NCBI GenBank assembly: GCA_045837725.1
Contig: JBEWZL010000184.1
Location: forward strand, 124,001 to 188,000
Reading direction: 5' to 3'
From: Vermamoeba vermiformis
Taxonomy: Eukaryota
DNA: 64,000 bases
Numbering within the stretch: the first letter of the stretch is position 1; the number at the start of each line of letters is the position of its first letter. The notes below the pieces were generated by a model. The model worked only from the letters and a program-made list of their open reading frames with translations, was not told the origin of the DNA and made no database searches. The translations under genes were made by a program, and so were the position numbers. Of the stretch, positions 1 through 64,000 are shown one piece after another.

Positions 1-892
1 AACTTCCCCGAGGAGCACATGCAGCGCATTGCAGCACCCTTCGCCCCCGTGTTCAAAGCCGAGTCCGTGCGACAACGCATGCTGCGCCTGCTGCAACAAC
101 ACAAGCCCGAGCAGATTGACGAGAAGTCAGAGCTGGGGCAGCTGTTGAAGATCCGTCAGTACCTGCTCAAACGATTCAACGAGCGACTGCAGATCACGTG
201 CGCCGCGTTGAAGCGCACTGTGCTGCCCGGTGAACCACCACCACGCTGGACCTGGAGCGAGGACTTCAAACGATACGTGGGCGAGATTGTGGAGCTCGAG
301 AGGGTGATTGTCACCCTGCGCGCGAGTGCGAGGTACGTACCTGATGTCACGTGACTGGTTGTGTGACACTCCGATTGACACGTGTCACTGCAGCGAGAGC
401 AAGAAAGAGCCAGGCAAAGAGAGCAAGCCCGTGGACATGAACAAAGCGCTCAAGCCCATGTACAGCGAGTTGAGTGCCATGTGGCCCGAGGGCTGGATCA
501 CCAATCAGCGCATTGCCACGGCTGTCAAACCTCGCGCCAACGATGCACTGCCCACTCCCAAGCAGTTGATCGAGCACTACACGCCCTACCTCACGGGAGA
601 GAAGAGCGACGAGATATTTCCGCGCCCCTCCGTACTCGCCAGCACGACCAATAACACTGTCGCGCAAGTCAGATCCGGGCCACCCATGCCGCAGCACACA
701 GCTGCACCGACGCAAGCCTCAGTGCAAGGACTGCCGAGTGGACTGGCGTTCAATCAACTCACTGGTCTGGGCTGGTCACCCTCCCTGCCAATACCCACTG
801 CATTCCCGCAATACAACTTGTACCCGCAGCAGATGTACAATAATAATGCGCCTATTAAGCCAGGCGAGTTTCCGTACTACACGCCGCAATAA
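1..892 (+). CDS. Ubinuclein/HPC2-like histone chaperone subunit, 3' part (5' end outside window)
   Basis: Exons joined by intron ~333-393 (gtacgt...cag). Motifs PPPRWTWSEDFKRYVGEIVELE and MYSELSAMWPEGWI resemble the ubinuclein middle domain (PRKKFQW..., LWPxGWM). Confidence 0.55.
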
Positions 893-1007
893 ACTTGTAT
901 TCATAGCGATTGTTTGAGCGGTTCTGCCATGAAATTCCAGCGGTGATTGTTATTCGTCGATCTAAACGTAACACACAGCACCTCGTACGAGTCCTTGCAG
1001 TTGACAA

Positions 1008-2307
1008 ATGGGTCAAGGCAAATCAAAGAATAAAAAACCAACTACCACTACCACCACTAACAGTGGCAATACAACCAAGCCCACTACCTCCACACCCAAT
1101 CAGGGTCACGTCCTCAACCCAACTCAACCAACAAATACTGATTCAAACTCTTCTAATACACCAACTACACGAACAGACAACAAAAATACGGCCAATACTA
1201 CTAAAACGAAGTAAGCAATAATTAATTTATTAAAATCGGTGAATTACCATTTTAATTTTAATAATTTGTTATTCAGTCAAAATACCGCTTCGACTAAAGG
1301 CACAAAGAATGAAGCTACTAGCAGTGGATTTTCTCAAAAAAAACTGGAAAAGCTCTTTGAGAAATACAAAGGTTCGCATCAAAAAATCTTCGTGATCTAT
1401 TCAGTGCATAATAATCGGCTCCACTAAACATTAATACCATTAATATTAACAATACTCGTGGCTGACAATATTATTCTGCACTAGAACCCACGGATGATGT
1501 TATCGGCCCAAACGGTGTCGAAACTCTTTGCGCAGATCTACTAGTGCAGCCAGAAGATGTAGGTGCCCCCTCACACTGCTATATACTAATACATCGATCA
1601 TATCAGGTGGTGACACTAGTGCTGGCATGGCGACTCAATGCAGCAGACATGGGCTACTTTACGAAAGAAGAGTTCATGACAGGCCTGGAAAAGATGAAGT
1701 AAGCTCGTGTGACTACTAGCGACTATATATATGACTCACCTCGCTGCTAGTGTGGACTCGGTGGAGAAATTGATTGCACAACTGCCCGTGATGCGCAAAG
1801 AGCTGGCCGATGCGACCAAGTTCAAAGAGATCTATCGCTACTCGTTTCAATTCGCCAAGTCTGACAAGGAACAGAAGAGCTTAGGTACGCACCAGTACGA
1901 TGTGTGCAGCAGTGACTGACCGACGCAACAGATCTAGAGACAGCTGATGGTATCTTGGGGCTGTTACTCGGCGGCTACGAGCACGAAGATGTGTCGATCA
2001 AGCCCTATCCGCACATCACTGCCTTCAGGACCTTCTTGAAAGACGTATGTAGCACTGCGCTAGTGCGGTAGTGTGGTACTAATCGATGGACAGCAATCGC
2101 AATACAAAGTGATCAATATGGACCAGTGGATGTCTATTCTCGAATTCTCAAAATCAGTCAAAGAAGATCTGAGTGACTACGATGAGAATGCGGCGTGTAA
2201 GTACTCGAGTGCGAGGTCAGCGTTGTTCACTAGCTTACCATCATTAATTAGGGCCCGTACTGCTCGATATGTTCGTTGAGTGGAAGCGCGAGAAGAACGA
2301 CGCTTAA
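1008..2307 (+). CDS. DCN1-like cullin neddylation E3 (PONY domain), N-myristoylated DCUN1D3-type
   Basis: Multi-exon. Begins MGQGKS (myristoylation-type N-terminus). Contains [58 protein letters not shown] and [17 protein letters not shown]. Confidence 0.9.
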
Positions 2308-2457
2308 CAAGCTCCAATTCTTGTAATTTATAATACTCCGAGCAACGTTCTTTGTTAGATCTGAAACAACATTTGCTTGGAGTTATGTCTTTTTTATTTG
2401 TACATAAAACCTTAATACTACCCGTACACGCGATGTTCGTCTTTCGCCATTCGGTAA

Positions 2458-2483
2458 TTTGGCGCGCATTGTTGGCGCCAAAA
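2458..2483. promoter_or_regulatory. Two E2F-like sites upstream of PDS5
   Basis: TTTGGCGCGC at 2458 and palindromic TTGGCGCCAA at 2472, about 80-100 nt before the PDS5 ATG. Confidence 0.4.
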
Positions 2484-2558
2484 AAAATGAAATGCCACTA
2501 TCTTTTTTCTCTTCACTTCGGGTACCAGACAAGAGCTCACCTTGAATGAATTATAGTG

Positions 2559-5500
2559 ATGTCTGATAAACTTCAATTGAAACAATTAAATAGCTCTTAT
2601 TTAAGTACGGCTAAGCTGACTACAGAGGAACTGAAGCAGCGACTTCGAGTAAGCAAAATAATTATTAATCGAGCGAAAGCAATGGCAACTACTCGCTAAT
2701 TGATGCACCGAATATTAAAATTAATAATTCAATTTTTTTTAGAAATTAGCTGACTACTTGTCCGGGCTCGATCAAGACGTCAACACCTCCTCTTTGGACG
2801 AAATCGCTGCGTCTCTAGTCCAGACGCCAATATTAAAACACAAGAACAATGACATTCAATTGCTCGCAGCTTGTTGTCTCGCGGACATTATTCAAATCTA
2901 CGCGCCAAACGCGCCTTACGACGATGATCAATTACAGGTAATCTTGTCGCGTACTTAACTGCGAAGCTAATTGGTTTTTAAAAGTCGGTCTTCAAACTAT
3001 TTATCAAACAACTACAAGGCTTAGAAAACATTCAAAAGGATAAAGATGTGGATGAGAACGCCAAACGTCTTACTTATTTACTCGAAAAACTCGCCTTGGT
3101 GAAAGCCTTTGTTCTTGTTATCGAAGAAGAGAAACTCATCGTCAAGTTGTTCGACACTTTCTTCAAAGTGATTCGCCCGCTACACGCGAATCTGATCGTC
3201 ATCCATATGCTCGATATAATGGTCTCGTGCCTCGAAGACAGCGATGTAATACCCATCTCAGTACTCGAGGTCATTCTCTCCAACTTGTTAGCCGGTGTAA
3301 GTCGATTCAACCTTCAGGTACGTCAGTCAACTGACCACAGATGTGACAGAAAGAGAACTCTTCCGCCAAGATGATGGCTCAGACTCTTATTCATCGCGCC
3401 GCTGACAAGTTACAACCGTTTATTACCAAATTCTTGAATGATCTGCTGATGGAAGGCAAGACCAGCGAGACAGATCTGAGCAGTCGCGCGTACGAGCTCA
3501 TCTTCGAACTCAACTTTGTCAACGCCTCTCTGCTGCTCTATGTGCTGCCACAGCTCGACAATCAGCTCAAAGTTGAAGACTTGGAGACACGCAGCTCCGC
3601 AGTGCAGCTGTTAGCACGCATGTTTGCAGCCAAGGACTCCACACTGCCCTCGAGTTATCCGCACTTGTTCAGCGCATTCTTGGGTCGATTCAAAGACATC
3701 AATCCGGACATTCGCATTGTCATGGTGCAGTTTGCGGAGCACTTTATTGTCAATCAAGCGGACGACAAGTTACTCAACACAGTGACAGGTACAAAAGAAT
3801 CTTTGTGCGGTCTATTCACGATACTGATCTTGTAATCAGCGGAACTCAAAGCCAAGGTCGTAGATCCGAAAGAAGAAGTGCGTGCTGCTGCGGTCACTTC
3901 GCTTGGCAATGCCATTCGCTCCATGAACACGACACGTATCGGCACAGCACTCACTGGTCGCAGCAGTTGGTTGACGGCGCTCATTCACGACGCCACTCAA
4001 CGATTGCGCGATCGTAACGCGACTGTGCGACACGCAGCCAGCGATGCATTGGCAGCATTGTGGGGCCACGCACGAGCTCACTGGAGTACCAATGCCCTCA
4101 GCAAGTCACGTGTAGACACGTTGCCTGGAGCAGTGCTCTCATTGTTCTTGTTGCCCGAGGCTGAAGACAAATGTCGTGCCGAACGCGCTCTTGTGACAAT
4201 GATCAACAGCGCGCAGAATGATGTGCACGCAGATGACGCGTCACCAGCGAAGAAGAAGAACAAATCAACCGTGCACAAACAGCGCGTGTCCACACTGCTC
4301 GCACTCGTGACTTCTCTCGATGAGCGCGGCAGTCAAGCCCTCAACATTCTGTTGCGTGACAAGCGCGCATTCATTGACGAGTTCAAGAGTTACTTGAGCA
4401 TGCGCAAAGAGCACGCCAACTCCGACACATTGGCCAAGAAAGCCGCACATCTCGCCGCTCGCTTGCCTGGCAGCGTTGAGAAGTTCAAAGCGACAGTTGA
4501 CGATGGCAAAGAAAAGCTGATGCGCAGCTTCGAGACATTGCTCGACGCCTCATCGTCTACTAAGCAAATAGCAGCTGCGCGCGACTACTTGGTGAATGGT
4601 GAGCCAGACAAGGGCAAAAAGAAGCGCAAAGTGTCTGCAAGGCAATCTTACGTGACTGAAATTGTCAACAAGCTGTCCATGGACTTGATTCAACAAGACG
4701 ATGTGCCTTATTTATTCGAGGCCCTGAGTGATGTCAACAAAGAGGATGAAGTCAAAGTGCTCAAGTTCTTGGAGGTGTTGGCTGCTTCATTCCCCAATTT
4801 TTTCACCAACTCGTTCGACTCGCTCACCGAACTGCTGGGCTCTGACAGCGACGAGATGGTGGACAATGCATTGCGCATGTTAACAAACATCGGCAAAGTG
4901 ATTGGTGATGTGGAGGAAGACAATCTCTCACAGATGGTTAGGTAAGGCACAGAACTTGGGGTTGTATGGGTGAGAGACTAACACTCGTGTCAGTGACGTG
5001 CAGAAGAAGTTGAGTGCACTGTGTTCGCACGGTACGCCTGTGCAAGCTAAGTACGCCGTGCGAGCCCTGCAATATGTGAGCAAGAACGCAGCCAACAGCA
5101 ACAGCAAGTTGGTTAAGGACTTGATCGCCAAATTGTCCGACAAGAAGGACGGCAAACAAGCCACAGTGTTGCGCGCTCTGGCTGAACTCTGCGTGCGTGC
5201 AGCAGACAAAGTGCAAGACGAAGTGGTCGATGTCGCGCAACAAGTGCTGCTCAAGACTTGGAAGGGCAACAACATTGCGGAGCTGAAGTGCCTCGCCATT
5301 GCTCTGCTGCGCAACTACTTCTTGATTCGTGCCGAACCCACTGGCAAGTCAAAAAAGAACAAGAAAGACGATGCAGACCCTCAAGCCATCAAATTTGTCG
5401 ATCAATTGTTCGACTTGATTGAAGGTGACAGCGCCTTGCTCACTGGGGCTAAGGATGATGACAAGACGCAAGTGCGCACTACTGCCGCTTCTGCTGTCTT

Positions 5501-7115
5501 GAAACTCGCGCGTCAAAAGCGCTACGATGCCCTGATCACACTCGAACGATACCAACAACTCGCGCAACTGCTTGTTAGTGGCGAGTCTGAATTGCGCGGT
5601 GAGCTGCTCGAGAAATTGTACAAGGGATTGCGCGGTGTGAATGAACTGCCACTGCGCTACTTGGCCTACTTCGCCCTTTACGGCAACGACCGTGAACACG
5701 TCGTCAAGGCCAAGAAGTACTTTGCAGCCTGTGTGCAGACTCGCCGTCAGTTCTTGAAGCAGAATCAAGATCAATTCGTGCAAGAAGAGCCAGAAGATGA
5801 AGACGACGAGGCACACGGCAAGAAGTCCATTCCCAACGCCGTCAAAGTGATCATGCGCGTGATGCCCGAGTACAGCTTGCCCTGGACTGTGCACTTGTTG
5901 GCGCACTTGCCGTACTTTGAAGAGGACAAGCCGAGCTACACAGTCACCGTCAAGTACTTGAACATGTGGATGGAGACTGTGCTCCGCGGCTCCTCGACCA
6001 CTGCTGGCAATCGATCTCTGGTGCGTCAAGCCCTGGTAGATATTCGTCAGACCAATGACGCACAGGACGCAGACAATCACAATGTGCACACAGTCGCAGA
6101 ATTGGCATATCGCGTCTTGAACGAGCACTACGCCATCACAGCAGTGCAAGACAAACAGGCCAATATGGAGACGTTCTACTTGCCCCAAACACTCTTCACC
6201 ATGCCTGAAAAACTTCTGTCGCTGTCACAGACCTTTTTGCCGGATGATTATCACCTGCCATCGGGCAAGAACAAGATCCAACAATTGCTCGCCGAGACTG
6301 ACAAGAAGAAGGGCAAAGAGAGCGATGAAGAGCAGAGCGATGAACAACTCGAAGACAAGCGCAAGAAGAAAAAGAACGACGACGACTCAGTGTCAGAAGT
6401 GCGTCCCAAGGGCAAGAAGAGAAAAGCCGCAGAAGAGCCCGAAGAGTCCGAGAGTCGTCCGAAGAACAAGAAGAGCAAACGCGCCGAGGAACCAGCCAAG
6501 GGCAAGAAGAAAAACAAGGCCGAAGAGGAGGAAGAGAACGGTGAAGAGGCTGAAGAAGAGACTAACACGCGTGCTAAAGGCAAGAAGAACAAGAAAGCCG
6601 AGCCCGTAGAGGAAGAAGAGCAAGAGGAGCCTGAAACCAAGGGCAAGAAGGGTCAAAAGAACAAGAGGGCCGAGCCCGTGGAGGAAGAGGAGCCAGAGGA
6701 GCCTCAACCACGCGGCAAGGGCAAGAAGAACAAACAATCCGAGCCTGTAGAGGATGAGAAGCAAGAGGAGCCTGAGACCAAGAGCAAGAAGGGTCAAAAG
6801 AATAAGAAAGCTGAGCCTGTAGAGGAAGAGGAGCCCGAGACTAAGCAATCTAAGGGCAAAAAAGGCAAGAAATCAGCGGCTGTCGAAGAAGAAGCTCCTC
6901 GCAAGGGCAAAAAGAATAAGACTGAGCCCGAAGAGGAGCAAGAAGAGCCCAAGCCAGCGACCAAGAAGCAGAGCAAGAGCGCTGCCAAGAAGAGCAAGGC
7001 GGATGAGAGCGACACCTCTCCGAACAAGAAGCGCAAACGTGAAGCCAGCGAAGAAGAAGAGCCCGAGGAGCCTGAGATCACGCACAAACGCAAACAGCGC
7101 AAGACGAGCAAGTAA
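2559..7115 (+). CDS. PDS5: Sister chromatid cohesion protein PDS5 (HEAT repeats, long charged C-terminal tail)
   Basis: Motifs LLAACCLADIIQIYAPNAPY, LLYVLPQLDNQLKVEDLETR, FLGRFKDINPDIRI, GTPVQAKYAVRAL and MPEYSLPWTVHLLAH. About 5 short introns. Confidence 0.93.
6400..6960 (+). repeat. Degenerate ~60-nt coding tandem repeat (KGKKNKKAEPVEEEE(Q/P)EEPET) in PDS5 tail
   Basis: Recurrent aagggcaagaag...gagcccgtagaggaagaggag units, seen directly. Confidence 0.8.
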
Positions 7116-7206
7116 CACCCGTCCATTGTACCTGCTTCATAAACTTGTAATATAGATTTCACAGTTTTGGTGGCTATTTATATACTCGGTTATATTCACA
7201 AAAGGG

Positions 7207-8178
7207 TTAGTTCGCAGTGTTGGGGCCAGCACTACTCGGGCTGTTCTTCAGTTTCTCGGCCAGTTTCTTGCGCATGGCGAGTTCGTGCTCCATCAAGAAC
7301 AAGTGCGCGTCTTCTTTCATCAGCTGCGACACTTCGGGCTTGAAGTCTGCCTCGTCAGGTTCTTCTTCGACTTGGAAGAAGCCAGCGAGATCTGGCTCGT
7401 TGATGACCTGTTCAAACATCTCCGTGTCCGACACCTTGCGGCCAGAGCCAAAGCCCTGCGCGTTCATGTTCAGCAAGATGTCAAAGCCACCGAGAATCGC
7501 CGCACCGAGCAGACCGTTCTTCAACATGGCACGAGGTCCTCTGCGCATCGTGGACACCGCACCCGTGAGGAAACCAGCGGTGGCGTGATTGATGGTGTCG
7601 TCCACGCCTCGAATGCCGCCCAAAAAGCAGTCGAACACGGGGTACAAGAAGCCCCACAGACCAAAACTCATCGCTGTCTTCAGGCCTTTGCGCTTGCACG
7701 CGTACCAACTGGAGAGATATAAATAGCGCCACTTGTAGGAGCGCGGATATCTGATAGAATACTGTTAATCAGTGCTATTATAATGCTGCGAATTGAACTG
7801 AAATTTGAAATATTGGTGCAGATCTGGTGGTGAATTCAACGATAAATATTAATTAAATTCTAAAAAATACAAGGTATTATATACTTAATTGCATTTATAT
7901 ACAATTTCACCGCACCATAATATTCAATTATTTAAAATAATTACAACTAAAGCAGCATGTCACCGCGCATCCGTTACTTACTTCCCCCCAAAGCTGCGTT
8001 CTTCTTTAAGTAATCGCCGCGATGTCCTCCGAAAAGCTTTGCCACCGTGCCACGCAAAGCCAGCAATCATGCCCATAGTGAATGCGCTGCCAAAGTCGCT
8101 GTAGATCTTGTCAGGACACTCTTCACCGCCCTCCAAGACCTCTTCCAATGCCTCAAAGCCAGTCTCGTCTTCACCCAT
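7207..8178 (-). CDS. Tim17/Tim22/Tim23-family mitochondrial inner-membrane translocase (Tim17-like)
   Basis: ECPDKIYSDFGSAFTMG, SFGLWGFLYPVFDC, IRGVDDTINHATAGFLTG (PRAT-like motif). One intron ~7752-7983. Confidence 0.8.
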
Positions 8179-8363
8179 TGTTGATCGCTGCTAGTGTGAG
8201 TCTCAACACGCGTGAGTTGTGTTGTTGCGATCGCGCTGATCTGTTCAACTGCCTGCACGGTCAGTACACGACTAAGAAATGAGGAACAACGCGTGAGAAC
8301 CGAAGTGATACAATATCGTCTTTGTTATATATACAAGTGAGCTATAATACAGGCAGTGGTGGG

Positions 8364-9297
8364 CTATTTCTTCTTGTCTTTCTTCATCTTGGCCGCGCAG
8401 TCAGGACAGTACCACTTGCCCTTCACTGGACCACTCAGCCCCACGCACTCGAAGTGGAACCATTCAATCGCGCACTCGGGGTTGTCGCAGCCAATCATCT
8501 CGCCGAACGACACTCGGCCGCACGTGCAGTAAGTAGGCTCGTTCGGATCGATCGGCATCTCAACTTCAGCGCCGAGAGGCACGCCATTGACGCCTAGTGG
8601 TCCGCGAACATCACCCGCTGACTTTTGATCCCTATTGCGAGGCATATTAGTGCTGCGTAACAAGACAGATCTGCCGCGTACTTCTTGCGCGGTACTTTGC
8701 CGAGTCCAGGGCCCTGTGCTGCGAGCTTCTTGCCGCCAGTAGACTTGAGTGTTTGCGACTGCACTTGTTGCTGCTGCTTTCTCTCGTCTTCGAGCTCAGC
8801 TTCAAACTTCTTCAAATCCTGATCCAAGCGACGGATGTGTTTGTCAACCTAGAAGCAGTCAGATAGAGTATCGCAGTGCAGTCTATTCACTACTACGCAC
8901 CAAATCATATGTCTGCACTGCAAGCGACACTTTTTCATCGCAGTGCGACACGCAGTTCTCGAGCTCTTCGCGCATCTGCTGAATTTGCTCGTCGGTAAAT
9001 AATTCTTTTAAATTCTTCTTATTGCCCGATTGATAGGCGACCATCATTTCTTCTACGCGTGTTGACGTTTCTATATTTTATTTGTAAGAATTTGAGATCT
9101 AAAATTTGAAGTTAATCGAATTGATTCACCGTGCCTTTAGTTCTGTCGTCCAATTCGCGCATCAAACTGAAGTTGCGACGCAATTCAGCTGGCAGCGTGG
9201 AGATGCCTGTGAGAGTGCGCTATTGTTAGTCGACGAGCTCGCATGCACAAAAGCGAGCTTGCTTACTCTCGAGGTAGTTCTCTAAATACGTGCTCAT
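8364..9297 (-). CDS. ING-family PHD finger protein
   Basis: Begins [29 protein letters not shown]. Contains [21 protein letters not shown] and PHD finger [36 protein letters not shown]. Confidence 0.93.
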
Positions 9298-9596
9298 AGT
9301 AGAGTTGATACTACGCAGTGGTCTATGTTATTCGGCTCAGCTAATTATTACAGGCTGTTTTTCATCGTTCCCGCGTTTTATTTCAAAAACGGCTAACTGA
9401 TATGCGAACTCAGTGCAACTAATTGACGACACTAGGACTGATAGGTACGAAGGGTATTTCCGACCACCTCACGTTCTACTCACACAACAAGGCTTTAAGT
9501 GGAATAATGTGTGCAGGGGATGTGATCTGGATTCACTCACTCACGCCCAGCACGCATCACATGCATTTATTGTATATGGTAGTAGTAGTATGGTGC

Positions 9597-11546
9597 CTAC
9601 AGTCCCTGACGCAGCTGCTCCAAGTAGAGTTCGCTGCACAGTGCGGGGGTCTTGAGCACGGCGCGGTACTCGCACTTGGCGGGCTCGTCGACCAGCACCA
9701 ATTCATTCGCGCGGCCGCACTGCATCTCCACGCGCAGCGAGCGATTGGGTCCGTTCCAGCATCGATCACCGCTCGAGAAGTTCATTGCACTGTACTGGGC
9801 CTCAAAGCCGTCCCACTTGCTGCGATTGGTCAGTTGTGGTGACACGTGTCAAACAGCGACTTACCCCAAGTTGGTGTGGCTGTGACCATTCGCATTGCGC
9901 TGCGACGCCTTCTCCCAGGGCTTCACTTCGTAGACGTATCTGTGACACGTGTCAGTGAGTGCACTCTGCGCGGAGGTGAGCGAATGACACTTACTCCTTG
10001 TTGCGGAACTCGAGTGTGCTCTTGTAGAGTCCAAAGAACTCGCCGTGGTGTCCGAGATCGAGTTCACTGAACTTGTTCAGCTCGTCCAGCTCGCTCTTCA
10101 CGCGATCACGCTCTTTCTTCGCGGCATTCAGCGCTTCTTCGGCCTTCTCTTTCTCTGCACGGAGGGGTCAGTACGCAGATCACGTGGGTGCGGAATAATA
10201 ACACATCAACCTGATTTCAATGGAGAAAATGACTGCAGAATGGAATTGAAAGCGGATCTGACCCCACTCAGCAACTGCTCTGCTGCCAACTGTGAATAGG
10301 CTGTGCGTGCATAGGCCAGGGGTCAGTCACGTGACTTACCGAATTTGGAAGGCTGCACAGACTCGTGCTGATTGACGCGCTCCTCGACGAGTTGCTTGAC
10401 CTTGTTCTCGCGCTCACGGGCCTCATTCACTTGCGCACGAGCCACACGTGCAATGCGCTCCTCGTCAGTCTCGTCGTCTGGCACTGTCTCGCTGCCCTCC
10501 TCCGCACTCACTGTCGCACCCACTTCACTCTCCACCGCACTCTGCACCTCACTCTCGACCAGGGCACGCTGGCTCTGGTACTCGCTGTCTGCGGCAGAGT
10601 GCTTGGCGGCGAGTTCAATCACGTGCTGTTCGAGGCTCGCGTGCTCGGCGGTGAGGGCACTCAACTTGCGCTGGTTCTCGGTCTGTTGCGCGCGATACGA
10701 CTCGATCCACTCGCTGCGCACGCGCATGCCTTCTTCGGCCTCGGCGAGCACTCCGCGCTGACACGTGATCAGTGCATGCACCACACGACTCGCTGACACT
10801 TACCAACTGCGCGGCACGTGCTTCAGCTTCAGCGGCACAGGTGTTGGGACAGTTGATTGCCTTATTAGGTAATTGCACCAATTCATCGCCACTCTTGCTG
10901 AGCCACTCGTCGCTGCCATCACAACAGTCTGCGAGAGGTGTCAGCTGGCACTACAGCTCATATATATGTGATATAGAGCGCTATACTATAGCTCATTACA
11001 CGTACCGCAAATGCCGTCGTTCACCCACGAGCTCGGCACAGATTTGCCGCGCGAGCCTGGATTGGCGCAGTAGAAGTGGCCGTTGTAACACGCAGCGGTG
11101 CCTGTACGATGAACGGTTACTAAATATGGCAATGCAGTCACGTGACTTACCAGGCTCATCACTGCCGTCCTCGCAGTCGCAGTAGTCGTCATTCACCCAG
11201 CTGATGGGGATGGTCTTGGCTGATTTGAACCAGCCACCGCTCTGACGACAAGAGAATGTCTCGCCAGTATAGTGCTTGTGATCTGCGTGGTCTGTGTTAG
11301 GCACATCCAGTTCAAGTGGTGACGTCATTAAATATTTGAGGAATAATTATCTTAAATTATAATTATCTTAAATTTGACTCGCAATAGCAATGTAAGGTAG
11401 AAACTGACTAGGGTGATATAAATATATATACAATATAGTAAAATAGTAGTTAAGCGCTGCATACCTTCAGGAGGCACACCAAAAGTTGGATGGAGAGCTA
11501 GGGCCACAGAGAGCAATGCACAGCTGAGAATGAACAGCTTGAACAT
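9597..11546 (-). CDS. PRKCSH: Glucosidase II beta subunit (PRKCSH/80K-H)
   Basis: Signal peptide, then [38 protein letters not shown], a coiled coil, and an MRH domain ([28 protein letters not shown]). Confidence 0.92.
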
Positions 11547-11758
11547 GTCTAATGATGATGTCTATTATATATATATAATGTTGGATACTAGTGTCACTAA
11601 TACACTAGAGTTACTAAGCAGTGTTGTTCAGTGTCTTTGGCACTTAATCACTGCCCCTCGAAACACGCTGTTATTGTCAGTCACACGCGTGCACCAACAA
11701 CACAGCTAGCACTGATAGACACACAGTAGTGTCATATACATATATCGGACAGAGCACA

Positions 11759-14136
11759 ATGAGTCGAGGCACCAAGAGGACGCGTGACGAAGCAGATGTA
11801 GCAGAGGACGATGACTTTGGCCCTCCTCGTCCCAGCGAGGGCGACGAGACTAGCGACACCAATAACAACAACACTACTACTGATGCGAGTGAAGCACAGC
11901 CCAAGAAGAAGCAGAAGATTGTCAAGTTTGAGAAGTTGTATTTGGATCTGCTGCCGAGTGCCGAGCTGTACGAGCGCAGCTATATGCACCGCGATGTAGT
12001 GTCGCACATTGTGGTCACTAAGACGGACTTTATTATCACAGCTAGTGTGGATGGACACGTCAAGTTCTGGAAGAAACAGCCGCTCGGGATCGAGTTCGTC
12101 AAACACTTCTTATCGCACACAGGTATGCATATTAATAGCACCCATATTATTATAATGCTCTCTGTATTATTGGCTGCGCAGTCGAGTGCCGTACCGCAAC
12201 GAAACTCTCGATCCACTGCCCTCCACAAAAATAATTCAGAAAATTGCAGCAATAACTCGCGCACTATCCAGCAATAATATGTGTCCTACAATAGGACTGA
12301 AATAATAATTACAATGCAGGGGAGTGGATCTGAGAAAATTCTTTGCTCATTCAATTCACTGAATTATTCGTTCACTGAAACTAATCTCGCCTTAATCTCG
12401 CAGCACCAGTCACAGGCCTCGCAGCGAGTACAGATGGTCTATTTTTAGCCTCGGCTGCCAAGGACAAGACACTCAAGGTGTATGACGTCATCAACTTCGG
12501 TACGCACTGCTGTCACGTGACAGGTGTCAGGGACTGATCTTTATTACCAAATTTAGACATGATCAACATGCTGCGCGTGCCCTTCACGCCGAGCACGTGC
12601 GAGTGGATTCACAAGCGCGGGGCCATGCGACCGCTGCTGGCAGTGTAAGTGCCTGTTTGACACGTGTCATCGACTGACTCGCGTGACAGGGGCGACAAAG
12701 ACAGCGGAACAATTCGCGTGTACGACGGCAGTGGCGTGGACAAAGACGAGCAGGGCTTCAATGTTCCGCAGCACGTGATCAGTCTGCACAAAGCGAGTGT
12801 CGTGCAGATGAAATTCAATGAAATCTACGACACGTGTCTCTCGATCGATGCGCGCGGCATGGTCGAGTACTGGTCACCTGCGGAACAATTCGGACTGCCA
12901 CGTGCCATCACCTTCCAATTTAAGACCGAGACCGATTTGTATCACTTTGCCAAGGTGAGTCAGTGACAGGTGTCAAACTGCGTGTTGCAACTAATCACGT
13001 GACAATATTTGCAGAACAAGTCAGTGCCACTCTCCCTCGCCTTCAGCCCTGATGGACGTCAATTTGCAGTCATTACGATCGATCGACAGGTGATCGTGTT
13101 CAATTTCCTTTCTGGGAAGTTGTCGCGTGTCTACGACGAGTCGCTGGCAGTGGTGACAGCGAGTCAGAAAGAGGGCGCGGAAAATCTAAAAATAGATCCG
13201 ATTGACTTTGGTCGTCGCATGGCGGTGGAACATCAGCTCGACAAGGGCTGGACTGATGGCACTGTGCCACCGCCCAGTCTCCTGTTTGACACTTCGAGCA
13301 ATTTCCTAATTTATCCCACCATGCTGGGCATCAAAGTGGTCAATGTGCACACCAATCAGCTGCGTCACGTGCTCGGCAAGTCCGAGTCGGAGCGCTACAC
13401 GGTGCTGGCACTCTACCAGGGCAAGACCACGGGCTCTGCGGCACTCGGCACACTCGCGGTCAATGCCGAGCACGATCCCACCATCTTTGCAGCTGCGTTC
13501 AAGAAACACCGCTTCTACATGTTCACGCGCCGCGACCCCGACACGGGTGTGGACGGCGATCAGTCACGTGACGTGTTCAATGAACGGCCGACCAAGGACG
13601 AACAGGCCTCCATCCCCGCGCACAAACAGCGCTCGAACAAATTGGCACGCCGCGCAGTGCTGCACACGACCCTGGGCGACATTCACCTCGCGCTGTTTGC
13701 AGATGACACGCCCAAGACCGTCGAGAACTTCACAGTGCATTCCAAAAATGGTTATTACAACGGCGTCATCTTCCACCGCGTGATCCGTGGATTCATGATC
13801 CAGACGGGAGATCCGCTGGGTGATGGCACTGGTGGCACGAGTATCTGGGGCGGAGATTTCGAAGACGAATTCGTGCCGCACTTGAAGCACGATGTGCCGG
13901 GCACGGTGTCGATGGCCAATGCGTCCAAGCCCGACACGAATGGCAGTCAGTTCTTCATCACCACCGTGCCCACGCCGCACCTCGATCAGCGCCACACCGT
14001 GTTTGGACGCGTGACACGTGGCATGGATGTCGTGACAGCCATTGAGCGCACCAAGACTGATCGACGCACGGAAAAACCATTTACGGACATCAAGATACTA
14101 AATATAGAAGTGCTGTTCGATGACGCACCGAAATAA
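11759..14136 (+). CDS. PPWD1: WD40-repeat cyclophilin (spliceosomal PPIase)
   Basis: [32 protein letters not shown], and a cyclophilin domain ([38 protein letters not shown]). Confidence 0.95.
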
Positions 14137-14212
14137 ACACGTTGCCTAATTAGTACCGAATGACACGTCACCACTATTTATTTACAACAGCTGCTCCTAT
14201 ACTACACTGCAC

Positions 14213-17200
14213 TCATTGTGCGAGGCCAGGCAAGTGTGCCACCATCGCTGCGCGCAGATCTGCATCGTCCTCGCACGCACCGCGCAGCACTGCAGCACGT
14301 GCTGTCACCACGTGACTCGGGGGTTGTTCCGCGAGCTGTTTGTGCGACAGTAGTGGCTCGTGATCGGTCCAAAAATAGAACACGTCTTGCACGACACGTG
14401 ACAGTGGTCGCTGGGATTTAATCCAGTGACTCCACAACTGCTGTCGCGACCACTCGTCGCCCAGGGCTGCGGAGAACACTCCGAGAGTCACGTGGCGGAC
14501 CAGGGCCCAATACAGATCGGAATTTCGCAATTCTTCAGTGACTTGCGGTGCAGCTAGCCACGTCATGGCACTTTTGACACGTGTCACAGTGAGGTCTCCA
14601 ACGAGTGCGTACAGCGGTCGAGTCACGTGACTGATCAGGGTGGTCCAGGCTGTGGCCAGTGTTGACCATATTTGGTTCGCACACTGCGCAGGAAGTGCTG
14701 TCAACAACCACGTGGCCAGGGCCTGTCCTCCAGCACCCTCTGACAGCCAAATCTCCGCAATATCTCCGAGCTTGGCTGCGGTGGTCGGTCCTGCGCTGTC
14801 GAGAGCCAAATCTCCCCTTGCGGAGATCGTTCTGATCACGTGCGCGGCCATGCTGTCAATGACTGGATCGGCGCAGATCTGTGGTCCGAGCAAGAACAGT
14901 CGACCGAGCTCTAAAAATAGCACGTCTGCGGGGTATTGTGCAAAGTCTATATTAAGTGCAAAGGTTAATGCTGTCTCAATAAATAACTGCAAAGACTTAC
15001 AGTGCGCGTTGTGTATCGACAAGAAGCACGTGACGCGAATGTATTGCTGCACAAAGTGTTGCACAAATTCTTGCAATAATTGCTCGCGTTCCGTGCTGTC
15101 CTCGCTCTCGTTCAGTGAACGGTGTGCGTAGTGCAGGGGCCAGAACAGCCACGTGCCGTTGAGTGGCAGCACGCTCTTGTCAAGCGCGATCACGTGCGTC
15201 AACTGGCCACGTGTCACAAAGTCACGTGTCAAAGTGAATGCGCGACTCTCCGTGTCAGCTGTCACCTGCGTGTCAACGGGCAGCTCGTACGGATTGAGCA
15301 CCATCCCAAAATAGAAGTCAATGAACTCCACGAGACTGTCGCGGTGCTGATCGAGTTGTGACATGATGACGTGTTGTTCACTGAATGCTGATTTCACTGA
15401 AAGGGACTCTGTGCGGCGGGACAAATCGTCAATCACGTGATCACGTGTCATCAGGTACACTTGACGGTTGAGAATCACGTGCTCGAACATTTCCAAAACA
15501 AGCAATTCATCGCCAGGCAGCAGCTGATCTACTGCGCGCATTGCCAAAGAAGGAAGTTGTTTCATGAACGAGAGATCGGTCGAGATCTGTTGGCGATGCA
15601 CCATATTTAGCAACATCACCAGGGACTGCGCTAGTCGTCTGCTCGGCACGTGCGTGAATAACTTGGGCAAAGTCTTCTTGTCCAGGGCCTTGCCAAATTT
15701 GGTAGTGAACGGCAATCGATCGTTGGTGTCGAGCAGTGTCACGAGCAGCTGTTGAAAGCTTTGCACGAGTGTTGCGTCTAAAAATAGCAACACGTTCTTG
15801 GCCTGCACTTCATCGAGCAGCTGATTGTAGTCTTCGATCAGGGCCATTACCATATATAGTAATCGCGTCACAGCGAGCACCGAGTTCTGCGCGGCGATGG
15901 AGGTCGAGGTTTGACAGCTCCATGTCAAGCAGGGCAATGTTTGCAGCCACACTGAGCCACGCAACTCGTCGGAATTACTCAGCTGCGTCACGTGTGCCAG
16001 TGACTCGCGGAATAACTTTGACTGGGTGAGGGGCGCGACATATTTGGCAATCACGTGACTGAGCTGCTGCACAGCTACTTGCACGTGTGTCACGTGATCT
16101 TCAGGCAGTTGTTTGAGGTGCTTAAAATAGCTGCTCAAAAAGTGCAAAATTGCCGCAACGGCTGTCACGTGCTCGCGAATACTTGCAAAGTCTGACTTGT
16201 TGCTGTCCACAGCTGTCAACAAACTGTCAAGTGCCAGCAGACTGGGCTGAAACAGATTCGACACGTGACTCCAGTGCAGGACGGGGCCCTGGGAGATTTC
16301 GCTGCCCTGATCGGTCGATGTGGTGGCACTGTTCACCACGGCTATTTCGAGCAGTCCTTCCAGCGCTAAAAATAGTGCAGTAGTGACGCGTGCAGGATCG
16401 CGAGCCAGAATTTCCTTTTTTGTCTGCAGATGTGTGATGTGCTCGATGATCACGTGATAGATGTCTAAAAATAGCTCGGAGGTCAGTCCGTACCGCACGC
16501 ACGTGTGCCACAGTCGCAAAGTCTGCACGGTGAGGGCCGGCAGCGACGCGTGCTGCAACAGATCACGTGGAGGGCGTACAAAATAGGCAATCACCAGCGG
16601 AAGAATTCCTTGCGCAGATTTGTTGAGATCTTCGTCGTCTGCGCGCGGGTCAGTCTCGCCTTCCTGATTTAGTAATAGCGGGGAAGCAGGGAGCAGACCC
16701 AAGAATCGTTGACAGGTGTCAAGTGACGACGCGCAACACAGCTGCAATAACTGCAAAGCTTTCGGGTGTGGTCTGTACGGCGTGTCATCGCGTGTCACAC
16801 TCTGATTGACGTGCACAAAGTCACGTGTGATGACGTGCAGCAGACGAGGGCACTAAAAATAGCACTGGTCAGTGATCGATCGGCGGAATAATTGACACTT
16901 ACGCTGAGCACGTGATTGACACCTGTCTCCGAGTGACGGGCCGCAGCGAGACAGAGATCTAAAATTAGCTCCACAATCACGTGGCTCTGCGGTCGCATCA
17001 CTTCGAGCACGTATCTGACACGTGTCAACAGCCCTGTTTGCAGCACTGCTGTCATCACGTCGCGCTGACTCAGTTCCAAATCGGTCAATTGTTCCGCTTC
17101 ACCGTCCTCTGTCACGCCGACCACGTGCTCGGAGATCAGGGGCCAGATACACGCTCCGTGCCACGTGGTTGCAATCTCGTCGTAGATCTCCGCGTCACGT

Positions 17201-18496
17201 GCGTTCACTAACAGCGCGTGCAGGGCGCGAAGGGCGTCACTGACCAGGGCTTCAGGGCCTTCATCCAGAGCTCGGCGCACCAAAAGAGGCAATTTGTGCT
17301 CAATGGCCCAGGTCAGTACTTCCGCGGCTTGTGATTGGTCCGCGCTCTGTTTCCAATTTTGGAGAATGTTTGCCACCACGTGCACTGCCAGCGCGCGCTG
17401 CTTTTTGACAGTTGATGACATGAGGTGCAACAATTCTTGCAAAGTATACCCTGGTAGCTCGGGCTGATCTCCGTGGTGATACAGACTCGGATCGTATTGT
17501 TCCGCACTGGCACTTGTCACGCGATGGCCTGCAAAATCATAGCGCCAGTGTGCAGGACGCGAAGTGACATCTGTCATTGAGGTGTCAGCAGTGACAGGTG
17601 TCATCCACTGTGTTTTTTCGCGCTCTAATTGTTCCGCTGTCAATGGCTCGTCCTGGTCGATGTTTGACACGACAGGTGTCAATGTGTCACGCGTGTCATA
17701 AACGAATCCTTTGTTCGCGAGATCGATCACCTCATGCGGATTGACACGTGTCATTGGCGTGTTCGGGCTGGCCTCTTGTTTTTCCAAATTAGGCAACTTG
17801 TTCATGCGTGCTGCACCGCGTTGTTTGAGTCGCGCGACTAATTTTGGATCGATCGAGCTGAATATCTCCTGCTGCATCTCACTGATCTCCGCGGCACTCA
17901 GATTGCCTAATTTGGCAGTGTTCTCAGCATCGACCTCTGCTAACAAATCTGCATTGTTGTTCGGTGCGGTACTCGCAGTGACACCTGTCATTCGTGCGGG
18001 TTGCGGTTTGACACGTTTCAAGTTGAGTTCAGAGCGGTGTTTGACAGGCGGGAATGCCGTGCTGCGCGGAGGTGGCGGAGTGACAGGTGTCAAGACTTGA
18101 TCTCGCTCCACAATCTGCGTCATCACGTGACTGATGTGTCGATCACCAACTGACGCACGGTTAGTGACATTGGTTCAGTGAACGGTGCTGGCACTCACCT
18201 CGCATGCGATGTGCCACGTCATCGTCGTCATCGCGGTCACGTGACTGTTTGAACAGCGATTTCTTTTTTTGGACATTGACTGCTTGACGCGACAGATCTG
18301 GCGTGGTCTGCGGCAACTGACCAATGCGCACGACGTCCTTTTCGACTGCGCTGATTGGCTCGGAGTCTTTGCTAGAATTCGCGGGGCTATTTTTGACCGC
18401 GCTCTTGTTCACGCGCACCACTTGCGCTGCGGGTGCTTTGCCGCTGCGGAGAAACTCTTCCTGCAATGCCGCGACATTAGTAGTGTTGTGCTGCAT
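14213..18496 (-). CDS. RPAP1: RNA polymerase II-associated protein 1 (RPAP1/Rba50/IYO)
   Basis: LQEEFL..GKAPAAQVVR, the RPAP1_N motif EVDAENTAKLGNLSAAEISEMQQEI, and the RPAP1_C motif YHHGDQPELPGYTLQELLHLMSSTV..QR. Introns near 18145-18199 and 16853-16902. Confidence 0.88.
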
Positions 18497-18966
18497 ATTA
18501 ATGCGATTGGCTCGAATAGATATATGCATATAAACATATATATTGGTGCTTTCACAATTTAGCGTGCAGATCGCGATCGGACCACAAACTAATTATCTTA
18601 GCAAGACTCGTGCAATAGTTATGGCAATAATTTCAAAATAAATCGGTGATATTAATATAGCGTCATATTGTCGCTAATTCAGTCGCTTACTTGTTGCTGG
18701 ATCAAGTCCTCCGTGTCTTCGGCTTCAAATAATGACTTGCGTTCCATGGCACTCGTTCACTATAGATTATTGCAACTAACACTACAATCAAGTGTTCTAT
18801 TGTGGTGTTCTCGTTCAGATCTGTTGCAAACTATTCTAGGCCCCCACGTGCTTTTTTTTTGCAAGCACGAAAATTTCACGCGAAGTTGCAAAATTATTTG
18901 AAGGCGTGTTGCGAGCACAGTCATAATTGAGTGGCTGTATTTGCTTGCTATGTAATATTGCCCAAG

Positions 18967-21826
18967 ATGATGGAAGGTTGGAATCAATTGACCGATCGAT
19001 ATTATCGCAAAAAAGATGTATATGAATTGGGCTGGCAAGGCGTTGACTTCAATAAATTAAAGCTCGTTGGTGCACCATATGGCGGACCTGTTGGTACAGT
19101 ATTTAGCTTATTATAACACAATATTGTTGTTGGAGAATATTCCATTTAATAATCAAAAATCGAATTAAATTAGTTACAGCTCGTAGTAATACCTACATTA
19201 ACAATATTATTATGCAGCTCTTATGCGAGATAATTCAAAAATGTTAATGGTCAAGGAGACCAATCTGAGCCCTGTTATTGACATCTACACCTCTTCTGGC
19301 AACAAATTAGGCTCTATTTTGGTAAATATATATGGCACATGCTATCTATACATATTATTCACTCGTCTGACACAATCTACTCGACTAAAGGTTGATCAGA
19401 AGCGGATGCCGATTGTCAAAATGGGTTGGAGCGATGACGAGCGTTTGATTATCATCACCGAGTACGTACATGCACCACTCTATATAACCAAGTACTCATA
19501 GCACCCCAGGGACGGCATGTTGTACCAGTACAATGTGTTTGGCCAGCTGCTCAACAAGTTCATCATTGACGGCGTAAGTCATGCCCATAAAGCTCATATT
19601 AGTGACTCATACATGCACTGCAGGAGTGTCAAAAGGGTGTATATGACTGCTACATATTCCCCACAGGTGCCGTGGTCATGTCGCGCAGCTACAAGCTGTT
19701 CCTCATCCACAACTGGGATCAGATCAAAGTCCTCAAGCTGCGCGATGCCAATTTGACCGAAGCACCGCGCTGCTGGACTGTCATTGAACCGCAAGTCTCG
19801 GTGAGCAGTCAAGGCCAGGTTACTACAGTCTGGTCGAGTGCTGACGGCGAGCCCAGTGTGGATGTGCTGCTCGCCCTCGACTCGGGCACGGTGCTCGTTG
19901 TGTCGCGCGACGAGGCCACAGACATGGCCATCACGAATGGACCGTTCTTGAAGATGACAGTCAGTCCCACGGGCAAGATCTTGGCGTGTTTCAATGCGCG
20001 CGGTGACGTGTGGGTGGTGACGACGGACTTCAATTCAAATCTCTCCACATTTGCCACCAAGAGTCCGCAGGCCCCTACACAGCTCGTGTGGTGCGGTCCC
20101 GATGCAGTGGTGTGTTACTGGAGTGGTGGCGAGGACAACATCTTGTTTCTGATTGGTCCGCGCACCGACAAAGACAACTGGCTCAAGTTCAGCTACGACG
20201 AGCCCATTCAACTGGTCTCCGAGCCCGATGGACTCAGAATCTTCTCGCCCACGCAGTGCGAGTTCTTGCAGCGCGTGCCCAATGTGGTGGAGAGTGTGTT
20301 GAAGATGGGCAGCACGAGTCCTGGCGCCATGTTGTTGGCCGCGTGGGAGTGGTTTCAGAAGAAGAGCGCCAAGGCTGATGACACGCTGCGTCACGACATT
20401 AAACAGGACTTGGGCCAGGCTGTCGATCACTGCATTGAAGCTGCTGCACACGAATTCGATCCCGCCATGCAGCGCAAGCTCTTGAAAGCAGCAGCATATG
20501 GCAAGGCCTTCATTGACGAGTACAACAGCGACTTTTTTGTCGAGATCTGCCGCACTCTGCGCGTGTTGAATGGCGTGCGCTACTTTGAGATTGGCATGCC
20601 ACTGACTTACACGCAGTACAAGTTGATGGGCACTAGTCTGCTCATTGATCGATTATTGGCACGGCATCATCACCTCTTGGCGTACAAGATCTGCGACTAC
20701 CTGCATCTGCCTTCGGACCGAGTTCTCATCCACTGGGCTATTGCTAAGGTGCAATCATCTACCAATGACGAACAAACTGCGAAGGAGATTGTTAAGAAGC
20801 TCAAATCTCATACTGGAATTTCATTCGCCGAGATCGCATCTGCTGCGCATCGAAAGAACAAAACAGCGCTCGCCACTATGCTACTGGACTACGAGCCTCG
20901 ACCAGCAGATCAAGTGCCACTGCTCCTGTCTATGCGCCAGTACGAAGCAGCGCTGCTCAAGTCCTTACAGAGCGGTGACACAGATCTGGTGCACCTCGTT
21001 TTAGTTCAGCTGCGCGGTCAATTAGCTGCGAGTGAATTGATGCACCTCATTGGCAAATATGATACTGCCTTGGCATTGTATATTAAGAGCTGCAAGGACC
21101 ACGACAAAGAGCGCGACAAGCTGCGCGAACTCTACACATTGCAACAGCGACCAGATCTGCTTGCTGGACTGCTCGTACGCGAGGCTTATCAGCATCCAGT
21201 ACGTATACTAATATTCTATTATTGTTGTTAACATGTTCTGCCATTAGGACCTTGAAGCACGTCGCGAGAGATTGCATCAAGCGATGAACCAGTACAAGAA
21301 GGTAGATCCGACAGCCGCCAAGGCCACAGAAGAGCAAATCGGTCTATTACTGTTGCAGAAGGAGCTAGAAGTATCATTGGGTGGTAAATTCGTTGGCTCG
21401 TCACTCAGCAACACGCTGTACCGTCTGATCTTGATGGGCGAGCACAAGCGCGTACTCAAAATCAAGAACGAGTTCAAAGTGCCCGACAAGCGCTATTGGT
21501 GGCTGCGTATTAAAGCACTAGCAGAGGCGCACGAGTGGACGGAGCTCGAACAGTTCTCCAAAGAAAAGAAGTCGCCGATCGGTTACGCGCCGTTTGCTGA
21601 AGTCTGCTTGCAGGCCAACAAGCTCGATGAAGCTACTAAATATGTGCGCAAGATCACCGAACCTGATCAACGTGCACGATATTGGGCTCGATTGGGCCAG
21701 TGGAGCGAGGCTGTCGCTGCTGCTCGTGAAGCACGCGATCCAAATCTGTTGATTTATCTTCGCAACAGATGTCCTGACCCAGCACTCGTGGCGAATATTG
21801 ACCAGCTACTACAGCAACAGAAATAA
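18967..21826 (+). CDS. VPS16: Vacuolar protein sorting 16 (HOPS/CORVET core)
   Basis: YYRKKDVYELGW, GAPYGGP, CIEAAAHEF, QRKLLKAAAYGK, LRVLNGVR..IGMPLT, SGDTDLV, FKVPDKRYWW and KKSPIGYAPF. Confidence 0.95.
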
Positions 21827-21970
21827 CGCTGTCTTGTAATAAATATGATGTTATCACTGACTTACTCGTCAATATTCGGCTTGACAGAGCACCACAACTG
21901 GAGTTTGAATGAATTGCGGCGCATTAAATATTGAATGACAACAACTACCACCGTGTAATACATATCAAAT

Positions 21971-22547
21971 ATGGAGCCTAAAAAGCGCGGCAGACCTCCT
22001 AAGTACGTGCGTGCAAATCTTTAATGGTTATCTCTTATTTATTACTGGCGATAATTATGAATGCAATAATAATTAATAATACATTGATGTTTTAGTTATT
22101 AATCATTATTGTGGCAGAAAGAATTATTAATTCTGCCCTTAAATTAAATGAGATCTCTTTTCTCTTAGGCACAAGAACAAAGAGAGCCCCACAAGCATAA
22201 TTAGCGGCAATAACAACAATACTAATGTCAATAATAAGAATCCAAAGACAATCATTCCACCCAGATCAGCCAAAACAGCGCCACCAGGCTACTACAAATG
22301 CAAGCACAAGCACTGCCACGCGTACTGCGAGAACCAAGACATACTTCGCCGTCACGAAGAGGACTTCAAATATCATCGCCGACACTACCAAGAGCTCGGC
22401 GACAATTGCAGGATCTGTTTGCAACTCGCGACGCAGTTACTCTGGCAGCGCATTATTTCATACCGCGAATTGACTGCGCTGTCACGTGACTTGTTGAAGC
22501 TCGTGGAGACCACGCGCAACACCCCTCCGACATTGAGCGAGCAATAA
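21971..22547 (+). CDS. Small (~136 aa) AT-hook plus C2H2-like zinc-finger protein; absent from the ORF track
   Basis: Exon 21971-22002 (MEPKKRGRPP), intron gtacgt...ttag 22003-22168, and exon 22169-22547 open to TAA. Contains YKCKHKHC-x12-H-x6-H and CRIC. Confidence 0.7.
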
Positions 22548-22577
22548 AGCATGTACATAGTTGTAGTTTACTCTATC

Positions 22578-25500
22578 TTACACGGCATTGACGGTGAGTT
22601 CGGAGCCCAACACGGCCTCGCGATCGCGCTGCATGTGCACATTGATCGTGCCTGCAATCGATATACCGCGACTGAGCTCGGTGACGTGCGTGATCACGAA
22701 CACTTTGCGCAGTCTGCTGGCGAGTGAGACGAGCACTTGTTGCACTTGCAGCTGACCAGTGCGATCGAGGGCATCGAACACTTCGTCGAGCATCAGGTAC
22801 TGCGGCTGATAGCGCGATCTGTTGCGCACGAGTTCGAACAGCGAGAACAGCACTGCGAGGTCCGTTCTCTTGCGCTCACCACCGCTGCGCTTGACGTACA
22901 CTTCTTCGAGCTCGAGTTCGGGGGTCAGTGTCACTGTCACTTTGCCACTGTCCGACAGCTGATCGGCATAGCTGTCCAGCACGAGATTCAGCTCTTGCAC
23001 CAGATCTGCAAAGATGAAGGAGCGCACAGTCTCAAAGCCCATGGTGCTCTTCGTGTTCTTGTCGAACGCCACTTCCCAGAACCGCGCCATGCTGTACTGC
23101 TCGGACACGTGACTGTGCTCTGCTGTCACGGCTGTCAACTGTTCGTTCAGTTGTGTGACACGTGCCTCGTGCTGCGCGATGGTCGCTGTTAGTTGATCAA
23201 TCTCCGCGGCGAGATAGTGCAATCTCCTGTCGAGATCACTGGTCTCCACCACGAGTTGGTTCTGATAGCGCAGCAGTTCGTGTTCCTTGTCTGCCAGTGC
23301 GCGCTCGACTCCTTTGATCTGTTCACTCAGTTCGAGTCGTCGTTTCATCGCTTGCACTTCCGTGCGCTCCAGCACTTCAATATCTCGCTCGATATCTCCG
23401 CGCAATTGTTGCAATATTTTGAACAGATCTGCAGAGCTACGCGTCGTGTCATGCACACCAGTGACACGTGTCAAAAACGCGTGATTTTCTTCGAGCAGTT
23501 TGGCGTGATGTGATTCGTCAATTGGTCGGCCACAGCGCGGACAATTCTTCTCGTCCAATGAGTACTCGTGCATGTGATTCAGACGCACCACTAACTCGTC
23601 GCGGAGTTGTTTCCACTCGTTCACTGAACGGCCGTTGATCACAGACGGAGTGTCACTGGCCTGTGCATTAAGATCATTTTGCCGCAATTCGATGGCACTC
23701 TTTTGCTGCGCGAGCTGTTCAATCTGCCGCTCGAGATCTTTGCGCGCATCTTCACGTCCCTCCACACGATTGCTCCTCTCTTGTTCCACTGCTTGGCGAT
23801 CAGCAGTCTTTGCACCAATTTTTTCATTAGTGTTCTTAATAGCCATATTTAGTGCCTTCAACTCTTGTTGCAGTGCAGTCTGTGTTTGCATCAATTCATT
23901 GAGCCGTGCCTCGAGTTCATTGCGCTTGTTTTTTGCGGTCTCAAAGTACGCATTGAACTTGTCGAGGCCCAGTGTCTCTTCAATAATGCTGCGCCGCTGA
24001 TCTTTGTTGCCCGACACAAAGTTGCTGACAATGTTCTGCCCGAGCACGACTGACTTGGTGAAGGTCTCGTAGTCAATGCCCAACAGCTCGTTGAGCACTT
24101 TCTGCGTCTGACTCAGCTCACCCTTCTCATTCTCCGCGAGGTACTCGGGCTCTGCATCGTCTGCGTGTCGTTGATAGGTGCGCAACACATCTGCTTTGCC
24201 GCGCTTGCGAGTGCGTTCGATGATGAAGCCGTTGTCGTACTCGAGCACCACACTGCACTCCCTGGCCTCGTCGTTGATGCAGTAGTCCTTCGCCATGCCA
24301 CTGCGCAAGAAGCCCCCGAACTGACACCACACTGCGTACATTGGTCAATAGTGCTGCTGTACATACAGTGCTGTAGTGAGTCCTACCTAGTGCCTCAAAG
24401 ATCTGACTCTTGCCGCTGCCATTCGCGCCTTCAATGATCCAAATGCCGTCGTTCATGTTCTTGAAGTCCAGGTGCACTGTGCCCTGCACGCCCATGAAGT
24501 CAGTGATGGTCAGACTGCTCAGTGTGCCGTCGAATGCCTTGCCCTCGTGCTTGTCAATGCTCTGCACGCGCGAGTCAGCCACGAGACTCTTGCCTAATTC
24601 GGTCAATGCGGCAATCTTGTCCTTGTTGTCCAACAGTCCTTCAAATCTCAGGCCCGACTTCTTCTTGCGACTTTGAGCCTCGACAAATGTCGTGTGCACG
24701 TGATTGGTGAATTCTTCGAGCAAATCATCAATTTTCTTGCTCTGCTGACTGGTGATGGCAGAATCAGTGCCCGGATTTTTGATGGCATCGACAATCTGCA
24801 CATCTTTTTTCACACCCAACACACCGAGCTCGAGCAATTCATCGACGAGTGTTTGATGTTGCTGTGGTGTGACAAACAGGTCCTCGTATTGTACCATGAG
24901 AAAGGTGTCTTTGTACTGCGCAATGTTCTGTTTGACGCGCTCAATCTCCGAGTACTTGACTTTGAAGTACTGATCGCCGTGTGGATTTTTGATGAATTCA
25001 ATCTGATCTGTCTCTGTGTCGTAGATCACTGTCACGGTGGTTAGTAGCGCACTTCACGACTCAGTTCTCAACGTACCAATGCCGCGGTCTTGTTCCGCAT
25101 CACCAAAGTTGAACTGCACTGGTGCTCCGACATAGACTACTTTATCTAGTAAGTGGTGGGCGTGAAAGTGTCCCTAAATTGACACGTGTCACTTGCAGTG
25201 TTCAAAACAAATGTCAGACAATTGACGTACCGAGAACGTTCTCTTGAGCGGATTGAACGCATCAGGACCAATGGGGCCCTTGTATCGCGAGCTAGAACTG
25301 TTTTGAATAGCTCCATTGATGGCTAAGTGTCCAAAGCCTATTGTCTTGGCCAACAACTTCTTTTTGCGCTTTTTAATGAGCTCTTCAATCTTGCCGACTA
25401 TTTCTGTTTGATCTTCGTGCTAACGGCACCATAGTTATTAATGATAGACTAGTGATGGACAACATACATAGGGCATCATGAGGCAGGAGACACCTTTGAC

Positions 25501-26315
25501 AGATGTCAATGTGAGGTCGCGATGTAATTGCACGAATTGATGGCGCAGCAGACTGTTCATGCTGAGTGCATCGAGCGACGAGATTTTAGAGGAGTGACGC
25601 CTGTCATATATGAACACATTAGTCTTGCACTCTCGTTGATGTCTGCACGCACAAATTCATGTCGTGATTGCCGAGTATGACGTGAATAGGCACGACTTTG
25701 TTCTCATCGATTGCCTGGCCCTTGCGCGCCTCTTTCAACACCTCTTCGTTCAACACCGCATTCATCTTGTCGAAGAACGACAGCGCTGAAGATAAGGACC
25801 GCACACTCACTACTTCGCGCGTGTTGAGCACATCTGCTTCGCAAATAATGAGTACTGCAGCTTGCGTATTCATATTGCTAACCTCCTAAGCACACTACCG
25901 CATCGACTTTGCGCTGCTTGAACTGCTCGATAATCCTGACCAAGGCGTGAGCACGAAGCTATTTAACCCTTTAGACCACACTTACCAGTCACCTGTCGTT
26001 GTAATGCGCTCGAGGCCTTTGTCTTGGAAATGTATATCACCAAACAGGCCTATTGTTGCATAAGAGCGGTACTGACGGGAAACTTTGGCTCGCTTAGCGT
26101 GTTCTTTTGCAGATCTCTGAATTCACAAGTCAAATTAATTGACTGTTCGACACAGTAATTTTTAAAAAATCTAACAATCTTATGCAATGATATACATGCG
26201 TGCAATAAATGCCTGGAATTACAGGGTTATTTAAATAAAAGATTTCTAAGGATCGCGATCCAGTTTGACATTTCTCAAGTCTCCTTACCACAGCACGAAT
26301 AGTTTGCCGAAGCAT
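22578..26315 (-). CDS. Fused Mre11/SbcD-like metallophosphoesterase and Rad50/SbcC-like ABC ATPase (gp47-gp46 type)
   Basis: Spliced model. Nuclease motifs: GDIH, LGD, GNHD, GHL, SGHFH, YVGAPVQFNFGD. ATPase motifs: Walker A GANGSGKS, Q-loop VVLGQ, coiled coil with CPRC hook, signature SGGERKR, Walker B/D-loop LMLDEVFDALD, VITH. First exon less certain. Confidence 0.88.
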
Positions 26316-26509
26316 TGTTCTTAGTTAATATGTACTTTGTTGTAATGGTGGGGCATTGCCGCAAATAACAGCTGTTGTTGTGGCTCTGGTGAAAATTCTG
26401 TAAAACTTCACGAAAACGTTTCATGAAATTTGAAACCAAGAACTGTTCACGGTAACAAAACCATTTTGATATCACACATTGATACAAACACCACACTTCA
26501 GAAATAAAC

Positions 26510-28170
26510 ATGGCCGACAAACTCTTCGTTGAGCAAGTTGATCTCAAGGGCAAGCGCGTTATTATGCGGTACGCAAAGTCATTCACAATTGAAATCTTAG
26601 CTTGATTTATTGTTAATAATTATTAAGGTACTATTAGGAATATTATTGCACAACTAATAGTGAAATACTTTTTCTATTCGAAAGATATTTTTGAATTAAT
26701 TATTTTAGTTAGCAAATTGCAATTATTTAAAATTACTGTATATTATGCCAGTCATTCCGCTCTTCATTGTACACTTTCAGACTAGTTGCATTTCATCTGA
26801 AAAGTTTTTCTAACACTTTGGCTTAGTGTTGACTTCAACGTACCTTTGGAAGGTGACAAAATTACCAGCAACCAACGTATCGTTGCTGCTATTCCCACCA
26901 TTGAATATTGCTTGAAGCAAGGTACTAAATATTTTTCATGAACGAATTGGATCTGACTTTTCATTCAGGCGCTAAGAGCGTTGTTTTGATGAGCCACTTG
27001 GGTCGCCCCGATGGCGTGGTCCAAAAGGAATCATCTCTTGCTCCTGTCGCCAAGGAACTCGAGAGCTTGATGAAAAGACCCGTCACGTTCTTGCACGACT
27101 GCGTGGGCCCTGAAGTTGAGGCTAAGTGCGCTGCGGCCAAGGACGGCGAGCTCATTCTTTTGGAGAACTTGCGCTTCCACCCCGAAGAGGAGGGTCAAGG
27201 CAAGAATGCTGACGGCAAGATGGTCAAGGCCGACCCTGAAGCTGTAAAGAAATTCCGCGCCTCATTGACCAAGCTCGGTGACGTCTATGTGAACGACGCT
27301 TTTGGCACTGCTCACCGTGCTCACAGCTCGATGGTCGGTGTTGAATTGCCCGTGCGTGCTGCTGGCTATTTGATGCGCAAAGAACTCGAGGCTTTGGCTG
27401 ACGCCGTTAACAAGCCCAAGAGACCTTTCTTGGCCATTCTCGGAGGGTATGTAATGAGCTGGATGAATTCAAGTTCATGTCTAATCCCCTACGCAGTGCC
27501 AAGGTTAGCGACAAGATCAAGTTGATTAACAACATGTTGGACAAGGTCGATGAAATGATCATCGGTGGTGGCATGGCCTTCACATTCAAGAAGGAGGTTG
27601 ACAACGTGAAGATCGGCAGCTCTCTCTTTGACAAGGAGGGTGCCAAGACTGTTCGCGACATAGTTGAAAAGGCCAAGGCCAAGAACGTCAAGTTGCACTT
27701 CCCCGTTGACTACGTCACTGCCAACAAGTTCGCCAAGGATGCTGAAGTCGGTGCTGCTGACGACCAATCTGGCATTCCTGACGGCTGGTTGGGTCTTGAC
27801 GTTGGCCCTAAGAGCCGCGCCATCTTCGCTGAGGCTATTGGCCGAGCTGCTACCATCGTTTGGAACGGGTAAGTTACTCTAATCACAATTAATGTCACGT
27901 GCAGTCTGTATTAACGTGTCTCTCAGCCCTGCTGGTGTTTTCGAATGGCCTAACTTCGAAGCCGGTACCAAGTCTATGATGGACGAAGCTATTAAGGCTC
28001 ACTCTCGCGGAGCTGTTGTCGTCATTGGTGGTGGTGATACTGCTACTGCTGCTGCTAAATACAACGCTGAAGATAAAGTCACTCACGTGTCTACCGGCGG
28101 TGGTGCCAGTCTCGAATTGCTCGAGGGTCGCGAACTCCCTGGTGTCACTGCTCTTTCTCCCAGCCATTGA
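26510..28170 (+). CDS. PGK: Phosphoglycerate kinase
   Basis: [42 protein letters not shown] and [15 protein letters not shown]. Confidence 0.98.
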
Positions 28171-28326
28171 ATCGCACGCTACTAGCGGGCAGTAAATACT
28201 GTTAGCGTTGATACTTGCACTGCTAGTAGTAAGTTTTTAACTGCATGTAAAAAATCTGTTTCATAAATACGATTATTCGTAACCAAAACTTTATTTCTAC
28301 AATTCGCTTAAACAATGTGACTCAAT

Positions 28327-31251
28327 CTACTTCGTAACAGTTAATCTAGATTGACCGTCAGTCGTTTCAATCAATTCGAAACCTCCTTGTTTGTTGTTCA
28401 GCAATGACTCGCGGTCCAAGCAGACACGCTCCAAGTCCTTGTCGGAGATGACATGATCTTCGCCCAATTCTGTCGCGTCAGTCTTCAGCAGCTCCAGCAT
28501 TTCATTCTCGGTGAACAAAGAGTTCGATGGGCCGTCGTTGTAATTGCCTTTGAACTTCTCTTTGTGAATGACCAAACGTTCAAGCTTCAACTTGGCATTA
28601 GCGCGCTGCAAAATCCAGCTGTCCACGCTATTAGCGGTGATCAAACGATAGACACAAACAGGTTTAGTTTGACCGATTCTGTGGCATCTGTCTTGAGCCT
28701 GCATGTCCATTTGCGGGTTCCAATCAGAGTCGTAAATGATCACAGAGTCAGCAGCAGTCAAGTTGATGCCCAGGCCACCAGCGCGAGTGCTCAACAAGAA
28801 AACGGAGACATTTGGATCGGTGTTGAACAGTTCAATTTGCTCTTGTCGATCAGTTTGAGCTGTGCTGCCATCAATGCGACAATAAGAATAGCCGCTGTAC
28901 TCTAAGAAGTCTTCAAGAATATCGAGCAAGCGAGTCATTTGCGAGAAGATGAGAGTCTTGTGTCCGTTTGGCAAGAGGAACTTCAACATCTTCTCGGTGA
29001 GTTCTATCTTGCCGCAGGTCTCTTTGAGGTCCTCAAGGTACTTCTCCGGATCTTCAATCACCAAAGAGGGATTGTGCTCTGCTAGTGTAGTTTGAACTTC
29101 AGCAAAGTAGCGGCGTTTGTCTTCTTTGGACTTTTCAATATAAACCTCGCGCTGCTTGTCGCTGAGTGCCTTCCATTTGGCCGAGCAGATCTTGAATAAC
29201 TCTGACATGCCAGCATCAGGGTTCTTCTTCGCGGCTTCTTTGCGTTGTTCCATGAAGTAAATCATCCAAGCAGACTTGCCACGCTTGGGCATGACTGGCT
29301 CTTTGTTTTTGGGCTCAGTCTCAGACTCGTCTTCAGGCTGTTCTTCCTCCATTTCGTCTTCCTCTTCAAGCTTCTTGAACAGCGCAATTTCATCGTAATT
29401 CAAACGACGCTTCTTTCTCAGTCTCGACTCTGGTGGATCTGCAACAGAATCAGTTAAGCTCGTTAAATCTAACCTCCAAGTTAACTTACCGGCAATCTCT
29501 TCAAGTTCCCCTCTTCTCTTTCGTTTCTTCTTGCCGCTGCCATTAGTTTCCTCACTTTTGCCGTTTTGTTTGGGCTCTTCTTCATCAAGTTCAATTTGAT
29601 TGTTTTTGAACTTCTTGTAGAAGCTGTCAAAGTCGTCGTCAAACAAGAAGGGATGATTGCACACTTTGCGCAAGTGCATGATGATGTTGAGCAACTTGAT
29701 TCTGCCACCAGCTGTATATTTGTTAGTAGACGGAATAAATTAACTCAATCTTTCAAACTTACTTCCAGCGACGATTTTCTTCCAGTCGTGTTGCTTCAAT
29801 AAGTTGTAGAAAGCCTTTTGTGCGGGCTTGAAGGGACAATACAAGACATATTCTCGCTTCTTGGGCAGATTCAACTCGACGTCGTGCTTCAATCTGCGCA
29901 ACAAGAAAGGTTGAAGGATGTTGTGCAGCTTTTGAACGAGTTGCTCGGAGATAGAGTCTTTGTTCTCTTCAACGCTCTTGCCTTCAGTCTCGCCCTTGAT
30001 GATCACTTCGTCAAAGTCAAACCAGCTCTGGAAGTTCTCCAAACTGTCGAAAATATCGGGCAAAATGAAGTTGAGGAGTGACCACAACTCGGTCAAAGAG
30101 TTCTGCAGCGGCGTGCCTGTCAACAACAATCTGTTCTCAGTGCGCAGAGCTCTCAACTCGCGAATCAATCTGCAATTAAAGTTCTTCAAACGATGTGCCT
30201 CATCGACCACCAAGTACTTCCACTGCAGCACAACAATATTAGAAACGACCCATAGCTATTGTTCGAGCTACTTACGTGGAAGCACTGCAAGAAGCGCTTG
30301 TCATTCATGGCAATGTTGTAGGAGGTAATGATAATAGGAATCTTGGGACGTGCTCCATCAGCTTTCTTTGCACGAGTAATATCATTGCGCAAAGTCTCAC
30401 GCTCAGCTTTGCTGCCGTGGTACATGACAACGGGTAGTGAAGGCGTCCTTGTAGATCGATGTCAGTACACGAACAAGAAGCACAAACTTTTAACTTACCA
30501 TTTTTGGAATTCATTGGCCCAATTGCGCAATGTAGAAAGCGGAGCTACGACCAAGAAAGGGCCTGTAATGCCTTTACCCCACAGATGCGCCAAAAAGCTG
30601 ACCTGATCGCAGGTTTTAGTTTTAAAGTATTGTTGCTGCTTAAACATACCGTTTGAATAGTCTTGCCTAGACCCATTTCATCAGCGAGAATGCCGTTCAT
30701 GCCGTTCTCGAAGAGCTGGATCAGCCAGTTGATGCCGAACAGTTGGTAGTCGCGCATTTTACCTCCAGTGACGAGTTCAGGTTGAACAGTGCGCACTAAC
30801 GATTCAGTTTGCTTTTCAGGCAGTTCTTCAAGTTTCTCTTGGAGAGACTGGGTCTGAAGATCGTGGATCAGGATCTGACACGCGATACTTGCTAGTAATT
30901 AATTAAATACCTTTTTTTGATTTTTAGGGCGACGTCCGCGGCGCTTCGTGGTGACTTCCTCTTCTTTGACCGGCTCTTCCTTTACATCCTTCGAGGAAAT
31001 ACTTATTATTTCTGTTTGCGGTGGTTTAAAAAATAAATATATACCTCTTTCGCTGGGTTAGGAACTTGGAGTTGTTGGCTAATAAATTGAGAATAAATTC
31101 TGGCTTTATCCAACAATAAATTCAGTTGTTTGAGTTTGTCAGATTCAGCAGTAATAACACCATGTTGTGGCTTTTCGTCTTCAACCTCTTCATCCTCTTT
31201 ATAGTCCGCATCATCTTCGGCTAATTTTTTAATATCGACGGCGTCATCCAT
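28327..31251 (-). CDS. SNF2-family remodeller, HELLS/LSH/DDM1-like, with inserted HMG box
   Basis: [81 protein letters not shown] and [18 protein letters not shown] box at ~29095-29295. Confidence 0.9.
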
Positions 31252-31459
31252 GGTTAATTTTAAGATCGCGTTTCTTAAGTGTTACGAAGTCCTCCACAAT
31301 ACGAATTGCGTGGTCTCGGAGTTGTGGTTATTTATCTTCGGATAACTAACAAAAGAACGCACAAAAATTCAAAACAAAAAAAGGCGCGGTTTCAGGATCG
31401 GACTGTACAACTGGCCACGCGATTTAAAAATAACAATTTTACTCAACTATTGTACAAAT

Positions 31460-34400
31460 TCAGATGTTTTGCGGCAAGTTTTCTTTGTTGTCTCGCAGTA
31501 CCCTTGCAGGACTAGACTTTTGCACGCTTGGTTTTTCTAAACGCAACGTTAGTCACTAATTTATGTACCAGAAATGTTACTTACCATTCAAATCCTTCAA
31601 CTTTCGAAGCAAATTAACTTCTTTCAGTTGCAGGTCTACTTGGAACTGCAGATTCTCAATGCTGTTGTTCTTTTGTTGCATTGACTCCTGCACAGTGGTC
31701 AATATCGACAAAGCCTTCGAAGTATCGGCGACTGTCTCTTCACCGTTGAGCGTTGTAACTTTCTCGAGAATACACTGCGAATAACTGTTAGCACCGAGTA
31801 CATTGCTGACAACAGGTGGCCATACCTTAAGTTCCCCGCGTAAAGTTTCAACCTCAGTCTCCTTAGTTTTGAGTGCTCGTTTCAATTTCTCCTCTTCTTC
31901 GATGCTTGCAAGAGCAGCTTGCTCGTATGTCTTGGCCTTGGGATCGGTGGGCTTCAACTTGTTCAACTGAGCCACAAGCTGCTTAACAATCTGTTCTTTT
32001 TGTTTCATCTCGCCCAACAATGTTTCGTGTTGCTTCTTGATGGTGTTGTATTCCTCCTTCAGTTTAGTGTGGTGATGGATCTTTTGTTTAATGTTGCCGT
32101 GGCCCACAAGCTCCGTGACTTGTTTGTTCAGCTTGTCATTTGCAGCTTCAAGAGACTTCTTTTCTTCAGTCAACTTGACGCGATCGTCATTCAACAGCTC
32201 AATCTTCTTCTTGAGGGCTTGACACTCTTCGTGAGCTTGTTCTTGAGTCAACTTGACGCGTTTGATCTCTTGCAAGTATTGTTGACTGGTCTGGAACGAC
32301 TTGTTCAACTCTTCCTTGAGTTCACGGATTTGAGTGTCGTATTGGCCGAACTGATCTTTCATCTTGGCCTCGTTTGTAGTCATCAGTTGAATGTCACTCT
32401 TCAACTTGGCGATTTCCTTGTTCTTTCGCTCGCGAGTCTGCTCCCATTGTTCAGCCATCTCAGTAAGCTTGCGCTCTTTGCTCTTGGTAGTTGTTAAATC
32501 AGAGTTCAACTGATCGCAGCGAAGTTTCAGCTTGACCATTTCTTCTTGAACACTGCGCAATTGAACGATCTCATTTTGTAACTGCTTCAGGTTCTCGCTC
32601 TGCTTTGAGTATTCAACGGACAATACCTTCTTCTCAACGAGGTCGTTGCTGAGTGTGGCATAGTCGGCACGCAGTTGAGTGATGGTCAACTGATCGTTGT
32701 TGTGCTCATTCTCCAATTGACTAACTTGTTCTTGCAGAGTATTGACTTCGCTAACACGACGAGACTCGGCATCTCTCAATGCTGATGCGTGCTCAGCTCG
32801 GAGCTCGCTGATGATTTCTTCGTATTGCTTGTTCTTCAACATCAAGCTTTCAATGTCCGATTGAGCTGAATCAAGTGATCGTTGCAATTCTTGCTCGCGG
32901 TCAGTGAGTTGCTGCTTAATTTGTTTCACTTCTTCGTGCTTCTGTTTCAGCTCATTCAATAGTTCTCCGTGTTGGCTCTCGTATTTTTCTTGCATTTCGT
33001 CCTTCTCAACCATTAACTTCTCGTAGCGCTCTTGGACTTGCAACAACTGAGCCTCACGCTCCTTGCTGTCACGCAACTCTGCCTTCTTGTCTTCCAGCTC
33101 GCAGTTCAAAGCCTTCAACTCGTCGTCTTTAGCGTTCAACTTGCCACGCATATTCTCGACAAACTCTTTGAGGGAGTCGATAGTGTCGTTCTTAGCCTTG
33201 CCATCTTGCTCAAGACCGCGAATGGACGCTTGAAGTTCTTCGATTTGTTTTTGAGCAGCGACGAGGTTAGTCTGGTGCTTATCGATTTCTTCTTTGGACT
33301 TGAGCAAATCATCTTGCAATTTGGAGTTGTCAGCCATCAAGGTAGAAATCTTCTGGGCATTGCTGGATGATGACTCGAGCACCTCTCGTTGACGCTCGAT
33401 TGTGTTGCGCAAGGCCTGGATCTCTTCAGCCGATGAGCTGACGTCTTTTTTCAAGCCTTCGATGACACCTTCGAGCTCGACTTGAGACTTTTGGTATTGC
33501 TCAATTTGATTCTTGCGGTACTCAGCCTCTTCATTCAATGACTCGTTCTCTTCTTTCATTTCAGCCAATTGAGTGGACAATTGCTCAACGCTGCTCTTTT
33601 CGCTCATCCACTTAGCTTCCAACTCCTCACGCTCTTGTTGGTGCTTTTGTTTCTGTGAAAGAAGTTAGCACAACGAGCTCTACGGGCTATCGAGTTACGT
33701 ACCAATTCGCTGACTTCGCGTTCTTGCTTGGTAATTTGTTGGGATTGAGCTTCACAAGTCATTTGAAGTTGACCGATTTGTCTGCTCAACACTTTGTTGT
33801 CTTCTTCGAGCTTCTTATCTCGCACAGCATGAACGTCCTCAGCAGCGAAGCACTAACGATACATTAGCTTTGTATCACAAACTAATGTTAGTGTACTTAC
33901 GATTGACATGCGCCTGTTTTCATCAGTAACCTTGTTGATGCTCTTCTTCATTCGGCGAATGGTTTCATCGCGCTCGCGTACTTGGGACTCTAAGCGGTCT
34001 TTATCCTCGGCCAATTGACTGATTTGCTTCTCGAGCGTCAAAATTGTTAAGTTGGCTTTCTTAGACAAAGTCTCACTCATTTCAAAACCTTCTTGAAGGT
34101 TCTTCAACTCGTTTTCGTACGTGCCTTGCAATAACTTGATCGTGTCTCTGTTCTGTTCCGTGACACGATCAATCTCTAGCTGTTTGCTGAAGAGTGTCTG
34201 ATTGAAGGACTCTTCAGCCTCGTTGAGCTGTTGTTGAGTCGCAGTCAGGTCTGAGGCGAGTTGAATTTCGCGCTGTTGCCACTTGCGGCGCTCTTGGCTG
34301 TACTCGTTCTGAACACTGTCGAGCTCAGCTCTGAGACGCTCGAGCTCTTGTTCGTATTTCCATCGTTGAAGTTCAGATTGTACGTGAGACTTTGAAGGAG

Positions 34401-36403
34401 AGTTGGCTGAAGGAACAAATTAGTATTAGATTACTAATAGACCACTCGTTGTAACTTACCGCCCTTCGAGTAGAGCTCCATAAGTTTGTGCTTGTCTTCA
34501 ATCAACTTCTTAACTGTACAAGATAGCTCGTAAACAAAGTCGCGCAACTTCACAATCTCGCTGCTTCTCTCTTCAATTTGCTCGTCGAAGTTTGTTTCGT
34601 AGTATTCGATAAGTTCTCGAAGCTCCAAGTTTTCAATGGCAAAACGAGCTACATCGGGGTGATGTGCAATTTGAGACTTCAACTGTTCGATTTCTTCTTT
34701 CAACGCCTTAGTGTCCTCCTCCTTGTCCTCAACACCATTCTTAAGGCGCTCAAGTCGAGCTTCACGAAGACGCAAGATCATCTTCGTTGATTGCAAGAAG
34801 TACTCTTTGCGCTCAATCAACATCTGCAGGGACTCGATCTTTGTGAACAGCTTTTGTTTTTCCTCTTCAAAATTTTGTTCGCGGTCGAGTGCCAGATAAA
34901 GCGCTGCTTCAATCTCGTGCACATTCTCAGTAGAGAGTGTCGATGATTGTGAGCTCGGGGACAAGTTGCATTCCTTGTCGAACTCAGCGCGGTGATGCTC
35001 GTCAAAGCTCGAATCGTCGCTGTGTTGCTTAGCCACAGCGAGCTCGGCTTGCGTTGTGGCCAACTCTGAGCGCAATCGCTTCAACTCGGCTTGCAATTGG
35101 ATCATCGAGCTGCTGGACTCTTCGTTGATGACGGCCTTGTTTCTAATTAACTTGGCACGCTGCGCGAATTTGAGTGTAGAAAGAGTTTCGCCCAAGCACT
35201 TGTCTGACGGACTGATGGTAGCAATAATAGAAGTCTTGCTGTTACCGCCGAGTGAGTCTTTCAACAAGAAGGTCAACTTTGAATCTCTATAGTGCACGAA
35301 CTGATCGCGACCATTGGCCACTTCAACTAGAGCTCGAATTACATTGCCCAATACTGACAGTGACTTGTTGATATTGCCTGCTTCTTTTAATCGCAAGCCA
35401 GTTGCTTCAGTGGACTTTTGGCGTTCAGACCCCGCCAAATCAATCAAATGAAGGCGCGAGTACTTGACAGCGGTGACACCGGCCTTGGTTTCCTGCAAGA
35501 CACTTTGATTAACGAGGATGATTGTGGACAAATATAAACGTACCTTGGATTGAATGTAAATTGTGAACACAGAGTGAGAGCGAGAAGACACTTCGTTCAT
35601 TGCAGTCTTGCCAACGTGTCTGTTCGTAGCGCCGTACTTCAACAATCGATAAGCTTGGTCTGCAGTTGACACAGCCTCTTCTACGAGGTTCTCTACATAT
35701 ACACCCTTCTTGACGTCGTCACGAATTTCTGAGGTCGGAGTTAGCAATCGACTGCTTGTCAACATATTAACACATACGCAGTTTAGCTTGAGAGGTAGGA
35801 TTGAGGAGATCGGTGATTTGTTCGTTGTAAATTTCGAGATAAGAACAGGTCGTGAAGTACTCCAAAGAAGGATTCTAAACAAGATTAGCGTAAGCAAATA
35901 GATTTAGGTAGCACATACCTCTCTTTGACGTTTGTTCATTAAATGGAAAATATATTCAAGAACGCGAGGAATTAAACCTCTAATCTCGTGGATCTCCTCT
36001 CCCTTGTCGGTCAAAGCACCTGAGAGCGTTGTTAGAAGTCATTCGTTAGCGCTGGCCACCTCTAACCTACCTTGAATAGTGAAAGTTTTGCCCGAACCTG
36101 TTTGTCCGTAGGCGAAGATTGTGCCGTGATAACCTGTAACGCACGAATCCGCGATCGGTTTACCGACTTGTTCAAATATCGATTCCTGCAATAGGGTTAA
36201 TATGCATATGAATTATCTGTATTATAGCTTACTTGGGTGCTGTCTTCATCAGCGACGTAGTCGTAAGTAAATATTTTCGGTGGTTTCGCATCCAGAATGA
36301 CCGATGATTGATCACGCACGAGAATGCATGAAGCTGATTTTTCTTCCTTTTTATTTGATGGACGTACTCTTACGAATACTTTTACGTTATCGCTACTTTC
36401 CAT
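31460..36403 (-). CDS. Kinesin-12 (KIF15/Xklp2-like)
   Basis: N-terminal motor (NVKVFVRVRP, YGQTGSGKT, SSRSHSVF, LIDLAGSERQK, HYRDSKLTFLLKDSLGGN), long coiled coil, and C-terminal LVGHGNIKQKIHH motif shared by KIF15 and HMMR. KEN near the C-terminus. Confidence 0.9.
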
Positions 36404-36669
36404 AGTTCTGAATTTTAATTTTTTAGCTTAGATAATAGTGTGGCCGAGTCGCTTAAATATTAATTAATTGTGGGGCAAATATAGTGATGATATCTAATAA
36501 AATTATTAACTTTCGCTCTTACCATTGAGATTTAGCACCAAAACTCTTGACTGAAGAAGTTATTCTACAGCCCTGCACCTCCAAAACGATATAATATTTA
36601 ATATAATCTTAGTTAATTGTGCTTGTTAACTAACACTAGCTTGAATGTTCGTTTAAAATTTGAATAAGC

Positions 36670-36708
36670 TTTTTGGCGCGCAACAACAACCAAACCGTTT
36701 GGCGGGAA
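36670..36708. promoter_or_regulatory. E2F-like sites upstream of the kinesin-12 gene
   Basis: TTTTGGCGCG at 36671 and TTTGGCGGGAA at 36698-36708. Confidence 0.45.
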
Positions 36709-36983
36709 CAAAAATTTTTGCTCGAGTTTGATTTTCTTTTACAACAAAGTTAACCACAACCCTTAACTTACCGTTATCGAATCGGCGTTGTAAATGACGG
36801 GGACTGCAACCACGGAGAATACGAAGAGAACGGTTTTCTTACGTAATTTTCTTACCTTGTATTTTAAGAAGCAAGTACTATACCTTACATACAGTCAATT
36901 CATACGGCAACCTTTATGAATACTTATCAAATCTCTTCTACCAAAAATTAAATTTCCTGACTTTGATTATGACACGAACACAA

Positions 36984-37577
36984 ATGCCAAACAAATACCT
37001 CATACTACTTGTAGTTCTACTGTCTGGCTATGTTACTGCTCGAGGACCAGGCGGACCCGGAGGTGGTTGGGCAATGGGACGAATATGCCAACGAGACTGT
37101 TCCGTGGATTGTTTTTCGATCGCACCTTATAAGTGTCTCCAAGGCACAGGAAAATTAGGAGGAGTTGATTTTAATGCTATTGAATTTGTTCACGGCAAGA
37201 ATTATCAAAATCAGTGGACTTTAGCAGCATTTAATGACAGTCAAAATTGCAATGCTACCACGGCTGTATTTGCTTACCCTCTCCTTGTGGCCACATCGTG
37301 CCTAAATATTTCTCTCAATTATAATGGCAACCAATATTCCTACTTGTACATAGAAGGCCCCGCTCCACAAAACAATAATTTGACATCCGCGACAGATGAA
37401 CTCTCTTACACGCAGACAGGGTTCTCAAATGACTCATTTCCGATAGTATTTGCCGTTGTGCCACTAGTTCTAATCGTTATATCTTTGGTAGTCGTTGTTG
37501 TTGCAGTTGTCAAAGCGATCAAAAGAAAAAGGAACAAACAATCAGAAGAGGAAGAAGCCTTTGATCTTGCCTCATAA
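36984..37577 (+). CDS. Intronless type I membrane protein of unknown function
   Basis: Signal peptide, Cys-containing ectodomain with N-x-S/T sites, one TM helix (PIVFAVVPLVLIVISLVVVVVAVV) and a basic stop-transfer segment. Start could be 36969. Confidence 0.7.
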   Translation: MPNKYLILLVVLLSGYVTARGPGGPGGGWAMGRICQRDCSVDCFSIAPYKCLQGTGKLGGVDFNAIEFVHGKNYQNQWTLAAFNDSQNCNATTAVFAYPLLVATSCLNISLNYNGNQYSYLYIEGPAPQNNNLTSATDELSYTQTGFSNDSFPIVFAVVPLVLIVISLVVVVVAVVKAIKRKRNKQSEEEEAFDLAS

Positions 37578-37666
37578 GTACAATGTAATAGCGACTACAC
37601 CATGTAAATAAACTCGAAGTTATTAGTATACCAAAAAATTCCGTTAGTTCGGATTCAAGTTTTGAA

Positions 37667-38393
37667 ATGGTAAACACACGTGCACATACTACGGCATACC
37701 GAACTAACTTTATTTAGAGTGCCAAGAAGGGTAAGAGCAAATCTACACCACGAAAGGCGAAGGTCAAATTGACCCAAGAGCAAGAGAATGAGATCAGAGA
37801 AGCCTTCGACCTGTTCGATACAGATAATTCAGGTAAATTATTGTTAATATTATTCATTAATTTTGAAGTGATGAGAAAGCTGTTTGTTTCTCGAGAAAAA
37901 AAGGTTAACAATTATTCGTAGGCACGATCGATGCTAATGAGCTCAAGGTCGCTATGAAAGCTTTAGGATTTGAAGCAAATGATCAAGAAGTAAAACAAAT
38001 GATTGCTAGCATAGATACAGACGGCAGTGGTACCATTGACTACGAAGAGTTTTTGAATATGATGACAGCGAAGATGGTGCGTGGTAGTTATGCCTTTAAA
38101 TACGTCTAATCACTATTCAATAGAGTGAACAAGACTCGCTCGATGAGATTAAGAAAGCGTTTCATTTATTTGACCCCGACAACACTGGCATCACTTTTGA
38201 AAAGTTGAAGCGCGTGGCCATTGAATTAGGCGAAGAGCTCACTGACGAAGAGATTCGAGAAATGATCAGAGAGGCCTCTGCTAGTAAGTGATGGGGTGAC
38301 TATTAACGCAGCTATATGACTAACGAATGTGCAGATGACCGCGTGACATTCGAAGACTTTGCAGCAATTATGACCAAAGCCACCAAATATTAA
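37667..38393 (+). CDS. Centrin (EF-hand), divergent C-lobe; absent from the ORF track
   Basis: ATG-only first exon. [39 protein letters not shown] and [24 protein letters not shown]. Confidence 0.9.
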
Positions 38394-38460
38394 CTGTCGC
38401 GTTAATTGTGAGATGTAAATAATTTATAAAGTCTATATTAACAAAGAGAACTCGAGTGCT

Positions 38461-41099
38461 TTACATCGACAAGGTCTCAGGTTTGCGCTCAACATCTTCA
38501 ATCAACGAATCGAGGAACGAGTCGCCATTGATCATCTTTGTCGTGGCCAACAAGAAGTCACGGCCATCGCTCTGTTGGTTCAAAAATCTCATCGCAGCCA
38601 CTTCAGTGAATGTCATGCCACCAATGAAGAACACGAGTGTCACGGCGTTCTTGCCCGTGGTAGTTTTGTCTGCACAATGTCATCAGTAGAGCTCACTACG
38701 ATTAGTGTTAGATAGTGTCTTACCCATCTTCAAGCCAGAGTGCAAAGATTGCTTAGCATGGAATGCAGGACCACCAGGAATCATGCGCAACAACTCATCG
38801 GCACGAGGCCAGCCCCAGCCTTGGTAGATCTTGGACTCGCCTTCCTTCTCGCCTAAAAACAGATCAGTACCACACAGCTTCACATAAATAATCGTCGTAC
38901 CTTGACCTTCAGGTTGTGCTGCATCGTTGCCCTTTTGCAACAATGAGAGTGGATTCAGTGAAGGCAAACCAGTGCCCGAGCTCTGTTGACCCGCTAGTTC
39001 CACAAGTCTGACTGTCAGTGGTGCGTAGCCTGAATAGACATAAGCAATGTCCTTTGGGTTCTGTTCATCAATGTCCTCGACAATCAATCGAATGTCCTTG
39101 CGCAGACGAGGGAACGTTGTGCCCTTGTTGTCTTGTTTCTTCAACATGCCCAGTTGCGCCAAGTTGTCCAGTGTGAACATGTATTGATAGCCGTAGGTTT
39201 GAATAATTTCTCGCGAGAAGAATTGGTATTGCTTTTCTTTCAAGCCTCCAGTGGTCAATGAGTACAAGCACAACATGCGCAGCACTTTAACGAGTGGATC
39301 TTGCTTTGCAATGCACTCTTCGATGTATTGCTCGCTAGCTTCGATGTCAGTGCCCACTAACAAGTCTGTACAAGAGTTAGCAATGCTCTACTTCACGATC
39401 GAAGTACATACTTTGTTCTGCCTCCAAATGAGTGTGGAAAGCTTGCTCTCGTGTAGTTTTTAAAATTGACTCGGCAATGTTAGTGTCTGTCAAATATTAG
39501 CCCCAAGTCAACTTGTCATCATTTGTCAGCGCCTTACGAATTCTCAAGAACTGATGCTCTTGTTGGAACGAGCTCAACTTCTTCATGAAGTCCTTGATTT
39601 GTGACACTGTTTGGGCCTTGTGTCGCTCCTAAAACAATTGTTAATCACCGTTAATCACAGCATTTGCTGCGTACTTTGTAATATTGATCGATGAGCTTTG
39701 CTTTTTGATTTAAAATGGGACCAATAACACTGAAGTTCAAGTCACGAATGTCACGATAAATCTTGTCGTTGCTGTTCAATGGAACTTTAATCTTCTTTTT
39801 CTCTGGCGGCTTTTGGTCCTGTTGAATGAACCATATTAATTATCGCTCTTTTTAATCTTTACTTGTCGACATACTTTTTTCGGTTGGTTGGTCTGTGCTT
39901 TTGGATCCACAATCATTTCGTTAGGCAGATCCACAGTACCTAGTGTATTTAGTATTTGTTTGGCATAATAAGTTAATTAACGTACTGTTGTTAATTCCAT
40001 AGAACTCGTCAATCAAGCCTTCGTAAGTCAATTGAGTGCAGACAGGTGTCACGAGGTCAGCCATGCGATCAAGCAAGATGACAGTGTCGATCTCAGGCAC
40101 GATCATTGGCTCTTGTGAACCCATTTCTGAACGGCGTAACTTCAACATCAGCTCTGCGACTATTTGTGCATTGACTCCTTTGCCCTTAATGTTCGGAATA
40201 ATGCCAAAGAGTGACTGCAACTTCATCAACGCTTTAGCCACGTAGAACAATGACGTTCTGTCACTTTCCTATAAACAAATACATTGTTATGAATGGTGCA
40301 CGGACTGAAGTAATCATAGTACGCACCAAGTTGCACTCTTTGAATGAGTTTGGCAGCTCTAAGCTCAACACGTCTTCGTCAAATGGAATCAAATCGAGGT
40401 GGTACTCGCCAAGCATGACATCTGTGCAGTGAGTGTGCGTCAATAACGGTCAAAATATACAACGGTGGGCTGACTGAACATACTCTGATACACGCCCTCT
40501 TCTTCGAGAATGCGCTCACAGATCATGGTCCTGCGCGGCACAAAAAATACTGAATAACTCTTGCTGCCTTGACCTGCCTCTTTGTGCCCCTTGATGTGCT
40601 CGGCAATGTAGCGCATGTATTTGACACTTCGCACGAAAGGTCAATTTTCTTTGAACTGTTTCCAATTTCAGAATTTAATAGTACGTACTTGGGTCTGCAA
40701 ATGTATATCAAATGTGTTTTATCGGTGTCCAAATAGCCTGGGGATAAATAAAATATTTTTTCAACACCAAGATCCTATTTAATAATTGTATAATTAATAA
40801 TTGTACCAATAATTTGTCTATATAACGTACTTTTAATATTCCAATCTCTACAATTAAACTCAGTGGTCCTGCAAGTTCCGGATCCAAAATTAATACTTTT
40901 CCCTTCTTGCCACCAACCTACGAATATTATTAACAAATACCGTAGATCAAATAATAATTTTCGAATTTCTTACGGAAGAAATTATATCAGTAAGCTCCTT
41001 CTTTTCATGATCTCGCAATGCAGTCAGATTGATAACTGCGTTGTCCAAGTTACATTGGCCACTCTGTGGAGGAGCTGGTGCGCCACCTTGTGCTGCCAT
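38461..41099 (-). CDS. VPS33: Sec1/Munc18-family VPS33 (HOPS/CORVET)
   Basis: FFVPRRTMICERILEEEGVY, LIPFDEDVLSLE, LDRMADLVTPVCTQLTYEGLIDE, DIAYVYSGYAPLTVRLVE and FFIGGMTFTEVAAMRFL. Confidence 0.95.
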
Positions 41100-41239
41100 T
41101 GTACGTATTAACAATAAAATTGAAACGGAAAGTTCAATAACAAAACTTGTCAAGATCGCTCACCCAGGGCAATAGAATCTTTTCCTTGACAACCGCTTTC
41201 TCAATGATTCAGTCAATTAAACTCGCAAATAATAACACA

Positions 41240-41665
41240 ATGTCTGCCAACTCTAAGTGCCCTCAATGCGGTAAGACCGTCTACTTCGCTGAACGAAGCA
41301 CCTTCGAAGGAAAAGATTATCACAGCATCTGTTTAATTCAAAGACAAAAGCAAGAAAGCAGCATTCACAACAAGGGGTTAGTATTGCATTCTACATTTTT
41401 TAAAAATATTTGGAATAATTTATGATTTTTTTCAGTTTCTACGGCCTCACTCCTCAAGATCCCTCTGTTGTTCACGTTGGTGGTCAAGCTTCTCCTCGTC
41501 AACAACAACCCGCTCAATGTATGTATATCTGCCATTATTCTTGTTACGTTTACGAAGCCTAATTACTGTTCAGCGTCCGGAGCTACTCCCAGATTTTGCT
41601 CCAACTGCGGTGCCTCTCGTGCGGCTGACGCCAAGTTCTGTGCTGGCTGCGGTACCAAGTACTAA
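41240..41665 (+). CDS. Small protein with half-LIM finger and double zinc ribbon
   Basis: CPQCGKTVYFAE..EGKDYHSIC and C-terminal FCSNCG..DAKFCAGCG. Two introns. Confidence 0.75.
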
Positions 41666-41825
41666 ATAATACTCGGTGAACGACTGTAGCAATTAAATAA
41701 ACACCAGTCGACCAATGTCGGGTGATGACGTAATCGTGAGCTCAGCGGACCAAAAAAACATGCAAACAGCGCTGCTGTTATTTTGTCGTTCAGTTTTGTT
41801 TAGATAACAATACATACTAGTCGTC

Positions 41826-44445
41826 ATGTTGCGTACTGCTTGTGTTCAACTCGGCAAAACTCTTTCGCGCCGTGTCACCAACAGCGGCAGATCCCTTTCC
41901 ACGATCGCCGGACGAAAACACTCTGCTGTCGTGAGAAAACCCCTCCAAAATGCCACCAGTGTATTTTCCTATGCCGTAAGTTCGTTATCATAATTTTACC
42001 GTCATAGCAATCCGATGCAGTATTGGATCGGACTTTTTTTCTGTTATTTTCAAAATTAAGAAAGAGTGCCGCCAATTATTTAAATAAATAATATTTATGT
42101 GACAATTCCCTGAGTAATATTAAATAGGCAACTAACTCATTTCTGATCTCTCAGTTTGGCCAATCCAGTCGCAGACTTATGTCAACGGACAAACCTGACG
42201 CATTCAACTTGGACGAGCTCACAAAGAAAATTGAAGAGATGAAGAACGCCGGTCAATCCCCAGATGCAGCCCTCGAAGAGATGTACGTTAAGTCACGTGC
42301 AAATGTTTGCAGTCCTTTGTCTAACTTAATTACACAGCTTGAAAAACGAGAAGGTCAATGTTGCTCAAGAGGAAGCCATGGAGAAAGAAGAGAAGGTCGA
42401 GGACGTCCTCATCCAAGAGAACGAGAAGCAAACAGGCGAGGCTAGCAAGCTCGAATTCCAAGCTGAGACTCGCAAGTTGCTCGATATCGTCGCTCGCTCA
42501 TTGTACACTGACAAAGAAGTCTTCGTGCGTGAAATTATTTCGAACGCATCTGATGCTTTGGAGAAAGTTCGTCACCGCGAAATGATGAAGGAAGCCGTCG
42601 CTGAGCCCGACACCACCCTCGAGGTCAAGATCTCTGTCGACGAGGCCAAGAACACCTTCATCATTCAGGACAGTGGCATTGGTATGACCAAGGAAGAGTT
42701 GCAAAAGCACTTGGGTCGCATTGGTTACTCGGGAACTGGCGAGTTTTTGAAGCTGATGGAAGGCGGTGCTAACAACAATATGATTGGTCAATTCGGTGTT
42801 GGTTTCTACTCCGTCTTCATGGTCGCGCACACTGTCAGAGTGTACACGCGTTCTGCTGCTGACCCTAATGCCAAGGGCTACATTTGGACCTCAGACGGCA
42901 CTGGCAGCTACACTATTGCTGAAGCCGACGGTGTTGCCCGTGGTACCAAGATTGTTCTTGAATTGCGCGAAGGCAACCACGAGTTTGCTAAGAAGCAATC
43001 TGTCGAGAACATCGTCAAGAAGTACTCGAACTTTGTTGGCTTCCCCATCTCTCTCAACGGCAAGCGCATCAACAATATTAAGGCCTTGTGGACTATGAAC
43101 AAGGACCGCATCACTCCTGAGGAGCACAAAGAGTTCTACCAAGTACGTACAACTTTACAAAGCAATTCGTTAATGCCATTCTAACTTCTATTTGCAGTTC
43201 ATCTCTCATTCATACGACTCACCCATGTACACTATTATGTACTCCACTGACAGTCCCATCAACATTCGCAGTTTGTTCTACGTCCCTGAACAACACATGG
43301 AACGCTACGGAGTTAGACTCGAGCCTGGTGTTTCACTCTTCTGCCGCAAGGTTTTGATTCAACAGAAGGCTAAAGGTCTCTTGCCCGAATGGTTGCGCTT
43401 CGTTAAGGGTAAGTTATCATGCGGCATACGAGTGCCTGGAGTTCAGTGTTGTTGCAACGTACTAACGTCCATGACAGGTGTCGTTGACAGCGAAGACATT
43501 CCTTTGAACTTGTCCCGTGAACATCTCCAAGACAGCACTCTCATCAAGAGATTGAGCGCTAGCATCACTCGTCGATTGATCAAGTACTTCGACGACGAGT
43601 CCAATGCTGATCCTCAAAAATACGAAAAGTTCTTCCGTGAATTCGGCGTGTTCCTCAAAGAAGGTGTTTGCACTGACGCCAAGTTCAAAGAAGACATTGC
43701 CAAGTTGTTGCGCATGGAGTCTTCAACTAACAAGGCCAATGAATTGACCTCACTCGACAAATACATCGAGCGCATGCCCAAGGAACAAAAGGACATCTAT
43801 TTCTTAGTCACACCTACTCGCCAATTGGCTGAGTCTAGCCCTTACTTTGAGGCCTTCAAAGAGAACGGCATTGAAGTCTTGTTCATGTACACTGACATTG
43901 ATGACTTCGTCATGGCCAATCTCCAGACCTACAAGGACAAGCGCGTCGTTACCATCGAGTCTGCTGAAGCCGGTGCTGCTATTAACCAAATCAAGAAGGA
44001 GAAGAAGGACGAGAAGAAGGATGAGGAGAAGAAGGACGAGACAGTCGCTGCCTTGACCACTGAGCAGTTCAAGGACTTCGCTAAATGGATGAAAGAAGTG
44101 CTCGTCACTCGTGTCAGCAGTGTCACTGACACCACTCGCTTGTCATCTTCACCCGCTGTTATCATTGACCACGAGTCCATGGCCTTCCGCCGTACTATGC
44201 GCAAGATGGACCCTCTCAACACTCCTGCCTTGCCCAAACAACAATTGCAAGTCAACATTAAGCACCCGATCATTGTCAAGCTCAACCAAGTGCGCAACAC
44301 TGATGCTCAACTCGCGAAGGAGATTGCTGAACAAGTCTTCGACAACGCTTTGATCCAAGCTGGTCTGTTGGACGAAGGTCGATCAATGATTCCTCGTCTG
44401 CAGAAATTGATGGAAATCTCATTGGACACCAAGGCCCAAAAATAA
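41826..44445 (+). CDS. TRAP1: Mitochondrial HSP90 (TRAP1/HSP75)
   Basis: Arg-rich presequence, EFQAETRKLLDIVARSLY, REIISNASDALEK, IGQFGVGFYS and GVVDSEDIPLNLSRE. No C-terminal MEEVD. Confidence 0.93.
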
Positions 44446-44526
44446 GCTGCCGTGCTGACCACAGAAATTTTGTATTGCGAATAAAAAGTCAAAAACGAAC
44501 GTTTTGTCTGTCAAGTTAACAGCACA

Positions 44527-45112
44527 ATGGAGAACAACGATGATGCTTGGGATGAGGCGCGCATCAAGTCAATGAGTGCTGCACTCTCCTCACCTCCCGT
44601 GCAGCAGATGCTGTCAAAGTGGGAGGGTGAAAAGACACTCCTCAGGAAGCAGGCTATTGAATTTTGGAAAGCATTCGATAAAGAATTTGAAGAATTTTGG
44701 AATAAAATCAACAATGATCTCCGAAGTGCATTTATATTGACAGCGATCGAAGATCTGGTTGAAGGGGTAATAATCAATTTTCCGTATTTCCAATTATTTT
44801 TAAATTAATATTCCAAACGTTTAATAGGGTGGTGTTGAACCACTGATTATTTGCTGTTGTCCAGAAATATTATCCGAGGAGATGATTACAAATCCGAAAA
44901 AGATCGTGGATCTGTTTGCCCTTCTCGCATCTGGAAAAGAGAATTTCCCCAACACCAACGCTGACAGTGACAATGGTGCTTCTATAATTTCTTCGCTTGA
45001 GCAGTCACCAGAAGTAGAGAAGTCTCTAAAGTTATGTCGTAGCAATTTGCTGCTGCAGTTCTGCGTTGCAATACAACTCGTTTTTACCGAAGAGAAGAAT
45101 TCTCTAAGTTAA
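44527..45112 (+). CDS. Hypothetical helical protein (two exons)
   Basis: ORFs 44527-44767 and 44828-45112 joined by a GT-AG intron. No motif recognised. Confidence 0.55.
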
Positions 45113-45281
45113 CCCTGTAAATAAATTTAATTATAGTCTCGTTAAGGATCGAGATCGGAGAATTTCGGTGCTTTAGATGCGCAAGAAAACAGAGTGATGG
45201 CCGTCAAACAAGAATTGGAACATGTAGAATACACCGAGCAAAAAATCACGCTTAGATCCGTCACGAAGTTAAAAAAAAGGT

Positions 45282-45369
45282 CGCTGAGAAGGAGGAATTG
45301 AACCCCTACCACTCTCGTGGTCTACGGATTTGAAGTCCGCACCTGTCACCAGACAAAGCTCATCCCAGC
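45282..45369 (-). tRNA. tRNA-Sec (anticodon UCA)
   Basis: GCTGGGATG...CTTCTCAGC-G with a 9-bp acceptor stem, 6-bp D-stem around TGGT, TGCGGA-CTTCAAA-TCCGTA anticodon arm, long variable arm with GAGA loop, 4-bp T-stem with TTCAATT loop, and G73. A T8 terminator follows at 45271-45278. Confidence 0.93.
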
Positions 45370-45586
45370 ACCTTATTTATCGATGGAAGGAGTCTGTTCT
45401 ACTTGGCTCAATATCCTGCAGGAATTTATTGTGGGTCACGCAACCCCGCCATAGCTTCAATATCAGCTGGTCTTTGTTAGCGGCAGTTTGATGCGGAATT
45501 AGTGCGAACGTTTCCCAAACCGATCACATTTCCGGAGCAAAAGGTGTCCAGAGAACTTGGAGTGCTGGTAGGTTCCTCTAACCAAG

Positions 45587-47198
45587 TCAAGTCGTGTACA
45601 TTGCTGATTGACGCATGACGCGCAAGAGTTGTTCTTTTTCTTGTGCTATTTGAGCCTGCAACGCCGCAGAGTGCTTGCAAGCATCACCTACAGGACATGA
45701 GCACGTGATTTTGATGACACGCGACGAGTCAAATGCAATGGTCTCTTGATACCGACCACTCATGGACACTGCGGGCACTGACGCTTTAACGAGAAACATA
45801 GTGCGACCACGCTCGACCTAACTGGTACTTAGCAAGTTACGCACTTTCCGAGGATGGACAATCATTACCTTCGTTGCCGTCGTTATGCTGAACTTTCCAA
45901 TGTAGTCCTTAGCCTTGTAAAATGACAGCCTGAAATTACTTTCGATTTGTTGTCTGCTGTAGGGGAAATTGCTCAGCACAAAAAAATTATTCTCCGACGA
46001 GAACTCCTGTTCCTCGGGTCTAAATTGGCATTAGCTTCGAAGTCAAATACATTATCCTGCATACTTTTCAAGATCCACGTTTACGGCTATCCAATCACCA
46101 GGCGTTAACTTCGCAGCACAATCATCTAACAGCGCGCTTGTTAGTTGGATCCACTCATCTGGCGAAGGACGAGGATCAATCTCATCGATGTCTCCATTTC
46201 TGTCAAAAGCACTCTGCAACGATCGTTAGGCGAAGTAGTCGAATGAATATATGCCCACCTTAGAGGCCTCCTCTGATAGTATTTTGAAGATTAAATACCC
46301 CTTGACTCGGTTGCCTGCGTTAAAGGTAGCAATAGCTTCTTCCCGCTTCTGGTTCAAGCTTTCAATTAACGATTCGTACTGGTTGATATCGCAGTTAGTA
46401 TTTGCAATTCCGAATGATCGTGTAACGTACGTTCTCTTGCATGCGCTCTCTATCAGCATCACTGTCATAGCTTGACTCGTCGTCACTGTCATCATCGTCA
46501 TCATCGTCACTGTCGCTGTCACTATCATCGTCGTATTCATAACAATGCTCTTTGAAACGGTTTCTTTTTCTGTTCTCATACTGCTCTCGCTCTAGAATAA
46601 ACCTACCGTCAGTAAATTCGAAACACGTCCCATTAGTATTGAAAGGACCTGAAAACCATGTGTTCAGCCTAAATAAGCCTTTGATATAGTCTCTCAGATC
46701 TTCAATAATTAGTTTAGCGTCAATTTTGTACTGCGTGACAAGCGGTGCTGTAAGTGAAGGCTGAATACCAAGACTCCTACGTAGAGCTGTCTCAGAAGGC
46801 TTCTCGCCAATGATTTCAACGTCATTCGACTTCTTCCTCCAATTAGACATCGCTAATCAAATGGTCTTAGTATTGACAGCTGCGAGTCGGTCAATAAATT
46901 ACCTATCGGGATGGCCTTGTTCAACTCCACCAATAGCTTCGCATCGTTTTTTAATATCGATAGCAACGCGTCTTTAAGCTGTTTCGGGGATTAGAAACTG
47001 CAGGATTCTACAAGCAGATCATCACGAGTAAAATGCATAAAAAAATCGAAAAAAATTATTTTCTACTCTAAACGAACGTACAATTATCTCTGGTACATCA
47101 TCTAAATCCTCTTTGAGATTAAGAAATTTTAAAGGTGAAAACACGTAAGTTTCCTCAGTTGGATCGAGTTTACGCTTCTTCAATGCGGGTTCCGTCAT
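45587..47198 (-). CDS. Protein with C-terminal SWIM zinc finger, N-terminal NLS and acidic tract
   Basis: Begins MTEPALKKRKL. Asp/Ser-rich run. ITCSCPVGDACKHSAAL (CxC...CxH). The 3' end is uncertain. Confidence 0.65.
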
Positions 47199-47366
47199 TA
47201 TTGTACTTCTTAACATAGCAATGCCATAGTTGGTTCGAAACTGTTGTGGTGTAAAGAAGTGACAAAGAGAAAAAAAATGATCACACGAGCGTACGATAAG
47301 GTAGACATTTATACAACTACTAGGTACAAGTAAGCACCAAGATCGTGCTTAAGCGAGCACGTGCTC

Positions 47367-48344
47367 TTAGTTGTTCAAAGAGACACCCAACAATTGCTGG
47401 ACAACAGAATCCAAGTTGCCACCGCTTCGGACCAACAGCTCGATGTTTTGACGGCGGTCAGTAAAGCCCATGTCCTCGAGAGCAACCAACATCTGTTCGA
47501 AGCGAGTCAACTCGCGCTTGGGTTCTTCGACGACAGGCTTGACTTCCTCCTTGACGTCTTCAACCTTGACTTCAACAGCGACTTGTTCAGGCTTGACTTC
47601 TTCCTTGACGTCTTCAACTTTGACTTCCTCTTGCTTAGGCTCAGCAACAACAGGCTCTTCGGGCTTGACTTCAGCCTTCTCGGGGTTAGCGACATTGACT
47701 TGAACTGGCACTACATCGCGGCACCATCTGCGTCTGACGTAAGGGCAACGAGATTGTTCGGGGGCCTTCACTTCTTCACCTTGTTGTTGGCCTTGTTGTT
47801 GACCTTGGTGGCCCCAGTGTCCCCAGTGAGGTCGTTGCCATCTTGGTTGGTAGAGAGGAGGCAACAAGGCACGGCGTTGGTGAGCAAAGTGCGGCAATGG
47901 CTTGACAATCTTGACGAAAAGGTGTTCTTCGTTATGTACATTCGGCAACTTCTCGCAAGCCTCGCAAAGGTCGAAGTCTTCACAGTTTCCACACTTGTAA
48001 CGAATTCCTCTAATAGTAACGTTGCAGTTGTCGCAATAAGCAGCGTGGACAACGTTGTTGACAGGGACGGCTTTAACTTCTTCTTTCTTCTTGTTTTCAG
48101 AAACGAATAAGCGCAGAATATTATTTGTGGATGCAGCCACTCGCATAGCCTCCTCCAACTCATCGTGGGAAGTGATAGTTATGCGGTCTCCTTCGTCGTC
48201 TGAGTATTGAAGTTTGAGCTCTTCGAAATTGGCAAACATGTTAGCCAATCTCTTCTTTAAATCTGCCAAAGAAATGGAGGTTGGAACCGAAATACGGCGC
48301 AAATCACCGTCAAAGGTAACTTTAAGTGTAACGTTGGAGTTCAT
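47367..48344 (-). CDS. p62/SQSTM1-NBR1-like autophagy receptor (PB1-ZZ-UBA), intronless
   Basis: PB1 (LKVTFDGDLRR, YSDDEGDRITI), ZZ (CDNCNVTIRGIRYKCGNCEDFDLCEAC) and UBA (LEDMGF). Confidence 0.88.
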   Translation of the reverse strand: MNSNVTLKVTFDGDLRRISVPTSISLADLKKRLANMFANFEELKLQYSDDEGDRITITSHDELEEAMRVAASTNNILRLFVSENKKKEEVKAVPVNNVVHAAYCDNCNVTIRGIRYKCGNCEDFDLCEACEKLPNVHNEEHLFVKIVKPLPHFAHQRRALLPPLYQPRWQRPHWGHWGHQGQQQGQQQGEEVKAPEQSRCPYVRRRWCRDVVPVQVNVANPEKAEVKPEEPVVAEPKQEEVKVEDVKEEVKPEQVAVEVKVEDVKEEVKPVVEEPKRELTRFEQMLVALEDMGFTDRRQNIELLVRSGGNLDSVVQQLLGVSLNN

Positions 48345-48732
48345 TGTTGCGTGTTGTATGGTTTGAATTTGAAAATGAAATTGAACAAAAACGAAAAATT
48401 TCTCTTTTAAGCCCGTGCTGACCAATCCTGACGCATTCCTGAAAATAGGAATACCCTGATTTGTTGTGTCCTACACATAATTCGTCAAAGTAGGGGATGG
48501 GTGTGATTACGCTATAATCTTACGAAGGTAGAATTCCGGAGTGCACTCGACCTTACAGCCGATCTTGACGAAACACACAACCGCTGTACAACAAAAAATA
48601 ACGCCGGAGATCACAGTTATAACTGACGTGTTGGTGTGCATGATTGGTTGATAAGGAGATATAGGACTATCTACGTTTGTTAATTTTTAATCGACCGTCT
48701 AATAGACAAGAATTATTTTATTTTCATATTAT

Positions 48733-49730
48733 TTAGGCAGTGGTTGATTCCTTCTTAACAATCTTCTTGTCGTCGCTCTTGGGCTTGGGAACAACGTCGT
48801 CTTGCTCAGTAGCAATAACTTCAATGTGGCAAGGGCTGGACATCCAAGGACCGATACGACCGTGAGCTCTGTAGGTTCTTCTGCGCATTCTGGGGGCTTG
48901 GTTGACTTGAATGTGAGAAACAACGAGGGCTTCAGTGTTCAAACCCTTGACCTATTATCACACGGGAACGTAAATATCACAAATTCGATCACGATCTGAA
49001 TAGCAAAAGGTACTCACGACGGCGTTGCTTTCAACGTTCTCCAAAAGGCTGAGGATGAACTCGCAAGACTTCTTGGGCCAGCGAGATTGGCAGCCACCGT
49101 TACCCTTGTGGATTTCGGGTTTACCTGATCAACATCCAAATTAATATTTGTTCTTCGTAGTAAATTAATTCAGCTAGCGTATAAATCCACGGTAGGTATA
49201 TTTGATCATTGTGATAGTCTTCTAGGCAAAGCAAGATCGGGTTACAGATGAATAATAAAAATTTACCTTGGGCGTGTCTGGAAACACCACCAGTGAAGCG
49301 ACGGAAAGGAACGGCAGCCTTGTGGGCAACGACGTCTTCCAAGAACTTTTGAGCGCGCTTAAGAGTCAAACCCTTGATGGCAGCAGCGGTTTCACGAGTG
49401 TTCTGCAATGAGCGTCGATTAATACATATCTTTAAATTAATTATTATTTTGCTTACCTTGAAGTGAACTCTCAAGTTAGAGCCACGAGCTTGGGCGGCTA
49501 AAAAATAATTATAATTATTATCTTCCTTAATTGGCCAATTAACAGAAAAATCGCCTATTTAAATATCCACGCATAACATTTGTTAAATAATATAATAATA
49601 ATTATTGCTTTAGATGCGTAGATATTTAAAGTGGATGAGCGATCGAATCGAGCATTTTTGCTGTTCCAAAATCGTGCTGATAATTACATTTAGCAGGGTT
49701 GGGAGCCTTCTTGGAGTAGTTGGACGGCAT
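48733..49730 (-). CDS. RPL17: 60S ribosomal protein L17 (uL22)
   Basis: [31 protein letters not shown] and [22 protein letters not shown]. Four introns. Confidence 0.97.
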
Positions 49731-49888
49731 GTTTATTTTATATTATGGCCCTTGTTACGGTCGTAAAGCACAGTATGGGACGATGAAGATGAAAGAAGGT
49801 CGACAAAAAAATCGGCCAAAAATTTGACGGTCAAATTTCTTCGGACACCCAAAAATTTGGCCCAAATTTTTTGGCTCAACTTTTGTAC

Positions 49889-50342
49889 ATGCGTTTCGTA
49901 TTGAACTCAACAAATAACGAGGCCACAATAAATTATAAGGATGAACGCAGCAGGTATGTCGCAACCATACATTTACAATTTTGATTTTCAGGTGGAGATC
50001 GCTCGAGCGAACCGAACGCGTTCACCAAATTGACCCATGTGCCCTTCAAAAAATATATATATTAATTGTTAATAATATTTAGTAATTAATTACGGACGAC
50101 GCGAAATTTTGGTGGCATACCGAAGATTACTTCGTGCCAAAGATCAACTGAAGCTGACAGACAAGGACTTTTATTGCAAATATATTCGAAATGAATTTAC
50201 TAAGAAAAGAAAAAATCCAGATTTATCCTTTCTTCTTCTGGTAAGTACCACTACCACCGATCCGATCCGATCTAAAATTGACCTAACCGAATTGCAGAGA
50301 GCTCGTTGGATGTTGGATAACAAATTGGGTGGCTTGAGGTGA
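49889..50342 (+). CDS. LYR-motif mitochondrial protein resembling L0R8F8/MIEF1-uORF protein
   Basis: Four-exon GT-AG model. REILVAYRRLLRAKDQLKLTDKDFY..IRNEF...LDNKLGGLR parallels the LYR...LRYTDRDFY..IRREF...GKLG pattern. Confidence 0.7.
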
Positions 50343-50349
50343 GGGACAT

Positions 50350-52199
50350 TTACGATTTGCAGAACACCAGGACGTCACCACCAATCCGACCCGACGGCGT
50401 CAATGTATGGCGGAAGGCAGCACACTAACGGATATGTACATAATTAGCGCTTGTTTATAAATTGCCCTTATAACTAGACGCACCTCAGTGTAGTGATTAT
50501 CCAACAAAAAAGCCGCGACTTTTGGTGCTAGCACATTGTACATGACAAGGTGAGATGGCAGCGGTTTGTCTTTGTAGTACTGCTGCAAGAAGTTCGGTGG
50601 ATCTAGATAAAATCTGTCTGCCTCGTCAATGTAATCTTTGTCTTCAGGTCTAAAGGCATGTTAACGCTTATAACAAAATAGGCGGGCAGTACGTACCTAG
50701 GCGAGCAATCTAAAAAGTTCATCGTAATATTCTTGTGGACATAAGCGTAGTAAGGAGTCGAGTGGCAGGGCATCAAGAACATGACGTTGCTGACATCAGG
50801 GTTCTTTTGAATGTACCACATGACATCTGTCGTACCGCGTTGATGAAGAGTAGAGAAATAGAGCGCCATGCTGAGGTTCGCAACTACGAGGATCATGAAT
50901 AGTGGATGAGACAACAAGCTTCGAGAACCTTTGGCCTTGCGTGTGCTCAACATGTCCATGAAATATCCTGCGTAGATGAGCATAATGGGAAGAATTGGCA
51001 GCAAGAATCGGAATTCTTTGTGACTAATGAAGCTGAAGACGGCAATGTACCATCCCGCCGCAGCTAATAGATATTTGTTGGGGGAATACGCCGCCCCGCC
51101 AATGACTAAGGGCAGATAGGCGTGTGCAAGCGTTGGCACGGCAGCGACAATGTACCAGTACCAAGGGTGCGTGCCGTAGAAACTTCCTAAGCAATTCGTT
51201 AACTTATTATACACATCGCAAGTGGTCCTGAGAGGCAATACCTGCATCGGCAACGACGTTGAATTGAATAAAGTTCCAAATAACGAAGATCCACCGGCCA
51301 TAGAAGAGGTAATCGACAAGAAGTGAGAATCCAATTGCCAAGGCCCTACATGGTATATTAGAAGCGCTTTAAACGAAACAATCATTGTTACCCGATAGGA
51401 AGAAGATAGAATAGAGCAAATTGCAGCTTCTTTTTGAGATCTACTTTGAAGAAGTATGTCACACCAATGAATACCCATAGAACGCCATTTGTCGGTCGTA
51501 TTATGCACGCCATGGCGGCAATAGTTAAGGCGAGGAATAGGTTCTCGTTCTTATCCTTGCGCGACGAAGAAAGAGGCCAATAATAAAGTGCAGCTATTGT
51601 CAATGTTGTCTCGAGAGAGTTGCTGTAAGTTCGTACGAGGCAATAATAATTGAACCAATTCGTGAGCTGCAAAATTAACTGCGTACAATTAGAGCAAAAT
51701 CATTGTGGCGTCAGTCTTACAGTCCATTTAGCGACAGATGCAGAGAATGTTTTAAATGCCAACTTGTAGGTATAGTAATCGCATATCGCAGCGAACACTC
51801 CTTGCAGGATTTTCGGTGCTATGATCTAATACAAGAAAAATTGGATCTGATCAGTCCTGTTGCGTGTCAACAATTATTTAAAAAATTACCATTGCTCTAG
51901 CCGAATCCAGGGACAATAATTGAAGACCTTTGTATAATAAGGCGAATATTCCGGGGTGCAGGAAACTTCGTAAGCCAACTTTCCACTCCCAAGTCAAATA
52001 GCCATACCTTTGAGAAATAATGTCAAATATCATTCGTGATTTATTTAGGGTATCAAAGTTACCCGTAGATTTTGTTGTGAGCGACTTCTAAACTTTGCCA
52101 GTACTCATCCGGATCAAAAGAAGTCTGCACAATTAGCGCATTGATGATTCTAAAGGCAACAAGTAGTAAAATAAAGGAGTATTTGTTATCGAATTGCAT
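50350..52199 (-). CDS. PIGB: GPI mannosyltransferase III
   Basis: QTSFDPDEYWQSLEVAH, YGYLTWEW, RTYSNSLET, IRPTN, FYGTHPWYWY, HKEFRFLLP, HQRG and FLMPCHSTPYY. Confidence 0.95.
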
Positions 52200-52458
52200 T
52201 GTGTTGCGTAATAAATGTTTTGGCCATTAAAATCAAGAACAATGTTTTTGTACGTCAAAAAAAAAAGATTTTGTAAGTTCACCACGACGCTGAATTATAT
52301 TCAAAATTCGAGACAACGAGCCTCGATTTTTATTCAAAAGTATTCTACAGTGTTGAAGTTAGTTACAAGGTCGCTCAATAAATCCATAAATTAAAACAAA
52401 AATTATAACAATATTAAACTATGAAGACATTGTGCGAGCACAAGGCCAGCATAATATC

Positions 52459-53615
52459 TTATTCTTCGATCTTTTGCTTAATAGCTTGAGCCATCTTGAT
52501 GAAACTTTCTTCGACGCGAGTGGCAGTCTTGGCAGAAGTCTCCAAGAACAACAAGTTGTTGGCATCAGCGAACTCTTTAGCAGTCTCAAACTTGACCTTT
52601 CGTTCAGCAACAAGGTCGCACTTGTTACCGACCAACAATTTGTGAACATTCTCGCAAGCGTAACGGTCGATCTCCAACAACCACTTTTGAACGTTGTTGA
52701 ATGTCTCTGCATTTGTAATATCGTAGACGACAATAATGCCGTGAGCACCACGGTAGTAGCTGCTAGTAATAGTTCTGTTTGAAATAAAGGGGTTAGTTTA
52801 CAGCTTCGCAGGTTGGTTCCGACCGGATCGCCGTTACGAAAATTAAATTTCCGAATTACACGAGGTATATCAGTAATTTACCTGAAGCGCTCTTGACCAG
52901 CAGTATCCCAAATTTGAAGCTTAATTACGGAGCCGTCGATTTCAATGGTTCTGATTTTCTAAAGAACATCCAGTCAGCAAATTATTATTTTACGAAATTG
53001 CGTGTTACTATGAGCTTGTATAATTAATAAGCTTATATACGATTAGTATTTAGTGTAAGGACGCTAATAAAAATGTGTAAAAAGGTACTTACGAAGTCAA
53101 CACCGATAGTGCTGATGAAAGATTCGGTGAAGGTGTTGTCAGCGAAACGCAACAACAAGCTGCTCTTACCAACACCAGAATCACCAATCAACAAAAGCTT
53201 GAAGAGATAGTCACTAAATAAAAACAATAACCCGTTAGCAAAATCTGATTCACCCGAAAGAATACGTAGTTGACAATGCTTACTATTCGGGGTTGCCTGA
53301 GCCCTTGCCCGGTCGCTTGGCACCAGCGGTGGTGTTATTGGTATCGTTCTTAACAGCGAGGTTGCTATTGACTAGATTTTCAAATAAAAGTAGATTAATT
53401 TTTGTTATTGCTGAAGCGATAATAAATGTAGAAGAGCTGAATACACCAAAATAATAACTTTTAATGATAATATATTATTCGTATACCACTATTTAAATTA
53501 TTACAACGCTTTTGAGACATTTCGGTAGAAAATTTTTAAATAACGGATGTATCCAGCAAGTAACCGGTAGTTTTTAACACGTACCCTTCTTTGGTTTGCT
53601 TCCACCACAACCCAT
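52459..53615 (-). CDS. Rab1-like GTPase with N-terminal MGC extension and no C-terminal prenylation motif
   Basis: Exons 53615-53585, 53371-53284, 53213-onward. [10 protein letters not shown]...[67 protein letters not shown]. Ends IKQKIEE*. Confidence 0.92.
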
Positions 53616-53846
53616 GTTTAATTGTTGTTATGTATTGTATTAGTAACTTGAATAACGCAACAAGCCAGTTTTGTGCGTATTTGTATTCGGACCAATCCCG
53701 TTCAAGCAAGGAGATTTCAAATAAACAGAGAAAATTTGACTGTCAAAACTATGAATATCCACCCAAAACCGCGCTCCTTCTTTGCTTGGACTGGCTAAAA
53801 TAGTTTATCGGCTTTTTATTTGAATATCACCGGTACTAATTTTAGA

Positions 53847-54947
53847 ATGGCTGAGAATAAGGTGAGATTTTTTATGGTTGGATCACACATCACTTAACTT
53901 GTACGCGTGGAAATACGCTGGATCCCACTGTATTCCGGCGAAACAATTGCTATTAGTACAACGAATAAATAATGGCGTATTATTACATAAATAATGGCAG
54001 TAGAAGCCGGCCTAATTGATTATAATTTCATACAGTTCTAATATTATTAAAATAATTATTATCCGCAATAATACCGTTCTATAATTCATAATAATTAATT
54101 TAAAATATTAGGAACCTACTGTTTACAACATTCCTCCTCGTCACCTCTTTTGGGATGTGAACAGAGTTGGCATGCAGAACGAGTTCAAGCTTGGTCAGCT
54201 TTATGCTTCATTGCCTAAACCTACCGAGCAAGACTTCCAAGAATTTAAGCGATTAAACCCTGAATTAGGTACGCCTTGCAGTATTGTTTAAAAAAATTGC
54301 CGTGACTTCAATATATATATATTATTACTAATTTATCAGCAGCATTTTAACTCAATAATCTACAAAATATGGACCCACTAAATACGTTCCATTAATAATT
54401 AATTAATTAACTAGCCGAGGGAGTTGAAAAGAGAGAAAAAATGCGCGAGATCCAAACCAACGGTTCTATCGCTACTGCCGGTATTCTCGGTGTTTCTGTA
54501 TTTGCTTACGCCACTAAGGTCAAGGCTGGATTAGTTCCCTCACTGCTTTTGGGTGTTCTCAGTGGTAAGTAACCGAATTGAAGTGCATTAACAGCCCCAC
54601 TGCAGCATCACCTTGTCGCTATTCTCAGCATTCTCAAACAATTATGATATCAATGCTATTGATCGATACATATTATACTTGACGAGGACAACATAGCATA
54701 TCACTTTTGAGCGATGAAGGCACATTAATAACAGTACTCTATTCGCGCAGGTGGTTTGGGTCGCGTGATTGGTTCGGGTGTGTTCCGTGAAGTTGGTTTC
54801 TGGGCGAGTGGCTCTGATCAACTCAAATTCTCATTCCCTCACGACCCTGAACGCGCTTATGCTCGCTGGTGGAGATTGAAGAACAAAGTGCCGTTGCCTG
54901 GCTACACTGCCATTCAACCCGGCGAGGATGTTGGTGTCAAGCTCTAA
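53847..54947 (+). CDS. Two-TM mitochondrial-type protein resembling complex II subunit SDH6
   Basis: Four exons. LPKPTEQDFQEFKRLNP, two Gly/Ala-rich TM helices and AYARWW, matching the recalled plant SDH6 layout (LPxWS..DVEEF..DP, 2 TM, FMEWW). Confidence 0.55.
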
Positions 54948-55143
54948 ACAGCCGCTTTTGTTAATATAACAGCTCTCACGCTATTAATGGATATTTATAC
55001 GACGATCATCGTATGTCACACAACAATTCGAACTCCCTTGTTTTATATAATCTTTTTGTCAATCGCATCCAAGCAGCATCAATAAACCTGCTTATGGAAT
55101 TCACGTCCTGCTTTATTTTATTTGAAAAGCCGAAGAACGCTGG

Positions 55144-55207
55144 AAGTTACTCGTTGGCTGGCAATTTGATCGAAATCTCCATTAACGAGCCAACGAGTAA
55201 CTTTTTT
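55144..55207 (+). ncRNA. Candidate structured small RNA (perfect 16-bp hairpin followed by T-tract)
   Basis: AAGTTACTCGTTGGCT at 55144-55159 and AGCCAACGAGTAACTT at 55188-55203, then TTTTTT. Intergenic between convergent genes. Confidence 0.35.
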
Positions 55208-55355
55208 GAATGCGCGGTCGAGATTCAGCGCCGTAATTCCTCCGATTTTATTTGAAATTGAATCTTAATAGTGGCTGTGTACCGGAACATGCCAATAAGG
55301 TTATGACTAGTCATAGGAGTAGCAGTTAAAAGGTGTTGTTTATTTGCACACGGAC

Positions 55356-58300
55356 TTATTTCTTCTTCACAGGCTGTTTCTTATTCGCAGTCTTGTTATT
55401 ATTGTTATTGTTGCTATTGTCGCCCTTCTTGTCAGTAGGAGGCCACATCTCAGTGACCAATTGATGCTTGGAGTCATCGACCCACATCAAGACTGGCTTC
55501 AACAAGAACTTGGAGTCCTTCTTCCATCGATCCAGCAGCTTCTTCTTTGAGTCGATTTTGAAGTCCAAGAATGGCTGAATAATAGCTGCAATTTTGTTTT
55601 GCGTCCATTGCTGCGTGATCATGCTTGGTTTGCCATTGAGATAAGGCTGGATCTGCGCCAGTTTTGTGCACACCAAGCCCTCCAAGAAGAACCGAGCAAA
55701 GTACTTGTATCGGTCCATAATCTGTTCCTTCGGATACTCGCGCTCGACGTGCGTCAACATCCAGCCACCAGGACCGAACGACGGCGTGACCCAGCACGTG
55801 ACTGCGTCTTTTTCCGGATTGTATCGCGGTGCTGGGGTGTCGAGGGGCTTGGAGAAGTTGCACATGGTTGGGCCGAGTTCAGGCAACCAATCGGGGTGAA
55901 TGGCCGTAACACCCTTGATGTAGCACTTGGTGCCCGCAGAGAAAATGTCGTGGTAAGTCACGTACTCGGGGCACACTTCGAACATGAACGAGGACGGGTG
56001 AATGGCGCACTCCGCACCCGAGCACGTGATGTACTTCCACTTGCCCTTCATGATGCGACCGTCAGGGTACGTGGCAGGGATTCTCTTGGCCACACGGTCA
56101 ATGAAACCAGCGGTCACAATTTGACGGATTGATACTTTTTGTTCGCGCGTTGGGGGCTCGATCTTGGGATTGAATGCGATTTCTTTCTTTTTCTTTTTGT
56201 TGGTTTGATTTTGTTCAGTGAACAGACGAATAATGTTCGTCAATTGTGCACGAAGCAAATGAATTTCTTTCATCGTCTAGGAGAGGACAGTAATTAATAA
56301 AATGAATGATATTTCAAAATCTGGGAATTGGCTACCTTAATATGAAGACCATGTTGGTCGCAGAACTCGTCGGATTGATCGGCGAATTCATAAGCACCGA
56401 TGGCAGCGAGCCACGAGAGCAGATCTGAAGTCTTGTTCGCGAATGGACTCGACAATTTCTTCTTTTGTCGTTGTTTGCGCTCCAAGAACTTCTCTTTGCC
56501 TGTTTTGTCTGCAAACAATATTAATACTCTGTTTCATGTCAATATGTCGCAGTCATTACCTAATTTGGCAAGCTCAGCCTCTTCTTCGTCATCAAAGTCC
56601 TCTTGTTGACCTTCGGGAGTAACTCGAATGAACGGGTCATTCACTGAAAGAATGGCAACAATGGCAATAATGAAGTCCAAGCAGTCGCTTTCTTGGGCCA
56701 ACAAGATCCTGAAGGAATGAGTTAGTTCGTGATGGAATTATTAGACTGGCAACTTACATCTTGGCGAATCGAGGGGCGACAGGGAAGAAGACCAACGAGC
56801 GACCCAGCGGTGTAATAGTATGCATGTCATTCGTGTTCAATGCACCGAGATTGATCAGTGTTTGGTGCGCAGCTTTGAGTGACTGTCTGTCGGGGGCAGT
56901 GGGGAACGGGAACTTGTCCACTTTGTTGATGGCCATGTGCTTCATTTGCAAGATGACACCTGTCACAATGAATGTCAGTACGTGCACTCAATGGGGTACA
57001 AATAACGCGCGTACCTTCAATAGGAATGGTCAAAATCTCAGGCGGTGAGAACTTGGGGAACTGATCGCTGAACACAGCGGACGAGTACAGTCTGTAACAG
57101 TGACCGGGGCCAGTACGACCAGCACGACCAGCTCTTTGATTGGCTGCAGCTTGTGAAGTCCATTCCACCACGAATTTTGACACGCCGCTGCGCTTGTCAA
57201 AGTGCTTTTGTTTAACTCGACCAGCGTCCACGACGTACTTGATGCCAGGGATAGTAATAGATGTTTCAGCGACGTTAGTGGCAACAACGATTAATCGCTT
57301 GCCCTCGGGGACCTGTGAAATAATAAAGCAAATAAGTCTACAATACTGGTAAAGGAGGACTGTGCAGTGACTACGAACCTGATCGAAGACCAACATCTGT
57401 TGCTTGGGTGGCAACAAACTGTACAGCGGCAACACGTGCACGCCTTCTTCGGTTTCGACTTCTTCAGCTTTGTTATTATCATCTTCGTTCTTATTTTCAT
57501 CCTCGTTGTCAGATCCGTCTTTATCTTGGTCCAACTTGATCATCTTTTTGCCAGCGATATTGCCGTATCTTTTGCGCAACATACGACACAGCTGTTCGAC
57601 TTCTTGCTGACCAGTCAAAAACACGAGCACACCACCACTGGGGAGTTGTTGGTGGATCTTGCACACTTTAGTGTACGCGGCTCCAACATAATCGGTCATT
57701 GGCGTAGTCTTGTTGAAGTGAATAGTGACAGGGTATTGACGAGATCCGATCGAGATGACTGGAGGTGCCTTCGGGAACATAAGTGCGTTCTCAGTGAAGT
57801 CCTACAAGCCACTAATTAGAGCTCAATTCAATCAATTTAAACAAGTTATCGATGACTTACCGTAACTCTAAGAGTGGCAGACATAATAATCAGCTTCAAT
57901 GGACTCTCAACACTAGCACTGTCTTTGTTAGTGTTCTCAGTGCCTTGCTTCTTGTTCTCGTTGAAGATCTTTCGGCGCAACGGAACAATTCTGCTCAACA
58001 GACCCAACAAAATATCTGTGTTCAAACTTCGCTCGTGGGCTTCGTCGATGATAATTGCACTGTATTTGTTGAGCAAGAAGTCTGACTGAATCTCACGCAG
58101 CAAGATACCGTCCGTCATGAACTTCATGCGCGTGGCTTTTGAGACGGCTGAATCGTATCTGACTTGATGGGCAATCACAGCATTCTAGGGAGGTGACTTG
58201 TTAGACATGACGCGTGTCAAAGTGAGCTACGTACATCTTCATCAGGACCAGGCAAGTTCAATTCAAGGGCAACACGTTTTGCCATTGAAAGAGCAGCGAC

Positions 58301-60352
58301 TCTTCTGGGCTCAGTAATGCCAATGAGACCTTTCTTGTCGCTGAAACAAACTTAATTCGTGCTTCTTCAATGTAAGAGCGTCTGATTGCACTTACCTCGT
58401 AGCCGAAGAATAACCGGCCTCGTACAAGAACTGCGGCACTTGAGTGGTTTTACCAGAACCAGTCTCACCACAAATAATCACAACGTCGTTCTCAATAATA
58501 GCCTCCATAATACGTTGTTCTTCCATGATAATGGGCAATTGATTTCTGTTGATTGATTAGCACATTCGTCGTTTGAAAATAAATCTCACTTACCTTTGTT
58601 CGATGATCTCGGGAGTACGTTGCACGTGAACATAAAAGGCCTTGGTTCGCTTTCTCTCTTCAGGATCGACTTGAATCGAGGCTGATTTGATGTCACTGGC
58701 ATCATCAAAGCCCCAAGAGGTCTTTTTGACGACGTCTTGGATCTCTTCAAGTGTGCTCTTGGGCACGAACTTGTCGACTTCTTCGTCATCAATAGCGAGG
58801 GCCAGTTCTTCTTGACCAGCGGACTTCTCTTCGGCCTCGTCATTGTTCGACTCTTCCTCGCCCTCTTGCTCCTCTTCGCCATCATTCTCGCCCTCTTCCT
58901 CGTCATCGCCTTCAGCCTCCTCTTCGTCCTGATCATCGTGATCTTCGTCTTCATTCTCGTTGTCTTCAGCGCCCTCTTCGACGTTCTCGTCATCTCCTTC
59001 ATCACCGTCTTCAGCCATCTCTTCGTCGTCCTCATTGAGGCTGCCTTCTTCGTCACCATTGGCCATTTCAGACATGCCGGCCTCTTCTAATGTCTTGACT
59101 TTGCGTTGCACGACAATCTCCTCTTTGCGTTCAAGAGTGGTCGGGAATGAAAAGCTAAAGCTCTTTGGTGCTGGCTTGGGCTCTTCAACTGGCTTGGTTG
59201 CAATGGCTGGCTTAGTCTCAGCTGGCTTTTCAACAACTTTAGCAGGCGATTTTTCTTCTTTCTTCTTTGGCTCGGGCTTCTTATTGTCAGCATTAGTATT
59301 GGAGGGCTTGCTGCTGTTCAATTGAACTGTTTGCGCCTCTTCGCTGTCCGAGCTGCTCTTTTCGTCATCAGAACTCGAGTCCACGTATGTAAAGAACGAT
59401 TTTTTCTCGATTTTAGCCTTAACCTTCTTCTTCTTAGGAGGCTTAGGTGCTGGCTGTAATTTGGGCAGTTCAGCCATCATTTCTTTGGTGGTCTTTTCTT
59501 TCGGCAGGACAGCATCGGCCGTAGAGTTAATTTCCTTTGTATTGTGATTAGAATATGTTCATATGAAGCACTATAATACTTACTTTAGGTACTAAGACGT
59601 TAACTTGAGGATTGCTGCGCTCAAGGCCGGCTTTTTCTTCGAGGACTGCTCGCTTCAACATTTCTTTCTTTGTCTCTTTCTAATAACGTAGTAGTTAGTA
59701 ATGATAGCATTGATAAGATTTTTACAACGTACTTTGCCCAAAGTTCTGCTCGAGTGCATGTATTTAGCTTGATCTTCTTTCAGTTGAACTTGACTGATCG
59801 GATCCAAGCGTTAATACTTATATTTCGAGTTTGCTAAGCAACTTACGATAAGGATTTGTAAAGCTCTTCACGTTGCTTGGCTTTTTGGATTTTTTCCTAA
59901 TGAAGTATTACCAATCTGATCTCTATCGCTTGGATCTGATCGTCCGGTAAATTATTGATTAACTTACCTCATATTTTTGGATACGTTTTTCTTGTAATTT
60001 GCTGATCTTTTCAGTGCGTTTCTCAAGCTCCTTCAGCTCGCTAATTTTTAATCGCTTTTTCCGTTTATTCGTGTCATCGTTTCCTTCCTGAATTTAAACG
60101 TTAATAATTCGTAAATTATTTATCGCGCATGATCTATAACATAATACTAATATTTGAATATTTTGGTTTTGGATCAGATCTAAATCTCAAACTGACCTTC
60201 TTTCTTTTCTTCTTTCCCATCATTACGAGAGGGTTGTGGTTATCAACGCCCCTATACAAATTATTAACGATAATTAAATAATGTAATTTTGGATCCTACC
60301 CTATTTTGAGATCATCACTGACGATCTGCGTCACGTCCATTTGGTCTCCCAT
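55356..60352 (-). CDS. DHX37: DEAH-box RNA helicase DHX37/Dhr1
   Basis: [88 protein letters not shown] and FPFPTAP. Confidence 0.94.
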
Positions 60353-60505
60353 GTCGTCTACTATGTTCTAGTATTCAAATACGAAACCAACGTTGTTGAC
60401 AGTTCAATAAAAAAATGAGACTAGTTCAGTTTGTTGTCTGCCAAAAATGGATCCCGTCAACAAAAAAACGAATGCTTTACTAAACAATGTGCTTAGTTGT
60501 AGCAC

Positions 60506-61515
60506 CTATACATTATCATATTCGCGGTTCTCTTCTAATGTGCCGTAATGATCAACAGCTGGGCGATAGTCGTTGCGCATTTTCATCCATCTCAATCCAC
60601 GCGACTTGATCCACTTGTCGATGAGTCCCTTCGGTACAATATGATACTGCAACAACACAAACCAGCCAATAGCTAAGGTAAGACCGATGAGACTGCCAAT
60701 TGTGGCCTGCAAAGGTGTGTGGTACAAAAGGTAGACGCGACTGTAGGGTACAGGCACGAATAATACCAAGGCAGCGATGATAATAAGTGCCTTATGAAGT
60801 GGTTTAAGCGGAGCCTTATTGACAGGCTTGTACTCGAATAACATTTCAAGCAAGATCCAGGCCAAGAACTCGATGGAGATCTGATCGTGATAGAATTCAT
60901 TAGTAATGCTCGGTATTATAAGAAGACATTATATTCATACCAGTGAGTGACCGGATGGCATTCCTGTGCTACAAATATTGCATTAGTTAAGTCTCAGAAC
61001 TCGTGTCGGGTTGAATCCAAATAAGGCATAGATATTAAGAACGACTGTATGCCTCATTTGTACTGATATATAGCATATTGATATTAATATCTTACCTGCA
61101 GGCGCAAGTTCCGTCAGGGCGCTTTTGACGAATGATCTGTTTGAGTATTTCTCCAAACACGACGGAAACAACAAATAAGAACGTCGCCATAAATGACGAT
61201 ACAGTTCTATTTGCAACGAACAGTGTCAAGCACACGAAGAAGAGGAGAATGGGCACGTAGGAATAAAAAGCCATCAGTAGTGAGGCAAAACTTGTGTCTG
61301 GCAAGCAAACCACAAAATCTAAATTACCAATATTATTTTAATATTATTTAGAAATTATGAGGACATTTTTGCCATTTAATTCTTTGATGGATCTGAAAAT
61401 GAAATTAAAATTTTCCGATTTTTCTTCAGCTTTACACGCTTTTCTTATATTTACCTGCCAGAGGATTGCATTGTGGCGGTGGTCCTAATGTCGGTGCTGG
61501 CCCTTCAGGCTCCAT
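60506..61515 (-). CDS. PAP2-family dolichyl-diphosphatase (DOLPP1/CWH8-like)
   Basis: LKQIIRQKRP, GMPSGHS and SRVYLLYHTPLQ. Confidence 0.85.
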
Positions 61516-61630
61516 GTGTAACGCGTTGGGCTCTTTAAGAAAAAATGATATCGGGCCGCGAACCAAGTATTTCCATTTTAGGGCCTGACACTACAGAAGC
61601 AAGTGGTTGGTTAGGATGGATTGAGATTGG

Positions 61631-62262
61631 ATGCAAAGGATAGACAGTGCGCACATTGTAAGTAACATATTTCCAATGAGCGAACCATTCCGAACCGGGC
61701 TCATTGGATAACTTAGCCCACTTTGTTCTAATGCAACCTTCGCTTGAAAACCAGCATTAAGGCTCATCAAAAATATTGACCTACAGCCAAACGTAGGTAA
61801 AGTCGCTTTATTTCCCTCGAGACCGCAAAGTGATTTGGATCCGCGATCTCGATTTGTTCTTGATCGGTGACGTGGTTGCAGCCACCAACAGCTCTTATTG
61901 AAAAGAAAGTGCTCGTGCATGCCCTTCAAACCATCGACATTGCTCAAACAGCGGACACTGAAGTGACGCAAGAAGTGCCCGGTGTAACGCACCACACTAA
62001 TGTCAAGTTAGCTACTATCGTCGTCGATGACAGCGAGCCTAGCAACACTGATGAGATCACCTACGATCACCGTGAAGGCGAGACCACGTTGGCGATCGAA
62101 ACAGTGTTCCCGCCGCAGTTCAAGTACGTGTTGGTCGGTGGCAGAACACCAACAGAAGGTCACATCGCTGACTTTCGGGTCCGCGACTACAACGAGGGTA
62201 GCAGCGACAAGTTGCTAGCCTTAATCTACCGCCTGAGTAATCTCAAGAGATATACACGGTAG
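61631..62262 (+). CDS. Hypothetical protein (5' exons uncertain)
   Basis: Coding-like exon ~61882-62262 with a plausible acceptor. No motif recognised. Confidence 0.4.
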
Positions 62263-62670
62263 CCTTTGTTCCTACTTACTCGGGCGGCTATGGCCGTTGC
62301 TGCTTGGAAGTCCACACATCTAATGGTCAAGCGACCGACTACTTCTTGAACTAAGATGCCTTTTTCTTGCAAACAATAACGATGATAACCACTGTCACTT
62401 GAAGGACTGACACGGTCTGTTTGCGAGGATTCTTGTTTGGACGTCACCGAACCAAAAGTTGTAAATTGACCTTCAGAGCTATTATTGTTCAACTCTTTCA
62501 TATCACCAACTAATTGCTAACAAAATAAGCTGCAGGTGTACTTAGTGGACTGGAGTATCTTCTCCTGCATGTCAACTTGTCATCAGCTTAGCAAAGGCTT
62601 TTTTTGGCGTGTTTCTATTACTGTAAAGATATCAACACCACGAGACTAGCAATCGAACAACTACAAGAAA

Positions 62671-64000
62671 ATGATAGTAATCAAATTAGTCGTTTTACTA
62701 GCCATTTGCGTCTCGTGTCGTGGATGGCTGATCCTCAATGACACCCAAATAACTTGTCCTGGAGTGATTTATCCTCATTCGATGCAAGGATCCGATATGG
62801 TGGAAGGACTAGTGGTTTATGACAACAGCTCAGATATCGCAGGCAAAATTGTGGTCTCTCATATTGGATATCCAACAGCCGTCCGGGATTTGCAAAATCA
62901 AGGAGCAATCGGTGTTATATTCGTAGAATTTGCACGTAAGTATAGAATATAATACCATCTAAAAGAAATTAAATAAGCGGTTAAATACTTCTAACTTTCT
63001 ACTTGTCTTTGGATAACAAATCGCAATAATTGATTATATGGCTATGTAAAGCATTAATTGGTAACCACGCACCAATATTCTTGACATTTGCGAGCTTTTT
63101 TCCGAGGATGAAATTATTTAACGAGGATCTGCCCGCGATCCACAATTTAATTCGTCAATGATTACATTCAGATATGATTGCGTTACGCAAACTATAATAA
63201 GCGTGCGAGAATCCGATTAGCTCCTGTTTCATTAACTAATTTGGAAATGTCTTTTATTTCATGACACAATGTTGTAAAAACGGGGAACAAGCGATCCGAA
63301 TCAAATATAGCAGAGAACTAATTATAACTTATTCTTATAGTTGTCCCTGGTCTTGCTATGTTTGCTGTTAGCGGAAATGAGCGCGATATAGCCATTCCCG
63401 TTTGTCAAACCTTTCAAGCGAACATCGATCTTGTCCTCGGACAAATCGTGCAACTGGATCCGACCGGTATGTCGTTGAATATTATTAATTAGCTCAATTT
63501 TAGCAAGCAACACTACAATCAAGTTGTTATTCAGCCGCAAAACCTTTACAGCAATTGCAATTTTTTGACACTGACCTTGGATCTTGTTCACAGAGCCCAA
63601 TCAGTGGGCCATTGTCAACGGCAGTCCAGTAACTATCGTATTTCAAGTGGTAGTCGCAGCATTTTGCCTCACAAACATCGTTCTTGCTATTCATCGCAGC
63701 GCATTATTTGTTCGTGCATTTGGTCCCGTAATCGGATTCGCTCAAATCTGTCTAGCATGCGAGATTATAGCCAATACAGGTACATAATAGTAATAGTATT
63801 AACAATAGTAATAACTCCTGGTGTGCTTAGCGCGACTAGTTTATGCGGCTGTAGATCCAGCCTTCACGCGTCAAATCTTCCCGTTCACAGTTGGTTACGT
63901 GCTACTCACCGTCAGCTTTCCATTCACATTTGCAGCACTGTTCTTGATGACATTCTACTGGCACGAAATGATCTCCAAGACCTCGTTGAAAATCAACAGG
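62671..64000 (+). CDS. Signal peptide plus PA-like domain plus multi-pass membrane domain (3' truncated)
   Basis: IAGKIVV...LQNQGAIGVIF (PA-domain-like), followed by several TM helices ending LFLMTFYWHE. Confidence 0.6.

Follow-up and report, generated by a model that had tools for sequence, protein, structure and literature searches.

Results

A locus of adjacent housekeeping genes

PRKCSH, PPWD1 and RPAP1 lie side by side as adjacent housekeeping genes in the 64-kb stretch of Vermamoeba vermiformis DNA analysed here (the window). Further along the window, Vps16 sits between RPAP1 and an SMC/Rad50-like gene. The genes on which the analysis turns are as follows.

9597..11328 (approximate limits), minus strand: PRKCSH gene (glucosidase II beta subunit), placed by Pfam and an ORF-keeping intron model
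11759..14136, plus strand: PPWD1 gene (WD40 plus cyclophilin), placed by Pfam Pro_isomerase and by tblastn with a relative's full-length protein
14213..18747, minus strand: RPAP1 gene, placed by Pfam RPAP1_N and RPAP1_C and by tblastn of the relative protein P0141
22483..25508, no strand: weaker second motif patch in an SMC/Rad50-like gene on the minus strand, placed by Pfam and motif counts

Pfam PRKCSH-like falls on 10996-11346 and PRKCSH_1 on 9597-9848, both in minus-strand ORFs. The PRKCSH introns are candidates from an ORF-keeping search, a model made without RNA validation. The PPWD1 start codon is at 11759 and is followed by a first intron of 274 nt; introns 12499-12555 and 12645-12693 are visible as joints in RNA reads (raw reads X21-X23, same species label, 95-99% alike, ~1x depth), which support a further joint at 19320-19390. 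RPAP1 has introns at 18140-18197, 16853-16902 and 14947-15000. PRKCSH and PPWD1 are divergent, with a promoter region at 11329-11758 between them, and PPWD1 and RPAP1 converge on a 77-nt gap. The genes are transcribed and spliced, and the depth of the DNA contig is flat.

CACGTG accumulates in gene bodies

The window contains 78 CACGTG against 18.78 expected (sd 3.78, largest 29; none of 100 dinucleotide-preserving shuffles reached 78). Fifty-six of these lie within 9843-18243 (the island), where the rate in the rest of the window predicts 3.4. They fall into three patches, with a motif-free gap between those of PRKCSH and PPWD1.

14296..18243, no strand: main CACGTG patch with 37 sites, each in an RPAP1 exon
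9843..11144, no strand: PRKCSH gene-body patch, 9 CACGTG, about 6 of them in short introns (candidate models)
12514..14020, no strand: patch in the 3' two-thirds of PPWD1, 10 CACGTG, 7 exonic and one in each of 3 short introns
11145..12513, no strand: motif-free gap with the PRKCSH 5' end, the divergent promoter, PPWD1 exon 1 and the 274-nt first intron

An earlier note on this DNA had counted by hand about 37 copies in RPAP1 where about 1 was expected; there are exactly 37, against about 1.2 from the shuffle rate of 0.29 per kb. The two triplets that it described at 15191-15228 and 15434-15481 are present (15191/15208/15223 and 15434/15442/15476), so that local density reaches 3 per 60 nt, and its description of PRKCSH and PPWD1 as dense in both exons and introns agrees with the 9 and 10 sites found there. 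Scarcity beyond 26 kb also held, although the exact count is 10 and not about 9. The island is not continuous: 11145-12513 is empty, and so are the first 504 nt of RPAP1; the main patch begins right after them and ends at most 90 nt from the stop codon. The word "regional" calls for a qualification. The sites track gene bodies, skip promoters, 5' ends and Vps16, and return more weakly in the next gene.

How closely do the sites follow the genes? All 56 lie in gene bodies, hence within what is transcribed; the two promoter regions and the convergent gap of 77 nt have none, and the sole CACGTG near a promoter is at 18845. Introns hold 9 of the 56, with at least one copy in 8 of 13 candidate introns. 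Because copies also occur in introns, the excess is not a protein-level effect. Vps16, flanked by two enriched genes, has no CACGTG, which is at odds with a simple regional domain. The SMC/Rad50-like gene carries 6 (22.5-25.2 kb), together with three TGACANNTGTCA and one GCGGAACAA. Outside 9.8-25.5 kb, 16 copies in 48.6 kb correspond to the chance rate. Within the island, density is ~9 sites per kb in RPAP1 versus about 2.7 per kb in the conserved part of PPWD1. Spacing shows no periodicity; the gaps are Poisson-like (coefficient of variation 0.89) and pair distances have no peak.

The excess is confined to this word. The other 63 palindromic hexamers occur at 18.5 per kb in the island and 18.0 per kb elsewhere, that is at background, which rules out a general palindrome-making mutation such as quasipalindrome correction. 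Island G+C is the highest in the window (0.53), and GC3 of the island genes (0.57-0.68) overlaps that of their neighbours (0.50-0.65). Composition or codon and amino-acid usage as the cause is ruled out by the shuffles and by the opportunity counts given below. In each 2-kb bin of the window, CpG observed/expected lies between 0.88 and 1.24; at about 1, it gives no sign of a CpG decay against which methylation would have to protect, as the earlier note had suggested, and neither CATGTG nor CACATG occurs in the island. A mobile element, an introner family and a tandem repeat were likewise considered and rejected, the only similarities being stretches of 25-28 nt that surround the motif (one pair of intron starts matches at 92% over 25 nt). 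TRF detected no tandem array in 11.4-43 kb and Rfam no match within the island. In the literature searched, we found no report of CACGTG in Vermamoeba or of exonic E-box islands in Amoebozoa.

The hexamer fixes codon choice and replaces conserved residues

An excess over synonymous-shuffled controls had been named beforehand as the test of a second, DNA-level code lying over the exons. Such an excess is present: the RPAP1 coding blocks contain 36 motifs versus a mean of 16.6 after synonymous shuffling (0 of 1000 shuffles per block reach the observed number), and codon-order shuffles yield a mean of 3.4. Where the encoded peptide permits the hexamer synonymously, island blocks realise it in 43 of 58 cases (74%), whereas the 11 coding blocks taken from 10 other genes in the window do so in 3 of 22. 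PPWD1 exon 1 uses none of its three opportunities, HV being coded there as CACGTC, and the SMC/Rad50-like gene uses 4 of 11. The motif occupies all three reading frames, as had been noticed, with 20, 11 and 5 copies per frame in the three RPAP1 coding blocks.

The visible bias of the protein is equally borne out. RPAP1 contains 23 HV dipeptides where 4.6 are expected, and the relative's RPAP1 contains 20, or 4.7 times the number expected; in seven distant RPAP1 proteins the dipeptide occurs 2-7 times, 0.6-1.9 times expectation. The HV inflation is lineage-specific. The alignment of homologues that had been suggested as a check on amino-acid change was informative for one of the two genes. Beyond the clade, RPAP1 shares 25-31% identity over about 200 residues with other eukaryotes and is too divergent for a site-by-site test, and PPWD1 was therefore used. 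In its conserved part, none of the three exonic sites encodes what 119 homologues have as their consensus (RI to HV, GRD to SRD, KG to RG), and each of these changes requires 2-3 base changes.

Retention in a relative

The DNA comparison is with one metagenome relative, the 4.5-kb L001, which covers 3 kb of RPAP1 at 82% DNA identity. L001 keeps 17 of 24 CACGTG sites at the same column. Motif bases are identical in 128 of 136 cases versus 2129 of 2588 elsewhere (p = 1e-4), and third-codon positions within the motif are kept in 38 of 40 (95%) versus 510 of 692 (74%) elsewhere (p = 0.001). As whole hexamers, 16 of 23 are retained against a background of 38% (p = 0.004). The bases flanking the motif are conserved at background level. 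Where a site is present in the window or in L001 alone, the other sequence departs from it by 1-2 bases only, and the boundaries of the island are the same in the relative as in the window.

Dyad symmetry and companion motifs

The sites share an extended consensus, R-N-CACGTG-N-Y, often RTCACGTGAY or TGACACGTGTCA; 43 of the 56 island sites match RNCACGTGNY. Counted as half-sites, a purine stands two bases out from the core in 96 of 112 and a T adjoins the core in 46 of 112. On the sense strand, the flank is kept slightly more strictly on the 3' side (pyrimidine, 52 of 56) than on the 5' side (purine, 44 of 56). Extended forms of the kind listed in the earlier note occur in the island (GTCACGTGAC 6 times, GACACGTGTC 7, ATCACGTGAT 2 and TCACGTGA 12), as do the motif-bearing splice donors that it placed near 10326 and 11137, which read GTAAGT and then CACGTGAC on the minus strand at 10339 and 11150.

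Two further dyad words accompany the hexamer, of which TGACANNTGTCA is related to it.

9840..18092, no strand: thirteen TGACANNTGTCA dyads with centres CG, GG/CC or TC/GA
12439..16968, no strand: nine CTAWWWWTAG sites, 8 in coding DNA (mostly Leu-Phe-Leu) and 1 forming the 3' end of the 16853 intron

TGACANNTGTCA occurs 18 times in the window versus 0.16 expected, 13 of them in the range listed. Dyads with an asymmetric centre (CACCTG/CAGGTG within TGACA..TGTCA) face both orientations relative to the genes, which fits recognition of double-stranded DNA and not of RNA. CTAWWWWTAG, which we take to be a MEF2-type dyad, occurs 10 times versus 0.50 expected, 9 of them in the range listed; of the 5 sites within the reach of L001, 2 are identical there. 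A third word, GCGGAACAA, is in sense orientation in 7 of 7 cases, but since it always reads Ala-Glu-Gln this bias may be a coding effect.

The Logan contigs (X1) are fragmented inside the island, and several contigs from elsewhere share stretches of ~20 nt around TTGACACGTGTCA. This hints at the extended word being present at other loci.

Discussion

What maintains the sites?

The evidence points to a DNA-level signal that three genes carry on top of their protein code; the second code proposed by the earlier note is upheld by the synonymous shuffles, the opportunity counts, the PPWD1 departures and the conservation in L001. The force on the sites has sufficed to determine codon choice and to displace otherwise conserved amino acids, and the comparisons show that the sites arose in this lineage and were retained in a relative. 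What is this force? The reading that we prefer, and hold tentatively, is a maintained gene-body array of about 60 sites for a putative dimeric E-box-type binding protein. The binder would be dimeric and sequence-specific, bHLH or bHLH-ZIP-like, with its sites in the exons as well as the introns of PRKCSH, PPWD1 and RPAP1, and would read them as double-stranded DNA. Such an array might act on the chromatin or chromosome behaviour of the gene bodies, for example by forming a barrier, providing an anchor or serving as a loading platform, in a role other than that of an ordinary promoter element. So many strong sites would be unexpected in gene bodies, where the factors bound to them would stand in the way of RNA polymerase. 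Of the causes proposed in the earlier note, an exonic enhancer or transcription-factor sink and binding-dependent motif accumulation stay candidates.

The restriction of all 56 sites to transcribed DNA would also be explained by a role at the RNA level. CACGUG and its companion words would then be read in pre-mRNA or mRNA by an RNA-binding protein, palindromy merely ensuring that the word reads alike whichever strand a gene is on. The empty promoters and convergent gap, the invariable sense orientation of GCGGAACAA and the somewhat tighter 3' flank speak for this. The asymmetric-centre dyads, which occur in both orientations, and the dyad symmetry of the flanks speak against it, and the computed folding of a 1-kb piece of RPAP1 RNA does not exceed that of its shuffled versions (z = -0.76, versus +0.49 for a Vps16 control); we consider an RNA-level element unlikely. 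Conservation above background does not single out a binding protein either, for it is equally expected under motif-favouring repair or conversion bias. In another reading, the word would be a eukaryotic counterpart of bacterial uptake sequences, selfish and spread by biased conversion: repair, mismatch correction or gene conversion would favour CACGTG alleles, and the word would accumulate where coding allows. This is what the pattern resembles in its use of all three frames, in encoded peptides inflated several-fold and in a density that peaks where protein conservation is weak (RPAP1 over PPWD1), and site differences from L001 of just 1-2 bases agree with it. Drive alone, however, leaves unexplained why the word is sharply limited to a few genes, why Vps16 has none and why the 5' ends are empty, including the weakly constrained 274-nt intron, and well-conserved PPWD1 residues were changed at a cost of 2-3 bases each. 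We know of no such motif-favouring drive in eukaryotes, and our literature search for one found none; on balance we judge it rather unlikely.

Could the island instead mark the chromosome? A centromere-, origin-, pairing- or SMC-loading-type site, present once or a few times per chromosome and lying in essential genes by chance, would account for a dense, bounded and conserved array of one dyad, and the CDEI-like word RTCACRTG occurs 46 times in the island (61 in the window). Bacterial parS illustrates that segregation sites can sit inside coding DNA. A point-centromere layout, one form of the centromere-like domain proposed earlier, was looked for and rejected: CDEI followed by 70-95 nt of AT-rich DNA and a CCGAA-type element gave 0 hits at >=80% A+T, the most AT-rich 80-nt window of the island reaching 77.5% A+T and lying in a promoter. 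The transcription and splicing of the genes, the flat contig depth and the lack of periodic spacing also count against a landmark, as does an array broken by promoters and Vps16, and we regard it as very unlikely. A more specific form, in which a dimeric E-box-type protein nucleates a chromosome-level machine at a landmark of this amoeba lineage (to segregate or pair chromosomes, load SMC complexes or set up a chromatin barrier), appears to us unlikely; a landmark written into essential gene bodies would be one whose loss kills the cell. The uptake-like drive considered above would be just as new. Finally, the sites might come from a CACGTG-rich donor or reflect local codon or amino-acid usage, and the G+C maximum of the island would suit such an origin. 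The overlap of GC3 with the neighbours, the shuffles that fall short of the count and the motif-free 5' parts of the same genes argue against it, and the relative, with its identical boundaries and better-than-background retention, displays the opposite of decay after transfer. A foreign or compositional origin is already contradicted by the shuffles, the conservation in L001 and the opportunity counts, and we give it almost no weight.

The general view is that factor-binding words inside coding exons constrain codons only mildly. Here one hexamer decides 74% of the open codon choices and replaces residues kept by 119 homologues, and this has persisted across 18% DNA divergence. Should a protein read the array, it would offer a natural example, and an unusually clear one, of competition between two codes in one stretch of DNA; the group concerned, the Amoebozoa, has a chromatin and chromosome biology that is to our knowledge barely explored. 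Should drive be true, eukaryotes would gain their first uptake-sequence-like word. Either reading is directly testable.

Comparison with known systems

The E-box of the Cbf1/USF class is RTCACGTG and the CLEAR element of TFEB is GTCACGTGAC; bHLH-ZIP sites are usually single or few and located in promoters. The island sites have the same palindromic core and dyad symmetry. Their flanks give a mixed picture: the preferred ones occur on a part of the sites (TCACGTGA 12 of 56, GTCACGTGAC 6 of 56), and T stands next to the core on only 46 of 112 half-sites. Unlike E-boxes of this class, which are defined in part by a promoter or enhancer location, about 56 sites fill the exons and introns of three housekeeping genes, each of them in a gene body, while the promoters are empty and the binder is putative. 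Homotypic clusters of factor sites, and 'duons', exonic factor sites that constrain codon choice, likewise place many copies in a few kb and limit codons in exons; the present array, whose occupancy is putative, differs in packing up to 3 sites into 60 nt, overriding conserved residues, filling introns and keeping sharp gene-body limits.

A CACGTG core serves chromosome segregation in CDEI of the budding-yeast point centromeres and in the centre of bacterial parS. The dyad core is the same, and parS likewise lies inside genes, but here there are no CDEII- or CDEIII-like parts, the parS flanks are unmatched, spliceosomal introns are present and the array spans 8 kb. The rex/MEX and pairing-centre motifs of C. 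elegans form local clusters, mostly in non-coding DNA, that recruit a chromosome-level machine; the local clustering of one motif is shared, whereas the array described here lies in gene bodies and its link to a machine is hypothetical. The uptake sequences of competent bacteria accumulate in coding DNA in all frames and prefer weakly conserved protein positions (PMC2817400). They share with the island a short word in all frames, inflated peptides and a preference for weakly conserved positions; they are genome-wide, with hundreds to thousands of copies, prokaryotic and driven by uptake, whereas the word described here belongs to a eukaryote and keeps to a few genes.

Results

How unevenly is CACGTG distributed in this DNA? 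The 64-kb window contains 78 copies, compared to 18.78 ± 3.78 (largest 29) in 100 dinucleotide-preserving shuffles. As many as 56 of the 78 fall within 9843-18243, where 3.4 would be expected at the rate at which the word occurs in the remainder of the window. This island crosses the first three genes listed here, within eukaryotic DNA that is dense in genes and has short GT-AG introns.

Genes of the window
About 9597-11328, minus strand: PRKCSH
11759-14136, plus strand: PPWD1
18747-14213, minus strand: RPAP1
Further genes: PDS5, a PHD-finger gene, Vps16, an SMC/Rad50-like gene, an SNF2+HMG gene, kinesin, phosphoglycerate kinase, HSP90, an NBR1-like gene, ALG9 and DHX37

Clustered at 90% identity, the PPWD1 protein groups with a transcript labelled Vermamoeba vermiformis by its source; beyond Vermamoeba, the closest named relatives belong to other Amoebozoa (57-60% identity). 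G+C falls from ~0.50 in 1-26 kb to ~0.43 in 26-64 kb, with housekeeping genes dense in both parts. The PDS5 gene carries 72- and 141-nt tandem repeats rich in Lys/Glu codons in its C-terminal tail (6496-6871), and a single minus-strand ORF at 28327-29739 encodes both an HMG box and a helicase C-terminal (SNF2-type) domain. The Rfam tRNA-Sec model, at 68.1 bits (gathering score 47), identifies a selenocysteine tRNA gene at 45283-45369 on the minus strand; selenoproteins are therefore probably in use in this amoeba. Three RNA-seq runs (X21-X23) that share the species label of the likely source run match 7500-26500 at only 95-99% identity and therefore derive from a different strain or sibling species; RNA coverage, from this slightly different strain, is thin.

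Two-kilobase bins hold 19 copies of CACGTG at 14-16 kb and 17 at 16-18 kb. An earlier note had estimated about 37 in RPAP1; the exact count is 37, and the triplets it placed near 15.2 and 15.45 kb are present. So are its GTAAGT-CACGTGAC intron starts, with the qualification that they lie on the minus strand, and sites past 26 kb are indeed sparse, numbering 10 rather than about 9. Spacing in the island looks random (coefficient of variation 0.89), and no periodicity was found there. Promoters and 5' ends are avoided: given uniform placement, the absence of sites from 11145-12513 has p = 0.022 and that from the first 504 nt of RPAP1 p = 0.013, with the avoidance at the PRKCSH 5' end not significant (0.36). 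Vps16 has no CACGTG; the SMC/Rad50-like gene next to it has 6, plus three extended dyads.

Could composition or codon choice account for the excess? GC3 is 0.57-0.68 in the island genes and 0.50-0.65 in the others, two ranges that overlap. We shuffled synonymous codons within each of three RPAP1 coding blocks (3,813 nt, 1000 shuffles per block), the control that the earlier note had proposed. The excess remained: 36 motifs against a summed 16.6, with none of the 1000 shuffles per block reaching the observed number. Shuffling codon order left 3.4. Both values lie below the observed one, and thus amino-acid order and codon choice both carry the motif. With GC3 overlapping and shuffles falling short, a foreign or compositional origin is highly improbable. 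The protein sequence permits CACGTG at some places with no change of residue; of these synonymous opportunities, 43 of 58 are taken in island blocks, against 3 of 22 in 11 blocks of 10 other window genes, the set on which the possibility of equal density elsewhere was checked. The SMC-like gene uses 4/11 and PPWD1 exon 1 0/3. Opportunities themselves are ~7x denser in island genes (11 vs 1.6 per kb).

The motif also biases the protein, as had been proposed. RPAP1 blocks contain 23 HV dipeptides against 4.6 expected, 20 of them encoded by CACGTG. A relative's RPAP1 has 20 (4.7x expectation), and seven distant RPAP1 proteins, too divergent outside the clade for site-by-site comparison, have 2-7 (0.6-1.9x). 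In the last exon of the well-conserved PPWD1, all three motif sites depart from the majority residues of 119 homologues: R (88/119) and I (85/119) become H-V, G (102/119) ahead of an invariant R-D becomes S, and K (107/119) becomes R, each replacement taking two or three base changes.

Introns hold 9 of the 56 island copies, and the excess is therefore not a protein-level effect. PPWD1 has three short introns in its 3' part, backed by read joints and protein alignment, with one copy apiece; six are spread over five candidate PRKCSH introns, whose models are inferred only. Together, 8 of 13 candidate introns in the three genes contain at least one. A PRKCSH intron (9840-9864) and a PPWD1 intron (12645-12669), on opposite strands, share near-identical first 25 nt: GTAAGT, two variable bases and CTGTTTGACACGTGTCA. 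Contigs of run X1 that derive from other parts of the genome also end on this stretch, a hint that further loci carry the extended word. The 54-nt RPAP1 intron at 14947-15000 keeps the frame and lacks stop codons in the window, and a naive ORF consequently runs through it; a relative's full-length RPAP1 model (P0141) skips it, and shorter ORF-derived models (P0128-P0130) end about there.

The consensus R-N-CACGTG-N-Y fits 43/56 island sites, with a purine at the R position in 96/112 half-sites; the flanks seen most often are GT, GA and AT. Other words accompany it.

Companion words of CACGTG
TGACANNTGTCA: 18 in the window (0.16 expected), 13 in the island
CTAWWWWTAG: 10 in the window (0.50 expected), 9 in the island, at 12439-16968
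GCGGAACAA: 7 in the window (0.65 expected), 6 in the island; at 12704, 12880, 14324, 17089, 17497, 17629 and 25090

CTAWWWWTAG, which we take to be a MEF2/MADS-type dyad, mostly encodes Leu-Phe-Leu by way of CTA and TTA, codons that look rare, and one of the copies makes up the 3' end of an RPAP1 intron. GCGGAACAA is in sense orientation in 7/7 cases, read Ala-Glu-Gln with identical codons. CAGCTG is ~4x denser in the island; the other 63 palindromic hexamers showed no enrichment there.

Is the array conserved? The only relative's DNA compared, over 3 kb, is a 4,538-nt metagenome contig (L001) spanning the RPAP1-Vps16 junction at 82% identity. Window 15345-18349 has 24 CACGTG and L001 19, of which 17 share an alignment column; the Vps16 and promoter part of L001 has none. 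Within coding columns free of gaps, identity is 128/136 for motif bases vs 2129/2588 elsewhere (p = 1e-4), and 38/40 vs 510/692 at third codon positions (p = 0.001). Whole hexamers survive intact in 16/23 cases, compared with a rate of 38% for other hexamers (p = 0.004). One to six bases outside the core, identity is mostly at the 80-85% background, with one position at 93%. CTAWWWWTAG is less well conserved than CACGTG (2/5 sites). Most HV, TRD and TW positions are kept in four relatives' proteins (82-99% identity). Retention in L001 and in these proteins places the origin of the array after the split from other sampled Amoebozoa and shows that it has been maintained since.

Discussion

These data show a DNA-level force, specific to the CACGTG dyad, that operates within the transcribed bodies of a few adjacent genes and prevails over moderate protein constraint. 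Shuffles, opportunity counts, conservation in L001 and the PPWD1 departures all bear out the earlier note's second code over the exons, though its word 'regional' needs qualifying, as the sites follow gene bodies and skip promoters and Vps16.

What reads these sites? Our leading, still tentative, answer is a putative dimeric E-box-type protein that would bind the array as double-stranded DNA. The array might then serve as a chromatin barrier, anchor or loading platform, which would fit gene bodies better than classical promoter control. Molecular drive, by analogy with the uptake-sequence case of PMC2817400, seems rather unlikely. A word acting in RNA is somewhat less probable again, weakened by the CC/GG-centred forms of TGACANNTGTCA, which lie in either orientation with respect to the genes, and by the lack of a folding signal. 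We consider a centromere-, origin- or loader-type landmark doubtful still, since CDEII/III-like parts are absent from a region whose genes are transcribed and whose depth is flat.

The literature, supplements aside, yielded no report of a comparable island in Amoebozoa and none of CACGTG in Vermamoeba. The core is that of Cbf1, USF and TFE sites and of the CLEAR element, and the flanks agree with theirs in part. Sites of these families, however, lie in promoters, and those of the island do not. The island is a homotypic cluster of candidate factor sites inside coding DNA, extreme in its density, its effect on protein and its gene-body limits.

Follow-up and report, generated by a model that had tools for sequence, protein, structure and literature searches.

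Why do AT-rich decamers resembling the binding sites of MADS-domain proteins crowd into the GC-rich coding exons of housekeeping genes? The question is raised by a 64,000-nt stretch of DNA (the window), in which an initial annotation had described nine copies of CTA(A/T)4TAG, the optimum of MEF2/Rlm1, five of CC(A/T)6GG with another at 10860, and four hybrids at 12547, 14369, 15601 and 17838. All of these are present; an SRF-type site at 13742 had been omitted, and there are additional hybrids at 11120 and 15850. The sites and the genes that carry them are collected in Table 1, with the corresponding words of a related locus, L001.

Table 1. Genes, word-rich domain and CArG-like sites
Feature	Word	Position	Strand	Context
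PRKCSH-like gene (glucosidase II beta-like)		9600..11500	-	limits approximate
PPWD1 orthologue (WD40 + cyclophilin)		11759..14136	+	start codon inferred
RPAP1 orthologue (RPAP1_N + RPAP1_C domains)		14213..18813	-	5' limit from RNA contig
Word-rich domain		9843..18850		58/78 CACGTG, 13/18 TGACAnnTGTCA and 26/40 C[CT]W6[AG]G of the window
MEF2-type	CTATTTTTAG	12439..12448		PPWD1 exon, codons CTA TTT TTA G (LFL-A)
MEF2-type	CTAAAAATAG	13186..13195		PPWD1 exon, CTA AAA ATA G (LKI-D)
MEF2-type	CTAAATATAG	14098..14107		PPWD1 last exon, CTA AAT ATA G (LNI-E)
MEF2-type	CTAAAAATAG	14911..14920		RPAP1 exon, sense CTA TTT TTA G (LFL-E); RNA contig passes unspliced
MEF2-type		15778..15787		RPAP1 exon (LFL-D); L001 identical (4096)
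MEF2-type		16366..16375		RPAP1 exon (LFL-A); L001: CTATTTCTAG
MEF2-type		16465..16474		RPAP1 exon (LFL-D); L001: hybrid CTATTTTTGG
MEF2-type		16853..16862		final 10 nt (…TTTTTAG) of RPAP1 intron 16853-16902; L001: TTATTTTTAG
MEF2-type	CTAAAATTAG	16959..16968		RPAP1 exon (LIL-D); L001 identical (2923)
SRF-type	CCTTATTAGG	10860..10869		PRKCSH-like gene; no A-tract
SRF-type	CCAAAAATGG	13742..13751		PPWD1 cyclophilin domain, TCC AAA AAT GGT over conserved HS(K/R)NGYY
SRF-type	CCATATTTGG	14666..14675		RPAP1 exon (N-Q-I-W)
SRF-type	CCAAATTTGG	15693..15702		RPAP1 exon (T-K-F-G); L001: CCAAATCTGG
SRF-type	CCAATTTTGG	17353..17362		RPAP1 exon (L-Q-N-W); L001: CCAACATTGG (sense)
SRF-type	CCAAATTAGG	17784..17793		RPAP1 exon (P-N-L-E); L001: CCTAATTCGG (sense)
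SRF-type	CCTAATTTGG	17906..17915		RPAP1 exon (A-K-L-G); L001 identical (1985)
Hybrid	CTAAATATGG	11120..11129		PRKCSH-like gene
Hybrid	CCAAATTTAG	12547..12556		final 10 nt of PPWD1 intron 12500-12556 (spliced reads or contigs)
Hybrid	CCAAAAATAG	14369..14378		RPAP1 exon (sense F-Y-F-W)
Hybrid	CCATATTTAG	15601..15610		RPAP1 exon (L-N-M-V); L001: MEF2-type CTAAATTTAG
Hybrid	CCATATATAG	15850..15859		RPAP1 exon (L-Y-M-V); L001 identical
Hybrid	CTAATTTTGG	17838..17847		RPAP1 exon (P-K-L-V)
Family member	CCAATTTAAG	12915..12924		PPWD1 exon
Family member	CTATATTAAG	14947..14956		final 10 nt (sense CTTAATATAG) of RPAP1 intron 14947-15000 (spliced reads or contigs)
Family member	CTTAAAATAG	16121..16130		RPAP1 exon (S-Y-F-K); L001 identical
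Family member	CTTTTTTTGG	18263..18272		RPAP1 exon; L001 identical

Excess of CArG-like decamers

CTA(W)4TAG (MEF2-type) occurs ten times in the window, nine of them inside 12439-16968 and the tenth at 53836; over 100 dinucleotide shuffles the mean was 0.50 and the maximum 4. For CC(W)6GG (SRF-type) the mean was 2.11 against 13 observed. Between 10860 and 17915 there are nine CTA(W)4TAG, seven CC(W)6GG and six hybrids, all of which conform to the CArG consensus. The word CTAAAAATAG accounts for six of the nine MEF2-type sites and its reverse complement, CTATTTTTAG, for a seventh at 12439; pure and hybrid forms are about equally frequent.

Sequences simulated by an order-2 Markov model of each 1-kb piece contained, over 12405-18460, 0.00 MEF2-type sites (9 observed), 0.14 SRF-type sites (6 observed) and 0.30 members of the joint family C[CT]W6[AG]G (24 observed), the family having been defined post hoc. 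Over 25601-64000 the same model expected 9.8 family sites and 12 were observed. The sole other E-box-rich segments in the window are both weaker, with 2 family sites against 0.17 expected at 9601-11400 and 1 against 0.23 at 22001-25600.

Over 5,553 exonic nt of PPWD1 and RPAP1, synonymous codons were also shuffled 1000 times, keeping the protein and the codon usage of each gene. None of the 1000 shuffles reached the observed number of MEF2-type sites (8, against 0.04 expected), SRF-type sites (6 against 0.59) or members of the joint family C-Y-W6-R-G (21 against 1.39), and one reached the observed number of hybrids (4 against 0.45). The sites bias synonymous codon choice, as exonic enhancers or duons do. 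Observed counts lie far above the dinucleotide, Markov and synonymous nulls alike. The excess is stronger than first stated, when such sites had already been called unexpected, and codon bias is ruled out as had been argued. The best local similarity family consists of 7 copies of 16 nt, 81-94% alike, around the decamer; no longer repeat unit was found around the decamers, similarity stopping at about 16 nt, and on this ground both a simple repeat and a dispersed repeat or mobile element are rejected. It is clear that the decamer excess is due neither to codon bias, nor to a repeat, nor to chance. The neighbouring genes PDS5 and VPS16, of like GC3, are without CArG-like words. CpG observed/expected is about 1 everywhere, and there is therefore no methylation-decay contrast.

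Flanks and cores of the A/T runs

The flanks of W-runs provide the sole test that involves no choice of motif, and they lead to the same rule as the motif counts. In 12405-18460, 33 of the 40 W-runs of 6-8 bp lie between C and G, whereas elsewhere in the window about 26% do (binomial p 1e-13); for shorter runs within the same interval the figure is 8-38%. In exons alone, 28 of 32 such runs are C..G-flanked, compared with 6.8 of 24.3 in the synonymous shuffle (maximum 14). C...G-flanked runs of 6-8 bp are what the definitions given in PMC10178880 describe as CArG boxes, of SRF-type, CC(W)6GG, and of N10/MEF2-type, C(W)8G.

MADS proteins prefer A-tract cores, and their recognition is largely a shape readout of A-tracts, in the account of core preference in PMC10178880. 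Taking an A-tract as AnTm with n+m at least 4 and no TpA step, 33 of the 39 C-W6-8-G sites in 9601-18460 have such a core where random cores would give 25.9 (p 0.01), the fraction in other W6-8 runs of the window being 69%; the preference is that of CArG boxes and the effect is modest. About three bases on each side contribute symmetrically to the CArG motif. Here the flanks are non-random, and the information appears dyad-symmetric at the outer C/G and at positions -1 to -3: among 52 half-sites C is found at -1 in none and T at -2 in 25 (chi-square p 1e-4 to 2e-2), a bias to which coding constraints and seven copies of one word may contribute.

Reading frames, peptides and introns

The sites had been placed in exons, which holds for 21 of the 24 family sites in 12405-18460, all coding; the other three (12547, 14947 and 16853) form the 3' ends of introns, that at 16853-16902 being inferred from GT..AG, reading frame and stop codons. 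The coding sites fall 12/3/6 in the three frames (null 0.46/0.41/0.53), with some 17 distinct peptides encoded, and the sense strand is A-rich in 10, T-rich in 10 and equal in 1. All eight coding MEF2-type sites lie in the single frame CTA WWW WTA G; of the alternative frames one is barred by a stop codon and the other is unused. Rare synonymous codons carry the words over conserved residues, HSKNGYY being written with TCC AAA AAT GGT and ILNI with CTA AAT ATA, and the residues beneath the word at 14098 are conserved in the human protein (IINI). Yet TpA is otherwise strongly avoided in the region (observed/expected 0.41). Elsewhere RPAP1 writes LFL as CTG TTC TTG.

No clustering of A/T-ending codons beyond synonymous shuffles was found in the PPWD1 and RPAP1 exons, where runs of at least 2 number 267 (257.5 in the shuffle), of at least 3, 88 (95.6) and of at least 4, 32 (35.4); a rare-codon cluster is rejected accordingly. 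Among the RNA pieces listed, which do not extend to the sites at 15693-15850, contigs of about 99% identity run unspliced across 14911, 16366, 16465 and 17353-17906, and acceptor use was found for 3 of the 24 family sites, at 16853 putatively. Short introns carry the same words as exons, and a 25-nt segment of one gene's intron (9840-9864) recurs at 92% in an intron of another gene (12645-12669).

Comparison with a related locus

L001 is 82% identical in nucleotide sequence over RPAP1, the only gene compared, and 14 of the 24 sites can be aligned; the sample is one domain and one relative locus, which is not phylogenetically independent. Inside the words 39 of 42 third codon positions are identical, against 555 of 845 outside them (Fisher p 8e-5) and 105 of 138 in other AT-rich patches (p 0.016), a silent-site constraint of the kind seen in duons, here in one relative and 14 of 24 sites. 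Mismatches affect 9 of 140 word positions and 609 of 3131 positions overall (p 1e-5). Family membership is shared by 8 of 14 window sites and 8 of 10 L001 sites. The whole decamer is identical in 3 of 9 strict MEF2/SRF sites against a background of 20% (p 0.27) and in 6 of 14 family sites (p 0.047); a W/C change in the core breaks the consensus in 5 of the 14 alignable sites.

Orthologous sites also swap subtype (TAG/TGG at 16474 and 15610). Given this switching and the roughly equal frequency of pure and hybrid forms, one family, C-Y-W6-R-G, fits better than the separate MEF2 and SRF classes of the initial annotation. The RPAP1 part of L001 contains 10 family sites against 0.33 expected, and 16 of its 20 W6-8 runs are C..G-flanked; in the 1450 bp upstream no family site was found and 7 of 23 such runs are so flanked. 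In the orthologous gene CArG-like words and CACGTG co-occur and end at the same gene boundary.

E-boxes and the word-rich domain

The AT-rich words do peak where CACGTG peaks, as first noticed: 58 of the 78 CACGTG palindromes of the window lie at 9843-18845, about one per 125 bp of the domain. The median distance from a CArG-like word to CACGTG is 46 bp, compared with 42 bp at random placement, and no preferred spacing was found in the word-rich domain, so that there is no sign of cooperation between readers. E-box half-sites read RT-CAC in 46 of 114. Between 12405 and 18460, some 14% of all bases belong to CACGTG, TGACA or CArG-like words. The protein pays for this density: about 3 HV dipeptides are expected and there are 18.

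Discussion

We consider it very likely that these words are selected at the level of DNA and overlaid on the protein code, and there is a high probability that the signal resides in DNA, not in protein sequence, codons or a single RNA strand. The decamers, whether MEF2-like, SRF-like or hybrid, form one dyad-symmetric family of double-stranded DNA words, C-Y-A/W-W4-W/T-R-G, which covers the CArG range between CC(W)6GG and C(W)8G. They are built mainly through synonymous codon choice, at any peptide able to carry them; PPWD1 and RPAP1 have them in exons as well as introns, the PRKCSH-like gene less strongly, and purifying selection retains them. The reader would be a sequence-specific dimer, and the foremost candidate is a MADS-domain factor of either the SRF/Mcm1 or the MEF2/Rlm1 type; such a reader is plausible, but we propose it tentatively. 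With CACGTG and many TGACA half-sites the words would make a factor-dense chromatin domain of about 9 kb over three expressed genes, and its role would be chromosomal or chromatin-organising rather than that of a single-gene enhancer, a function which seems possible although doubtful. One word family, a dimeric reader and a factor-dense domain together form what we provisionally regard as the best overall explanation.

The words could instead, though this is unlikely, be a DNA-shape or nucleosome code without a dedicated reader, in which short rigid A-tracts bounded by flexible CA/TA steps would phase or exclude nucleosomes within GC-rich gene bodies that favour them; any resemblance to CArG boxes would be incidental, because MADS proteins read the same shape. 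MADS recognition is itself largely A-tract shape readout (as described in PMC10178880), A-tract cores are in excess (33/39 against 25.9), the words are independent of strand and frame with silent sites constrained, and subtypes interchange at orthologous sites, all of which would suit such a code, but the apparently strong dyad symmetry at the outer C/G and at -1 to -3 (C in 0/52 at -1) is needless for pure shape, the gaps between sites have no nucleosome-scale period, and PDS5 and VPS16, of like GC3, do without the words. It is improbable that the words are a non-functional by-product of local mutation, repair drive or micro-insertion, for example of repair biased to certain words or of the spread of short intron-borne sequence at work in this part of the chromosome. 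Silent sites are better conserved inside the words (39/42 against 555/845), a drive would have to imitate selection for several unrelated word classes together, the words lie over conserved residues without insertions, similarity extends to about 16 nt at most, and CpG offers no methylation-decay contrast; against these points stand the 25 nt shared at 92% by introns of different genes, the sharing of words between introns and exons, the turnover of sites between the window and L001, the fact that only C/T transitions, at CpA or TpG, separate SRF-type, hybrid and MEF2-type words, and the regional nature of the effect, which spans three adjacent genes.

Signals in the pre-mRNA are more doubtful still and we consider them highly improbable: the words would be 3' splice-site-like or U-rich elements (CUAUUUUUAG) that serve as decoy acceptors, as alternative ones or as targets of an RNA-binding protein. 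In the sense orientation the commonest word is indeed a classic pyrimidine tract with AG after it, CTATTTTTAG is what 6 of the 9 MEF2-type sites show when read along the strand of their gene, and 3 of the 24 family sites end real introns (12547 and 14947, and probably 16853). Yet family-wide there are 10 sites with an A-rich and 10 with a T-rich sense strand, RNA contigs pass unspliced through the sites at 14911, 16366, 16465 and 17353-17906, and the AG is lost at 16474 (TGG) in L001. Scarcely credible is an effect on translation or at the peptide level, whether by clusters of rare A/T-ending codons (CTA, TTA, ATA, AAA, AAT) that slow ribosomes, by off-frame stops after slippery T-runs or by recurrent LFL-type peptides. 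The single frame of the eight coding MEF2-type sites, five of which encode Leu-Phe-Leu, and the TAG contained in the +1 frame of that run would agree with it; however, A/T-ending codon runs are at shuffle level (267 against 257.5; 88 against 95.6), family members occur in all three frames and encode about 17 peptides, the C...G flanks make no sense in terms of translation, some sites are intronic, and LFL elsewhere in RPAP1 uses other codons.

To return to selection on DNA, the region at 9.8-18.8 kb might mark the chromosome itself, as a small centromere, an origin zone or a domain boundary made of multi-factor sites over three housekeeping genes, although we think this quite unlikely. A Cbf1-like bHLH protein would occupy RTCACGTG, a MADS factor C-Y-W6-R-G, and a further reader TGACA-NN-TGTCA; the landmark would lie over genes because a compact genome has almost no spare non-coding DNA, and codons, even some amino acids, would be bent to carry the sites.

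CArG boxes bound by MADS dimers have the same 10-bp consensus and continuum of two types, A-tract cores, dyad symmetry and, as it seems here, informative flanks (in the definitions of PMC10178880). Known boxes lie in promoters, enhancers or introns, as non-coding regulatory DNA of the target gene, singly or in small groups, whereas 21 of the 24 candidate sites here are in housekeeping coding exons, at about one site per 250 bp over 6 kb. Duons are transcription-factor sites inside coding exons. Exonic enhancers and duons are the subject of PMC13216554, PMC4745165, PMC4207465 and PMC6790085. As in such elements, a DNA signal over codons here skews synonymous choice and adds silent-site constraint. 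Described duons are scattered single footprints, whereas in the present region a few word classes saturate entire genes together with their introns. PMC5880240 counts both Mcm1 (MADS) and Cbf1 (CACGTG) as general regulatory factors, by which chromatin is organised in yeast. The MADS type of site and the RTCACGTG-type E-box known from this group (Mcm1, Cbf1, Reb1, Abf1, Rap1) occur together here too, but the yeast factors act at nucleosome-depleted promoters, origins and centromeres and not in arrays across gene bodies, and the present host is not yeast. DNA uptake sequences, Chi and KOPS are bacterial genome words imposed on coding DNA, and C. elegans pairing-centre and rex motifs and Drosophila MSL recognition elements form clusters that mark chromosome regions. 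These too show a frame-independent excess, are read by a DNA-binding protein with a chromosomal function (the reader here being a candidate) and are tolerated in genes; they are, however, single motifs over whole genomes or megabase regions, in contrast to several palindromic word classes in about 9 kb.

If our explanation is true, whole genes carry a second selected message at the DNA level, kept between species and dense enough to govern hundreds of synonymous choices and distort the protein, which goes far past the scattered exonic factor footprints known so far. The locus would then be a natural system for studying the limits of non-coding information in coding sequence and its chromosomal function. 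It would supply candidate sites to which MADS and bHLH factors of this eukaryote may bind, and codon-usage and dN/dS analyses of such genes would be confounded by selection on DNA.

Excess of CArG-like words

On rescanning the window, every site position in the initial annotation, which had described MEF2-type and SRF-type sites clustered with E-boxes as a multi-factor binding platform, proved to be correct. The MEF2-type decamer CTA(W)4TAG (W, A or T) occurs ten times in the 64 kb, nine of them within 12439-16968, where dinucleotide shuffles give 0.50; the SRF-type decamer CC(W)6GG occurs 13 times in the window against 2.11 expected, with seven of the 13 within 10860-17915. All the SRF-type sites originally listed exist, and one at 13742 had been omitted; similarly, the four listed hybrids, which mix both types, are present among six in the region. 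Taken together as one family, C[CT]W6[AG]G (the “words”), 24 sites were observed in 12405-18460, where an order-2 Markov model trained separately on every 1-kb piece predicts 0.30, and 12 in the AT-richer stretch 25601-64000, where the same model predicts 9.8. A high-order Markov model gave no usable expectation because of overfitting.

Synonymous codons were shuffled within each gene over 5,553 nt of exon sequence from PPWD1 and RPAP1 (n = 1000), such that the proteins and the codon usage of each gene were kept. The observed numbers of MEF2-type sites (8, against 0.04 in the shuffles), SRF-type sites (6 against 0.59) and family sites (21 against 1.39) were each reached in 0 of 1000 shuffles; there were four hybrids against 0.45. 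Chance and base composition are ruled out by these shuffles together with the dinucleotide shuffles and the per-kilobase Markov model. The family sites are in excess in all three reading frames (12/3/6 against a null of 0.46/0.41/0.53) and lie over about 17 different peptides, including LFL, LKI, LNI, LIL, SKNG, QIW, KFG, QNW, PNL and KLG, which rules out peptide repeats. On the sense strand ten are A-rich, ten T-rich and one balanced. Clustering of A/T-ending codons is no higher than in the synonymous shuffles, and therefore the words are not rare-codon clusters. In the cyclophilin domain of PPWD1 the words cover residues conserved with human PPWD1 and are made by unusual synonymous codons (TCC AAA AAT GGT in HSKNGYY; CTA AAT ATA in ILNI). 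Likeness between copies ends by about 16 nt, which rules out a repeat or mobile element; the original view that this is neither a simple repeat nor codon bias thus holds.

Two compositional explanations were also rejected. A CpG-island or methylation-decay contrast does not fit a CpG observed/expected ratio of 0.86-1.12 across all blocks, and the apparent special (RIP-like) context of TpA is due solely to the words themselves. The TpA observed/expected ratio has its minimum, 0.41, in 12405-18460.

Shaping of A/T runs into CArG-like sites

As a motif-independent test, all A/T runs were listed and their flanking bases scored. In 12405-18460, a C to the left and a G to the right border 12 of 14 runs of 6 bp, 10 of 14 of 7 bp and 11 of 12 of 8 bp, in total 33 of 40 (p = 1e-13), compared to 8-38% of the shorter runs (1-5 bp) in this region and about 26% of the 6-8 bp runs in the rest of the window. 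When only exons are considered, 28 of 32 runs are so flanked, whereas the synonymous shuffles give 6.8 of 24.3. The patches have therefore been shaped rather than added; the number of AT-rich patches is near normal, and nearly all of them take the form C-W8-G, CC-W6-GG or an intermediate. The flanks also look symmetric and non-random: of 52 half-sites none has C at -1 and 25 have T at -2, to which coding constraints and the seven copies of one word may contribute.

A review of MADS-domain factors gives the SRF-type CArG box as CC(A/T)6GG and the N10- or MEF2-type as C(A/T)8G, with a preference for A-tract cores (PMC10178880). The definition of the words matches this continuum of sites, and an A-tract of at least 4 is found in 33 of 39 C-W6-8-G sites (25.9 expected).

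Conservation in a relative

A metagenome scan for relatives yielded one locus, and scans of viral and prokaryote genomes with the RPAP1 protein yielded none. Further relatives, at 84-89% protein identity, lie on contigs of up to 530 kb. Conservation was tested against L001, a 4.5-kb metagenome contig that carries the 5' two-thirds of an RPAP1 orthologue with 82% nucleotide identity to the gene in the window. The alignment takes in 14 of the 24 family sites, and the test covers RPAP1 only. Whole decamers are identical at 6 of 14 family sites (background 20%, p = 0.047) and at 3 of 9 strict MEF2/SRF sites (p = 0.27). A reading of “no extra conservation”, drawn from whole-decamer counts alone, was overturned by the per-site tests. 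Third codon positions are identical at 39 of 42 places within family words, compared to 555/845 outside any word (p = 8e-5) and 105/138 in other AT-rich patches (p = 0.016); for the strict sites it is 24 of 25 against the same two backgrounds. Mismatches occupy 9 of 140 positions in words and 609 of 3131 overall (p = 1e-5).

Family membership is kept at 8 of the 14 window sites, and 8 of the 10 sites in L001 are common to the window. At two of the shared sites the subtype has switched (TAG/TGG); a single family with interchangeable members fits this better than separate MEF2 and SRF sites. The RPAP1 part of L001 holds its 10 family sites where 0.33 are expected, 16 of 20 A/T runs of 6-8 bp flanked C..G, and 19 CACGTG against 3.1; the 1450 bp upstream of RPAP1 hold no family site, 7 of 23 such runs flanked C..G and no CACGTG.

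E-boxes and other recurrent words

The E-box CACGTG is concentrated in the same domain, with 58 of the 78 window copies within 9843-18845 and a density of roughly one every 125 bp across PPWD1 and RPAP1. Each reading frame shows an excess (22/15/6, with 14.5/1.9/0.8 expected), and introns hold the E-box at the same density as exons. The 879-codon RPAP1 frame has 18 His-Val dipeptides against about 3 expected, because CACGTG forces them. In L001, 17 of 24 alignable copies are kept, compared to 36% for any hexamer. Most copies are part of longer palindromes, TTGACA[CG]GTGTCAA and AGTCACGTGACT, and 46 of 114 half-sites have the form RT-CAC. Together CACGTG, TGACA/TGTCA and the CArG-like words cover about 14% of bases in 12405-18460; PDS5 and VPS16, neighbours with the same GC3, have none of this enrichment.

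The suggested check of spacing relative to the E-boxes found no preferred distance (median 46 bp from word to E-box, 42 bp at random). A composite element was rejected, since the nearest-E-box distance does not differ from that of random placement and there is no recurrent offset; words and E-boxes thus share a domain, not a fixed arrangement.

The 12-14-bp palindrome (T)TGACA[CG]GTGTCA(A) has 18 copies, five in short introns and eight in RPAP1 exons, several of the latter encoding xTxVx peptides. Two further words have most of their copies in the word-rich domain (see table). The Rad50/SMC-like gene at 22001-25600 is a weaker word-rich segment: CACGTG occurs six times there (1.6 expected), TGACACGTGTCA twice and GTTCACTGAAC once, and a single CArG-like site lies at 23843.

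Among the literature matches listed, the 12-mers TGACACGTGTCA and TGACAGGTGTCA appear in primer or motif lists only, and nothing pertinent was found on overrepresentation of palindromic CACGTG in coding sequences; therefore, within this limited search, no earlier account of a domain of this kind was found. When viral contigs were scanned for TTGACACGTGTCAA, the multi-copy matches were tailed phages (lambda-type portal, terminase, S49 protease), unrelated to this eukaryote, in which the palindrome lies directly upstream of genes. The phage palindrome, TTTTGACACGTGTCAAAA, recurs every 1-1.5 kb (contigs L072, L064/L074/L031, which are one contig, L060, L062, L051, L056, L035 and L014), in several cases directly upstream of a start codon; it resembles a promoter or operator word of phages and is unrelated to the window.

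Interpretation and alternatives

The words are a DNA-level signal, independent of strand and frame and selectively maintained. Their putative reader is a MADS-type dimer, and the whole 9-kb stretch may be a factor-dense chromatin domain, an interpretation that draws on one domain and one relative. Mcm1 (a MADS protein) and Cbf1 (which binds CACGTG) are both counted among the chromatin-organising general regulatory factors of yeast (PMC5880240), which would make the pairing of the two site types less arbitrary than it appears.

Of four alternatives, the foremost is that the words are a nucleosome signal acting through shape only. Next comes a local mutational or repair drive, or the spreading of intron-borne sequence, in favour of which 25 nt at 92% are common to two introns of different genes. 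Splice-acceptor-like RNA signals rank third: three members of the family do form the ends of real introns, whereas RNA runs unspliced through the exonic words. Translational effects, the last, are rejected on the codon clustering described above.

Genes, introns and composition

The window is eukaryotic nuclear DNA, densely packed with genes. PPWD1 and RPAP1 are convergent, with 77 bp between their stop codons. Introns are 45-60 nt long with signals GTAAGT...ACTRAC...YAG; spliced RNA contigs under another organism label, with a match of about 99% to the window, confirm several of them. The RNA-seq runs that bear the species label of the probable DNA source match at 90-95% (8000-20000); being shallow and from a strain 90-95% alike, they were used for two intron joints only, and 40 of their 366 listed differences from the window were covered.

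Features of the window
Feature	Position	Strand	Remark
PDS5	to 7115	+	
Tim17-family gene		-	
PHD-finger gene		-	
PRKCSH-like gene	~9.6-11.5 kb	-	Pfam match slightly below cut-off, on exon fragment
PPWD1 orthologue	~11759-14136	+	E 1.5e-116 vs human PPWD1
RPAP1 orthologue	14213 to ~18813	-	
VPS16		+	
TRAP1-type mitochondrial HSP90	43174-44445		
Selenocysteine tRNA gene	45283-45369	-	Rfam RF01852, 68 bits
Introns in spliced RNA	12955-13014, 14947-15000, 18150-18198		and others
Introns alike at their start	9820-9864, 12645-12689		PRKCSH-like gene, PPWD1; 45 nt each
(T)TGACA[CG]GTGTCA(A)	9840, 9943, 12518, 12658, 12964, 14575, 16710, 17016, 17565, 17592, 17742, 17979, 18081; also 376, 23462, 25180, 25497, 56954		
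GTTCA(N)TGAAC or near forms	10063, 13576, 15111, 15377, 18174, 23620, 56214		11-bp palindrome
(G)CGGAACAAT	12706, 12882, 17088, 17496, 17628, 57982		

The two introns that resemble each other share their first 25 nt at 92% (GTAAGT..CTGTTTGACACGTGTCA), and several further introns begin with GTAAGTGTCA; the likeness could reflect the spread of intron sequence or convergence. The G+C content is about 0.50 at 1-25 kb and 0.38-0.46 at 26-64 kb, dropping at about 25-26 kb.

Follow-up and report, generated by a model that had tools for sequence, protein, structure and literature searches.

The window analysed here (64,000 nucleotides of Vermamoeba vermiformis, positions 124,001 to 188,000 of contig JBEWZL010000184.1) carries on its minus strand, at 26315-22578, a gene of nine exons whose 3207-nt frame encodes 1068 amino acids with no internal stop. 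All eight introns are GT-AG and 48-57 nt long, except intron 1 (172 nt). The coding part of exon 1 (26289..26315) encodes residues 1-9, the start of a predicted presequence, and exon 2 (25986..26116) encodes its remainder (residues 10-28, to 26060), the cleavage-like site R26-S-Y28/A29 and phosphoesterase motif I. Exon 3 (25883..25935) runs toward motif II, exon 4 (25653..25833) holds motifs II and III, exon 6 (25231..25419) motif IV and exon 7 (25077..25173) motif V; exons 3 and 5 (25468..25600) are defined by the frame and spliced joints. Exon 8 (24387..25028) contains the end of the nuclease core, the capping domain, a helix-loop-helix, a linker and the ATPase N-lobe with Walker A (24429-24406), and hence the fusion junction; AAA_23 scores above its cut-off there, while the capping and helical elements are taken from the AlphaFold2 model of the homolog P0164. 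Exon 9 (22578..24331) encodes the Q-loop, a coiled coil interrupted by a CPRC zinc hook (23543-23532), the signature, Walker B, D-loop and H-loop, and the stop codon.

Spliced joints at the predicted coordinates were found in public contigs for all eight introns in set X1, five of eight in X2 and one of eight in X4, and one X10 read crosses intron 8; the X1, X2 and X4 contigs are presumed rather than recorded to be RNA, and the joints are pooled from several contigs, none of them gene-long. Intron 1 is among those removed (joint 26116/26289 in X1 and X2), the spliced contig extending about 100 nt into exon 1, to approximately 26388, a 5' reach estimated from the 100-letter shorter side. The predicted first exon is thus the spliced one, no alternative first exon stripping the presequence was found, and an in-frame stop lies four codons upstream of the ATG. 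The position of the junction within open exon 8, the contigs bridging intron 8 and the presence of both halves in complete transcriptome-derived ORFs of other amoebae together indicate one reading frame, as a previous sequence-only reading had claimed, and two separate transcripts were not found. That reading also placed the junction correctly inside a single exon, although its limits (25035-24388) should be 25028-24387. The gene is single copy and has housekeeping neighbours (PGK, VPS16 and RPAP1). The intergenic stretch at 26316..26509 (194 bp) separates it head-to-head from phosphoglycerate kinase (PGK; ATG at 26510, plus strand), the two divergent starts being 195 bp apart, and contains one out-of-frame upstream ORF of 11 codons (ATG 26356). 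The strain differences listed for exon 9 (run X4) are synonymous in 15 of 15 cases, against 22% expected at random, showing that this exon is under purifying selection.

The five phosphoesterase motifs were recovered (I, GDIHF at residue 35; II, GDVLN at 70; III, GNHD at 125; IV, GHLA at 205; V, GHFH at 239) with the metal ligands D36/H38, D71, N126/H127, H206 and H240/H242, which are invariant or almost so in the family alignments. The Rad50-type ABC head is likewise complete (Walker A 471, Q-loop Q583, SGGER 967, Walker B 997, D-loop 1004, H-loop 1031), and the CPRC hook at 748-751 is flanked by short coiled-coil arms of about 136 and 184 residues, that is, an antiparallel coil with a hook and without an SMC hinge. 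The Rad50_zn_hook profile matches weakly (E = 0.015), and the ATPase half matches phrog_77 with E = 7e-53. The five nuclease motifs and the complete ATPase with its short coil and CPRC hook had been recognised beforehand from the sequence. In the AlphaFold2 model of P0164, which is 43% identical to the V. vermiformis protein, capping-type elements (280-337) and helices of Rad50-binding type (360-422) follow the nuclease core, and its best Foldseek matches are Mre11-Rad50/SbcCD structures, with Mre11/SbcD chains at TM 0.6-0.74 depending on the target. Judging from this homolog, the V. vermiformis protein would possess both a capping domain and a helical Rad50-binding element.

Canonical MRE11 and RAD50 are encoded by separate genes elsewhere in the genome, both on C11 (G000:C11), and TIGR00583 and TIGR00606 match these loci and not the fusion, which is therefore not their canonical orthologue. 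The canonical eukaryotic MRE11-RAD50(-NBS1) complex shares folds and motifs with the fusion, but the identity is only 17-19%, its coiled coil is longer and it is absent from AcMitoCarta. The ATPase part of the fusion has 632 residues, compared with 560 in T4, 667 in SP10, 1048 in E. coli SbcC and about 1316 in the RAD50 of V. vermiformis itself. P0164 also misses the bacterial SbcCD cut-offs (TIGR00618, 89.5 bits vs 478.5; TIGR00619, 34.6 vs 77.65), and the ATPase half branches outside the SbcC clade. T4-type gp47/gp46 (PHROG 100 and 77) have the same domain set and order, a short coiled coil and a central CxxC, and the phage relatives of the fusion are, like them, located in replication modules; the V. 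vermiformis protein differs in being a single chain with introns and an N-terminal leader, and its identity to T4 and SP10 is 23-28%. An LmuB profile matches P0164 (E = 2.5e-29) over the head only; since the neighbours are PGK, VPS16 and RPAP1 in the host and DnaB, exonuclease and RuvC in phages, with no LmuA/LmuC operon, a Lamassu system was rejected.

Fusions of this kind have been described before. According to the accessible part of Yoshida, Claverie and Ogata (2011; PMC3175470), 13 Mre11/Rad50 fusions, among them mimivirus R555, Dictyostelium Q8T663, Polysphondylium, a moss-diatom-prasinophyte group and plasmid fusions, are polyphyletic, and a viral origin was proposed. As far as that part of the article goes, they have in common the nuclease-then-ATPase order, a position outside the canonical clades and the retention of canonical MRE11 and RAD50 alongside; the V. 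vermiformis gene, with its N-terminal nuclease and C-terminal ATPase beside canonical genes, is of this type. The same part includes no fungal, discoban or holozoan members and no organelle targeting, and "mitochond" occurs once in it, for MutS7.

In our reconstructions, the gene belongs to a broad eukaryotic family whose presequences are conserved and which spans Amoebozoa, Discoba, fungi and unicellular holozoans; it is not the sporadic fusion that the sequence-only reading supposed. The 43 fused rows form a clade with 100/100 support (563 columns), and 98 and 100 with the halves alone; twelve duplicate, truncated or redundant rows were removed before this main tree, whereas a later tree used 40 of 62 rows and the AU test 28 of 62. 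V. vermiformis MRE11/RAD50, E. coli SbcCD, T4, SP10, the C. kluyveri plasmid fusion and marine fusions all fall outside, neither half grouping with canonical MRE11/RAD50, and the orthologue tree follows the amoebozoan groups.

The closest non-eukaryotic relatives are fused genes of large phages (uncultured clade L010/G001) that lack the extension. The one carried by a complete tailed phage of 220 kb is 49% identical in the nuclease and 42% in the ATPase heads, compared with only about 20% for E. coli SbcCD and the host's own MRE11/RAD50. This phage also encodes a UvsX-like recombinase, and PHROGs detected terminase and portal in it (75 of the 86 ORFs of at least 230 aa, from 200 of the 220 kb), while the Terminase_6N profile found no match in this record. 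In two loci, the phage gene has DnaB, a 5' exonuclease and RuvC as its neighbours, which is the setting of a replication/recombination module. A GTDB pattern scan with the phage-type alignment retrieved 0 of 54 stretches, and one with the eukaryotic alignment gave distant partial SbcC/SMC matches (best E = 3e-16 among the 79 loci listed, none of them alphaproteobacterial). In these non-exhaustive scans without a close bacterial match, a bacterial donor, and especially an alphaproteobacterial, endosymbiotic one, is therefore unsupported; of the viral- or bacterial-type origin put forward earlier, the viral part stands and the bacterial part does not. Single-protein queries for the phage RuvC, exonuclease and DnaB found none of them in the V. 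vermiformis genome, and co-transfer of the module was rejected. In the free trees, the phage clade is sister to the amoebozoan clade (100/98, and 99/99 with 40 rows), but an AU test with 28 rows does not reject a single eukaryotic clade (log-likelihood lower by 0.89, p = 0.49). These trees are thus compatible with eukaryote-to-phage transfer and with several independent gains, as well as with one gain from phages.

The first 32 residues contain six Arg, three Lys, one Glu and no Asp, and the leader has a net charge of +7 over 25 residues, a hydrophobic moment of 0.82 and RSYA at 26, so that the Arg-rich, almost acid-free N-terminus (MLRQTIRAV...) with its R-x-Y/A site, noted previously, holds on the spliced first exon. 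Of the eukaryotic members that are named or come from EukProt, 15 of 18 pass an Arg-rich/acid-poor rule, which is heuristic and was chosen after the sequences had been viewed; it is passed by 14 of 1013 internal windows and by 0 of 70 prokaryote-type matches. By this rule, the protein, read from its real first exon, is predicted to carry a cleavable mitochondrial presequence. All 19 phage-type fusions begin at the first strand with no extension. Andalucia ANDGO_03038 belongs to the family (E = 6e-151; 34-36% identity to the V. vermiformis protein over the core domains) and is listed as predicted mitochondrial (PMC7050145 supplement); this direct relative differs in being filed as of unknown function and not recognised as Mre11-Rad50/SbcCD, and the main text of that paper mentions none of SbcC, SbcD, Rad50 and Mre11. 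The Dictyostelium fusion Q8T663 (AbcH.3) shows enrichment in a pure mitochondrial fraction, with an RER of 0.603 against a cut-off of 0.392 (PMC9118663). Its orthogroup partner in Acanthamoeba, ACANB07858 (1119 aa), is included in AcMitoCarta, from which MRE11 and RAD50 are absent (PMC13632651). Both are likely orthologues, judged on domain order, length and lineage alone; their orthogroup also includes an unrelated human coiled-coil protein.

We consider that the protein is probably a homodimeric nuclease of phage origin, which would prepare mtDNA ends for recombination by RecA. The nucleus-encoded single-chain Mre11-Rad50 (gp47-gp46), of large-phage ancestry, would work in the mitochondrial matrix after import through its 28-residue Arg-rich leader, cut near R26-S-Y28/A29. 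By analogy with the established Mre11-Rad50/SbcCD/gp46-47 mechanism, two chains would pair as the equivalent of an M2R2 head, with a nuclease dimer, two ATPs between the heads and coils tipped by the zinc hook; the two-metal nuclease, gated by ATP binding and by a free DNA end, would trim or open broken, blocked or hairpin mtDNA ends, leaving 3' single strands. A bacterial-type RecA could then take over these strands, either for recombinational repair or for recombination-dependent replication, in the way that T4 UvsX is served by gp46/47. The V. vermiformis genome has a RecA, whose upstream frame opens with an Arg-rich leader. Owing to the fusion, a single gene with a single presequence would supply the two subunits at 1:1.

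It is unlikely, though worth weighing first, that the enzyme is mitochondrial but destructive, clearing DNA that is linear, damaged, hairpin-ended or foreign, such as mitochondrial plasmids or the mtDNA of one parent, as SbcCD acts on palindromes and gp46/47 in host-DNA breakdown. The spliced first exon, the leader rule and the Andalucia listing serve this possibility equally, T4 gp46/47 are annotated for recombination and host-DNA degradation alike, and the ATPase half of P0164 resembles Lamassu LmuB. Nevertheless, this likeness is generic among Rad50-like heads and no Lamassu effector is adjacent, while the recombination-module setting of the phage gene and the RecA partner in the genome argue for end processing; action on invading DNA, suggested earlier, has become the less likely alternative. 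A nuclease of the nucleus or cytosol, acting for instance against giant-virus DNA, with the basic N-terminus as a nuclear signal or DNA-binding tail, is more doubtful still. The family motifs found no match in the refined 2026 Dictyostelium mitochondrial list (FASTA supplement of PMC13648671), Q8T663 has the targeting score "OTHER" (PMC9118663) and the 40 Sordariomycete-type members have a median leader of 7 residues and no CxxC hook, so that the family is not uniform. However, across Amoebozoa, Discoba and Pezizomycetes the leaders alternate hydrophobic with basic residues and carry motifs of the R-x-Y/F-S/A/T/H type instead of clusters of Lys, and likely orthologues occur in two mitochondrial proteomes. 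An SMC-like organiser of the mitochondrial nucleoid with an incidental nuclease, for which the complete ATPase, coiled coil and hook and, according to PMC13632651, the lack of TFAM/Abf2 in Acanthamoeba could speak, is very improbable given the conserved metal ligands. That the gene was inserted recently by a virus, or is a contaminant, and has no function in the host, as its phage relatives might suggest, has hardly any credibility, contradicted as it is by eight spliced introns, a single copy among housekeeping genes, only synonymous listed differences in exon 9 and an orthologue tree tracking the amoebozoan groups.

T7-like RNA polymerase, the primase-helicase Twinkle and polymerase gamma are nucleus-encoded, presequence-bearing mtDNA enzymes of T-odd phage descent, with roles in transcription and replication; the V. 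vermiformis fusion would differ in coming from a large myophage recombination module. Tentatively, and with the odds somewhat against it, early eukaryotes, possibly before their last common ancestor, may have taken a fused gp47-gp46 from large myophages as a mitochondrial Mre11-Rad50, the end-processing partner of RecA. Under the same tentative scenario, Amoebozoa, Discoba, ichthyosporeans, choanoflagellates and some fungi would have retained it, whereas animals and yeasts would have lost it and Sordariomycetes would have remodelled it, with loss of the hook.

While Mre11-Rad50 fusions were already known from the 2011 survey, a literature search, thin on subscription papers, found no paper on a mitochondrial phage-related SbcDC/gp47-46 family. 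For most eukaryotes, the nuclease that readies broken mtDNA ends for recombination is not known to have been established. This family, some of whose members belong to tractable organisms, offers a testable candidate for the end-trimming enzyme of many protists and of some fungi. Entries of mitochondrial inventories such as "ABC transporter AbcH.3, carriers and channels" or "unknown function" are probably DNA-end nucleases, and a Mre11-Rad50 that is naturally one chain and has only a short coiled coil provides a simple structural model. The phage share in mitochondria is widened past the T7-like enzymes, the sister group being a specific uncultured clade of 200-kb phages; if the early gain is true, the fusion would add a further pillar of phage origin to mtDNA maintenance, contributed by phages outside the T-odd group.

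The fusion gene is composed of nine exons on the minus strand (26315 to 22578) coding for 1068 aa with no internal stop, in a window of eukaryotic character, with short GT-AG introns and PGK, VPS16, RPAP1 and an SNF2 helicase as neighbours. Exon 9 is present once in the host genome (309 contigs, 43.3 Mb). The sequence-only reading had placed a nuclease and an ATPase in one spliced frame, which is borne out by this open reading frame and by spliced joints at all eight introns in contigs of run X1 (5/8 in X2, 1/8 in X4), in addition to one raw RNA read of run X10 crossing intron 8; the four runs belong to three studies, the RNA nature of X1, X2 and X4 is a guess, and no contig covers the whole gene. 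All 15 exon-9 differences listed for X4 are synonymous, vs 22% by chance. X1 contigs carry a 3-nt insertion within exon 7 (25152) and X2 contigs small deletions inside intron 2 coordinates (25967-25976), perhaps reflecting strain variation or partial intron retention.

The intron-1 joint, seen spliced, extends 100 letters on the shorter of its two sides, so the 5' end would lie at about 26388 or farther. The ATG is preceded by an in-frame stop, the single ATG between this stop and 26315 starts an 11-codon ORF in another frame, and PGK starts at 26510 on the opposite strand, therefore leaving little space for an alternative first exon that would remove the presequence. The two genes are head-to-head (26316-26509, start codons 195 bp apart) and PGK contigs are some 30-50x deeper; therefore, any promoter common to both would be strongly asymmetric. 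Nearby, a small transcribed and spliced gene (22152-22547, plus strand), marked by a Cys/His cluster and a stretch rich in Asn, is convergent with the fusion gene, and the SNF2/HELLS-like helicase gene (28327-30900, minus strand) has an HMG box inserted ahead of its Helicase_C domain (HMG_box E 4e-16).

The protein starts with a basic leader (residues 1-29), followed by the phosphoesterase core with motifs I-V (30 to ~290), a capping domain, helices and linker, the ATPase N-lobe (~437-610), a coiled coil of ~136 + 184 aa around CPRC (748-751), and a C-lobe with signature, Walker B, D-loop and H-loop. The nuclease-ATPase junction falls inside exon 8 (25028-24387), as anticipated from the sequence. 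The ATPase part has the short length of phage gp46, those of SbcC and RAD50 being far longer; the host encodes canonical MRE11 and RAD50 separately, on contig C11. In an AlphaFold2 model of the Echinamoeba homolog (mean pLDDT 81, below 50 for residues 1-33), the predicted fold best matched Mre11-Rad50 and SbcCD.

A search with exon 9 yielded 52 longer proteins out of 8000 candidates, with both metallophosphoesterase and AAA_23 domains in all of the best ten, and in the profile search 50 rows exceeded 480 bits, followed at 212 bits by the Bacillus phage SP10 exonuclease cluster. The closest named homolog is from Echinamoeba (43% identity over full length), pointing to a tubulinean amoeba as the likeliest host. 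Members occur in Amoebozoa (Pyxidicula, Cavostelium, Copromyxa, Echinamoeba, Planoprotostelium, Physarum), Discoba (Naegleria lovaniensis, Andalucia), Holozoa (Creolimax, Salpingoeca) and fungi (Rhizina, Tirmania, Terfezia, Kalaharituber, Ascodesmis, Peziza and many Sordariomycetes), a range that is a lower bound given the poor recall of the word-index searches, one of which failed to recover several of the rows used as its queries. In our reconstruction (62 rows, 563 columns), 43 fused rows form a single clade (100/100) excluding the host's own MRE11/RAD50, E. coli SbcCD, T4, RaK2, SP10, a C. kluyveri plasmid fusion and marine fusions. Separate trees of the nuclease and ATPase halves agree with this clade (SH-aLRT 98 and 100), both halves falling apart from the own MRE11/RAD50. 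The Sordariomycete-type fusions have short leaders and lack the CxxC hook (0/40), while Pezizomycete members retain both; the Sordariomycete-type branch is remodelled and perhaps relocated.

Nineteen family proteins have no leader, and all of them keep the hook. Their alignment retrieved no relatives in GTDB genomes and matched, at full length, a 220,489-bp IMG/VR record with direct terminal repeats, which codes for terminase, portal, baseplate proteins, endolysin, DNA polymerase, primase and a UvsX-like recombinase. The phage fused gene sits among a DnaB helicase, a 5' exonuclease and a RuvC-like resolvase, in the same order on a metagenome contig; the context is based on these two loci only, the remaining leaderless rows being termed phage-type by clade. 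This setting, together with UvsX, is one of recombination-dependent replication. The core of the Vermamoeba protein is 49% (nuclease) and 42% (heads) identical to this phage, compared with 23-28% for T4 and SP10, 21% for E. coli SbcCD and 17-19% for the own MRE11/RAD50. Among the ten ESM Atlas look-alike rows listed, the eight clusters that carry a taxon record are all viral. Free trees join the phage and amoebozoan clades as sisters (100/98; 99/99 under C20), but an AU test does not reject monophyly of the eukaryotic members (p 0.49). A phage origin of the family is favoured because every outgroup near it is of the phage gp46/47 type; eukaryotes may have gained the gene once early on or several times, or it may have passed back to phages. 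The initial observation was right and its interpretation as a viral- or bacterial-type enzyme is supported on the viral side. Other genes of the phage module, sought in the host genome with single-protein queries, were not found. The phage itself stands for a large-phage clade not yet described: GenBank phages gave no close relative, the majority of its large ORFs have no PHROG match, and one ORF reaches 3994 aa (4181-16162 of L155, a stretch of the phage record).

Under a leader rule defined after the sequences were seen (first 25 aa with at least three Arg, at most one acidic residue and net +3), 15 of the 18 eukaryotic members that are named or come from EukProt qualify, a count from which the Sordariomycete-type rows (median leader 7 aa) were kept out; in the controls, 14 of 1013 internal windows of the Vermamoeba protein and 0 of 70 prokaryote-type hits do so. 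The three failing members nonetheless have basic leaders; Naegleria carries an RRFH motif. The fusion architecture is already known: Yoshida et al. (2011) reported 13 fusions including Dictyostelium Q8T663, their targeting not being described in the accessible text (PMC3175470). Similarly, the Andalucia member was earlier predicted to be mitochondrial (P = 63), its function given as unknown in the available part of that source (PMC7050145). No published account was found of a broad family of eukaryotic Mre11-Rad50 fusions that carry presequences and have large phages as their sister group. According to the accessible portions of the proteomic sources, Q8T663, a candidate member, is among the 936 proteins of the Dictyostelium mitochondrial compendium (RER 0.603 vs a cut-off of 0.392), under carriers and channels (PMC9118663), and its Acanthamoeba orthogroup partner ACANB07858 (1119 aa), also a candidate, is in AcMitoCarta and the mitochondrial complexome, with Acanthamoeba MRE11 and RAD50 absent from AcMitoCarta (PMC13632651). 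As a point against mitochondrial targeting, family motifs had no match in the accessible FASTA supplement of the 2026 refined Dictyostelium list (PMC13648671). This absence may mean that the protein was undetected, reassigned or differently spelled.

The host has a single bacterial-type RecA (1079-1620 of L159, a stretch of contig C127), whose upstream open frame starts with an Arg-rich leader and which, from its sequence, is probably the mitochondrial RecA. Loci for family-A DNA polymerases (PF00476) number at least seven in the genome, more than usual, and lie on C89, C239 (two places), C166, C284, C260 and C298, those on C284 and C260 looking like a paralogue pair. Regarding the role of the fusion enzyme, the clearing of linear or foreign DNA inside mitochondria seems unlikely, a role outside mitochondria is more doubtful still, and a structural one is improbable; a non-functional insertion can practically be dismissed. 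Mre11-Rad50, SbcCD and T4 gp46/47 share a head with two nucleases and two ATPases, joined by the zinc hook, in which ATP gates the access of DNA ends to the nuclease. By analogy, two mature chains of the fusion enzyme would pair to bring two nucleases and two ATPases into one head, with the zinc hook as the join, and ATP would control the entry of DNA ends to the nuclease. In Vermamoeba, the enzyme would most plausibly act in end processing for mtDNA recombination and repair.

What the first reader, a model, noticed from the sequence alone, without database searches (positions are those of the whole stretch)
52459..53615. Rab1 paralogue with swapped membrane anchor: N-terminal MGC acylation, no C-terminal prenylation
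Seen: two extra 5' exons splice in phase to give [47 protein letters not shown]..., with the usual Rab1 start Met replaced by Gly. The ORF stops right after the G domain (AIKQKIEE*), with no hypervariable tail, no CC/CxC motif and no GT donor nearby. Known: Rabs are normally geranylgeranylated at the C-terminus. MG-x3-S with Cys3 signals myristoylation plus palmitoylation, and this switch is known for the Rab5-family ARA6/RabF1 and apicomplexan Rab5b. Inference: an independent ARA6-like innovation in the Rab1 subfamily, with the flexible linker moved to the N-terminus. It likely works without REP/GGTase-II and possibly without GDI.
Basis: partly seen in the sequence, partly recalled or inferred. 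Interest (0 to 1): 0.85.

Follow-up and report, generated by a model that had tools for sequence, protein, structure and literature searches.

The report
Rab1-type GTPase with N-terminal lipid anchor
An amoeba gene encodes a Rab1-like membrane-traffic switch that has lost the usual tail lipid anchor and instead carries a fatty-acylation signal and a flexible tether at its front end, and the same design is conserved across a whole group of amoebae.

Summary
A five-exon minus-strand gene (53615..52459) encodes a 210-aa protein starting [10 protein letters not shown] and ending AIKQKIEE. RNA confirms all four introns, the MGC exon, and a poly(A) end at 52295 with no downstream exon.

The G domain is Rab1-type: Rab1A scores 300 bits, Rab35 219 and Rab8A 218.

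It is not a one-off. Of 98 short hits, 37 start with MG and lack a C-terminal Cys, 56 show the reverse, and none show both. The tether has changed ends. The family has a median 35-residue N-linker and a 3-residue C-tail. Canonical Rab1 has 7 and 30. On G-domain columns the family is one clade (bootstrap 99, SH-aLRT 97). All named members are tubulinean amoebae.

Most likely it is a myristoylated and palmitoylated Rab1-type switch that works without REP, GGTase-II or GDI, convergent with ARA6 and Rab5b. Lipidation, localisation and coexistence with a canonical Rab1 are untested.

I found no description in the searchable literature.

Verdict: new variant of a known kind, moderate interest.

The parts
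53616..53627 (-). 5' UTR, minimum extent seen in transcript contigs
   Evidence: The X4 and X16 contigs start at 53627, and depth is zero at 53664-53774.
53585..53615 (-). Exon 1 (31 nt): start codon and the acylation motif [10 protein letters not shown]. Gly2 is the predicted myristoylation site, Cys3 the predicted palmitoylation site, followed by basic residues.
   Evidence: Translation. The junction 53585/53371 is seen in 14 (X21) and 33 (X23) reads and in 2 contigs. The motif pattern is met.
53372..53584 (-). Intron 1 (213 nt, GT..AG)
53284..53371 (-). Exon 2 (88 nt): the variable linker (residues 11-39), predicted disordered, with a conserved hydrophobic-x-hydrophobic motif (L15-A-V17).
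   Evidence: The AF2 model of orthologue P0014 has pLDDT below 50 for residues 3-36. Three of 6 strain differences here change the residue.
53214..53283 (-). Intron 2 (70 nt)
53093..53213 (-). Exon 3: beta-1, the P-loop GDSGVGKS (residues 50-57) and switch I, with family-specific S58, F68 and F72.
52959..53092 (-). Intron 3 (134 nt)
52882..52958 (-). Exon 4: interswitch and WDTAGQERF (G3, catalytic Gln102).
52775..52881 (-). Intron 4 (107 nt)
   Evidence: The junction is seen in 92 (X21) and 174 (X23) reads.
52459..52774 (-). Exon 5: switch II ([12 protein letters not shown]), NKCD, ETSAK, helix alpha-5 ending AIKQKIEE, and stop TAA at 52461-52459. There is no hypervariable tail and no Cys.
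   Evidence: In the AF2 model of P0014, helix 193-209 ends one residue before the C-terminus.
52295..52458 (-). 3' UTR ending at the poly(A) site 52295.
   Evidence: Poly(A) loose ends in 47 X21 reads and in the X4 contig.

Best explanation
This is a real, expressed gene of an amoebozoan, probably a member of Tubulinea. It encodes a Rab1-type GTPase whose membrane anchor has changed ends.

Shown:
- The G domain is intact and Rab1-like.
- The C-terminal hypervariable tail and the di-Cys geranylgeranylation motif are absent.
- An N-terminal MGC(G)GS-K dual-acylation motif is followed by a disordered linker of about 35 residues.
- This architecture defines one conserved clade.

Inferred:
- Gly2 is N-myristoylated co-translationally, and Cys3 is then S-palmitoylated on membranes.
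- The protein therefore binds membranes without REP or GGTase-II and cannot be extracted by GDI.
- Its nucleotide cycle is still run by Rab1-type GEF and GAP, because the switch regions are nearly unchanged.
- Membrane residence is governed by palmitate turnover.
- The N-linker takes over the spacer role of the lost tail.

By analogy with other dually acylated proteins and with ARA6 and PfRab5b, I expect it to act on plasma-membrane, endocytic or phagosomal, or post-Golgi membranes rather than at the ER-Golgi step. That last step is the weakest, at about even odds.
For: Gene model and transcripts: searches show all four junctions, the first-ATG MGC exon and a poly(A) site at 52295.

Rab1 identity: phmmer against PDB with orthologue P0014 gives Rab1A 300 bits, Rab1B 284, Ypt1 268, Rab35 219, Rab8A 218 and Rab10 212. 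The window protein is 77.9% identical to Pristionchus rab-1 over 172 aa. G1, G3, G4 and G5 and the RabF-type motifs [27 protein letters not shown] and VVYDIT are present (the motif definitions are recalled).

Family: of 98 hits of 260 aa or less, 37 are MG-start without a C-terminal Cys, 56 are the opposite and 0 are both. Of the 5 with neither, 4 are family rows with cut or mis-called N-termini and 1 is a canonical Rab1 with a run-on end.

Motif conservation: M1 and G2 are invariant in 40 of 40 aligned rows and Cys3 is at least 90% conserved. Cys lies at positions 3-6 in 37 of 40 MG-start rows. A PROSITE-like myristoylation pattern is met in 35 of 37 rows and in the window protein.

Tether swap: the N-linker is 29-45 residues (median 35, n=38) and the C-tail 2-6 (median 3, n=42). 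Canonical rows have an N-terminus with median 7 and a C-tail of 28-34 (median 30, n=55).

Single clade: on G-domain columns only, support is UFBoot 99 and SH-aLRT 97, and the clade is present in 100% of 200 bootstrap trees. Eight diagnostic residues fit this.

Selection: 10 of 10 differences between the window and the RNA-seq strain in the G domain are synonymous.

Linker disorder: AF2 pLDDT is below 50 for residues 3-36.

Precedent: ARA6 lacks the hypervariable region and Cys motif, is anchored by N-terminal fatty acylation, leaves membranes independently of RAB GDI and shares its GEF with canonical RAB5 (passage read in PMC3398913).
Against: - No lipidation, localisation or GDI experiment exists, and no dedicated myristoylation or palmitoylation predictor was run.
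- Three of 40 MG-start rows have no Cys near the N-terminus (P0052, P0058, P0126). They would rely on myristate plus basic residues.
- With eight long-branch rows left in, the split has only SH-aLRT 80, and two long rows fall inside the family: P0385, itself MG-start without Cys, and Theileria Rab1 (P0354).
- The trees contain no labelled Rab8 or Rab35 outgroup. Placement in Rab1 therefore rests on scores, not on a rooted tree.
- The AF2 model is mediocre (mean pLDDT 71.6, from a 40-row alignment).
- The switch I changes Y>F at residues 68 and 72 could alter partner choice.
- The raw RNA reads come from a strain 1-5% different from the window.
Confidence: 0.78

Rival explanations
1. The anchor-swapped protein is not an extra paralogue. 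It is the only Rab1 of these amoebae: the canonical prenylated Rab1 was replaced, and ER-Golgi traffic runs on an N-acylated Rab1.
For: No canonical Rab1 from a named family-bearing species turned up among the 120 best hits of a canonical Rab1 query; the named rows were a euglenid and chlorarachniophytes. No genome is held to check. The G domain is under very strong constraint. The Rheb paper notes that modified forms can replace the conventional one in that GTPase (conclusions passage, PMC5869587).
Against: Both searches list only the best 120 of thousands, so absence is weak evidence. Canonical Rab1 is close to universal (recalled). The family has eight fixed differences from canonical Rab1, including two in switch I, which is typical of a neofunctionalised copy. 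Nolandella already has two MG-start forms (P0035 and P0341), which shows duplication in this lineage.
Confidence: 0.1
2. The N-terminus is not lipidated, or only weakly, and the protein is a largely soluble Rab1-like GTPase or uses another membrane-binding mode such as basic residues or a partner protein.
For: Lipidation is only predicted. Three of 40 rows lack the Cys. A conserved hydrophobic-x-hydrophobic motif in the linker could be a protein-binding site.
Against: Gly2 is invariant in 40 of 40 rows and Cys3 is at least 90% conserved, within an otherwise hypervariable linker. The myristoylation pattern is met in 35 of 37 rows. MG-start and the Cys tail are mutually exclusive in 93 of the 93 hits that carry either feature.
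Confidence: 0.09
3. It is a gene-model artefact or a decaying truncated Rab1 copy: the true protein has a canonical start or tail, or the locus is a pseudogene.
Against: All junctions, the 5' end and the poly(A) site are seen in RNA from four runs of three studies. There are 43 relatives with the same architecture. Ten of 10 G-domain strain differences are synonymous.
Confidence: 0.02

Closest known systems
Canonical Rab1 / Ypt1 (ER-Golgi Rab)
   Same: The G domain gives the best scores to Rab1A, Rab1B and Ypt1 and is about 78% identical to nematode Rab-1. The NPEYDYLFK start of the G domain, the P-loop, the switch II sequence [12 protein letters not shown] and the RabF-type motifs are the same.
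   Different: There is no hypervariable tail of about 30 residues and no CC, CCS or CxC motif; the C-tail is 3 residues against a median of 30. An N-terminal acylation motif and a 39-residue N-extension have been added. Fixed substitutions are C>S58, Y>F68, Y>F72, D>N127, KQ>QK135-136, N>H150 and T>K199.
ARA6 / RABF1 of plants and charophytes (Rab5-derived)
   Same: [quoted passage not shown] It is independent of GDI but shares its GEF with the canonical paralogue (passage in PMC3398913).
   Different: ARA6 has a Rab5-type G domain and belongs to Archaeplastida. Here the G domain is Rab1-type and no Rab5 is among the 60 listed PDB hits. The origin is therefore separate, in Amoebozoa.
Apicomplexan Rab5b (for example PfRab5B)
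   Same: It has no geranylgeranylation motif and carries N-terminal myristoylation and palmitoylation motifs (abstracts of PMC3912013 and PMC4912828, seen in the listings).
   Different: It belongs to the Rab5 lineage in alveolates and is not related by descent to this Rab1-type clade.
Rab35 (Rab1-related, plasma membrane and endocytic Rab)
   Same: It is the next-best scoring subfamily (219 bits). That Rab35 acts at the plasma membrane and in endocytic recycling is recalled, not tested; it is the kind of role I propose for this protein.
   Different: Its score is 80 bits below Rab1. As I recall, Rab35 is prenylated at the C-terminus.
Rheb variants with changed membrane attachment
   Same: The evolutionary 'tinkering' has the same logic: C-terminal prenylation is lost and replaced by other anchors, including N-terminal acylation (abstract and passages of PMC5869587).
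   Different: It is a different GTPase family. As its only Rab example of such a swap, that paper's conclusions cite the Rab5-related paralogue.

Membership tests
Rab family (Ras superfamily) | Intact G1-G5 nucleotide-binding motifs and the five RabF motifs. | tested here: met
   GDSGVGKS, T75, DTAGQ, NKCD and SAK are present, as are [27 protein letters not shown] and VVYDIT, in the translation. The motif definitions are recalled (Pereira-Leal and Seabra, cited in PMC10913462). Precomputed Pfam families for the relatives include PF00071.
Rab1 / Ypt1 subfamily | The G domain is closest to Rab1 or Ypt1 rather than to any other Rab subfamily. | tested here: met
   Rab1A 300, Rab1B 284 and Ypt1 268 bits, against Rab35 219, Rab8A 218 and Rab10 212 (query P0014, which is 82% identical to the window protein).
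Rab1 / Ypt1 subfamily | Branches within Rab1 in a phylogeny rooted with labelled other Rabs. | tested here: inconclusive
   The trees hold only Rab1-like rows and unlabelled representatives. They show the family as one clade beside canonical Rab1, but not its position relative to Rab8 or Rab35.
Rab1 / Ypt1 subfamily | A C-terminal hypervariable region ending in a CC, CxC or CCx geranylgeranylation motif. | tested here: not met
   The protein ends 3 residues after the IKxK column and has no Cys in the last 20 residues. The poly(A) site and the junctions rule out a further exon.
ARA6 / RABF1 group | [quoted passage not shown] | tested here: met
   This shows that it works like ARA6, not that it is a member.
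ARA6 / RABF1 group | A Rab5-type G domain (descent from Rab5). | tested here: not met
   No Rab5 is among the 60 listed PDB matches, and Rab1 is on top.
N-myristoylated, S-palmitoylated proteins | Gly2 after Met removal, a permissive residue at position 3, a small or Ser/Thr residue at position 6, and Cys near Gly2. | tested here: met
   The pattern MG[^EDRKHPFYW]xx[STAGCN][^P] (recalled PROSITE-type rule) is met by the window protein and by 35 of 37 family rows. Cys is at positions 3-6 in 37 of 40 rows.
N-myristoylated, S-palmitoylated proteins | Lipids actually attached. | not testable with these tools
   This needs metabolic labelling or mass spectrometry.

The most novel reading that the evidence does not exclude
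In tubulinean amoebae the N-acylated form is the only Rab1. The universally conserved prenylated Rab1 would then have been replaced, so that the core ER-Golgi Rab works with no REP, no GGTase-II modification and no GDI cycle. This would be the first case of an essential LECA Rab running on an Arf- or Src-style anchor.

A milder version is that it is an undescribed, ancient extra Rab subfamily dating at least to crown Tubulinea, and the first N-acylated Rab outside the Rab5 lineage. I rate the milder version at about 0.55.
Probability: 0.1. Interest if true: 0.85.

Novelty: new variant of a known kind. Interest (0 to 1): 0.55.

Why it matters
Rab GTPases are defined in part by C-terminal geranylgeranylation and the REP/GDI cycle. 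In what I could search, the only documented exceptions with an N-terminal acyl anchor are Rab5 derivatives: ARA6 and apicomplexan Rab5b. All 24 papers found with the phrases 'myristoylated Rab' or 'acylated Rab' concern those two.

A Rab1-type clade with the same swap, in a third supergroup, shows that the change is a recurrent and viable solution. It also shows that a tether of about 30-35 residues is kept whichever end carries the lipid.

The clade offers a natural experiment on which parts of Rab1 function (GEF access, effector choice, membrane identity) depend on the GDI cycle. It may also serve as a molecular marker for Tubulinea. Switch II, including the Ser-Tyr pair that I recall as the site modified by Legionella effectors on Rab1, is unchanged. 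That could matter for amoeba-bacterium interactions, but this was not tested.

Tried and rejected
- Whole-genome search for a canonical Rab1: no genome is held. A tblastn of the window found only this Rab gene.
- Search with a canonical Rab1 (P0065) to find canonical Rab1 of named family-bearing amoebae: none appeared among the 120 best. The eukprot and MMETSP rows I looked up were Ploeotia, Norrisiella and Lotharella. Coexistence is therefore left open.
- ESM Atlas look-up of P0014: it returned only generic Ras/Rab clusters and gave no help.
- Representative-library search: the 150 best were mostly fused or odd gene models, and at 50% clustering the family is merged with Rab1. It did yield two further divergent MG-start, no-Cys rows: P0341 (Nolandella) and P0385 (unnamed).
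- AF2 test of whether the conserved L-x-V motif of the linker docks on the G domain: residues 3-36 have pLDDT below 50, so there is no support for docking, though the model is weak.
- Pseudogene and mis-model readings: rejected by the RNA evidence and by conservation.
- Giant-virus origin: considered because an Atlas row was half viral. Rejected because the gene has four spliced introns and sits among housekeeping genes.
- Earlier notes of this scan: nothing relevant.
- Papers not held: Elias et al. 2012 (PMC3383260) and Porfirio-Sousa et al. 2022 (PMC9707542 and its DOI).

Full report
**1. What is there**

The finding's coordinates are the exact ends of a coding sequence on the minus strand.
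- There are five exons: 53615-53585, 53371-53284, 53213-53093, 52958-52882 and 52774-52459.
- They join in frame to 633 nt and 210 codons.
- The four GT..AG introns are 213, 70, 134 and 107 nt long, with GTAAGT-like donors.
- The product begins [10 protein letters not shown].
- A stretch of about 29 low-complexity residues leads into [21 protein letters not shown], followed by a complete Rab G domain.
- It stops three residues after the last helix (AIKQKIEE, then TAA).

**2. Transcript evidence**

One run search found DNA runs that hold the whole stretch and many RNA runs that hold about the exonic share of it. I laid two raw RNA-seq runs with the same species label as the best DNA holder (X21, X23), plus contigs of two runs filed under other organism labels (X4, X16), on 51000-54300.
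- All four junctions are confirmed at the predicted borders. Intron 4 has 92 and 174 reads, intron 3 has 79 and 165, intron 2 has 22 and 28, and intron 1 has 14 and 33 (X21 and X23 respectively).
- One spliced contig in each of X4 (832 nt) and X16 (779 nt) also carries every junction.
- The contigs start at 53627, 12 nt before the ATG. Depth is zero further upstream, and that interval holds no other ATG.
- A poly(A) tail is attached at 52295 in 47 X21 reads and in the X4 contig.
- No listed joint links the last exon to anything downstream. Eight weaker joints were not shown by the tool.
- The 'opposite strands' joints look like library artefacts.
- The next minus-strand ORF, an Alg9-like mannosyltransferase, opens at about 52199.

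Those conditions were transcripts without the MGC exon, or splicing to a CC/CxC exon.

**3. What kind of GTPase**

Spliced sequence cannot be sent to the other tools, so I searched with the last exon alone (104 aa) and then worked with database orthologues.
- P0014 is 82% identical to the window protein over all 210 residues.
- P0014 scores Rab1A 300 bits, Rab1B 284, Ypt1 268, Rab35 219, Rab8A 218 and Rab10 212 against all PDB chains.
- The window protein is 77.9% identical to a nematode Rab-1 over 172 residues.
- The nucleotide-binding motifs, the catalytic Gln and the RabF-type motifs are intact (motif definitions recalled).
- tblastn finds no other Rab in the window.

**4. It is a family, not a singleton**

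Of the 120 best hits, 98 are 260 aa or shorter.
- 37 begin with MG and have no Cys in the last five residues.
- 56 lack MG and end in CC, CCS or similar.
- None has both features.
- Five have neither. Four are family members with a cut or mis-called N-terminus, and one is a canonical Rab1 with a run-on end.

The motif is conserved within the family.
- In an alignment of 40 family rows, M1 and G2 are invariant and Cys3 is at least 90% conserved, although the rest of the linker is hypervariable.
- Cys lies at positions 3-6 in 37 of 40 MG-start rows. The three exceptions have MG plus a lysine-rich stretch.
- A PROSITE-type myristoylation pattern (recalled) is met by the window protein and by 35 of 37 rows.

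The tether has changed ends.
- Family rows have 29-45 residues (median 35, n=38) before YDYLFK and 2-6 (median 3, n=42) after the IKxK column.
- Canonical rows have a median of 7 before and 28-34 (median 30, n=55) after.

AF2 on P0014 with the family alignment predicts residues 3-36 as disordered (pLDDT below 50). The last helix runs to residue 209 of 210. The model is mediocre overall, with a mean pLDDT of 71.6.

**5. One origin**

A tree was built on G-domain columns only, with the linker and tails excluded. It held 43 family rows, 25 canonical rows and 9 representatives.
- The family is one side of a branch with ultrafast bootstrap 99 and SH-aLRT 97, and it is found in 100% of 200 bootstrap trees (the tool notes that the bootstrap had not fully settled).
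- I had dropped eight long-branch rows for this tree. With them in, the quick tree gives SH-aLRT 80.
- In that quick tree two long rows fall inside the family. P0385 is itself MG-start and Cys-less, and P0354 is Theileria Rab1, a likely long-branch artefact.
- P0341, a second MG-start Cys-less protein of Nolandella, sits on the other side.
- Eight positions separate the family from canonical Rab1 almost without overlap: S58, F68, F72, N127, Q135, K136, H150 and K199.
- Neither tree has labelled Rab8 or Rab35 outgroups, so the root and the position within Rab1 are not shown.

**6. Who has it**
- Named members are Arcella intermedia, Difflugia compressa, Nolandella sp. AFSM9 and Trichosphaerium sp. 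ATCC 40318.
- Adl et al. 2019 place all four in Tubulinea, in Arcellinida, Euamoebida and Corycida (passages of PMC6492006). NCBI files Trichosphaerium under Discosea.
- One more member is a RefSeq protein labelled Schistocerca gregaria.
- The other members come from unnamed transcriptomes and metatranscriptomes.
- A TRAP1 exon of the window finds its best named relatives in the same amoebae, and again in 'Schistocerca gregaria'. The window is therefore amoebozoan, probably tubulinean.
- No Dictyostelium, Acanthamoeba or Entamoeba protein appears among the 120 best. This is only weak evidence of absence.

**7. Constraint**

The RNA-seq strain differs from the window at many sites.
- In the G domain, 10 of 10 differences are synonymous.
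- In the linker exon, 3 of 6 change the residue.

**8. How it most likely works**

The sequence shows an intact Rab1-type switch, no prenylation site, a conserved dual-acylation motif and a disordered N-terminal tether. The rest is inferred.
- I infer co-translational myristoylation of Gly2 and palmitoylation of Cys3.
- The protein would then attach to membranes without REP or GGTase-II and could not be extracted by GDI.
- GEF and GAP control would be retained.

The direct precedent is ARA6. It lacks the hypervariable region and Cys motif, is anchored by N-terminal acylation, leaves membranes independently of GDI and shares its GEF with canonical RAB5 (PMC3398913, passage read). My guess at the site of action (plasma membrane, endocytic or post-Golgi) rests only on analogy.

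**9. Is it known?**
- All 24 papers containing 'N-myristoylated Rab', 'myristoylated Rab' or 'acylated Rab' concern ARA6-type or apicomplexan Rab5b proteins, or cite them (listing).
- No paper combines Rab, Tubulinea, myristoylation and palmitoylation.
- The Rheb 'tinkering' paper names only the Rab5-related paralogue as the Rab example of such a swap (conclusions passage).
- The Acanthamoeba Rab7 paper and the 2026 microsporidian GTPase survey do not mention it in the passages found.
- The two most relevant surveys, Elias et al. 2012 and Porfirio-Sousa et al. 2022, are not held. Supplements are closed. An earlier mention cannot be excluded.

**10. Verdict**

I correct it in one respect: this is an old, conserved amoebozoan family rather than a novelty of this genome.

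Still open:
- whether a canonical Rab1 coexists with it;
- whether the lipids are really attached;
- where the protein acts.

I class it as a new variant of a known kind, with interest 0.55.

Noticed in passing
window 53284-53371 (linker exon); family alignment: Inside the otherwise hypervariable linker, nearly all family rows keep a hydrophobic-x-hydrophobic motif about 14-22 residues from the N-terminus (L-A-V in the window; LNV, LTV, LSV or VNV elsewhere), followed by a basic, Gly/Pro-rich stretch. AF2 gives no docked conformation. It could be a partner-binding or sorting motif.
   Followed up: partly
window 52450-52454 (3' UTR) and coding SNPs: The RNA-seq strain carries a 6-nt insertion polymorphism just after the stop codon and about 17 fixed or heterozygous base differences in the gene. 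Those in the G domain are all synonymous.
   Followed up: yes
database proteins P0049 and P0130 (labelled Schistocerca gregaria): Two RefSeq proteins of the desert locust assembly are an N-acylated Rab1-type protein on a 206-kb contig and a TRAP1 homologue on a 147-kb contig. Their nearest relatives are amoebozoan proteins. They probably come from an amoebozoan associate or contaminant in that assembly.
   Followed up: no
database proteins P0341, P0058, P0126, P0052: Some relatives have MG followed by Ser/Lys-rich sequence and no Cys (myristate plus a basic patch rather than myristate plus palmitate). P0341 is a second such protein in Nolandella, besides its family member P0035.
   Followed up: partly
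window 52199-50603 (minus strand): An Alg9-like mannosyltransferase gene (Pfam Glyco_transf_22) opens only about 96 nt downstream of the Rab poly(A) site. No RNA depth was seen over its first exon in the four runs laid.
   Followed up: no
window 14213-16852 (minus strand): A long open frame of 879 aa has no Pfam match at E 1e-5.
   Followed up: no
whole window: The surroundings are an ordinary gene-dense eukaryotic neighbourhood. It holds PDS5, Vps16, SMC, an SNF2/HMG helicase, kinesin, a Sec1-family protein, TRAP1, cyclophilin, RPAP1, an NBR1-like PB1-ZZ-UBA protein and DHX37. GC content is 46%.
   Followed up: partly
runs X4 and X16 (tables 7-8): Runs filed under other organism labels hold transcript contigs at least 99% identical to this gene. 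They also hold other small-GTPase contigs that share 25-35 nt with it. The window's organism seems to occur as an associate in soil, root and biofilm samples.
   Followed up: no
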